The notes beneath the pieces were generated by a model. The model was not told the DNA's origin. It ran no database searches and saw only the letters and a list, made by a program, of their open reading frames with translations. The translations under genes were made by a program, and so were the position numbers. A DNA stretch of 31,213 nt from positions 1 to 31,213 of the forward strand of contig JBHLNZ010000036.1 in assembly GCA_048941015.1 (NCBI GenBank), in the 5' to 3' direction. The stretch is from Promethearchaeota archaeon (GTDB taxonomy: Archaea; Asgardarchaeota; Lokiarchaeia; Sigyniarchaeales; SOKP01). Positions 1 through 31,213 of the stretch are shown in pieces. Positions within the stretch are counted from its first letter, which is position 1; every line of letters begins with the position of its first letter.

Positions 1-701
1 TACATTCTACTATTGTTATGCCTAAGGGAGCACCTCAGAATAAAATCAATGCAACAAAAGGATATGGGGCTGAAATAATATTTTGTGATAACAGTCTTGA
101 AGCAAGAACTAAAGCAGCTGAGAAAATAATAACTGAAAAAGATTTTATTCTCATTCATCCTTTTGATAATGATGTTATTATAAACGGTCAAGGAACTGCA
201 GCTTATGAATTAATCAAAGAAATTGGTGCGTTAGACATTGTTATTACACCATTAGGAGGAGGAGGTTTATTAAGTGGAACAGCTATCGCAGTAAAGGGCT
301 TATGTTCAAACGCTCAGGTATTCGGTGTTGAACCGTCTATTGCAGATGATGCTTATCGTTCTATTCAGGCGGGTTATATTATTCCAAGCACATATCCAGA
401 TACTATAGCTGACGGATTACGAACTTCGATATGTGAACGAACATTTAAAATAATCCAACAATACGTAGACGGAATTTTAACAGTTTCAGAAATGGAAATT
501 ATTGATGCTATGAAATTTTTATGGGAAAGGATGAAAATTGTAGTTGAACCTTCAGGTGCAGTACCTTTAGCGGCACTTTTATCTAAAAAGATTGAAATTT
601 CTAACAAAAAAGTAGGACTCATAATAAGTGGTGGAAATATTGATATAGAACCATTTTTAAACTTATTAAAAAAAAAAATTAATGATTTTAAAGTAAGCTA
701 A
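1..701 (+). CDS. PLP-dependent threonine/serine dehydratase (serine racemase-like, fold type II), 5'-truncated by window edge
   Basis: Frame is open from the window start (HSTIVMPKGAP). Motifs HPFD..VINGQGT, PLGGGGLLSG (PLP phosphate loop), TIADGL, VVEPSGA and ISGGNID. The N-terminal PLP-lysine motif lies outside the window. Confidence 0.9.
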   Translation, partial: HSTIVMPKGAPQNKINATKGYGAEIIFCDNSLEARTKAAEKIITEKDFILIHPFDNDVIINGQGTAAYELIKEIGALDIVITPLGGGGLLSGTAIAVKGLCSNAQVFGVEPSIADDAYRSIQAGYIIPSTYPDTIADGLRTSICERTFKIIQQYVDGILTVSEMEIIDAMKFLWERMKIVVEPSGAVPLAALLSKKIEISNKKVGLIISGGNIDIEPFLNLLKKKINDFKVS

Positions 702-702
702 T

Positions 703-1062
703 TTAATCATCGATATTTGGAATATCCTTTATTACATTATAATTTCCTTCTGTAAGGTTTATTAACATATCTACAGCATTATCCCAAATTTTATCCATCA
801 TTGAACTTACTTTACTGAAATTTTCTTTATTATCAAGTTTTAGATCAATAGCTTGTTTTTCATTGTTAATATTGATCTCGATAGGGAGGTCTTCTCTTAA
901 ACCACCGAACATTTTTAACATTATTATAACTTCTTCAGGCTCAGCTAAATTTCCTTTAACCTCAGACTTAATTATTATAGAAATTTGAAGATTTGATTCA
1001 TCTTTTTTAATTTGAATTGAATTCTTTAACATGTCTTTTAATAAGGGAAATATTTCTTCCAT
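703..1062 (-). CDS. Hypothetical 119 aa acidic protein
   Basis: Clean ORF with AGGTGA SD upstream of ATG, 27 bp downstream of the CocE-like gene. No recognisable motif. Confidence 0.75.
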   Translation of the reverse strand: MEEIFPLLKDMLKNSIQIKKDESNLQISIIIKSEVKGNLAEPEEVIIMLKMFGGLREDLPIEININNEKQAIDLKLDNKENFSKVSSMMDKIWDNAVDMLINLTEGNYNVIKDIPNIDD

Positions 1063-1089
1063 TTTTTTTATTCACCTTTTAAATTGTTT

Positions 1090-2916
1090 TTATTTACCTC
1101 CTTGGATAATTGGTAGATCAATGTAAGAAGAAAACTTATTATTTCTCGAAACTTTTATTGTGGGTCTGCCTTCTTTTGGGTATGTTGAGAATGTATCTTT
1201 ATCTCCTCCAGCAATAGCAATTTTAATTTTATGACCTTTTCGAATGAGAACAGAAGTTGCATGTAAACTAAAATTTATCTCTGCAATTTCTCCTGGAATT
1301 AATGGCATAGAATCTTGCTTCTTATAGGTATGAAAAGGTATTAGTGTTTTGTAAAAAGGGGTCTCATTTGAGATTTTCCTATGAATTACTCGGAATTCAC
1401 CATCAGTAATGTAGGTTATATTTCCTTTCTCATCCACATCTTCAAGATATACGAAAATAGAAACATCTTCATGGGTAGATTCTAGGTAAAGAGAAATTAT
1501 TGTTTGACCTGTTATTTCAGTATCTTTTTTGAAAGGTTGACTAGTATAACACAATAATTTTTCATCCATTTTTGCTCGATTTTCATATACTATAGGCAAT
1601 CCAAGTAAAGCCCACCAACGATTGTTTCTTCCTGTTGTTGCACGGAAGTTAATTTTATACTCATCTTCGCCATCTTCTTGATCTGGCATATCTGGTGATA
1701 AGGAATGATTTTCGGATAAATAAAATCTTAAATGTTTTTGTCCTTTGGGAGGCCATATTTCTGTCTTTTTCCATTGTTCTTCGACCATTGTATAATAATA
1801 AAGGGTTTTATCTTGAAAACCCTCACCAAAAATACATTTATCAAAGAAATTCATCCAAGCATTTATCTTTTCTCTTGGTGAAGGAGTCACTTTAGTTCTA
1901 TCTGGAAAAAATTGATTTGCAGGTAAATGTGCTCCATGATTCCAATCTCCTAATATAGCAATCATAGGATTTTTTACATTTAAAAAGCGATGAATTATGG
2001 CATCAACATATCCTGAATCTAACCATGAGCACCATGCTAAAATAGGAACTCCAGACTTTTCTATCTGCTCTTTTCTCTTATAAACACTTACGTCAGCAAT
2101 AGTGATTCCATCAGGAAGTTCTTCATCTCGAAAGTCTTTATCGATTGTATGTTCATAAACATATTGATTTGAATGGTGTAGATTCATTACTTTTTTAAGA
2201 TTTTTGAGGTCTAAATCATTATCAACTGGTTTAACCCCTTTTACAAATAGCCACACATCAGGCATTATCTGTCTAAAAACCTTAGGATTATTGATATCTA
2301 AGTTTTTTCCCAAAAAAGACCACAATTGCATAAAAGCATGATCATAGACTCCTCCTGGATATGCAACATCAGTATAAGGATCCCAAAATCCATGTCCTGG
2401 TATTACTGCTTTTATGGCAGGATGATTATTTATAGAAAATAGTTCAGCAGTGGTACCTGTGTATGAAATTCCCTTTGCTACGACATTGCCATCTGACCAT
2501 GGTTGAGAAATAATCCATTCTACAATATCCTTACCATCTTTTACTTCCTCATCGGAAAAGGGAACATTTCTAGTCCCAAAGGAAGCACCAGTTCCTCTTA
2601 CATCAGTTTTTATATAAGCATAACCACGGCTTGTTATAATATCTGGATTAGGGATATCAGTGACCGTCTCGTCAAGAATCCATCTAAAAGGAATTCTTAA
2701 TTCCATTGCCCTCCAATATCTTGTTTGGGTTAATAGTGTTGGAATTTTATCATCTGATTTGAGATCCTTTGGAAGACAAATAGTTGCAGCTATTTTAAGA
2801 TTATCACGTATGGGAATGTAAATTGATTGAACTGAATAACCATTTTTATATTTCAGTTCTGGAATTTTTCCTAATTCCTTAAAAGGATTATTTTTAATTG
2901 CGTTTGGATCCGTCAT
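1090..2916 (-). CDS. CocE/NonD family hydrolase (peptidase S15-like alpha/beta hydrolase with C-terminal jelly-roll)
   Basis: Motifs QTRY, DVRGTGASFG, QPWSDGNV, nucleophile G-I-S-Y-T-G, WLDS and GDWNH. PepX_C-like C-terminus (YLEDVD...ITDG...GHKIKIAIAG). Confidence 0.92.
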   Translation of the reverse strand: MTDPNAIKNNPFKELGKIPELKYKNGYSVQSIYIPIRDNLKIAATICLPKDLKSDDKIPTLLTQTRYWRAMELRIPFRWILDETVTDIPNPDIITSRGYAYIKTDVRGTGASFGTRNVPFSDEEVKDGKDIVEWIISQPWSDGNVVAKGISYTGTTAELFSINNHPAIKAVIPGHGFWDPYTDVAYPGGVYDHAFMQLWSFLGKNLDINNPKVFRQIMPDVWLFVKGVKPVDNDLDLKNLKKVMNLHHSNQYVYEHTIDKDFRDEELPDGITIADVSVYKRKEQIEKSGVPILAWCSWLDSGYVDAIIHRFLNVKNPMIAILGDWNHGAHLPANQFFPDRTKVTPSPREKINAWMNFFDKCIFGEGFQDKTLYYYTMVEEQWKKTEIWPPKGQKHLRFYLSENHSLSPDMPDQEDGEDEYKINFRATTGRNNRWWALLGLPIVYENRAKMDEKLLCYTSQPFKKDTEITGQTIISLYLESTHEDVSIFVYLEDVDEKGNITYITDGEFRVIHRKISNETPFYKTLIPFHTYKKQDSMPLIPGEIAEINFSLHATSVLIRKGHKIKIAIAGGDKDTFSTYPKEGRPTIKVSRNNKFSSYIDLPIIQGGK

Positions 2917-3106
2917 TTAGGTTTCTCACTATAACTAATTAATAATTAATTGATATATCTGTTAAGTTTGTTTATAATATTTTAATTTAAAGCTTTATTA
3001 TGTAAAGAATAATATTACCATTTATCAAAATAATAATATTAGATAAATAAAATTAGGGGAATATACTATTTATTGTAAGGTTGAAGGTGTAGATATCCCA
3101 TTCGTA

Positions 3107-3787
3107 ATGATTGGAACTTCACCATTTATAGGAGCGGGACAATTTGGCTTAAGGGCTCAAGAGTTTAGAGAAAAATTTCTATTTCATCCAGAAAAAATGT
3201 TAGAAATAATGGAAGCAGCTTATCAGGCAGGAGCAAGAGGGATGGAAGTAATAACTGCTGGAGAAATTAGTAAAGCAGCAATGATTATGAAGGAGACTTA
3301 TAACGATTTCATTATTACAGGTTCAACATTTCCAGGACCGGATCCTATGATTGAAGAATTAATGAATCTTGACTCTAAAATTATTTTTATACATGCTATG
3401 GTTTCAGATCGAAAGAATCAAAACCTTTTTGAATTAATTGATGATATAGTTTCAAGAGGAGTTATCCCTGGAATTGCTGTTCATAATACTATTTCTACTT
3501 TAAAATTTTCATTTGAACATACTATTGTAAAAACATTTTTAATCCCATTTAATGCAAAAGGAATATTCATGGGAGACAAGCAAAAATTAGAAGATATAAT
3601 AAATAATAGAAAAGATTGTTATTTTATTGGTATGAAGACATTAGCTGCTGGAAAAATAGAACCCCAACTAGCGTATGCTTATATAGCCAAAAATAATATT
3701 TGTTCAGTTTCAATTGGAATGGTTACTCCAGAAGAAGCAAAAACGTCAACAAAAATAGCATTAAATGCCCTAAAAAGTAAAATGTGA
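3107..3787 (+). CDS. Conserved archaeal TIM-barrel / aldo-keto-reductase-like protein; real start may be upstream
   Basis: Motifs IGTSPFIGAGQFG, GVIPGIAVHN, LIPFN..G.FM, IGMKTLAAG and SIGM resemble divergent AKR-fold archaeal proteins. Frame is open back to 3047. Confidence 0.65.
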   Translation: MIGTSPFIGAGQFGLRAQEFREKFLFHPEKMLEIMEAAYQAGARGMEVITAGEISKAAMIMKETYNDFIITGSTFPGPDPMIEELMNLDSKIIFIHAMVSDRKNQNLFELIDDIVSRGVIPGIAVHNTISTLKFSFEHTIVKTFLIPFNAKGIFMGDKQKLEDIINNRKDCYFIGMKTLAAGKIEPQLAYAYIAKNNICSVSIGMVTPEEAKTSTKIALNALKSKM

Positions 3788-3828
3788 TTTGAAAGCTTAA
3801 TATAAAATAATCTTCTATATTATATAAT

Positions 3829-4707
3829 ATGCTTTTTAATAATGAACAAATAAATAATACGATTAAACTAAAAGATGGAAGAAAATTAGGTTATACAGAC
3901 TTAGGTAATCCTAATGGTAAACCTATTTTTCACTTTCATGGATTTCCAGGTTCTCGTCTTGAATCTCTCTTAGTAGCAAATAAAGTTATAAATAAAGGAA
4001 TTAGATTTCTAGGGATTGATCGTCCTGGAATGGGACTTTCAGATTTAAAAAAAAAACGCACACTTTTAGATTGGCCAGATGATATTATTGAGCTCGCTGA
4101 TTTCCTAGGTTATAATAAATTTTCTGTAGAAGGTATTTCGGGAGGGGGTCCATATGCTGCAGTATGTGCTTACAAAATTCCAGAGAGACTGAATGGTTGT
4201 GCTATTATTGGAGGAATTGGACCATTAAATCAGAAAACTGAAGGTCTTAATAGGATGCTTTTTTTCATGGTGCGAAGATTTTTCTGGCTCTTTAGAATAT
4301 ATACATATTTTCAAGCCCGGAATAATACAAACTTAGTAAAAGCAGAAAAAAATTTAAAGAATTATCTTCCAAAATTACCAGAACCAGATAGAATAATATT
4401 TAACAATCCAGAAAATTTATCTCTTTTTCTTGAAGAAACAGCTGAAGCTTTCCGCCAAGGAAGTAAAGGTACTGCTTATGAAGGTAAAATATATGCTAAT
4501 TCTTGGGGCTTTAATCTTGAGGAAATATCTCCGAAAGTGAAAGTGACTATTTGGCATGGAGAATTAGATATTAATGTTCCGGTCTCGATGGGACGTAAGA
4601 TGTGCAAGTTAATTCCTAATTGTATAGGGAACTTCCTTCCAAATGAGGGTCATTACTCTATTGCCTTTAATCACATTGAAGAAATTATCGATAGTATCAC
4701 TCTCTGA
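3829..4707 (+). CDS. Alpha/beta-fold hydrolase
   Basis: Motifs DGRKLGY, HGFPGSR, IDRPGMGLS, nucleophile GISGG, WHGELD and EGH, giving a Ser-Asp-His triad. Confidence 0.93.
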   Translation: MLFNNEQINNTIKLKDGRKLGYTDLGNPNGKPIFHFHGFPGSRLESLLVANKVINKGIRFLGIDRPGMGLSDLKKKRTLLDWPDDIIELADFLGYNKFSVEGISGGGPYAAVCAYKIPERLNGCAIIGGIGPLNQKTEGLNRMLFFMVRRFFWLFRIYTYFQARNNTNLVKAEKNLKNYLPKLPEPDRIIFNNPENLSLFLEETAEAFRQGSKGTAYEGKIYANSWGFNLEEISPKVKVTIWHGELDINVPVSMGRKMCKLIPNCIGNFLPNEGHYSIAFNHIEEIIDSITL

Positions 4708-4894
4708 ATCATATTTAAGGAGGAATTTTAGATTGTAAAGTTTCATCCTTTTTCTATAAAAATCATCCATAATCTCTCAATTTTGTATTACTCATGAATT
4801 CTTTTCAAAAATATAAGCTTTATATACAAGTTTACCGTTTTATTTAAATTAACGATTAATTTTCAGAAATAATTTATAAATACAGTGAAAAATA

Positions 4895-5434
4895 ATGAAA
4901 ATTGGAAAAATTCTGTTATTAATTGGTGCTATTTTAACCCTTCTCTCAACTTTTTTCTTTTCTTTTGGGGTAACAGCTGGGACTGACGGTCGTACACTTA
5001 TTTCGGGTATTGGATTTCTTTTTAATCTCCCTGAAATATTTGGTGATGTAGTTTATTGGAATAGCTTCAATGGTGGAGTGACAGCGCTCCAATACACATT
5101 CGCGATAATATTTATCCTTTTCGTTTTTTCAGGAGTCATACAATTAGGGGGATTGAAAAATAAGTATGTCGCCTTTATTGGCTCACTAATTGTCATTGCT
5201 TTCGGCATATATCTTGTCATAAATTTGACTCATACTCCCCCATTAGACCTCAACCGATATTCCTCTTTATTCTGGCGCGCCCCAATTGTAGATGGGATAT
5301 TTCCACTTGATATACGCATAATAGAAGTCAATCCTATTCCTATAGTTTATCTCTACCTTTCCTTAGGGACCATCACATTATTTATAGGTGGGGCTTTAGG
5401 ATTGGTTGGAGGATTTTTAGGTAGGAAAGACTAA
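4895..5434 (+). CDS. Hypothetical integral membrane protein (~4 TM)
   Basis: Four hydrophobic segments, followed by a T11 tract. Confidence 0.8.
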   Translation: MKIGKILLLIGAILTLLSTFFFSFGVTAGTDGRTLISGIGFLFNLPEIFGDVVYWNSFNGGVTALQYTFAIIFILFVFSGVIQLGGLKNKYVAFIGSLIVIAFGIYLVINLTHTPPLDLNRYSSLFWRAPIVDGIFPLDIRIIEVNPIPIVYLYLSLGTITLFIGGALGLVGGFLGRKD

Positions 5435-5438
5435 ATTC

Positions 5439-5449
5439 TTTTTTTTTTT
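5439..5449 (+). terminator. Oligo-T tract, putative archaeal intrinsic terminator
   Basis: T11 run 5 nt after the stop codon at 5434, between convergent genes. Confidence 0.5.
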
Positions 5450-5500
5450 GATATCATTGAATACCTAGTCATATTGATAATTTCATCTTATATATCAAGT

Positions 5501-7123
5501 TTAAGAAGGACGTCTTAAAATTTTACCTGGATATCTATTTTTTTGTTTATTGTTATCAACAACTAAAGTTCCATTCACTATAACATATGGTATACCTTCA
5601 GGAAAATGATGAGGATCTTCATAAGTAGACTTATCTATAACCGTTTCTGGATTAAAAACAACAATATCAGCATACAAACCTTCTCTAATTAATCCTCTAT
5701 CCATCAAGCCTAATCTTAGGGCCGGAAAGGATGTCATTCTCCGAATAGCATCCTCCATAACTAATAGTTTCTCTTCTCTTACGTATTTACCCAAAATTCT
5801 AGGGAAAGTGCCATAAAACCTTGGATGATATTTTCCTAAAGTGGGTTTGCTTGGAACTCCTACACCATCAGTACCAACCATATGATAACGACCCTTCATT
5901 ATACGACGAATATCTTCTTCATTCTGAGATTCGATGGTCATCATAGTTCCAGCATTATCATCAATTAAAATTTCGAAAAAAGTTTCCCAATCATCTTTCT
6001 TTCCTTTAACTTTTGTAATTTCACTAATACTTTTTCCTTCTATTTCTTTCCATTTTTCTGAAGCAACCATCATTATATAGATAAGATTAAAACTATTTTC
6101 TTTTAAAAAATTCTCCCAGTCTGAGATTCCCTTCTTTATATCTTCCTTAATTTTTTCTTGATTCTCCTTTTTTTTTAATTTTTCTAATAAGCTTTCCATT
6201 CCCCCCTCATGAACCCAAGGTGGAAGCAAAGTGGAAAGATTCGTCATTCCTCGATTATAAGGGTATTGATCATATGAAATACTTATCCCCTGTGAGTTTG
6301 CTTCTTCAATTAATTGAATAGTTTGAATACTTTTCCCCCAATTATTTTTCCCTGAAACTTTATGATGAGCAATATGACCACCTCTACACCCTGATTTTTT
6401 AACAATTTCAATCACTTCTTTAATTGCTTCTAATACATAGTTTCCTTCATCTCGAATATGAGAGAAATATAAACCATTATAATTCGTAATTACTTTAGCA
6501 CATCTAATAATTTCTTCTGTTTTTGCATATACTTGAGGCGCATATATCAATCCAGTGCTCATTCCAAAAGCTCCTGCTTTCATAGCTTCAATAATATATT
6601 CTTCCATTTTTTGAAATTCTTCTTCCAAAGGTGGTCGATTTTCAAATCCAGGCCCTCCTGCAATACGAATATTCTCAAAACCTACTACAGGGACAATATT
6701 AGCTGGATATCTATTCGAATCAAGCTTTTGAAGATATTCCCCGAATGAATTCCAATCGAAATTATAGTCTTTATATAATGGAATTGTACTAGCATAGAAT
6801 CTTCTGAATTCCTCAACTTTATCTGGATGAATAGGGGCGAAACTATTCCCACACTGCCCTATTACGCATGTGGTAATCCCTTGTCTTATAAATGAAGTAA
6901 GTTTGTTAAAAATTAGTAAAATATAATCACTATGCGAATGCATATCGATAAATCCAGGACAAACTATCATATTAGTCGCATCTATAACTCTATCAGCAGT
7001 TCCATCGATCTTTGTCTTAATCTTTACTATCTTTTCATCCTTAATTCCAAGCTCACCTTGATACCAAGGATTACCAGTTCCATCAATTATTTTTCCATTT
7101 TGGATAATAATATCATAATCCAT
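5501..7123 (-). CDS. N-acyl-D-amino-acid deacylase (D-aminoacylase, amidohydrolase_3)
   Basis: Motifs IIDGTG, PGFIDMHSHSD, QGITT...GQCG, GAFGMSTGLIYAP, SHIRDEG, HIAHHK, DQYPY, HPRFYGTFPRILG and ADIVVFNP. Confidence 0.93.
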   Translation of the reverse strand: MDYDIIIQNGKIIDGTGNPWYQGELGIKDEKIVKIKTKIDGTADRVIDATNMIVCPGFIDMHSHSDYILLIFNKLTSFIRQGITTCVIGQCGNSFAPIHPDKVEEFRRFYASTIPLYKDYNFDWNSFGEYLQKLDSNRYPANIVPVVGFENIRIAGGPGFENRPPLEEEFQKMEEYIIEAMKAGAFGMSTGLIYAPQVYAKTEEIIRCAKVITNYNGLYFSHIRDEGNYVLEAIKEVIEIVKKSGCRGGHIAHHKVSGKNNWGKSIQTIQLIEEANSQGISISYDQYPYNRGMTNLSTLLPPWVHEGGMESLLEKLKKKENQEKIKEDIKKGISDWENFLKENSFNLIYIMMVASEKWKEIEGKSISEITKVKGKKDDWETFFEILIDDNAGTMMTIESQNEEDIRRIMKGRYHMVGTDGVGVPSKPTLGKYHPRFYGTFPRILGKYVREEKLLVMEDAIRRMTSFPALRLGLMDRGLIREGLYADIVVFNPETVIDKSTYEDPHHFPEGIPYVIVNGTLVVDNNKQKNRYPGKILRRPS

Positions 7124-7252
7124 AATTTCCTAATCAACTTCGATTATATATCATTAAATTCTCTAAATATTATTTGATTTAAAAGATTTAATTAAATACT
7201 TATTAAATTTAAATTAAGATATATTATCACATGAAAAATAATCAATAAAACA

Positions 7253-8428
7253 ATGACAATAAAATTATACTGGAAAGATCCTTATCAAAAAGAGTTTAAA
7301 ACTGAAGTTATTGGATTAAAGAAAAATGGCATCATATTAAATCAAACTTTGTTTTATCCACTGAGTGGCAATCAACAGAATGATAAAGGAATATTGACGA
7401 TTGGGGAACTTACGATTAATATTGAAAATGTAAGTCTAGAGAATGATGAAATTATCCATCATATCCCTTTAAAATCACTTAAAAGAGTGAAAATTGGTGA
7501 TCAAGTATTTGGAAAAATCGATTGGGACTATAGATATGGTTTAATGAAAGCTCATACATCACAACATTTATTTTCAGCATTAGCTAAAAAGAACTATGAT
7601 TTAGATACAGTAAGAGCTAATATCAATTTTGAGGATGTTTCTCTCCATTTTTCTCAAGAACTTAGCTATGAACAATTAAAAACTACTTTACAACAATTAA
7701 ATTTAATTTGTACTATAGATAATCGAAAAATTTCACCCAAATTATTATCAAATGAAGAAGCCAAAAAAAAATCTAATAAAATAAGGGGAAGTATTCCAAA
7801 AAAGGATCAAATTAGGGTAATTGAAACAGAAAATCTAGATTTAGTGTGTTGTGGAGGTACTCATGTGCAAAATTCTGATGAAATAGGCCCTGTGTTTTTG
7901 TATGAATTCAAGCGAGGAAAAGAATTAAAATACTTTATTGGAACTAAAGCAATAGAAAAAATATCTGAATTTAATACTAAAATCTTGGATATGGCCAATT
8001 CTATTGATGTTCCTATTGATATGATTGATGAGAAATTTAAAAGGCAAAATAATGAACTGCTTTCAATTCGGAACCAAAATAAAGATCAGTTATTACAAAT
8101 TTTAAATTTAAATATAGCTTATCCTAAAGAAGTTATAAATGGCGTATCAGTTTACGTATTTGATTATATTATTGATCATAAACTCTTAAAAAAATCATTT
8201 AATGATTATCCGAAAAATTCACTGCTATTGTTAATTACGGACGATAATAGGCTTAAAATTTATTCTAATAATGAGAAAGCAAATGCAGAACATATTTTAA
8301 AGACTCTTATAGCTAAATTTGGAGGGAAAGGTGGAGGTAATCCAAAATCAGCTCAAGGGTCGCTTGAGAATACTCCAGTAAATTTAATGAAAGAAATAAA
8401 TTTAATCTTAGAAGAATTTAACAAGTAG
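7253..8428 (+). CDS. alaX: Free-standing alanyl-tRNA editing protein (AlaX-L type, with C-terminal DHHA1/C-Ala domain)
   Basis: LYWKDPY start, TLFYP.SG.Q..D.G, Zn ligands HTSQH and CCGGTH, C-terminal GGKGGGNPKSAQG. Confidence 0.9.
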   Translation: MTIKLYWKDPYQKEFKTEVIGLKKNGIILNQTLFYPLSGNQQNDKGILTIGELTINIENVSLENDEIIHHIPLKSLKRVKIGDQVFGKIDWDYRYGLMKAHTSQHLFSALAKKNYDLDTVRANINFEDVSLHFSQELSYEQLKTTLQQLNLICTIDNRKISPKLLSNEEAKKKSNKIRGSIPKKDQIRVIETENLDLVCCGGTHVQNSDEIGPVFLYEFKRGKELKYFIGTKAIEKISEFNTKILDMANSIDVPIDMIDEKFKRQNNELLSIRNQNKDQLLQILNLNIAYPKEVINGVSVYVFDYIIDHKLLKKSFNDYPKNSLLLLITDDNRLKIYSNNEKANAEHILKTLIAKFGGKGGGNPKSAQGSLENTPVNLMKEINLILEEFNK

Positions 8429-8470
8429 ATCTATATTAATTAAATTCAATTTTTTAAAAAATTTAATAGA

Positions 8471-8490
8471 TTTCCTAAAAATTTAGGAAA
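8471..8490. terminator. Inverted repeat TTTCCTAA-aaat-TTAGGAAA between convergent genes
   Basis: Perfect 8-9 bp stem directly after the GH31 stop codon (8492), facing alaX. Confidence 0.45.
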
Positions 8491-8491
8491 A

Positions 8492-10444
8492 TTATAACTC
8501 TTTTATAGATTTAAATAATTCTGAGAATTCTGAATCTTTCTTATAAAATATAGGTGGTTTACCGATAGGAGCATTAACCGTTCTCCATCCTCCAGTATAA
8601 ACATTCCCTGACCAAATATGAACCCAATCATCTTTAGGTAAAAAAACTTCCCATTGATCCATATTTGGTTTAATAACTGGAGCTATAAGTAGGTCGCGTC
8701 CAAATAGATATTGATACTTAATATTATATAATTCTGGATCATTTTCATAATGCAAAAAGCATCCTCTTATTGGTGGAATTCCATCTTCTTGGTAAGTTTT
8801 AGATAAATGAATCAAGTAGGGTTTAAGATGTAAATGAATCTTTACCATCTTTGATAAATGAATTAATGTTTCCTCATCAGAATCAAATTGCCAATTTACA
8901 TCAGGTCTATTCCCTTCATGAGTACGCATTAACATTGAAAATGTTGCCATCTCTGCAGAACGCATAAACAGTTCTTTCTCTCGTTTAAACTTTCCAGAAG
9001 TTGTATAACATCCGATATCAAAATGATAATAACCTATGCCACATAAGCCGATATTAATTGCTCCCGGAATAACTGAAGGAAGCCCTAATCTTTCATCCCA
9101 ATCAACACGCTGATCCCCTGAAAATTGCATAATAGCATATTTTGATGTTCCAGTAAATCCAGAACGTGCGAAAAAGATTACTTCACCAAGTAAATTTTCT
9201 TCCTTAATTGCATCATAATTGACTTTAGTCCAAGGAGTGGGAGATAAATTATGAAATTCTTCTCCTGAAATACCTGAAAAAAATGTTGCATCTGTTGGAA
9301 CATATTCTCCATAATCAACCATCCATCCTCCAAGACCTATTCCAATCATGTTTTTCTTAATCACAGATTTAATCCATTCAATAGCTTTAGGATTTGAAAA
9401 ATCTATCTGTGAAGCTAGAAAATCAGTCATCATTACAAGATAATCTTCACCTTCACGATTCTTAATACAATAGCCTTTATCTGAAGCCTCTTTATAAAGA
9501 TCTCCTTCAAGAGCAAGCATAGTGTTTATGTATCCTAAAAACTTAATGCCTTTATTATTCAATTCTTTAATATAATCTGGAAGGTTAGGGTAAATTTCTT
9601 CATCATATTTCCAATCCCAGAATAATTGTTTCCCAAAAGAGGTATATCTAATCCCCTGCCAATCTTGACACCATACTGCAGTAACTTTAATTCCATGTGC
9701 TAATGCTTTATCAATTTTTTCATCGACAATTTCAGGTCCTCCTTGGATTCCTAACCAAATTCCATCCAATGTCCATTCTGGCAACTTTGGTTGCAAACCA
9801 AGAAATTTATTTAGCTCTTTAACAACTTGAAGAAGTGTATCGTACTTTCCTATATATATCTCTTCTGGAATATTCCAAAGATACAATTCATGAAAACTTT
9901 CATTTTCAAAATTAAATTTTGAATAATGACTGCTTTCAACATGACAAAAATAATTATTAGTTGAAATGAAATTAGGTTGTGGATAATAAGTATGTTCTGA
10001 TCTAGAAAGTGGGCTAGCGTCTTCAACCCATATAGGTACCTTTTGTCCTCTCAAATTCAACTCTGAGAATTGTTCACCACATCCAAAAATAGCTTCATCT
10101 TCATCAGCCACTACTTTTATCCATAATCGATTAACTGAAGGATTATCACACTTAAATGAGATTAAAAGTTTTTCGTTCTTAATAAAAAACTCTACAACTA
10201 AACTTGTATTATTGAACTCAAATTCAAGAATAACTTGGTTATGAGTTTCAGAGAGCAATTTGTAATCCTTGAATTTAAATCTTTTCTGAATCTTTTCACT
10301 TATTCTAAAGCTATTATGATTTTGTTTGAATTTCCCAATCCCAATTCCTATCTCAAAACAAGGCTTTTTTGAAGAGTGAGAAAAAAAATTATAGTCATTA
10401 AAGTAGAGATTAAACCCTTCAGTATTTTGTTCGTATTTTATCAT
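8492..10444 (-). CDS. yihQ: GH31 glycosidase, YihQ/sulfoquinovosidase subfamily
   Basis: Motifs GCGEQFS.LNLRG, TYYPQP.F, LGIQGG, WCQDWQGIRYTSFGKQLFWDW, nucleophile GWMVDYGEY, acid/base SGDQRVDW, HFDIGCYT, MRTHEGNRP and QYLFGRDLLIAPV follow E. coli YihQ as recalled. Start moved from TTG 10459 to ATG 10444, which overlaps the upstream stop (ATGA) and follows GGAAGGT. Confidence 0.85.
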   Translation of the reverse strand: MIKYEQNTEGFNLYFNDYNFFSHSSKKPCFEIGIGIGKFKQNHNSFRISEKIQKRFKFKDYKLLSETHNQVILEFEFNNTSLVVEFFIKNEKLLISFKCDNPSVNRLWIKVVADEDEAIFGCGEQFSELNLRGQKVPIWVEDASPLSRSEHTYYPQPNFISTNNYFCHVESSHYSKFNFENESFHELYLWNIPEEIYIGKYDTLLQVVKELNKFLGLQPKLPEWTLDGIWLGIQGGPEIVDEKIDKALAHGIKVTAVWCQDWQGIRYTSFGKQLFWDWKYDEEIYPNLPDYIKELNNKGIKFLGYINTMLALEGDLYKEASDKGYCIKNREGEDYLVMMTDFLASQIDFSNPKAIEWIKSVIKKNMIGIGLGGWMVDYGEYVPTDATFFSGISGEEFHNLSPTPWTKVNYDAIKEENLLGEVIFFARSGFTGTSKYAIMQFSGDQRVDWDERLGLPSVIPGAINIGLCGIGYYHFDIGCYTTSGKFKREKELFMRSAEMATFSMLMRTHEGNRPDVNWQFDSDEETLIHLSKMVKIHLHLKPYLIHLSKTYQEDGIPPIRGCFLHYENDPELYNIKYQYLFGRDLLIAPVIKPNMDQWEVFLPKDDWVHIWSGNVYTGGWRTVNAPIGKPPIFYKKDSEFSELFKSIKEL

Positions 10445-11757
10445 TTTATTACCTTCCAACCTTTTATTTTAGCAAAAATCTCGAATGGTTTTATATAATC
10501 TCCATATACCACTGAGATATGATGGGCAATTCCATTTTGAATTATTTTATCCAATACAATTCTTATATTATCTTTAAATACAGTTTTTAGATAAGTTCCT
10601 TTAAGTTCTTTATCCATTGGAATTCCCTCTCCTTTTTGTAGGAAAATTCTATACTCTCCGGGAGCGTAATCAATTCTCAATAAGGAAATCTCACCTGGCT
10701 TCATAACAAAATCTGCTGTAACCCCTTTTCCTTCAGCAAAATAAGAATCCAATGATCTTACACACTTTTCATCCCATAAATCACAAGCAGCGACTCCACA
10801 GTGCCATAATAGCCCAAAACTTTCTTCGAAGTTTATCTGAGAAAAATCAGCTAGAAATGGGCTTCTTGCGCCTATTGCTTTATGCGCTAACATGGATAAA
10901 CTACCTAAAATATCTCCTTCACAAGTTAAGATTTTATCTTCTGCTTGTAATATTGACATTGCAGCACATGGTGAGATCCCAAAATCTGTAGCAAATTCTG
11001 GCCAACATCTAATCGCAATAGCATCTAAATTATGATCTCGTATAAATCTGTCAAATTTAGTTGTAAGTAAAGCTACTTTTTCTAATTGTTGGTTTGTTAT
11101 TCCTGATATATCAAAAAGAGATTTAATTTGTTGTTTTCTTTCGTTGATCTCATTATCACTTACTTCAAGGTTAAAAATTTCTCTTAATTCGAAATGATCC
11201 GCTAAAATTCCGATTTCTCTATATAAATCCAGCTCATCATAATCTAAGTTGAAAAATCCTTTCGCTCGATATCCAATAATGCCAATATGAGAAGATTTAA
11301 ATGATTTGAGTATTCTAATGGCATCTAACCAATCTAAATCTATTTCATCACCTATTACAATATGATAATTCTTTACACCAGCCTTATATAGATTACTCGC
11401 ATTTAGATTTATTCCACAAACAGAATTTAAGCGAATTTTACCTCCATCATAGGGTAATTCTTCTAATCCCCATAATAAAATTGGGCAACAAAGGACTTTA
11501 TATAATTCCAAAATTAAATGCCCAAGAGCAAAAGTTCCGCTAATACATACTAATCCATCAATCTGCTTCTCTACCAAAAGATTTGCCGCTTTTTGGGCGT
11601 CTTCGATTTCGATAATCAAATCCTCATTAATTATATATTCAATATCTTCTATTTTTTTAAGTTTTTCTTGTATTTTCTTATATATCTCTTCCGCTGCGAT
11701 ATAATCGAACGTTTTTCGAGCTAGACAGACTAAACCAATTTTTATAAATTGCTTCAG
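10441..11757 (-). CDS. L-fucose/L-arabinose isomerase-family protein, putative sulfoquinovose isomerase (SqvD/SftI-like), 438 aa
   Basis: Motifs RLNSVCG, AIRCWPEF, TCEGD (metal Glu), FLAD, WHCG and GIAHH. Frame extends 46 codons beyond the ORF call to a CTG at 11757, directly after an in-frame TAG and 5 nt after GGTGA, adding KQFIKIGLVCLARKTFD. Confidence 0.82.
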   Translation of the reverse strand: MKQFIKIGLVCLARKTFDYIAAEEIYKKIQEKLKKIEDIEYIINEDLIIEIEDAQKAANLLVEKQIDGLVCISGTFALGHLILELYKVLCCPILLWGLEELPYDGGKIRLNSVCGINLNASNLYKAGVKNYHIVIGDEIDLDWLDAIRILKSFKSSHIGIIGYRAKGFFNLDYDELDLYREIGILADHFELREIFNLEVSDNEINERKQQIKSLFDISGITNQQLEKVALLTTKFDRFIRDHNLDAIAIRCWPEFATDFGISPCAAMSILQAEDKILTCEGDILGSLSMLAHKAIGARSPFLADFSQINFEESFGLLWHCGVAACDLWDEKCVRSLDSYFAEGKGVTADFVMKPGEISLLRIDYAPGEYRIFLQKGEGIPMDKELKGTYLKTVFKDNIRIVLDKIIQNGIAHHISVVYGDYIKPFEIFAKIKGWKVIK

Positions 11758-11836
11758 CTAATTCACCATACTTGTTAATAATAAATAGTAATAATTAAAA
11801 AGCTATAAAGATTGTAAATATGGAAAGAAGTATTAG

Positions 11837-12889
11837 CTAAAATGAAAATATTTGAAGTAATCTAAAATTACCTACTAATGCTATTAATATCCCAAAAGCT
11901 ATTGAGAACAAGAATAGGTAAAAAGCAAAAACAGCTATTTTTATATGGAGTTTCCTTTTTTTTTCGTCTTTCGAAAATCTTTTTATTCCAAATATTGAAC
12001 CTACTAGTATAAAAATCATAGTTATCAACCCTGCTATTCCATGTAAAGAGTAAAATATGCTACCTCTAAGTAAAAAAGTTGAAATGCTCCAATAAGTAAA
12101 TGAAGTTAAAGAAAAAATAGCAAATAGTGTTGAGGTTAAAATATGGAAACGAAGTGATATATATCTGGGTAATTCCTTAAATTTAGTTGGTTTAGGTCCA
12201 AATTTTTGGCCAGAAATAAATGCTAATCCTCCAAACACAAAAGTAATACTAAATAAATACGCATGAGTAATCCATGATGAAAAATTAGTTCTCATTGCTT
12301 GATCGCTCCATCCTCTCTCTTCCCAAAATCCTATATAATCATAATTAACAAGTTCAATTTTCACAATCCATTTTACCCACTTATATCCATAATGGTCGGG
12401 AGCTACTAATCGAATGGGAAATCCATGTTTAGCTGGTAGGACTTCTCCATTCATCTTAAAAGCTAGTAAGATATTATTAGCAAATGCTTCTTTTACTGTT
12501 AATGAATCACTATAACTATCTTCTGCATAAAAAACAACATCATAAGCACTAGAATTCACTCCTGCCATGGATAATATATCTCTTAATGGAATACCTTCCC
12601 ATTCTGCTGTGCCAGACACGCCTTCTACACATGCTAAAGTTGCTATTTCTTTTTTTGAATCCAAACTTGTAAAGTTTGCATAGTCAAACATTAATTCTTG
12701 GTTTACATTACCAGTAACTTCTAATTTCCACTCACTTTCATTAATCAATGGAATTTCACCTTTTTGCAATACAAAAAATAGATCATTAGGAGTAATTATA
12801 TACCTTGAGAGATGAAAAGCGGAAACTATAATTAAAGGTGTACCTAATAAAAGAATCAAACCAATAAAATAGAGATTATTTCTCTTCAT
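11837..12889 (-). CDS. Sulfite-oxidase-family molybdopterin oxidoreductase (YedY/MsrP/YuiH-like) fused to a C-terminal 4-TM His-containing cytochrome-b-like domain
   Basis: N-terminal hydrophobic anchor, WKLEVTG.V, Mo-ligand Cys in TLACVEG, AEWEGIPL, MNGEVLP..HGFPIRLVAP..YGYKWVKW and GFWEERGW. Then four TM helices each with a His (ITHAY, RFHIL, SLHGI, KLHIK). Confidence 0.88.
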   Translation of the reverse strand: MKRNNLYFIGLILLLGTPLIIVSAFHLSRYIITPNDLFFVLQKGEIPLINESEWKLEVTGNVNQELMFDYANFTSLDSKKEIATLACVEGVSGTAEWEGIPLRDILSMAGVNSSAYDVVFYAEDSYSDSLTVKEAFANNILLAFKMNGEVLPAKHGFPIRLVAPDHYGYKWVKWIVKIELVNYDYIGFWEERGWSDQAMRTNFSSWITHAYLFSITFVFGGLAFISGQKFGPKPTKFKELPRYISLRFHILTSTLFAIFSLTSFTYWSISTFLLRGSIFYSLHGIAGLITMIFILVGSIFGIKRFSKDEKKRKLHIKIAVFAFYLFLFSIAFGILIALVGNFRLLQIFSF

Positions 12890-13006
12890 TCTTGTACTAA
12901 TAAGAAATAGGATTATTTAAAACACATTTTTATATTTATTAAGAACCACGTTAAAAAAGATCATAATAAATTTAGCAAATTCTTAAAAATAAGAGAATTA
13001 ATTTTT

Positions 13007-13675
13007 CTATGGAGAACCTAATTCCGTCTCATCCCAAGCTTCTTGAAACATTTTTAACCCTTTATCGGTGAATGGATGTTCAAAACTATCTCGATATACT
13101 TGAAATCCTGCCGTGACGATATCTGCACCCATAATTGCTGCCTCAACTATTTGTTTAGCATTTCTCAATGCAGCAACAATTATTTCAGTTTGAAAGTCAT
13201 AATTTCGATAAATTGTAATTATATCTGATAATAACTGAGTGCAATCAACTCCCGTAGCTTCTTGCCATCCAATGAATGGAGAACAATATGTCGTTCCGAT
13301 TCGACCTACTTGAAGCGCTTGAGATGCAGTAAAAACAAGCGTTACATTAACCTTGATTCCATCATCGATCAAACTTTTAGCAGCAATTAAACCTTGTTCA
13401 TTACAAGGAATCTTAATTACAAAATTTTCTGATAATATTGCTAAATTTTTTGCTTGCTGGATCATATCTTCAGCTTTTTTCAGGTGAGGATTAATCTCAA
13501 CTGAAATTGGAAATTTAATTGATTTAAATTCTTCCGCTAATTCCTTAATAACCTTATTGAAAGGTTTTCCTGAACTTTTAATATGTTTTGGATTCGAAGT
13601 AACACCATCAATCTTCCAGTTCTTAATTGCATATTTTATTTCATCAATCTTAGCACTATCTAGGAAATATTTCAC
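13007..13675 (-). CDS. Transaldolase (small FSA/TalC type), 6-deoxy-6-sulfofructose transaldolase (SqvA/SftT)-like
   Basis: GTG start. D6, DGVTSNP, E60, Schiff-base K88 (VIKIP), NVTLVF and F134. SPFIGW (W137, where F6P enzymes have Arg) and AALRN are the sulfo-type signatures. Confidence 0.85.
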   Translation of the reverse strand: MKYFLDSAKIDEIKYAIKNWKIDGVTSNPKHIKSSGKPFNKVIKELAEEFKSIKFPISVEINPHLKKAEDMIQQAKNLAILSENFVIKIPCNEQGLIAAKSLIDDGIKVNVTLVFTASQALQVGRIGTTYCSPFIGWQEATGVDCTQLLSDIITIYRNYDFQTEIIVAALRNAKQIVEAAIMGADIVTAGFQVYRDSFEHPFTDKGLKMFQEAWDETELGSP

Positions 13676-13768
13676 TTTATTTCGAACCTTTTGAAATTTT
13701 TTATCATTAATATTGATATTTTATTTAAATTTTAATCCTACTAAAACTTATTGAAGTATAAAAGAGAT

Positions 13769-14722
13769 TTATGGTTTTTTATTTAAATTTTCCATAAAAA
13801 TAGCAGCATCTTTTAATGTTAGAGCCAAACCTTCCATCAATTTAACATATCTATCACTAATATAGATTTTGCCTTCGAAAAATCCCTTTTCACTCTTTTT
13901 TTTAATCTCCTCAATATTTAGAATCACCGATTTAGAAAGTTTTATACCTAAGGATTCTAATATAATCTCATCTTTGTTATTATTAAGAGCCTTATTAGAT
14001 ATTTTTGAAAATATCCAACGCGGACCTGTGCTATATTGTACTTTAGGAGGCTCTATTCTAACATCAATTATACTTATTATGCTTTTTATCAATTCCAGGA
14101 GGTATTTAAAACCCAAATTTATACTTATTTCAGGAGAAAAGTCAATTATTAATATTAATTTTATATTTTCAAGAATTATGAACTCTGAAAGAATCTTTTG
14201 GTTATCATCTAATATGAAAATAATATTTTTTATATTTTCGATATAACTTTTATTTAATTCGAGTTCTCCAAGAAATTTAACATAAATTTCGTTCGATAAG
14301 GAAGAGTATAATAATAAACCATCAGATGTGATCAAAGCTCCTCCTAAAACCTCTTTTTTTTGAAAAATTTCTCGGATATATTTTATTATTTTCTTTATGA
14401 TTATAGAAGATTCATAGGTTATGATTCCAAATTCTTCTTCTTGATCATCAAATAAAATGTTTGAGTCTTCACTAGAGAACTCAATATGAGTTATTTCAAA
14501 ATCTACTACTTGATAACCACGTATATCAAAGTGGGAATCCATAAACAATTGAAAGCTATGTTCGCAGATGTAATTTGAAGGAATTCCAATTGTGGTTAAG
14601 CTACCGCTCTGATTTATAAGTTTATATGGAATATTTATAAATTGGATGGTTTTACATTGCGGACATTCTATTCTTATTTTTTTAAATTGATTATCTTTTA
14701 ATTTGTTATTTTTTACAACCAT
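13769..14722 (-). CDS. Zn-ribbon plus roadblock/longin-like domain protein (Asgard-type)
   Basis: CPQC...CEH.F..FMD..F.IRGYQ.VD N-terminal module, acidic linker, then VLGGALITSDGLLLYSSL (roadblock/MglB-like beta hairpin) and an unknown C-terminal domain. Confidence 0.7.
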   Translation of the reverse strand: MVVKNNKLKDNQFKKIRIECPQCKTIQFINIPYKLINQSGSLTTIGIPSNYICEHSFQLFMDSHFDIRGYQVVDFEITHIEFSSEDSNILFDDQEEEFGIITYESSIIIKKIIKYIREIFQKKEVLGGALITSDGLLLYSSLSNEIYVKFLGELELNKSYIENIKNIIFILDDNQKILSEFIILENIKLILIIDFSPEISINLGFKYLLELIKSIISIIDVRIEPPKVQYSTGPRWIFSKISNKALNNNKDEIILESLGIKLSKSVILNIEEIKKKSEKGFFEGKIYISDRYVKLMEGLALTLKDAAIFMENLNKKP

Positions 14723-14889
14723 TTTTTTTAAAAAGAATTAATTCTTTCAAGAAACCTATTCTAAATATCTTAATTTTTCTATATATAATTTTACATAAGT
14801 GAGTTAATCTTCTTTTTTTTAATGATTAAATTTTTAAAATTTTAAGTGTGCAATAAAAATTTTTATTTTAAAAAAAATTGAATACTTTA

Positions 14890-15669
14890 ATGAGAATTAT
14901 TGATGCTCATACACATTTATTCGAAATTTCTGGTTATTTAGAAAAACTAATTGAAACAATGGATAAATGTGGAATAGAAAAATGCTGTTTAAGTGGTCTG
15001 GGTAAACTATTTAAATGTGCAGATAATCAAATGGTTAAATTAGCTTTCAAAAAATATCCTAACCGAATAATTGGTGCATATTTCATTCGTCCTGGTGTAA
15101 ATGAATTGCAAGATATTGAAAAGGCATATAGTGATGGCTTTAGGATGATAAAAGTGACTCTTCCTAGAAAGCCTTATGATGATGAACTATATTTTCCTTT
15201 ATGGGAAAAAGCCCAATATTTTAAGATGCCCATATTATTCCATACAGGAATAGTTACTATTGCTAAAAAAGTCCCAGAAGAAAGAATTTCATCATGGTTT
15301 ATGCATCCCATGAGGATCGAGACAATTGCGAATAGTTTTCCTAAATTAAAAATTATAATTGCTCATCTTGGAGTACATTGGAATAATGATGCAGCTGAAC
15401 TAATTCGAATGAAAAAAAATGTATATGCTGATCTTTCTGGTGCCCCAGAAGGTTGGAGGCTTAGAGCAGATCATATTGGTATGGATCACTGGCTATGGTG
15501 GCCTGGCGCATTTAAAAAGATAGTCTTTGGTACAGATGTAGTTTATAATCTTATTCCGCGAATAATTGAAGAAGATATGGCGCGTTTAAATAAATTTAAT
15601 ATAGATGCGGAAACACGCAATTTGATTTTTGCGGGGAATATTCTGAAAATGTTAGGTGAATATCAATAA
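14890..15669 (+). CDS. Amidohydrolase_2 family metal-dependent hydrolase
   Basis: Motifs IIDAHTH, PILFHTG, IIAHLG, VYADLSG, VFGTD and IFAGN. ATG 14890 preferred over TTG 14878. Stop overlaps the next start (TAATG). Confidence 0.88.
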   Translation: MRIIDAHTHLFEISGYLEKLIETMDKCGIEKCCLSGLGKLFKCADNQMVKLAFKKYPNRIIGAYFIRPGVNELQDIEKAYSDGFRMIKVTLPRKPYDDELYFPLWEKAQYFKMPILFHTGIVTIAKKVPEERISSWFMHPMRIETIANSFPKLKIIIAHLGVHWNNDAAELIRMKKNVYADLSGAPEGWRLRADHIGMDHWLWWPGAFKKIVFGTDVVYNLIPRIIEEDMARLNKFNIDAETRNLIFAGNILKMLGEYQ

Positions 15670-16517
15670 TGTTTAATAGGAAAGCCGAAGTTAGCTCACT
15701 AATGAAGTTATCTCCTCAAGAAGTAATACAGAGAGCTAGTGACCATCTTGTTGTCTGTGATACGCTAGAAAAATTACACAGAAAATTTGCAGAAGATATA
15801 TTCAATGAAATTAAAATAAATAATAATAAAAGAAAACCAACTAAAATTATTCTTCCTATAGGCCCAACTGGGCAATATCCTTATTTAGTTGATCTTTTAG
15901 AAAAATTTGAACTTGATCTATCAAACTGTTGGTTGTTTTTTATGGATGAATATTGTGATGAAGATGGATATGCACTTAGCGTTAATCATCCCTTAAGTTT
16001 TAAACGGATTGCTAAAACATTATTCCTACTTCCTTTAAAAGATAAGTTTGGCTTAAAAACATCTCAAGTCACTTTTCCTGAAGAAAAAAATATATCAAAA
16101 TTAGCTAATATTATTGAAAATTTAGGTGGTATAGATACTTGTTATGGAGGAATAGGTATACATGGTCATATAGCATTTAACGAACCTGAACCAAATATTA
16201 TCAATACAGACCCTCGTAAGGTTGCTTTAAATGATACAACTATTACTATAAACTGTATAAGGGCTAAGGTTGGAGGTAATCTTGAGAATTTTCCCAAAGA
16301 AGCATTTACTATAGGAATGAAACAAATTTTGAGATCTAATCGGATAAGATTATACTGTAGAAATGGATCTCCTTATGATTGGGCTAATACTATTCTTAGA
16401 ATCACTTTATTCGGCACTCCTGGGGATGATTATCCTGTTACTTGGATAAGAAATCATCCTAATTATGTGATTATAACAGACAAAGATACTTTAACAACAC
16501 CATTAAATCTATTGTAA
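15669..16517 (+). CDS. Glucosamine-6-phosphate deaminase/isomerase-family (NagB-like) protein
   Basis: Motifs ILPIGPTGQY, FFMDEY (catalytic Asp), GGIGIHGHIAFNEP (catalytic His/Glu), AFTIGMK and DYPVT. Translationally coupled to the amidohydrolase. Confidence 0.85.
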   Translation: MFNRKAEVSSLMKLSPQEVIQRASDHLVVCDTLEKLHRKFAEDIFNEIKINNNKRKPTKIILPIGPTGQYPYLVDLLEKFELDLSNCWLFFMDEYCDEDGYALSVNHPLSFKRIAKTLFLLPLKDKFGLKTSQVTFPEEKNISKLANIIENLGGIDTCYGGIGIHGHIAFNEPEPNIINTDPRKVALNDTTITINCIRAKVGGNLENFPKEAFTIGMKQILRSNRIRLYCRNGSPYDWANTILRITLFGTPGDDYPVTWIRNHPNYVIITDKDTLTTPLNLL

Positions 16518-16597
16518 AACATAAAAAAATCAAAAGAATATAAACCATAATAGCAATATCTATTATTATATTTAATTCAAATATTTAGGTCTACTTC

Positions 16598-17962
16598 ATG
16601 GACATTTTAAATAAAAAAAGTAAAAAGAAAACATTTAGTTCACTTTTTCGTCTTTATTTTATGATCTATTTCTGCTTTGGTATATTACCTGTCAATATTG
16701 ATAATCTTTTGATACTTCTTCCGGGAGCAACCAAAATTGGTATAGGAATTGTGATAGCTACGAGTTTACTCGGAGGAATGAGTGGCATGATAATATTCGG
16801 TTATTTTGGAGAAAAATTTATTGAACAAATTTCAAGGAAGAAGCTATTTATTTTTACAAACCTATCTTGGATATTTTCTTATGGAGTGATCGCATTCTCA
16901 CTGAATTATAATTTTTACTTAATTCTTTATATTACAGCTTCTATTGGTACAGGAGCATTTTTACCAATCGGTTTTTCTATTATTAGTGATTTATTTCCAC
17001 CCCATGAAAGAGGAAAGAAATATGGAGCTATGCAATTTAGCTTAGCTCTAGGAAGTGGAATGGGAATAATCTTTGGTGGTTTAATGGGTACCTACTTAAG
17101 TTTTTATGGGTGGAGAATAGCATATGGCATAGGTGCCCTTTTAGGATTCATTGTTTTATTAACATATATTTTCAAAGGAATTGACCCTGAAAGAGGCTCT
17201 GCTGAACCTGAATTTAATAACTTGAAAGGAAATTTTAGTTATACTTACAAATTAACTCTAAAAAATATTGTTGAATTGTTTAAAATAAAATCAGTTATGG
17301 CACTTTTAATTTATATATTATTTTATGGTGTAGCTAGTTCTACTTTGGGAAATTGGGGAATTTTTTACTTAACCTCGAAAATAAATGATCCAAATGCTGG
17401 ATTATATGGAACAACTATATATCTTTTAGCGGGATTGGGAATCCTATTTGGGGCTATAATTGGTGGAAAATTAGGAGATCGCTATTTCTATTCAGGGAAA
17501 ATTAAAGGGAGAATAATTATATCCCTTTTCGGTTTAATAATTGGCGTAATTATGATTTTAGTATTTTATATGCTTCCTTTCTTTACAGAAAATACCCTTC
17601 AAATAATTTTCTCGTGGATATTTTTCATTAGTTTGGGTTTTTTAGGATACTCTTTTTCCTCTTTTTCTACCGGAAACCAATTTGCGCTCTATTCGGAAGT
17701 GTGTATTCCTGAGTTAAGAAGTTCAACAAATGCATTAAATGGTATAATGGTCAATATTGGTGGAATTATTGGTAATTTACTACTTTCTTCATTAATTGAA
17801 CGCGATATTTCTCTCCTTCCATTATCAATATTAACTGTTTTACTAGTTTGGCTATTTGGAGCTTCTTTTTGGATAATTACATATATTTATTATCCAAAAG
17901 AATTAAAGGAATGTAGAGAAATCCTAGAGCTTAGAAGGATTGAAATAGAAAAGGGAAGATAA
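16598..17962 (+). CDS. MFS transporter
   Basis: About 12 TM segments. Motifs ISDLFPPHERGK, GWRIAY, DPERGSAEPE and GGKLGDR. Confidence 0.9.
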   Translation: MDILNKKSKKKTFSSLFRLYFMIYFCFGILPVNIDNLLILLPGATKIGIGIVIATSLLGGMSGMIIFGYFGEKFIEQISRKKLFIFTNLSWIFSYGVIAFSLNYNFYLILYITASIGTGAFLPIGFSIISDLFPPHERGKKYGAMQFSLALGSGMGIIFGGLMGTYLSFYGWRIAYGIGALLGFIVLLTYIFKGIDPERGSAEPEFNNLKGNFSYTYKLTLKNIVELFKIKSVMALLIYILFYGVASSTLGNWGIFYLTSKINDPNAGLYGTTIYLLAGLGILFGAIIGGKLGDRYFYSGKIKGRIIISLFGLIIGVIMILVFYMLPFFTENTLQIIFSWIFFISLGFLGYSFSSFSTGNQFALYSEVCIPELRSSTNALNGIMVNIGGIIGNLLLSSLIERDISLLPLSILTVLLVWLFGASFWIITYIYYPKELKECREILELRRIEIEKGR

Positions 17963-17972
17963 AAAAATAACG

Positions 17973-20603
17973 CTAGGATAAGTTATTAATTAAATCAAAT
18001 AATGATTTTACTTCAATATTATTTAAAATATTTTCTTTTGTAAAATTATTTTCCAGATCTTTTATTCTTATCTTTCTAATGCTTATAACTCGTGATCCAT
18101 TTGGCTCCATAGAAAAGAAGTTATCAGAAGCGATGAAATCAAAGAGATTAGAATCGATGAAAACATAAAAAGCTATTTTTTTAGTTTTAATTATAAGTTT
18201 GACTTCCTCAAAATCTTTAGATATATTTACAAATTCGAAACTTAATCCGGGATTTTCAATATTAAATTTTTTTGGAGCATCAAAAAAGCGAAAACCGTAA
18301 TTTAATTCTTTCTCATTAGATTGTTTATTTTTTAAATTATAAGATATAACAGTATTATGTAAATTCTTCTTTAGTTCTTCTTTATCACTTAGATCTATAG
18401 TTCCAACCAATTTTGAGTAACAAGGTAATATTTTGGAATCAAATGCTCCTTGCATTAATAATTTACTTTCTGAATTCCATATTTTCCATTCCAAAATTAT
18501 CTCACACATTGTTTTTAAATCATTTATTATCCAAAATTCTATTTTTTTTTCACTTTCATTAACACTAGGAAAAAGTGGTTTGTAAAACCTTTTGGCAAAA
18601 TAGTGAAGTGCCTTCCAACGACCATAATAATCAATAGAACTCCAACTTGCAACTGGCCAACAATCATTTAATTGCCAAAATAGAGCCCCCATGCAATGAT
18701 TATTATTACGATTGCGGCGCCAATGCTCTACTCCATATTCAATAGCTTCAGCTTGAGTTATTTGAGAAAGTATTATTTGGTTTTCAAATTTTTTGGGGAT
18801 TGAAAATCTTCGCTTCATATATCTCATTATTTTTTTATTACCTGAAGAATTTTTCTGATGATTTTCCATTATTGGAGAATAAAAATCAAATTGATTGTTG
18901 GGGCAAAAAGTCTCTATCGTTTTCATTGATGGAAAGGATTCAAATCCAAATTCTGACATGAAACGGGAAAAAAATGTTCGATAAGATTGAAAACTTTTAT
19001 AATGATGCCATACAGCCCAATAATGAGAATCTCCTTTATTTTGATCATTTGAATCTAAATTACCTAAATTATCATTTATAAAACCATTAGATGGAGAACT
19101 TGGCCAATAAGAACGAGAGGGATCATATTCTTTCACTAATTTTGGTAAAATTCTCTCAAATATCTTGATATATCCCTCTTTAAACTCATTTATTACTTGA
19201 CTGTCCGAAATTCCACTTTCAAACAAGAGTCCTCGCCATAATTGTTCAATCTCATTATTTCCACACCAAAATGCAAGACTAGGATGTATTCTTAACCTTT
19301 TAATATTTTGAATAAATTCTACTTGAAGCGATTTAATAAACTCTTCATAAGGTGGATAAACGGCACATGCAAATGGAAAATCTTGCCATACCAAAATTCC
19401 TAATTCGTCGCATAAATCGTAAAATATAGTATCTTCATAGATCCCTCCACCCCATACTCTGATCATATTCATGTTTGCTAATTTAGCATTTTCAAGATTG
19501 TTTAAATAAAGCCCCATTCTTTTACCTCTTGGTATAAAGCTGTCTATCGGTATCCAATTTGCTCCTTTAGCAAACAGAGGAATTCCATTTAATTGAAAAT
19601 AAAAGGTCTCCCCCCATTTATCGGGAATTGTAACTAACCTTATCTCTCTAATTCCTATTTTCTGGTAATATTCTTCGATTACATTTTCTTTTAAAATAGA
19701 AATCTTTAATTCATAAAGATTGGGAATACCTAAATCATGCGTCCACCATAGATAAGGATATTCAATATCGAATTCAACTAACTCTAAATTTTGAGAGATC
19801 TTTTTAATTTTTTCTAATTTTCGCCCATCTGGTTCCATAAGCTCAACTTGGATTTCATAACTCTTATTTTGGAGAGCTTTTAAATCAGCATCTATTTCGA
19901 TATTTAATTGAACATTAACAGATTCTACTCCATTTGAAGAAAACTCATTCAAATCTTTAATTTTGAAAGGATCTTTAAAATACTTAAAATTGTAAATAGG
20001 ATACACAGAAAGAATTCTTAAATTATCATACCCTATTAATTCAACAGATTGCCAAATTCCTATGTCAGGAAGTTTTGGTCCCCAATCCCAACCATGTGAA
20101 TATTGAGCTTTACGAATATATGGAACTCCAGGGATATCATCATGTCCTGTAGTTAAATTAATGCCATATTTCTCGATTTTATTTTTTGCCATTTTGGTTG
20201 GGCTTTGAATAACAACTTCAAGCTTATTTTTATTCTCTTTTAATAGGTCTTTTACATTGAATTGATAAGTTACAAACATATTAGAAGTTGAACCAATTAA
20301 TTCATTGTTTAAATAAATATCAGCAAAAGTATCAACTCCATCAAATTGCAATAGCAATTTATTATGACTTAAGAATTCAGGACTAAGATCAAATTCTAAT
20401 ACATATTTCCATTCTGATTCATAAACCCATGATACCTTATGTTCATTTAATCCATAAAAGGGATCTTCTATTATCCTATTCTCAATTAAGACCTCAAAAA
20501 CAGAGCCTGGAACTTGACTCTTTACTTTGATATTTTTTTCCTTCTGAAATAATTCCCATTCGCCATTTAATGATATTCTTTCAACTTTTTTAATAAATAT
20601 CAA
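17973..20603 (-). CDS. GH2 beta-mannosidase
   Basis: TTG start. Motifs FDGVDT.A, RKAQYSHGWDWGP, WWTHDLG.P.LY, FAKGANWIP.D, NMIRVWGGGIYE, WQDFPFAC, WCGNNE (acid/base), RFMSEFGF (nucleophile) and WQLNDCWP..SWSSIDY. Confidence 0.93.
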   Translation of the reverse strand: MIFIKKVERISLNGEWELFQKEKNIKVKSQVPGSVFEVLIENRIIEDPFYGLNEHKVSWVYESEWKYVLEFDLSPEFLSHNKLLLQFDGVDTFADIYLNNELIGSTSNMFVTYQFNVKDLLKENKNKLEVVIQSPTKMAKNKIEKYGINLTTGHDDIPGVPYIRKAQYSHGWDWGPKLPDIGIWQSVELIGYDNLRILSVYPIYNFKYFKDPFKIKDLNEFSSNGVESVNVQLNIEIDADLKALQNKSYEIQVELMEPDGRKLEKIKKISQNLELVEFDIEYPYLWWTHDLGIPNLYELKISILKENVIEEYYQKIGIREIRLVTIPDKWGETFYFQLNGIPLFAKGANWIPIDSFIPRGKRMGLYLNNLENAKLANMNMIRVWGGGIYEDTIFYDLCDELGILVWQDFPFACAVYPPYEEFIKSLQVEFIQNIKRLRIHPSLAFWCGNNEIEQLWRGLLFESGISDSQVINEFKEGYIKIFERILPKLVKEYDPSRSYWPSSPSNGFINDNLGNLDSNDQNKGDSHYWAVWHHYKSFQSYRTFFSRFMSEFGFESFPSMKTIETFCPNNQFDFYSPIMENHQKNSSGNKKIMRYMKRRFSIPKKFENQIILSQITQAEAIEYGVEHWRRNRNNNHCMGALFWQLNDCWPVASWSSIDYYGRWKALHYFAKRFYKPLFPSVNESEKKIEFWIINDLKTMCEIILEWKIWNSESKLLMQGAFDSKILPCYSKLVGTIDLSDKEELKKNLHNTVISYNLKNKQSNEKELNYGFRFFDAPKKFNIENPGLSFEFVNISKDFEEVKLIIKTKKIAFYVFIDSNLFDFIASDNFFSMEPNGSRVISIRKIRIKDLENNFTKENILNNIEVKSLFDLINNLS

Positions 20604-20608
20604 CTCTT

Positions 20609-21409
20609 TTATATTAAATATTTGAAAAAGTTATCTTGAACCATCCAGCTTCCTAAAAATCTATCTCTCTTTCTTTTATTCCAAATATTATCTATATTAT
20701 TTATACCATCATAGAGTTTGGTTAGGAGATCTTTTTTAACAGGAAATTGTTCATGAGAAGGATAAATCTCCTCAATCTTTTCATTATCATAAATATCAAT
20801 TAATTTTTGGATACTTCTTAGAAATGAAGGAAATTTTCTACGTTTGGGTAAATACATTGAACCATAATGGGCAGTGTCTCCTGTGAAAAGCTCTTTTGTA
20901 TTCGAAACCAGACTAATTGAGCCCTCAGAATGTCCTGGAGTATAATAAACTTTCAAAGTAATATCACCCAGATCAATTAGGTCTCCATCATTGAGTGATT
21001 TAACTGACTTAGCTGCTTCAAGTTTGAAATTTTTTACCTTATAATACTTCATATAATCACTGTTTGAATCTTTCATGAATGATAGATCAAAAGGGATGGT
21101 AATGTTTTTACTCTCGTTTCGATGAATCATAATCTCTTTAAATTCATAATTAGCTCCTATATGATCGAAGTGAGAATGAGTATTTACAATTAAAAGAGGT
21201 TTTTCCTTTATTATTTCATCTATTATAGGTTTTAAGGGAAATAATCCACATCCGGTATCAATTAAAAGGGCTTTTTTATTTCCTAATATTAGAAATAAGT
21301 TTACATATTTTGTATGAAATCGAGGTTCAATTTTATCTAACCTCTCTCTGATGATATATAAATAATCTTTCTGCCTTATTACTTCATACCAATTTTTACT
21401 ATTTTGCAT
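20609..21409 (-). CDS. Metallo-beta-lactamase-fold hydrolase
   Basis: Motifs LLIDTG, NTHSHFDHIG (HxHxDH), TPGHSEGS, LFTGD and YPSH. Lies 5 bp upstream of the GH2 gene. Confidence 0.92.
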   Translation of the reverse strand: MQNSKNWYEVIRQKDYLYIIRERLDKIEPRFHTKYVNLFLILGNKKALLIDTGCGLFPLKPIIDEIIKEKPLLIVNTHSHFDHIGANYEFKEIMIHRNESKNITIPFDLSFMKDSNSDYMKYYKVKNFKLEAAKSVKSLNDGDLIDLGDITLKVYYTPGHSEGSISLVSNTKELFTGDTAHYGSMYLPKRRKFPSFLRSIQKLIDIYDNEKIEEIYPSHEQFPVKKDLLTKLYDGINNIDNIWNKRKRDRFLGSWMVQDNFFKYLI

Positions 21410-21524
21410 AATTCTAGCATTATTTCCTCTATACTCAAAATAAGACTTTAATAAATATACTGAATTCTTTAAAAGGATAAAAAATTTGGGAATATAATCA
21501 AAATAAACATACCCTATTCAAAAA

Positions 21525-22937
21525 ATGTCAGAAATAAATTATCTTCCTTATGAACCAAGAATGGAACCTACAGCACCAGGTACTCTTAATATTAAAAGGA
21601 CTGTCTTGATCTCTTTATCCTTTTTTACAGTACTTTTAGCATGGGGTTTCTTTAACTTCAAGGTACCACTTTTGCTTGATGAAGTATTAGGAACATTCTT
21701 TTTAAAAGATATAGTTAAAGGGGCAATAATGGCTATTGATAACTTAGTTGCTGTGTTTGTGCAACCTTTTTTTGGGGATCTTAGTGATCGAACAAAAAGT
21801 AAAATAGGACGCAGAATGCCATATATTATTATCGGTACTACATCTTCCGCAATCTTCTTTATTTTTATTCCTTGGGTACGTATCCTAGCTGGTTTAGTCC
21901 TCATTATATTTTTATTTGATCTTGCTATGTCAATATATCGTTCAGCATCTATTGCTATTTTACCAGATTACACAAGAGAAGAAGTATATTCCAAAGGAAG
22001 TGCGATACAACAATTTATTGCTAATATGGGGGGATTATTTGCATTTGTAATCCCCATCATCCTTGGGATAGTACAAACTAGTTTATCAGCTGAATGGTTT
22101 GATGCTTTAGGATTCTTAATAGTTGCAATTTTAATGTTATTATTAGTCATCTTTCAATTTTTAAAAGTCAAAGAGACTCCAACAGGAGATAGTTTACTTA
22201 AAACTACAACGAAAAAATTAGAAATTGACCCTAATACATTTAAAGTTCATGAATCTGAAGAATTGGATGCTGATACCAAAAGAGGATCATACAGTAATGC
22301 AATCAGAATTGTTAAGACACATAAGGATTTTCTTTTCTTCCTATTAACGGTTTTTTTCATGTATTTAGCTTTTGCATCTGTAGAAGCATTTTTCTCTAGC
22401 TTTAGTGTAGATTATTTTGATATCTCAGAAGGTCAAGCAGGTATTTTATTTTTAGCATATTCTGGCCCAATGATTTTGTCGGCTTATTTTGTTGGCATGT
22501 TAGGACAAAGTAAAAAAGTAGGAAGGAAAAAAGCTGTAAAAATCTTCCTTACCTGGTTAATTCTTTCAGTAGCTATTATGGCCTTTATTCTCGTTCCATT
22601 AACTTACCATGACCATAATGCACTATTAACAATATTGATATTATCATTGATAGCTATTCCATGGATGGGTTTCATTGTAAATAGCTTTCCTATTCTCTGG
22701 GCACTAGCACCTAAAGGTAAGACTGGTATTTACACGGGAATTTATTATACATTCAATCAATCAGCATATACTTTAGCACCAATTATTTTTGGAGGATTAT
22801 TATCTATATTTAGGTTTTTAGGTGATTATAGGTATATTACAATGTTCCCTTTTATCCTTGTATTAATAATAATTGCATATCTATTATTCTTCAAAGTTAA
22901 AGGCGGCGAAACAAACACAACAATAAAAAACAATTAA
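21525..22937 (+). CDS. MFS transporter (glycoside/sugar, GPH/SLC45-like)
   Basis: About 12 TM segments. AIDN.....VQPFFGDLSDRTKSKIGRRMPYI motif and GIYTGIYY. Confidence 0.9.
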   Translation: MSEINYLPYEPRMEPTAPGTLNIKRTVLISLSFFTVLLAWGFFNFKVPLLLDEVLGTFFLKDIVKGAIMAIDNLVAVFVQPFFGDLSDRTKSKIGRRMPYIIIGTTSSAIFFIFIPWVRILAGLVLIIFLFDLAMSIYRSASIAILPDYTREEVYSKGSAIQQFIANMGGLFAFVIPIILGIVQTSLSAEWFDALGFLIVAILMLLLVIFQFLKVKETPTGDSLLKTTTKKLEIDPNTFKVHESEELDADTKRGSYSNAIRIVKTHKDFLFFLLTVFFMYLAFASVEAFFSSFSVDYFDISEGQAGILFLAYSGPMILSAYFVGMLGQSKKVGRKKAVKIFLTWLILSVAIMAFILVPLTYHDHNALLTILILSLIAIPWMGFIVNSFPILWALAPKGKTGIYTGIYYTFNQSAYTLAPIIFGGLLSIFRFLGDYRYITMFPFILVLIIIAYLLFFKVKGGETNTTIKNN

Positions 22938-23019
22938 ATTCTTATTTCTTTTAAATTTTTTCATAAGAATAAGAAATTCTATCATTATTTTTTTAAAATT
23001 GAAAAAAAAATAAGGTACT

Positions 23020-24102
23020 TTAGGAAATTACATTCTCTTCAAGCATTTTTTTGTTCACTTCAACTCCCAATCCTGGTTTGGTTAAAGCTTTAACAATTCC
23101 TTTCTCGCACTTAATAGGTTCTTCTAGGACTTGAAATTCTTCTGGATAAAAGGGAAATTCTAACCAATCACATCGGCTAGATAGTGTAAATTGCAGATTA
23201 GCTGCTAATTGAAGACCGTATCCAAAAGTATGGGGAATTAACCTTACTCCTCTTACCTCGGCCATAGCATCCATTTTCTTTAATTGCAGAAAACCACCAC
23301 TACGGTTAACATCAGGTTGAATTATATCATAACATCCCCTACTTAATACATCTTCAAATCTAAAAATACCAAAATCATTTTCTCCACCTGCAATTTCAAT
23401 AGGAGATTTCTTCCTTAGTAATGCTAAACCATTCAAATTATCAGATGGCATTGGTTCTTCCAACCAGGTTAAGTCATTTTTATAACACACATTAGCAATT
23501 TTAAGAGCATCACTTACTGTTAAATATGCTGAATTCGCATCAACCATTATCTCTAAGTCTGGAAAAGCATCCCTCACTTCTTTTATAATCGTTTCAGGTT
23601 TTCCTCCTCTACCTCCTATTCTTAATTTAACACCAGTAAAACCACCTAAATCTATAGCAGATTGAACTGCTCCTACTGCAGCTTTTGGTTTATAACCTCT
23701 TGGCATAGAAGCGTATGCTCTAACCTTTTCTTTCATTCCACCTAATAAACGATAAATAGGTTGTTTTGTGGCTTTACCTATTATATCCCATAAAGCGACT
23801 TCAATAGCACTAGTCACCTGAGGAATTCCAAACATTATCCTATTGGTATTATGATAGAGCATATGATAAATTTTTTCAACCATAAAGGGATCCTCTTTAA
23901 TTAATAAACCGCCAATAAAGTCATCTATTAATCTTTGTGCTCCAGCATTGCTCAAGTTCCAATGTGCTAGACCCCATCCTTCAATTCCTTCATCAGTTTT
24001 GATATTTATAAATAAACCACTTGCTTTAAATGCAGGCATCGCCCCTATTTTAAAGGTAAAATCCAAAACCATTAAATACGTTTTAACTTCTGTTATTATC
24101 AT
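23020..24102 (-). CDS. Mandelate racemase/muconate-lactonizing (enolase superfamily) enzyme, probable acid-sugar dehydratase
   Basis: Motifs TDEGIEGWG, SAIEVALWDIIGK....PIYRLLGG and YAS. K-L-R on strand 2, metal ligands MVDAN/WLEEP/AGGEN, QPD, IPH and PGLGVE. Confidence 0.9.
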   Translation of the reverse strand: MIITEVKTYLMVLDFTFKIGAMPAFKASGLFINIKTDEGIEGWGLAHWNLSNAGAQRLIDDFIGGLLIKEDPFMVEKIYHMLYHNTNRIMFGIPQVTSAIEVALWDIIGKATKQPIYRLLGGMKEKVRAYASMPRGYKPKAAVGAVQSAIDLGGFTGVKLRIGGRGGKPETIIKEVRDAFPDLEIMVDANSAYLTVSDALKIANVCYKNDLTWLEEPMPSDNLNGLALLRKKSPIEIAGGENDFGIFRFEDVLSRGCYDIIQPDVNRSGGFLQLKKMDAMAEVRGVRLIPHTFGYGLQLAANLQFTLSSRCDWLEFPFYPEEFQVLEEPIKCEKGIVKALTKPGLGVEVNKKMLEENVIS

Positions 24103-24215
24103 ATTTATACAACACTAAATTTTTACTTAAATAGTTAATATATAATAATTAAACTTTTAGAATAAGAATTATTTAATTCTATAAATATTGAAATAATTAA
24201 TACTTTGGGTCGCAA

Positions 24216-25247
24216 TTGGTAAAATCACCTGGTTCTTCAAAGTCTCATAATTATGCTTTTGAAGAGTTAGCAGTAGTTTATGTTCTGTATTTTGATGAAG
24301 CTAGAGGGCATATTCCCCTATTAATTTATCCAGATGATCGATATAAGGATGATAAAAAGTTTATGAGGCCAATCCGATATCATCCAATCTGGTTCCTAGG
24401 AATTGACGAACAAGAGGTACTAGATCACATAGATCTTGAATTTAAGGGTTATACTTTTTTTGGTAAAAAATTTTTAACGAAATCAAAAAGAAAGAAGAGA
24501 AGAGCAGGCTTAGAAGAAGAATCTCCAGAAACTATTGTTATAATTGTATCATTACCCAACAAGATAGAAATTTTTGGTGATGATCTGATTAAAACTATGA
24601 CAGAAGAAATTAAATCTAAATTTGGGGAGAAATTGTTTGAGATTATTGAGGCAGAGATTCTAAAAGACCAAATGATTAAGTCACCTGAAATAAAGGAATT
24701 AATAAAGAAGGGTAATAAAATTAAAGGAGAATTAAATGAACTAATCAAAAAAGCAAATGATGATTACTTTTCAAATATTATCAAGCAATCTGATACTACT
24801 TCTATCAAAATGCAAAAAGCAATTTCATTTCTTTCATTAAAGGGAATTGATGTTACTCACATAGCTAGTAAAGATTATAAAGATTCGTTTTCAACAATAA
24901 AACTCTTTGATCCAAGTGATAAAAAGGCTCTTGAATTTAATAAAAAAAAACCTTTTTCAATTATTAAAATAAATAAGATGGAAGATAGTCAAGAATTAGA
25001 GATTATAGTTAAAAACAATACAGATGAAGAAATATATGAGCTTACCGTTAAAATTTCTCATGTTAAAGAATATTTCGAAAAGGAAGTTTTATTTGAATTC
25101 ATTGAAGTCTGGTATCCAAAAGAAGAGCTGGTATTTCTTTCACCAATAATACCCCAAATCAATGAATATTTAATTTTTATTTTAGATGAAAATAAAAAAG
25201 AAAAAATCTTATCAAAAAGAATTGATTTAAAATTACTCCATCAATAA
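24216..25247 (+). CDS. Hypothetical protein with N-terminal uDENN/longin-like domain and C-terminal beta-sandwich
   Basis: TTG start. VYVLYFDEARGHIPLLIYP resembles the uDENN first-strand motif (F-D-x3-G-x-x-L-x-x-Y-P). C-terminus (LEIIVKNNT....ELTVKI) is Ig-like. Confidence 0.55.
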   Translation: MVKSPGSSKSHNYAFEELAVVYVLYFDEARGHIPLLIYPDDRYKDDKKFMRPIRYHPIWFLGIDEQEVLDHIDLEFKGYTFFGKKFLTKSKRKKRRAGLEEESPETIVIIVSLPNKIEIFGDDLIKTMTEEIKSKFGEKLFEIIEAEILKDQMIKSPEIKELIKKGNKIKGELNELIKKANDDYFSNIIKQSDTTSIKMQKAISFLSLKGIDVTHIASKDYKDSFSTIKLFDPSDKKALEFNKKKPFSIIKINKMEDSQELEIIVKNNTDEEIYELTVKISHVKEYFEKEVLFEFIEVWYPKEELVFLSPIIPQINEYLIFILDENKKEKILSKRIDLKLLHQ

Positions 25248-25263
25248 TAGTATTAATAAGAAG

Positions 25264-25782
25264 GTGTATAATTTGTCTCAAGATATTTTAAATGAAGAAG
25301 AGATTATTATAAGAAATTATAGAACATCTGATTATGAAGCAACTCTTGAAATGTTAAAAGCACTCTCAGATCAATTTAATATTGGGTTAAGTGAAGAAAA
25401 ATGGAGAGAAACTTCTGGGTTAAGGCAATTTAAACCAAATTTGAAAAGAATAACACTTATAGCAGAATTAAAATCGACTAGTGAAGTAGTCTCTATGGGT
25501 ATGTTAGAAGCCGTTAAAAATAATTTAGGGCAATATATTGGATATTTAAATAATTGGGCCACTAAACGAGAATATATTGGGAGGGGTGTTGGAAAAATAT
25601 TAGCAAGAAAAGCAGAGCAGATATTAAAATCGTGGGGTTGTGAATCTGTAAGAATTAACCTAGCCTATAAAGGAGAAAAAAAATTAATAGACGTTTTTGG
25701 AAAATCTGGTTTTGAGCCTATTCTAATTGTATTAGAGAAAAAATTTGAAGCTGAAGAATTAAATCAAACACCACTAACCTAA
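25264..25782 (+). CDS. GNAT family N-acetyltransferase
   Basis: IIIRNY...D start, acetyl-CoA motif A EYIGRGVGKIL, and GCESVRIN...F.KSGF. Start may be TTG 25273 after AGGTG. Confidence 0.85.
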   Translation: MYNLSQDILNEEEIIIRNYRTSDYEATLEMLKALSDQFNIGLSEEKWRETSGLRQFKPNLKRITLIAELKSTSEVVSMGMLEAVKNNLGQYIGYLNNWATKREYIGRGVGKILARKAEQILKSWGCESVRINLAYKGEKKLIDVFGKSGFEPILIVLEKKFEAEELNQTPLT

Positions 25783-25946
25783 AAGAGCTCCAAATTTTTC
25801 TCTAAGCATTGTATTTTTTTCATAATCTTTTATAGAATTGTCTTGAATTAAAAAAAAAAATATATTTATTCTAAAAAATTGAACATCATATAATCAATCA
25901 CTTTTTGGAAAAATTAAAAAAATAAGAATGAGGTAAAAATAAAAAA

Positions 25947-27389
25947 ATGCCAATTGGTATAAAAAGTTATGGTGCCTATTTACCAAAATATATGCTTCCA
26001 AGAGAACTTATTGGAAAGGCTTGGGAATTTCCTGTCGTTCCCGGAACAAAAGCAATCGCGATGGCAGATGAGGATAGTTTAACAATGGCAGTTGAAGCGG
26101 GATTAGATTGTTTAGCAGGCATTGATCCTAAAACTATTGATGGATTATATTTTGCTTCAACTACGCAGGTCTATACTGAAAAAGATTCCGCATCATTAAT
26201 TGCTACTGTATTGGATATGCGAGAAGATATCATAACTGTTGATTTTACTGATTCACTTAAAGCTGGAACAACAGCGATTACTCGAGCTGTGGATACGATA
26301 AAAGCAAATAGAGATATTAAGAGTATACTTGTAATCGCCTCTGATACAAGAGTACCTGAACCTTCAACAATGTGGGAATATGGATTTGCTGATGGAGCCG
26401 CTGCATTACTTATTGCTGAAGAAGATAACATTCCAATCTCAATTGAAGATTATTATTCTGTTTCAGCAAATGTTACAGGACCATGGAAAAGGACTGATAA
26501 AGACAAATTTATAAGAACTTTTGAGGTGAAAATGGACGCACAATTCTATGTTCAAAATATCACTAAGGTTATGGCTGAAATTATGAAAAGAAATAATTTG
26601 AAACCTGAAGAAATTAATATCGCAGCTTATTACTATGATAATCCAAGATTGCACGGGAGAATAGCTAAAATGATGAAATTTGGTCAAGGAGTTGCCCAAA
26701 ATAGTATATTCTTTCAAATCGGTTGTACAGGAACTCCTATGGCTTTTATGGTCTTAATTGCTGCTTTAAGAAGACCTAAGGAAGGAGATAAAATAATAAT
26801 GGCAAGTTTTGGAGATGGGGCAGATGCAATCTTAATGGAAGTTAAAGATAGGAATGCTTTAAGAGATATTGGTAAATCTCGCTTAGGTTTCATTGGACAT
26901 CAGAAGTCAATGTCGACAATTAAAAATTATAATAAATTTCTTGAATTTAAAGAATTACTTGAAAAGGACAGATATACAAGAAAAAGTTCAGCAGTGACAA
27001 TCTGGAGAGATACCCCTTCTGTTTATAAATGGTATGGTGTAAAGTGTAAAAATTGTGGAACTATCCAATATCCCGATATGCTACGTACTTGTGCTGTTTG
27101 CAGAGCAGACGATCAGCTTGAACCGATTAAACTCAGTTTAAAGGGTACAATATTTACCTATACTCTAGATCATTTAGTAGGAGGAGCTTACTTAGATGTT
27201 CCAGTTCCTCGTTGTGTCATTGATTTAGATGGTGGAGGGAGAGTTTTATTAAATATGACTGAAATTGAAAAACCCGAGGAAAATGTGCAAATTGGAATGA
27301 AAGTTGAATTAACTTTTAGAAAGGAACATGAAGGTGGTGAATTTAAAAATTATTATTGGAAATGTAGACCCGAAAGGGGGAGAAATTAA
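25947..27389 (+). CDS. HMG-CoA-synthase-like domain (lacking catalytic Cys) fused to DUF35 Zn-ribbon/OB-fold
   Basis: Motifs GIKSYGAYLP, DEDSLTMAVEA, DGAAA, IGCTG and SFGDGADA. SLKAGT stands where active enzymes have ACKAGT. C-terminal CKNCG..QYP....CAVC, GTIFTYT.D, IGMKVELTFR and YYWK.RP. GAGGT SD. Confidence 0.88.
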   Translation: MPIGIKSYGAYLPKYMLPRELIGKAWEFPVVPGTKAIAMADEDSLTMAVEAGLDCLAGIDPKTIDGLYFASTTQVYTEKDSASLIATVLDMREDIITVDFTDSLKAGTTAITRAVDTIKANRDIKSILVIASDTRVPEPSTMWEYGFADGAAALLIAEEDNIPISIEDYYSVSANVTGPWKRTDKDKFIRTFEVKMDAQFYVQNITKVMAEIMKRNNLKPEEINIAAYYYDNPRLHGRIAKMMKFGQGVAQNSIFFQIGCTGTPMAFMVLIAALRRPKEGDKIIMASFGDGADAILMEVKDRNALRDIGKSRLGFIGHQKSMSTIKNYNKFLEFKELLEKDRYTRKSSAVTIWRDTPSVYKWYGVKCKNCGTIQYPDMLRTCAVCRADDQLEPIKLSLKGTIFTYTLDHLVGGAYLDVPVPRCVIDLDGGGRVLLNMTEIEKPEENVQIGMKVELTFRKEHEGGEFKNYYWKCRPERGRN

Positions 27390-27404
27390 AGGAGGTTTTA
27401 AAAA

Positions 27405-28592
27405 ATGGTAAGGAAAGGAATAAAAGATAAAGTTGCCATAATTGGTTGCGAAATGACTAAATATGGTGAACGATGGGATAAAAATCAATACGATCTATTA
27501 TTTGAAGCATTCCAAGGTGCGATTAAAGACGCGGGAATTGAGAAAGATACCATAGATGCAAGCTGGATTGGTATATTCTATTATTTTACTGGATTATCTG
27601 GTGCGATGGTAGAAGATATTCTAAGATTAGATGGAAAACCAGCAACTAGGACAGAGAATTACTGTGCAAGCGGCATGGATGCTTTCAGAAACGCTTGTTT
27701 TGCAGTTGCTGCTGGTGCTTACGACGTTGTTCTCGCCTGTGGTGTAGAGAAATTAATGGATGAAGGCTCAAGTGGATTACCAGGATTTAAAATATTTGGA
27801 CATCCATTATATCCAATGCCTTCTGCTCCTGCTATGTTTTCTATGGCGGCAACGAGATGTTTTCATGAATATGGTTGGACAAAGGAAGATCTTGCTCGAG
27901 TAGCTGTTAAAAATCATGATAATGGTGCTCATCATCCAAAAGCACACTTTAGAAGTCCTATATCGATTGAAGCAGCGATGAAAGCGCCTATGATTGCTGA
28001 CCCACTCGGGCGCTTCGATTGCTGTGCCATGTCTGATGGAGCAGCTGCATTAATCTTAACCACACCAGAACTGGCAGAAAGTTATGCTCATGCTGATGAT
28101 TATGTGGTAGTGAAAGCAAATGCGATTTCATGCAGGACTAATTTTCCATGGTATATTCCTCCCAATGGTCCAGGTGCAGATTTTACTGCTTTTCCATCTA
28201 CAATAAAAGCCGCAGAATATGCTTATAAAGAAGCAGGAATAACAAATCCTCGCAAAGAGATTGATGCTGCGGAGGTTCATGACTGCTTCACGATAACTGA
28301 GTTGATAAATTGTCAGGACTTACAATTTTGTGATCGTGGTAAGGCAGCGGAGGAATTGAAGGAAGGAACTTTTAATTGGGATGGAGAGACTGCTGTTAAT
28401 CCCAGTGGTGGGCTTAAATCATTTGGTCATCCCATTGGTTCCACTGGAGTTCGCATGTTAACCGAAATTACAAAACAACTGCAGGGTCGTGCGGAAGGAA
28501 GACAAGTCCCAGATGCCAAGATTGGCTTATGTCATAATCTTGGTGGCGCGTTTAGTGTTTGTTCCACGACAATTTTAGGTCAAAGAGATTAA
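27405..28592 (+). CDS. Acetyl-CoA acetyltransferase / SCP2-type thiolase
   Basis: ENYCASG (catalytic Cys), GVEK, VKNH.NG...PKAH, DCC..SDGAAA, EVHDCF, NPSGGL...GHPIGSTG and HNLGG. GGAGGT SD; starts 15 bp after the DUF35 fusion. Confidence 0.93.
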   Translation: MVRKGIKDKVAIIGCEMTKYGERWDKNQYDLLFEAFQGAIKDAGIEKDTIDASWIGIFYYFTGLSGAMVEDILRLDGKPATRTENYCASGMDAFRNACFAVAAGAYDVVLACGVEKLMDEGSSGLPGFKIFGHPLYPMPSAPAMFSMAATRCFHEYGWTKEDLARVAVKNHDNGAHHPKAHFRSPISIEAAMKAPMIADPLGRFDCCAMSDGAAALILTTPELAESYAHADDYVVVKANAISCRTNFPWYIPPNGPGADFTAFPSTIKAAEYAYKEAGITNPRKEIDAAEVHDCFTITELINCQDLQFCDRGKAAEELKEGTFNWDGETAVNPSGGLKSFGHPIGSTGVRMLTEITKQLQGRAEGRQVPDAKIGLCHNLGGAFSVCSTTILGQRD

Positions 28593-28598
28593 ATTCTA
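28504..28598 (+). repeat. Direct repeat copy 1: thiolase 3' end
   Basis: Aligns without gaps to 30898-30992; 77/95 nt identical by manual count. Confidence 0.92.
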
Positions 28599-28604
28599 AA
28601 AAAA

Positions 28605-28615
28605 TTTTTTTTTTT
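28605..28615 (+). terminator. Oligo-T tract after thiolase
   Basis: T11 run 13 nt after the stop codon. Confidence 0.45.
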
Positions 28616-28993
28616 AAAAACTCTTTTCTTTTAATAAGAATTTTACTTAAGGCTATTTATTTTTAAAAATATCGACCTTTATTTACTTTAAGTTAAATTC
28701 CAATACAAAAGGCTATGGAACTAAATTTTCTAAATTTTAAATTAATCTCCAAAGTTGATTAATTAAAGTGAGTGGAAATAAACGAGATCTTGTAGAATGA
28801 AATAGGAATAAACATATCTAATAAAGAATTGGGAAAACTTTTCTTAACTAAAAACAGATTTAATAGAGCGATTAGAGAGAAATCAATCTTTCGTAGAGGT
28901 ATTTGTTATTTGAGAAGTACATATATGACAAAAACGTTAAATATTATCATATCACATTTCAACTTGATTAATAATTTCTTTTGGCGAAAAAAA

Positions 28994-29542
28994 ATGGAAG
29001 AAGAACGTAAGAAAGAAATAAAAATTAGTGTTAAAGATTGGATTAAGATTAATACAGTAATTTTTGGAGCTATTTTAACCGTTTTTGCTTTAATTTGGCA
29101 AGCTAAACCAGATAACGGAATTATCATGGTATCTTTTTTATTATTGATAAGTTTTCCCTTTTTTATTAACTCTATAAACGCGAATGCAAGACTAAATAAG
29201 GAAATTGATTCTGAAAATGTCTCTAAGAATTATGTAAAGCGATTAGAACTTTTTGCTGAATTAACGTTTGGTGGTGGATTTACGTTAGTAATTTGTGCTT
29301 TAACAGTACTCGGATATGAATATTTGAAAGATTATACTAATAGAGATTTTATTGCTTTTATGTTTCCCATAATTTTTCTGAGTGTAGTGTGGAGTATATT
29401 GATTGGATATACAATAATCGATAATACGGATCGCCCTTTTCAGTTTAAAAAGTTTACAAAAAGATTTATCTGGATTTTAATTGAAATGCTATTTTTGTTT
29501 CTAATAATTCTTGATTATATAGGTATTTATTTAATTCAATAA
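28994..29542 (+). CDS. Hypothetical 5-TM membrane protein (182 aa)
   Basis: Five hydrophobic segments. ATG 28994 (MEEERKK), after an A-run as seen for other genes here, preferred over TTG 28829. Confidence 0.75.
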   Translation: MEEERKKEIKISVKDWIKINTVIFGAILTVFALIWQAKPDNGIIMVSFLLLISFPFFINSINANARLNKEIDSENVSKNYVKRLELFAELTFGGGFTLVICALTVLGYEYLKDYTNRDFIAFMFPIIFLSVVWSILIGYTIIDNTDRPFQFKKFTKRFIWILIEMLFLFLIILDYIGIYLIQ

Positions 29543-29576
29543 CTTTTACCAAAAATTAAAGAGGTGTCAATTTAAA

Positions 29577-30878
29577 ATGGTTTCTGTATATGAATTGTTT
29601 TCTTTACTATTAGGTATTCTCAGTATGATATCCAGCTTATTAATTGGGTCATTATTTATCTATAAATCAAGAAAATTTGAAATTAAAATCTTATTATTTG
29701 CAGGGCTCTCTATTTTTTTCTGGGGTTTTGGATTTATATTTGGAATTTACAATCTATTAAGCATTTTGTTTACGGGTGTTGATATTATTTCTACAGAAAT
29801 TTTTTTTAGCTTTCTTAATGTTGTCTTTCAAATTGTTTATAGTCTTTGTACTATTTATGTTGGTGGAAAGCTTTTGTTCCCAAAAAAAATAAGGCTTTTC
29901 TTTTCTATTATCTTGTTAGGTGTAGCCATTCAAGCAACTATTGGATTTACCTATATGATTATAGATCCAATGGTTTTTGAGAGTATTGTGGATTTCGTAA
30001 CAGAAGGAATTTTTTCTACTTCAAATCTGGGGTGGGTTAATTATCTTATGATGGGGGTTAGTTTAATTACTATTTTCATTTTTATGGTAATTGGATTTTT
30101 AGTTAAAAGCATTCAATATCGAGGAAAGTTAAGAATAAAATTTTTTATTCTATTATTAAGCTATTCAGTATTAGTCATAACAGAGGTTACTGGTCTGTTT
30201 CAAAAAGCTTCTCCAAGAATCCTCATCATTAGTGGTTCACTCAATTATCGTATATCAATTTTAATTGGTATTTTAGATTTATTCTATTTATTGTTATATT
30301 ATTATGGATTAAAGCCTAGTAAATCTATCAAACACAAAAAAGTACTTTCTCAAGAAGAGATCAGACTTACTTCTTATATGTTAGGAAAACCTATTCCTGC
30401 CGAAATTGCCGAAGAAGAATTAAAACAAGAAATATCCAGAATCCAAGTAGAGAAAAAAATAAAGAAGCCTATCTTAATTTTCATGAGTTATGCGACAAAG
30501 GATGCAGAATACTTCAATGTTTCCGAGATATCTGAGGGTTTAACTGTATATGATGAAATAAAAGATGTTCTTTATTGGCAAGAAGATTTACATGATAACA
30601 TTATTGAATACATGAATGAAAATCTTAAAAAATGTGATGTGATGATATTATTTTGTTCAGAAAATGCACTAAAATCTGTTCCTGTTAAAAAGGAGTGGAC
30701 TGCAGCGGATATTATGGGCATGCCAATTATTCCTGTATTTACCGAACCCAATTATATTCCCCCCATTTTAAAATCAAGGCTGGGCTATGAATTTAATCCT
30801 GATGATATTCAAACAAATGTCCAGGAACTTTATGATCTAGCATTAAAGAAATTTGAAGCATATTACGAATTTAAATAA
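29577..30878 (+). CDS. ~7-TM membrane domain fused to a C-terminal TIR (TIR_2) domain
   Basis: About seven hydrophobic helices in aa 1-245, a charged linker, then IFMSYATKD...YWQED...IIEYMNENLKKCDVMILFCSENALKSVPVKKEW...IIPVF...IPPIL (TIR box 1 and conserved Glu). GAGGTG SD. Confidence 0.88.
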   Translation: MVSVYELFSLLLGILSMISSLLIGSLFIYKSRKFEIKILLFAGLSIFFWGFGFIFGIYNLLSILFTGVDIISTEIFFSFLNVVFQIVYSLCTIYVGGKLLFPKKIRLFFSIILLGVAIQATIGFTYMIIDPMVFESIVDFVTEGIFSTSNLGWVNYLMMGVSLITIFIFMVIGFLVKSIQYRGKLRIKFFILLLSYSVLVITEVTGLFQKASPRILIISGSLNYRISILIGILDLFYLLLYYYGLKPSKSIKHKKVLSQEEIRLTSYMLGKPIPAEIAEEELKQEISRIQVEKKIKKPILIFMSYATKDAEYFNVSEISEGLTVYDEIKDVLYWQEDLHDNIIEYMNENLKKCDVMILFCSENALKSVPVKKEWTAADIMGMPIIPVFTEPNYIPPILKSRLGYEFNPDDIQTNVQELYDLALKKFEAYYEFK

Positions 30879-30897
30879 AATTAATTTTAAAAAACGA

Positions 30898-30992
30898 AAG
30901 TGCCAGATGCCAAGATTGGGTTATGTCATAATCTAGGCGGAGCTTTTACTATTTGTTCGGTTACCATTCTGAGCCAGAGAGATTAAATTCTA
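30898..30992 (+). pseudogene. Direct repeat copy 2: orphan thiolase 3'-terminal fragment (28 codons plus stop)
   Basis: 30900-30986 reads VPDAKIGLCHNLGGAFTICSVTILSQRD*, versus VPDAKIGLCHNLGGAFSVCSTTILGQRD* in the thiolase (24/28 aa). The same ATTCTA follows both stops. Confidence 0.9.
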
Positions 30993-31213
30993 TTAACTTT
31001 TTCTTTTTTTTAATATTCTTTCTTACATTAAAATATTCAAGCAAAACATCATTCGTTTTATTCTTATTAATCCAAATATACACAAATCTATTCTTCTGGA
31101 CTTAAATAAAGAAGTTATTTTTGGAGAAAAAATTAGAAAAAAAATAAAATAGTAATTGATTATTTAATCAATTCCTACCCTTGTTGCTAATTTAACGATA
31201 AAGAATATTATTA

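Follow-up and report, generated by a model that had tools for sequence, protein, structure and literature searches.

The minus strand of a 31,213-nucleotide stretch (the window) from a Promethearchaeota archaeon (contig JBHLNZ010000036.1 of assembly GCA_048941015.1, positions 1 to 31,213) carries a gene cluster that probably encodes the core of transaldolase-type sulfoglycolysis (sulfo-TAL) in an Asgard archaeon. The analysis shows which families the proteins belong to, which residues they conserve, and how their genes are arranged and co-occur; the substrates and the fate of 3-sulfolactaldehyde (SLA) we infer. The four co-oriented genes proposed in the first-pass annotation are all real and intact: a transaldolase (13007..13675; 222 aa, GTG start), a membrane Mo-oxidoreductase (11837..12889), a fucose-isomerase-family gene (10441..11757; 438 aa, CTG start) and a YihQ-type GH31 glycosidase gene (8492..10444; 650 aa, ATG start). 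The translational coupling suggested for the last two is also seen, the TGA stop of the isomerase gene and the ATG of the GH31 gene overlapping as ATGA.

Sulfoquinovose (SQ), a sulfur sugar abundant in the membranes of plants and algae, is produced at ~10 Pg per year. A conserved Asgard sulfo-TAL core would bring a second domain of life into the turnover of SQ in marine sediments. If Asgard archaea do degrade SQ, they might ferment it or use it in syntrophy, and the archaea most closely related to eukaryotes would thereby take part in the organosulfur cycle. According to a 2026 review, every pathway known to break down SQ is bacterial, with none characterised in archaea or eukaryotes (PMC12890257). 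Our literature search found no publication on archaeal sulfoglycolysis, in line with the earlier remark that no characterised Asgard example was known.

The nearest known system is the sulfo-TAL pathway of Priestia megaterium DSM 1804 (sqv) and P. aryabhattai SOS1 (sft), in which the same three core enzyme families are clustered and which shares with the archaeal locus a small decameric-type transaldolase with a W-A-R motif (~65% identical). The Asgard system differs in its archaeal host, in its distant isomerase (219 bits, cut-off 700) and in a GH31 enzyme with Gln for Arg301. It also differs in that its cluster has no mutarotase, that no SLA dehydrogenase, SLA reductase or exporter was found in its genome, and that a probably unrelated Mo-oxidoreductase gene separates the transaldolase gene from the isomerase gene.

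The three candidate sulfoglycolytic enzymes

Judged by sequence, the transaldolase is a clear relative of sulfofructose transaldolase (SF-TAL). Its best solved match in the PDB is the P. megaterium enzyme (BmSF-TAL, 8BC3; 299 bits, ~65% identity); the T. maritima transaldolase reaches only 177 bits. The resemblance to SqvA/SftT noted in the first-pass annotation holds letter for letter: the N-terminus and the segments FPISVEINPHL and TEIIVAALRN are identical in the alignment with the P. megaterium enzyme. BmSF-TAL has a catalytic triad of D6, E61 and K89 and a sugar-orienting Asn/Ser pair, and its W-A-R motif orients the sulfonate where ordinary transaldolases have the phosphate Arg/Ser (PMC11659671). 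In the Asgard protein D6, E60 and K88, as well as N110 and S132, align with these residues, and the W-A-R motif is kept: W137 (in SPFIGW), and A169 and R171 (in AALRN). All three motif residues are present in 50 out of 50 sampled Asgard sequences; R137/S169 is found in about 22 out of 30 sampled ordinary transaldolases (TALs). The generic fsa/talC model gives a score of 192, below its cut-off of 246. In the phylogenetic tree the protein lies inside the SF-TAL supergroup, which a long branch with full support (0.56; SH-aLRT 100) divides from the ordinary TALs. The Asgard SF-TALs form a sister clade to the sampled bacterial ones and do not branch from among them, so the tree does not decide on horizontal acquisition. 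Position 30 is Lys, a residue shared by 48 out of 50 Asgard transaldolases; most bacterial SF-TALs have Arg here, but 12 out of 60 have Lys.

The fucose-isomerase-family protein is a candidate SftI/SqvD-like SQ isomerase, distant from bacterial SftI. It has a Pfam Fucose_iso_C match, and its sole NCBIfam match is SftI (NF048012; 218.6 bits, E 1e-64), well below the equivalog cut-off of 700. The isomerase encoded beside an SF-TAL gene in SAR324 likewise stays under this cut-off (310 bits) and is ~29% identical to the Asgard protein. The coding region extends beyond the mechanically called ORF, with 46 conserved N-terminal residues in frame; the CTG start (11757) directly follows an in-frame TAG and is preceded by GGTGA 7 nt upstream. 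Because of this conserved N-terminus, and because the same CTG-start arrangement is present in the nearest relative (L009), we place the gene at 11757..10441. Among 251 sampled Asgard genomes the isomerase gene is carried by 11 out of 12 genomes with an SF-TAL, but only by three out of the other 239. The SftI/SqvD-like assignment made earlier is thus backed by the sole family match, the coupling to the GH31 gene and the co-occurrence with SF-TAL, but not by the curated cut-off.

The GH31 protein is a YihQ-type glycosidase with a sulfonate pocket that, from its alignment, is altered. Its score against the YihQ model NF007746 (PRK10426) is 778.6 bits (cut-off 553), the next model being alpha-xylosidase (227 bits), and it matches E. 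coli YihQ (5AED) with 652 bits and 42% identity over the full length. As in E. coli YihQ and the Agrobacterium SQase (GH31 subfamily 13) the catalytic Asp pair is kept, nucleophile D405 and acid/base D472 aligning with YihQ without gaps; Q262, Q288, W304, Y508 and H537 are kept as well. Characterised GH31 sulfoquinovosidases have an Arg-Trp-Tyr motif (within Q/E-RWY), Arg301 being one of three sulfonate-pocket residues (PMC8006165, PMC12780224). Unlike these enzymes, the Asgard protein has Gln in place of Arg301, with W304 and Y508 present. The YihQ-like label of the first-pass annotation therefore passes the curated model, but does not extend to the sulfonate-binding Arg.

This substitution is not confined to one protein: Gln301 is found in nine out of nine cluster-linked GH31s of related Asgard loci. 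Among the 120 closest homologues and the query, position 301 is Gln in 59 and Arg in 57, and 12 have the full canonical motif. Gln-type and Arg-type proteins separate into subclades of their own, in which many positions co-vary, and the Gln301 clade casts doubt on the Arg-Trp-Tyr motif as a safe sulfoquinovosidase marker in metagenomes. The query also has an Arg two residues after the acid/base (GDQRVDW), shared by 29 out of 58 members of the Gln-type clade, the nearest half only.

Proposed pathway and alternative readings

In the proposed pathway the GH31 enzyme would free SQ by hydrolysis of alpha-sulfoquinovosides, e.g. the sulfoquinovosyl glycerol that derives from the sulfolipid of algae or plants. 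The SftI-like isomerase would then turn SQ into 6-deoxy-6-sulfofructose. On the transaldolase, Lys88 would carry the Schiff base; SLA would leave, and glyceraldehyde 3-phosphate would take up the dihydroxyacetone unit and become fructose 6-phosphate. In the source genome an unlinked enzyme (one of the aldehyde:ferredoxin oxidoreductase, AOR, paralogues or generic aldehyde dehydrogenases) would have to deal with SLA, or it would have to be excreted. At the genomic level, the family matches of the transaldolase, GH31 and isomerase support the earlier proposal that this archaeon converts SQ to fructose 6-phosphate and SLA. In sequence comparisons the proteins did not group with ordinary TALs, alpha-glucosidases or fucose isomerases, nor did the contig prove bacterial.

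An unlikely alternative is that the cluster acts not on SQ but on another C6-anionic glucose derivative, e.g. a 6-O-sulfated glucoside degraded via fructose 6-sulfate. The shorter Gln301 of the GH31 and Lys30 of the transaldolase would make room for a longer substituent, and both are near-constant features of the Asgard proteins (Gln301 in all cluster-linked GH31s, with Gln-type and Arg-type enzymes in distinct subclades; Lys30 in 48 out of 50 transaldolases). A sulfatase gene is moreover found in seven out of 22 TAL loci. However, the W-A-R motif is the same as in the enzyme solved with sulfofructose, and Lys30 also occurs in 12 out of 60 bacterial SF-TAL-type proteins. On another contig the same operon position is apparently taken by a GH31 with the canonical R-W-Y residues (P0072, the sole 676-aa GH31 recorded for an ENA contig of 85,012 bases), and the sulfatase gene lies on the opposite strand, grouped with a separate glycan module.

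Real SQ catabolism could instead serve to recycle SQ-containing glycans, those of the cell itself or of other archaea, and not the sulfolipid of phototrophs; we consider this reading rather improbable. YihQ-type enzymes are alpha-sulfoquinovosidases, but the SQ of the Sulfolobus glycan is beta-linked. The cluster does lie beside GH2 beta-mannosidase-like and NagB-like genes, and SQ is described in N-glycans of some archaea, the Sulfolobales (PMC11284389, PMC12890257); however, the portion of the glycan report consulted mentions no SQ in the N-glycans of a cultured Asgard archaeon (PMC11284389).

It is very improbable that the three proteins are ordinary carbohydrate enzymes (a housekeeping transaldolase of the pentose phosphate pathway, an alpha-glucosidase and an isomerase of the fucose/arabinose type) brought together by chance. 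Most homologues are publicly annotated as 'alpha-glucosidase' (GH31) or 'transaldolase', and the source genome has no ordinary transaldolase besides the SF-TAL-type gene, so a housekeeping role would be compatible with the gene count. But this transaldolase has the SF-TAL signature and not the R137/S169 phosphate signature, and about 158 out of 251 sampled Asgard genomes do without any TAL. The ordinary TAL of relatives, where present, is a separate gene about 40% identical to the SF-TAL type; two relatives have both, so these are two distinct genes. The YihQ-specific score of the GH31, far from the next model, and the tight co-occurrence of SF-TAL and isomerase also argue against chance neighbours.

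Conservation across Asgard genomes and handling of sulfolactaldehyde

Over 20 Promethearchaeota genomes, a closed one among them, share the genes of the sulfo-TAL cluster, and synteny across relatives confirms a TAL/isomerase/GH31 core: the TAL gene is accompanied by the SftI-like gene in 16 out of 22 Asgard loci and by a GH31 gene in nine. The TAL cluster lies on the closed chromosome of the cultured Ca. Lokiarchaeum ossiferum, which has TAL, YihU-like, transporter and isomerase genes as well as a Gln-type GH31. Since the core is found in many Promethearchaeota genomes including this closed one, it is not a binning artefact, and the Asgard origin proposed for the contig is upheld. That the contig is bacterial and misbinned is scarcely credible, even for a metagenome assembly of 144 contigs (95% complete, 5% estimated contamination) and a pathway otherwise known from bacteria only: its G+C content (30%) matches the bin, it carries archaeal-type AlaXM, a thiolase with an HMG-CoA synthase/DUF35 fusion, and a hypothetical protein specific to Asgard archaea, and an independent MAG has its genes in the same order throughout (72-91% identity). 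With the pathway genes present in Ca. L. ossiferum, a conserved core would also point to SQ as a definite substrate that can be tested on these archaea, which are very difficult to cultivate.

Other Asgard clusters resemble the one described here in their TAL, isomerase and Gln-type GH31 (55-90% identity) and in a flanking amidohydrolase/NagB-like/GH2 island. They differ in having a plausible SLA-converting enzyme after the transaldolase, where the source genome has the Mo-oxidoreductase. In relatives this slot holds a YihU-like reductase (five loci, including Ca. L. ossiferum) or a ferredoxin plus an AOR; the relative G104 has the Mo-oxidoreductase here, like the source genome, and in G012 the slot is empty. 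The SLA-converting and transport genes sit in the cluster in relatives; for example, on one 85-kb contig a full operon comprises genes for a GPH transporter, TAL, a YihU-like reductase, the isomerase and a GH31, the latter apparently the R-W-Y protein P0072.

A complete sulfo-TAL pathway comprises a YihU-type SLA reductase or an SLA dehydrogenase together with a sulfonate exporter, a combination not found in the source genome. Searches of this genome (95% complete) for a YihU-like reductase, for an orthologue of the AOR that is linked to TAL elsewhere and for an AEC-type transporter all came back negative, and thus yielded neither an SLA-handling enzyme nor a dedicated exporter. It does encode 11 AOR paralogues and two aldehyde dehydrogenases, both generic and in arginine/ornithine gene contexts. 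More broadly, we tentatively suggest that Asgard archaea may be unrecognised SQ degraders of anoxic sediments, using a sulfonate pocket without the canonical Arg and differing by lineage in the fate of SLA (reduction to DHPS, ferredoxin-linked AOR oxidation to sulfolactate, or no dedicated enzyme).

The Mo-oxidoreductase and other neighbours

The Mo-oxidoreductase, listed as a cluster gene in the first-pass annotation, is real and in position, but its membership is not conserved: it adjoins TAL only in the source genome and G104 (two out of 22 related loci). It has an N-terminal anchor, a sulfite-oxidase-fold domain (Pfam Oxidored_molyb, 139 bits) and a four-TM DUF4079 domain with four His. 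This order of Mo domain and His-bearing membrane domain is that of a fused MsrP-MsrQ; unlike MsrPQ/SorA-type molybdoenzymes, the protein lacks a dimerisation domain and a clear twin-arginine signal, and its NCBIfam equivalog scores are far below cut-off (SorA 104 bits, MsrP 80 bits). Its best PDB match is SorA. Matches are found in 33 out of 61 family genomes (13 full-length, 48-77% identity), some without SF-TAL, and none of eight other copies examined adjoins cluster genes. As it is present in genomes without SF-TAL and its eight other copies lie away from the cluster, the protein is probably a bystander and not a pathway member; most likely it is an envelope enzyme resembling MsrPQ or sulfite oxidase, with no relation to the pathway.

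Upstream of the transaldolase gene, after a 93-nt gap, an Asgard-specific hypothetical protein is encoded on the same strand (13769..14722). Neither Pfam nor NCBIfam gave a match for it, the ESM Atlas clusters nearest to it come exclusively from Promethearchaeota, and of the relatives only the nearest conserves it. A divergent module on the plus strand (14878..17962) encodes an Amidohydro_2 protein, a NagB-like protein and an MFS transporter. The amidohydrolase/NagB-like pair is near TAL in eight out of 22 related loci, and also in L096; the module thus recurs beside the transaldolase, and its link to the pathway is putative. Glycan-degrading genes (GH2 beta-mannosidase-like and NagB-like) also lie beside the cluster, and in four of the seven TAL loci with a sulfatase gene this gene is directly and divergently beside TAL.

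Gene order and archaeal origin of the contig

Four intact genes, all on the minus strand, occupy positions 8492–13675 of the window: a transaldolase gene (13675..13007; 222 aa, GTG start), a molybdopterin oxidoreductase gene (12889..11837; 350 aa), a fucose-isomerase-family gene (11757..10441; 438 aa with an apparent CTG start) and a GH31 glycosidase gene (10444..8492; 650 aa). The isomerase stop codon overlaps the GH31 start codon in the sequence ATGA. The co-orientation and the coupling of the last two genes are thus as the first-pass annotation had described them, and the bacterial contig that it had named as an objection to its reading is not what we find. The window is the complete contig C87 (31.2 kb, 30% G+C) of a 3.59-Mb MAG (144 contigs, 95% complete), and we regard it as archaeal because its base composition is that of its bin, because it encodes an archaeal-type AlaXM, an HMG-CoA-synthase/DUF35 fusion with a thiolase and a hypothetical protein whose closest clusters are all from Promethearchaeota, and because 13 genes on both sides of the cluster are found again, at 72–91% identity, in an independent assembly. 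Close to the contig end, a 433-aa protein (29577–30878) has a C-terminal TIR domain and is possibly encoded by a defence or signalling gene.

Transaldolase, isomerase and glycosidase

Sequence comparisons support the reading of this cluster as the putative core of an Asgard archaeal sulfoglycolysis route of the sulfo-TAL type. The first-pass annotation had proposed such a route, with a sulfofructose transaldolase (SF-TAL) and a YihQ-like GH31 enzyme, and at the genomic level its proposal is supported by the assignments of the transaldolase, the isomerase and the GH31 protein.

Among all solved structures, the transaldolase is best matched by the Priestia megaterium SF-TAL (8BC3; 299 bits), as compared with 177 bits for the best ordinary transaldolase structure and ∼75 for fructose-6-phosphate aldolases; its score with the generic fsa/talC model does not reach the cut-off. 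A summary of cryo-EM work (in PMC11659671) gives D6/K89/E61 as the SF-TAL catalytic triad, N111 and S133 as orienting the sugar and a W-A-R motif as orienting the sulfonate, and all of these key residues are kept in the window protein (D6, E60, K88, N110, S132, W137, A169 and R171). We aligned 50 Asgard and 61 bacterial SF-TAL-type proteins with 30 ordinary transaldolases: W137/A169/R171 is found in all 50 Asgard and nearly all 61 bacterial proteins, whereas the ordinary transaldolases mostly carry R137/S169 (∼22 of 30). Position 30 is lysine in 48 of the 50 Asgard proteins; among the bacterial ones it is arginine in 47 and lysine in 12. In a maximum-likelihood tree, a branch of 0.56 (SH-aLRT 100) parts an SF-TAL supergroup, to which the window protein belongs, from ordinary transaldolases; within it one bacterial sequence, from SAR324, falls inside the Asgard clade (SH-aLRT 35), whose sister group is the sampled bacterial clade (support 93).

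A related locus in a SAR324 bacterium MAG (L027, JANQGX010000038.1) has an SF-TAL that is 68% identical to that of the window and has an Asgard sequence as its sister; adjoining it are a bacterial-type sulfoquinovose isomerase (SftI; 310 bits) and an aldehyde:ferredoxin oxidoreductase (AOR). Gene transfer from archaeon to bacterium, or wrong binning of the contig, could account for this placement.

The mechanically called isomerase ORF begins at a TTG (11619), but 46 N-terminal residues common to all homologues lie in frame upstream of it. The gene appears to start at a CTG right behind an in-frame TAG stop, with GGTGA 7 nt before the CTG (11755–11771, minus strand). The same stop-CTG arrangement, with TAA as the stop, is found in an independent assembly of the nearest relative (locus L009, ∼8210–8240), and it is this recurrence together with the conserved residues that leads us to predict a protein of 438 aa. 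ATG-GTG-xxx comes before the stop, and GGTGA, which falls within these codons, is the likely ribosome-binding site; in other homologues the start codon is ATG. The full-length protein matches a single NCBIfam family, SftI (218.6 bits, E 1e-64), far under the equivalog cut-off of 700, which must be narrow, since the SAR324 isomerase adjoining an SF-TAL (310 bits) fails it as well. Pfam assigns a fucose-isomerase C-terminal domain, and a search of solved structures by sequence gave no match for this isomerase.

At 778.6 bits the GH31 protein exceeds the cut-off of 553 in the curated NCBI model for YihQ; it scores 652 bits against E. coli YihQ structures and is 42% identical to that protein. It keeps the nucleophile D405, the acid/base D472 and residues Q262, Q288, W304, Y508 and H537 (E. 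coli numbering), with glutamine in place of arginine at position 301. Arg301 is described as a member of an Arg301-Trp304-Tyr508 sulfonate pocket in PMC8006165 and of a Q/E-RWY motif in PMC12780224. The glutamine is no sequencing slip, as it is found in all nine GH31 genes of Asgard transaldolase loci, in the single GH31 copy of Ca. Lokiarchaeum ossiferum and in 59 proteins (57 have arginine) of a set made of the query and its 120 closest database homologues, mostly Asgard. Gln-type and Arg-type proteins form separate subclades with many co-varying positions. Within the homologue set, Tyr508 is replaced by phenylalanine in 43 of the 57 Arg-type proteins, and just 12 proteins have the full canonical motif.

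The main rival explanation, which we consider improbable, is that Gln-type enzymes use a related but different C6-anionic sugar. For a Gln-type enzyme acting on sulfoquinovose, a candidate for compensating the missing Arg301 is an arginine two residues past the acid/base (GDQRVDW), found in Gln-type proteins only (29 of 58). By analogy, the Gln-type pocket may also be an Arg-free sulfonate pocket, since sulfolactaldehyde (SLA) reductase holds the sulfonate without direct arginine contact (PMC8006165). Bacterial Gln-type GH31 genes were seen in two contexts, one adjoining a GPH transporter gene and the other 5 kb from PfkB/Ldh_2/DHDPS genes. Some public records name single Asgard GH31 proteins 'sulfoquinovosidase'; our literature search on Asgard archaea with sulfoquinovose, sulfoquinovosidase or sulfoglycolysis, with most subscription journals outside its coverage, returned glycosylation papers only.

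Related loci and the position after the transaldolase

SF-TAL-type genes 65–90% identical to that of the window are found in many genomes under Promethearchaeota or other Asgard names; in one of them, Ca. Lokiarchaeum ossiferum, the gene lies on a closed chromosome. Exact-sequence look-ups with the transaldolases of the window and of Ca. L. ossiferum matched no database record. In a sample of 251 genomes drawn evenly across the phylum, the SF-TAL type is present in 12, an ordinary transaldolase alone (∼40% identical) in 81 and no transaldolase in ∼158; two of the 12 have both types. An SftI-like gene accompanies the SF-TAL type in all but one of these 12 genomes (11 of 12) and is found in three of the other 239 (related genomes are non-independent samples, and the pattern covers at least three families).

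Within 10 kb, 16 of 22 SF-TAL loci have an SftI-like gene and nine have a GH31 gene. A YihU-like beta-hydroxyacid dehydrogenase gene adjoins the transaldolase gene in five loci (its protein reaches 155 bits with the sulfolactaldehyde reductase model and 162 bits with tartronate-semialdehyde reductase). In eight loci a transporter gene of the auxin-efflux-carrier type (AEC) is immediately upstream of the isomerase gene, and GPH-family transporters (the YihO/YihP family) are found in seven. One 85-kb contig has a compact operon of GPH transporter, transaldolase, YihU-like reductase, isomerase and GH31 genes; this GH31 is most probably canonical, because public records have only one 676-aa GH31 for an ENA contig of 85,012 bases (P0072), and that protein has the R-W-Y motif. 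A Hermodarchaeota contig has transaldolase, ferredoxin, AOR, isomerase and Gln-type GH31 genes. With either a YihU-like reductase or ferredoxin and AOR in different loci, the slot after the transaldolase behaves as a variable position for a putative SLA-disposing enzyme; it is empty in one genome (G012), where the transaldolase and isomerase genes adjoin directly. In a Promethearchaeia MAG, six tandem GPH-family (MFS_2, YihO/YihP-like) transporter paralogues are immediately upstream of the SF-TAL gene (L013:337–9862).

In the window the slot is occupied by the Mo-oxidoreductase gene (12889..11837). An N-terminal anchor in its product is followed by a sulfite-oxidase-fold domain (139 bits to Pfam; best equivalogs SorA, 104 bits, and MsrP, 80 bits, both well under cut-off) and by a DUF4079 domain of four helices that carries four histidines; the protein resembles a fused MsrP–MsrQ or a membrane sulfite dehydrogenase. 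Matches are found in 33 of 61 family genomes (13 full-length, 48–77% identity), some of them without the SF-TAL type. We treat it as a bystander and no pathway enzyme, because it adjoins the transaldolase gene only in the window and the nearest relative (G104, the genome of L009), because none of eight other copies examined is next to transaldolase or isomerase genes, and because it occurs without SF-TAL. Its slot position had made it a candidate SLA enzyme, which we rejected as unsupported given this distribution, the sulfite-oxidase fold and the predicted membrane anchor. In four sister genomes (G022:C57, G116:C21, G153:C39 and G007:C5) the match to the orthologue is interrupted by one in-frame stop codon (TAG, TGA or TAA), which may reflect a pseudogene, a split gene or an error of assembly.

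When the window genome was searched, neither a YihU-like gene nor an AEC transporter was found, and none of its 11 AOR paralogues is an orthologue of the AOR linked to transaldolase genes in relatives (38% identity for the best hit). Its two aldehyde dehydrogenases were rejected as SLA enzymes, being generic and in amino-acid catabolism contexts. Compared with the bacterial sulfo-TAL model, the window differs in its Arg-less GH31 pocket and distant isomerase, and in its genome no enzyme could be recognised that would act on the sulfonated C3 product.

Flanking island

An island around the cluster (14878–20603 and 20609–24102) is conserved in several relatives. It encodes Amidohydro_2, NagB-like deaminase/isomerase, MFS, GH2 beta-mannosidase-like, metallo-beta-lactamase-fold, GPH-like MFS and enolase-superfamily (MR_MLE) dehydratase proteins, and in other relatives additionally a sulfatase and a GFO/IDH/MocA dehydrogenase. 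A second module, for a glycan (possibly sulfated) or a sugar acid, is one possible reading of this island.

Follow-up and report, generated by a model that had tools for sequence, protein, structure and literature searches.

This locus raises the question why a gene for a putative molybdenum enzyme stands inside a cluster of sulfoquinovose (SQ) type genes, and whether it provides a step of that pathway. The window, i.e. the whole stretch of 31,213 nucleotides that was analysed, belongs to an Asgard archaeon, and the gene lies between an SftI-like isomerase gene and a transaldolase gene on the same strand. The earlier note on this DNA suggested that the encoded protein may oxidise sulfite or another sulfur product of SQ breakdown, with the electrons entering the membrane, which would make the cluster a new variant of the sulfo-TAL pathway. 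It took the Bacillus clusters as its frame of reference, which does not apply here as the host is an Asgard archaeon. Judging from sequences and structure models we lean towards a different answer: the gene probably encodes a single-chain transmembrane reductase of the MsrPQ type, which would not be a step of the SQ pathway and would have entered the cluster by chance insertion.

The fusion gene is present as a single copy in its own genome. Both junctions with the neighbouring genes are bridged by contigs from two separate studies (X1 record 6, covering 11717-13339, and X5 record 13, covering 11321-13289); these contigs speak for the DNA arrangement only. We found about 55 full-length homologs with identities of 43-99%, all of them from Asgard MAGs. 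Among the 301 sampled Asgard genomes there are 36 carriers of the fusion, which fall into at least five families. Conservation was counted across 42 homologs (A1) or across 36 genome-derived sequences (A2). The AF2 model of the whole protein reached a pLDDT of 84.4 and a pTM of 0.72. Profiles, model and alignments confirmed the three-part build first noticed in the bare sequence, consisting of an anchor, a Mo domain with its Cys and a four-helix domain with one His per helix. As far as the architecture is concerned, the description as a self-contained membrane-coupled redox module also held up, supported by the domain composition and the conserved ligand residues. Table 1 lists the positions of the individual features.

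Table 1. Window coordinates of the fusion gene, its domains, its putative ligand codons and its upstream spacer.
Feature	Position	Strand	Remarks
Mo/b561 fusion ORF	11837..12889	-	ATG start, 350 aa; TM anchor, SUOX-fold Moco domain, 4-TM b561-like domain
N-terminal TM helix, residues ~6-27	12809..12874	-	signal-anchor without twin-arginine motif; P18 invariant
SUOX-fold molybdopterin-binding domain, residues 44-189	12323..12760	-	PF00174
Cys87 codon, predicted Mo (or W) ligand	12629..12631	-	motif C-V-E/D-G
Four-helix DUF4079 / cytochrome b561-like domain, residues 206-336	11882..12274	-	PF13301
His209 codon	12263..12265	-	start of helix 1, Mo-domain side; invariant
His249 codon	12143..12145	-	start of helix 2, K/R-rich side, cytoplasmic by the positive-inside rule; invariant
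His283 codon	12041..12043	-	start of helix 3, Mo-domain side; invariant
His315 codon	11945..11947	-	start of helix 4, K/R-rich side; 41/42 in A1, invariant in A2
A+T-rich 117-bp spacer upstream of the fusion gene	12890..13006	-	transaldolase stop followed by an oligo-T run; TATA-like stretches located 25-55 bp ahead of the ATG

In the AF2 model the N-terminal helix spans residues 3-27 with a pLDDT above 90, and an RR pair within the first 15 residues occurs in just 2 of the 42 homologs. The following domain matched PF00174 (Oxidored_molyb) with an E-value of 1.8e-40 and 138.8 bits against a cut-off of 24. Its top Foldseek matches were YedY (1xdy, 1.4e-13) and SorA (2blf, 2.2e-13), and PruR chains were also among the structural matches. 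In the alignments Cys87 matches the Cys that ligates Mo in SorA and in E. coli MsrP (RCVEAW). The motif around it is highly conserved across the 42 homologs (C in 41, V in 42, E/D in 40 and G in 41), as are G168, Y169, K170, W171 and W174 with 42 of 42 and K173 with 39. The counterpart of this G-Y-K-W...K-W segment in SUOX enzymes presumably contacts the molybdopterin phosphate. Alignments and model suggest that the Cys87 domain is occupied by Mo or W. Two further properties of the domain are its net acidic composition (22 D+E versus 11 K+R) and its abrupt end: we detected no match to the Mo-co dimerisation domain PF03404 in the protein, and TM helix 1 begins at residue 207, straight after the Mo domain.

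The C-terminal domain scored 33.9 bits with PF13301 (DUF4079), just above the cut-off of 31.4. With PF03188 (cytochrome b561) it reached 18.5 bits, a weak match that stays under the cut-off of 23; two stand-alone relatives of the domain, P0163 and P0140, exceed this cut-off. Folded alone, the domain was modelled with a pLDDT of 84.6 and a pTM of 0.81. The best natural structural matches were cytochrome b561 (4o6y; TMq 0.66, prob 1.00; VIA Z 12.2 over 143 aa) and Dcytb (5zlg; Z 11.7), values which four-helix bundles can reach by chance. All Foldseek E-values were above 0.06 and a sequence search of the PDB with this domain returned no match. In the structural alignment helices 1-4 map onto residues 33-194 of the cytochrome b561 chain. 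The models place a His at the start of each of the four consecutive helices, in the b561 register and forming two transmembrane pairs. All four are invariant across the 36 genome-derived sequences, so that the cytochrome b561-like pattern of one His per helix described in the earlier note was confirmed. With this arrangement the bundle would bind two b-type haems.

The distribution of positive charges was used to orient the protein. Across the 42 homologs we counted on average 2.0 K+R in the N-terminal tail, 4.4 in loop 1-2 and 5.6 in loop 3-4, all on the proposed cytoplasmic side. On the opposite side the averages were 0.0 for loop 2-3 and 0.7 for the C-terminal tail. By the positive-inside rule the Mo domain would thus face outward. 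The N-terminal TM helix and the C-terminal bundle would then hold a pterin domain, with Mo or W on Cys87, at the outer face of the membrane. H209 and H283 would be located beside the catalytic domain and H249 and H315 at the K/R-rich cytoplasmic face, each pair serving one of two b-type haems. Electrons from a cytoplasmic or membrane donor could cross the membrane via the two haems to the pterin centre, which in turn might reduce an oxidised substrate at the cell surface, i.e. an S- or N-oxide such as protein methionine sulfoxide. MsrP and MsrQ perform the same job split over two proteins. Occupancy by haem and by Mo or W, the outward topology, the direction of the electron flow and the nature of the substrate are the parts of this scheme that we infer from these comparisons.

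We then have to ask what the gene is doing in its present neighbourhood. The assignment of the cluster itself is supported by its members. On the YihQ model PRK10426, whose cut-off is 553, the GH31 neighbour reached 778.6 bits, and a comparison with the YihQ chain of E. coli (5aed) gave 652 bits. The best NCBIfam match of the isomerase was SftI, yet it remained under the SftI cut-off. The third cluster gene codes for a transaldolase of the FSA/TalC type. The fusion gene is separated from the transaldolase by 117 bp (12890-13006), as had been stated before. The previously given gap of 79 bp to the isomerase is correct only if a CTG near 11757 is the start codon; counted from the first canonical one, the TTG at 11619, it widens to 217 bp. 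Homologs elsewhere usually have upstream gaps of 100-300 bp, and the sequence of the 117-bp spacer suggests that the fusion gene may have a promoter of its own.

Outside this cluster the association is rare. Genes of the GH31, SftI-like and transaldolase types were found near just 1 of the 39 flanked homolog loci, namely that of the sister species G065, whereas the other 38 loci have no SQ genes within ∼9.5 kb. The SQ isomerase is present in only 5 of the 36 carrier genomes and the fusion in only 5 of the 18 SQ genomes, leaving 31 carriers without the isomerase and 13 SQ genomes without the fusion. For 3 of the 5 overlap genomes (G113, G174 and G104) the fusion and the SQ features are on different contigs, and in the genus g1 an overlap of 5 compares with 4.3 expected by chance. 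From the side of the pathway the picture is the same: the fusion is absent from 14 of the 16 SQ clusters of relatives, and in 6 of the 16 the isomerase and transaldolase genes are directly adjacent. A conserved operon partner of the fusion was not detected either; the commonest neighbour family occurs in 7 of 40 loci. The co-occurrence check proposed in the earlier note thus found the orthologs to be generally unlinked to SQ genes, which supports the fallback it had kept in reserve, an unrelated insertion. The fusion gene looks like a passenger in the SQ cluster rather than a step of the pathway. Its insertion between the isomerase gene and the transaldolase gene would date back to the ancestor that this species shared with one sister species. 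Given the co-orientation, the short gaps and an arrangement kept in two species, it may nevertheless be co-transcribed with the SQ genes and have some local role.

How do the sulfite readings compare with these data? Oxidation of sulfite or another sulfur product of SQ breakdown can draw on the position of the gene, which lies between isomerase and transaldolase on the same strand, at distances of 79-217 bp from the former and 117 bp from the latter, an arrangement that is retained in G065. In relatives the same slot holds genuine accessory genes of the pathway (G264 and G104 have a YihU-like reductase there, G183 has an AEC-type transporter), and our search of the own genome turned up no homolog of that reductase. 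Sequence scores also point in this direction, as the best NCBIfam and PDB sequence scores are those of SorA: overall the Mo domain is nearer to SorA (104 and 122 bits) than to MsrP (80 and 66 bits). All equivalog scores are far below their NCBIfam cut-offs, however, with 104 versus 600 bits for SorA, 79 versus 420 for SoxC and 37 versus 570 for SorT. As to the anion-binding residues, we compared R55, R109 and Y236 of SorA, equivalent to R138, R190 and Y322 of chicken SO. None of the three is conserved: R55 falls opposite a gap, the loop bearing R109 is deleted and Y236 aligns with W194. The position opposite H57 of SorA is variable, and the Cys is followed by an acidic residue. The dimerisation domain is missing as well. 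Furthermore the described sulfo-TAL route ends at sulfolactate or DHPS and not at sulfite. Together with the rarity of the linkage this leaves the proposed sulfo-TAL variant unsupported, and we regard sulfite oxidation within the SQ pathway as highly improbable. As a correction for further work, the fusion gene should not be used as the basis for a sulfite-oxidising branch of sulfoglycolysis. A related possibility is that electrons flow in the opposite direction without any connection to SQ. The outer domain would oxidise an extracellular substrate and the haems would pass the electrons inward, as in a small dehydrogenase following the logic of SorAB or SoxCD. Di-haem bundles can conduct electrons in both directions and, taken as a whole, the sequence has more in common with SorA and SoxC than with MsrP. 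Against this, the anion-binding residues of sulfite dehydrogenases are missing, and we saw no acceptor system such as a terminal oxidase and found no cytochrome bd. Proteins of the b561 type are outward electron carriers, with the cytoplasmic reductant docking at a basic cytoplasmic face, and such a face is conserved here. We therefore consider inward transfer unlikely.

The preferred reading, an outward-acting reductase, has a difficulty of its own, which is the supply of its cofactors. Outward-facing Moco domains normally need the Tat system. TatC was not found in the own genome, in any of the 68 genomes of its family or in essentially any of the 36 carrier genomes, and was detected in only 19 of the 301 Asgard genomes. 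We found HemB/ALAD in none of the 36 carriers, so that haem would need to come from scavenging, unless the His residues hold something other than haem. MoaA-C, MoaC and MoeA were likewise not found in the own genome, and just 10 of the 36 carriers have MoaC/MoeA. At the same time the own genome has genes for 11 proteins of the AOR family and 5 of the Molybdopterin family, so that the organism must have some source of a pterin cofactor. In the genus g2 the neighbours of the fusion are MoaD-family, MoaB-like and MoaC genes together with a TupA/WtpC-like ABC transporter; the TupA/WtpC-like genes would fit a naturally tungsten-containing SUOX-fold enzyme. One could imagine that Sec alone inserts this pterin-metal and haem enzyme and that the cofactors are added on the outside of the cell or drawn from scavenged pools, a proposal we put forward only tentatively and with considerable doubt. 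If true, Sec-only export with loading on the outside would represent an as yet undescribed route of molybdo- or tungsto-enzyme biogenesis. An outward pterin domain in the absence of Tat, of haem synthesis and mostly of Moco synthesis turns cofactor acquisition and insertion into a testable question, and one that bears on how cofactor-auxotrophic, syntrophic archaea protect or use their cell surface. A wider oddity of the genomes is the contrast between their many AOR-type and Molybdopterin-family genes and the fact that MoaA, MoaC and MoeA were mostly not recognised.

Two further explanations take this difficulty as their starting point. The protein might be neither a Mo nor a haem enzyme, with the SUOX fold binding free pterin or another ligand acquired outside, similar to PruR, and the bundle binding another metal or acting in signalling or transport. 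The lack of a Tat system and of an RR motif agrees with this, as does the absence of HemB from every carrier and of MoaA-C, MoaC and MoeA from the own genome and from 26 of the 36 carriers. PruR is a Sec-exported periplasmic pterin-binding protein with the SUOX fold (PMC11194511), and, as described above, its chains were among the structural matches. Both are small SUOX-fold domains with non-Tat export and, on this account, a ligand acquired outside the cytoplasm. PruR is soluble, regulatory and devoid of a haem domain, though, and it carries a Trp in place of the Cys and has a truncated cleft (PMC11194511), whereas 41 of our 42 homologs retain the Cys and the G-Y-K-W...K-W segment is conserved among them. 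The 11 AOR-family and 5 Molybdopterin-family proteins of the own genome, the location of the fusion in g2 amid Moco-synthesis and tungstate-transport genes and the b561 register of all four His also speak against a non-redox protein, and we judge it quite unlikely. Alternatively the topology could be inverted, with a cytoplasmic pterin domain that the bundle links to the outside or to the membrane pool. As the cofactor would then be inserted in the cytoplasm, the Tat problem disappears, and paralogs of ∼197 aa with a SUOX fold and without a TM segment indicate that Asgard genomes make use of cytoplasmic versions of the fold. Such an inversion contradicts a strong positive-inside signal, as loops with 4.4 and 5.6 K+R would lie outside and those with 0-0.7 inside, as well as the orientation implied by the b561 structural alignment. 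We consider it improbable.

Returning to the MsrPQ-like reductase, we compared its features with those of known systems. MsrP/MsrQ (YedY/YedZ) share the principle of an outer SUOX-fold Moco unit that is fed by a haem b protein in the membrane. The likeness extends to the active site, where CVEG corresponds to CVEAW of MsrP with no gap after the Cys and equal loop length; YedY is the top Foldseek match and the dimerisation domain is absent in both. The differences are that the E. coli type consists of two proteins instead of one polypeptide, that MsrQ is a flavocytochrome of the ferric-reductase type with 6 TM helices in contrast to the 4-TM DUF4079/b561-like domain found here, and that MsrP has a Tat signal which is lacking here. 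Only 26% of the residues are identical to those of E. coli MsrP, and on the MsrP model of NCBIfam the protein reached 80 bits where the cut-off is 207. The membrane domain as modelled would resemble cytochrome b561 and Dcytb (4o6y, 5zlg) in its four-helix core, the single His per helix arranged in two pairs and the basic cytoplasmic face. It departs from them by combining the four core helices with an N-terminal anchor and by a fused Moco domain in place of a free luminal acceptor. With SorAB, SoxCD and the sulfite oxidases the protein shares the SUOX fold, the Cys ligand and the highest sequence scores (SorA: 104 bits in NCBIfam, 122 bits for the PDB chain), but their dimerisation domain and the counterparts of R55, R109 and Y236 are missing here and the scores are far under the cut-offs of 420-600 bits. 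In addition their partner is a c-type cytochrome or b5, whereas here it is a b-type membrane bundle.

The earlier note had also assumed that catalytic and haem partners are separate subunits. This holds for MsrP and MsrQ, yet as a general rule it is too strong, as proteins of the Sco3746 family combine a His-lined polytopic haem b domain with an outer SUOX-family Moco domain in a single chain (Tooke et al. 2017, PMC5449189). These proteins carry a conserved twin-arginine motif and require both Sec and Tat (PMC5449189). The layouts differ: Sco3746 has 5 TMD, the RR motif and a C-terminal Moco domain, whereas here the order is TM, Moco and 4 TMD, without RR and without TatC being found. The best reading of the fusion is that of a variant of these known haem b-Moco fusions with the domain order reversed. 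Our literature search returned nothing on DUF4079, Mo-b561 fusions, Asgard sulfoquinovose catabolism or Asgard Moco auxotrophy, and the family would represent a small equivalent of MsrPQ in one chain, as yet uncharacterised and found repeatedly among the Asgard archaea.

Finally, we looked at the relatives of the Mo domain. E. coli MsrP does not fall into the fusion clade of the Mo-domain tree but joins other Asgard paralogs of 265-282 aa. Next to 15 Asgard paralogs consisting of the Mo domain only, the A2 profile detected no b561-like gene that would correspond to a split form. Three sequence relatives of the Mo domain (P0109, P0113 and P0120) have the Sco3746 layout and are placed near the Asgard fusion clade with weak basal support. 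As the base of this clade is not resolved (support 66/86) and E. coli MsrP sits on a long branch, we name neither a donor nor a sister group. An Atlas look-up suggests that similar Mo+DUF4079 clusters may occur in Thermoplasmatota and Methanobacteriota.

The earlier note had described an N-terminal anchor, a Mo domain and a four-helix membrane domain in a single chain, and Pfam, AlphaFold2, the single gene copy in the source genome and the bridging contigs all agree with this description. Oxidored_molyb (PF00174) covers residues 44-189 of the fusion (E 1.8e-40) and DUF4079 (PF13301) residues 206-336 with 33.9 bits, barely over the cut-off of 31.4; the score for eukaryotic cytochrome b561 (PF03188) was under the cut-off. 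For NCBIfam we observed only sub-threshold matches, namely SorA with 104 bits (cut-off 600), MsrP with 80 (207) and SoxC with 79 (420). The AlphaFold2 model, for which 42 homologs were used as input (mean pLDDT 84.4, pTM 0.72), displays an N-terminal helix at residues 3-27, followed by a beta-rich domain and by long helices spanning 207-229, 246-275, 282-300 and 309-348. Contigs from two different studies span the order isomerase-fusion-transaldolase and thus the order is not an assembly artefact.

In the membrane domain three histidines (H209, H249, H283) are invariant among 42 fusions and the fourth, H315, is present in 41; across the 36 genome-derived sequences all four are invariant. Modelled alone from 36 sequences, the domain reached a pLDDT of 84.6 and a pTM of 0.81. 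The natural structures closest to it were 4o6y, a plant cytochrome b561 (Foldseek probability 1.00, TMq 0.66, 18% identity), and human Dcytb. VIA-align gave Z 12.2 over 143 residues for 4o6y and Z 11.7 for Dcytb, and because helical bundles easily reach such values, as the tool warns, confidence in a b561 fold is moderate on fold evidence alone. The structural matches span residues 33-194 of the b561 chain, which presumably correspond to its four haem-binding helices. With the fold and four histidines in register, the simplest explanation is a predicted di-haem b561-type domain. Among 1.84 billion representative proteins, a profile search returned only 50 relatives of this domain, mostly fusions of 340-350 aa and a few stand-alone proteins of 160-190 aa, two of which exceed the PF03188 cut-off. 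Across the 42 homologs the N-tail and loops 1-2 and 3-4 hold on average 2.0, 4.4 and 5.6 K+R, compared to 0.0 for loop 2-3 and 0.7 for the C-tail; acidic residues outnumber basic ones in the Mo domain. Under the positive-inside rule, H209, H283 and the Mo domain would face outward and H249, H315 and the basic loops the cytoplasm, which is the orientation of b561.

For the Mo domain we found Cys87 kept in 41 of 42 fusions within the motif C-V-(E/D)-G (its acidic residue is present in 40), and G168, Y169, K170, W171 and W174 are invariant. Cys87 pairs with the Mo-ligand Cys of SorA in a profile search of the PDB and, in BLAST, with the Cys of E. coli MsrP RCVEAW, gap-free after the Cys. The positions of R55 and H57 in SorA were located via the wild-type and R55M/H57A chains. 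In the profile alignment R55 is an insertion relative to the fusion family, H57 lies opposite a variable column, the loop CSGNSRGFVEPRVGGGQLANG that bears R109 is deleted and Y236 lies opposite the near-invariant W194. A Mo-co dimerisation domain is also absent from the fusion, and these points, together with the acidic residue of the Cys motif, argue against an assignment as sulfite oxidase. With Foldseek, YedY 1xdy (1.4e-13) and SorA 2blf (2.2e-13) rank equal. A maximum-likelihood tree of Mo domains, in which basal support is weak and MsrP forms a long branch, separates the fusions from both E. coli MsrP and the SoxC/SDH clade; their neighbours in it are small cytoplasmic Asgard paralogs and proteins of 344-420 aa from actinobacteria and haloarchaea. 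Taken together, the SorA alignment, Foldseek and the tree indicate a separate SUOX-fold lineage with a YedY-like ligand loop and a pocket lacking sulfite-binding features.

Among 5.8 billion proteins searched, ∼55 were full-length homologs (320-357 aa, ≥43% identity), and all named ones come from Asgard MAGs (Hod-, Loki-, Thor-, Odin- or Promethearchaeota); the next-ranking matches were stand-alone Mo domains of ∼200 aa. In our sample of 301 Asgard genomes, 36 from at least five families carry the full-length fusion (hereafter carriers), four genomes with two copies. Three or more further classes of SUOX-fold paralogs also exist in Asgard genomes (loci L118-L132): ∼197 aa without a TM segment; ∼265-282 aa with one or two hydrophobic segments, which the tree groups with E. 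coli MsrP; and ∼330 aa with a C-terminal extension and a single TM, at times in tandem (L131). None of these loci has a b561-like gene beside the paralog.

Single-chain haem b-Moco proteins have already been described. In the Sco3746 family five TMDs with His ligands precede a C-terminal Moco domain, a conserved RR stands before TMD5, and Sec and Tat are both required (PMC5449189); three proteins from our searches (P0109, P0113, P0120) have exactly this layout. The Asgard fusion differs in its reversed domain order, its b561/DUF4079-type bundle and the lack of an RR, and is therefore a new variant. The closest functional analogue is MsrP/MsrQ, which consists of two proteins instead of one chain, with MsrP exported by Tat and MsrQ a ferric-reductase-type flavocytochrome. 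On balance we lean slightly towards an MsrPQ-like role, in which the b561-type bundle would pass electrons outward to the YedY-like reductase domain.

Such a role raises the issue of cofactor supply and export. In the source genome, which is 95% complete and in which control profiles matched, searches for TatC, ALAD/HemB, MoaC, MoeA_N and the MoaA C-terminal domain gave no match. Among the 36 carriers MoaC and MoeA are confined to one set of 10, and the closed genome G259 and several genomes rated 100% complete lack both; across the 301 Asgard genomes they are present or absent together (124 and 130 genomes, respectively). TatC was found in 19 of the 301 genomes and ALAD/HemB in 18, concentrated in one family (f16) and a few others. 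Neither occurs in the 68 genomes of the window's family, and among carriers we encountered only one partial TatC match (G184) and no ALAD/HemB. As the source genome encodes 11 AOR-family (AFOR_C) and 5 Molybdopterin (PF00384) loci and one MoaB/MogA-like gene, the lack of a pterin pathway concerns the genome in general and cannot be taken as evidence for a cofactor-free fusion. The MoaA, MoaC and MoeA gaps suggest widespread pterin-cofactor auxotrophy or an unrecognised pathway. An RR is present in the N-termini of only 2 of 42 fusions. A Tat-less outward Moco domain may be loaded extracellularly or from scavenged pools; PruR, a Sec-exported SUOX fold that has lost the Cys, takes up its pterin outside (PMC11194511). 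Alternatively the topology may be inverted or the ligand may be non-canonical.

Pterin cofactor is also the sole recurrent functional theme around the fusion. There is no universal neighbour (even the most frequent one is limited to 7 of 40 loci), and upstream gaps of usually 100-300 bp suggest a stand-alone gene. In another Asgard genus (g2) the fusion is followed by a MoaD-family and a MoaB-like gene; at other g2 loci a TupA-like binding protein, a permease and a WtpC-like ATPase precede it, and at three of them (L037, L067, L068) MoaC and MoeA are near. In G049 MoaC follows the fusion after 144 bp and MoeA lies 4 kb further on. With a tungstate-type transporter beside a SUOX-fold gene, the metal might be W.

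In the window the neighbours of the fusion are, judged by sequence, of sulfoquinovose (SQ) type: GH31 scored 778.6 bits on the YihQ model, the best family of the isomerase is SftI and the third neighbour is a TalC/FSA-type transaldolase. The earlier note had proposed that the fusion may oxidise sulfite or another sulfur product within a new variant of the SQ pathway, with Bacillus clusters as its frame of reference, which does not suit an Asgard archaeon. The flanks of 39 fusion homologs, ∼9.5 kb to either side, were searched with all window proteins. SQ genes were found at a single locus (L031, sister species G065), where the fusion is 77% identical and synteny with the window is complete. 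Orthologs are thus generally unlinked to SQ genes and the proposed pathway role is unsupported; the note's fallback, an unrelated insertion, fits better. Isomerase orthologs (65-85% identity) occur in 18 of 301 genomes. Among 16 fetched SQ clusters the transaldolase directly adjoins the isomerase in six (170-240 bp between), two (G264, G104) carry a YihU-like NAD-dependent reductase in this slot and one (G183) an auxin-efflux-carrier-type transporter; the fusion is absent from all of these. The reductase is a beta-hydroxyacid dehydrogenase (NAD_binding_2 and NAD_binding_11) with sulfolactaldehyde 3-reductase among its NCBIfam matches. In G113, G174 and G104 cluster and fusion are both present on different contigs. 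Five of 36 carriers and 5 of 18 SQ genomes overlap, and within the genus we observed 5 cases compared to 4.3 expected by chance. A local role in the SQ cluster is still conceivable: relatives have accessory pathway genes in the slot, the source genome has no homolog of the YihU-like reductase and the arrangement is kept in two species. We nevertheless regard a lineage-specific insertion as the quite probable origin of the arrangement.

Coordinates of the fusion, of features in its SQ cluster and of loci in relatives (L) and on contigs of the source genome (C)
Feature	Position	Strand	Remarks
Fusion ORF	11837..12889	(-)	ATG start, 350 aa
GH31, sulfoquinovosidase relative	8492-10459	(-)	around motif FGKQLFWDW
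In-frame isomerase N-terminal extension	11620-11775	(-)	conserved residues
317-aa ORF adjoining transaldolase	13769-14722	(-)	N-terminal CxxC...C.H zinc-ribbon-like motif
Variable slot locus	L102:10597-11505		G264
Variable slot locus	L112:2412-3293		G104
Variable slot locus	L109:11014-11940		G183
AOR/Molybdopterin locus, example	C132:9139-10293		source genome
AOR/Molybdopterin locus, example	C25:2394-3719		source genome
MoaB/MogA-like gene	C48:36848-37363		source genome

The SftI-like isomerase has 46 conserved N-terminal residues (KQFIKIGLVCLARKTFDY...) in frame 5' of its first canonical start, TTG at 11619, and this extension begins at a CTG right after ATG GTG AAT TAG. The gene is therefore either started by CTG near 11757 or truncated at its N terminus. 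The gap of 79 bp between fusion and isomerase given earlier holds for the CTG start, whereas it is 217 bp with the first canonical start. The isomerase ortholog of G065 is also short, with a 356-aa ORF within a 438-aa open frame. GH31 is a close sulfoquinovosidase relative, scoring 664 bits against 8r56 and 652 bits against 5aed, the YihQ chain of E. coli; in the motif FGK(R/Q)L.W it has Gln and 8r56 has Arg. The 317-aa ORF matches no Pfam or NCBIfam family. It is kept in G065 (79%), with distant homologs of 36-41% in L107, L037, L067 and L068.
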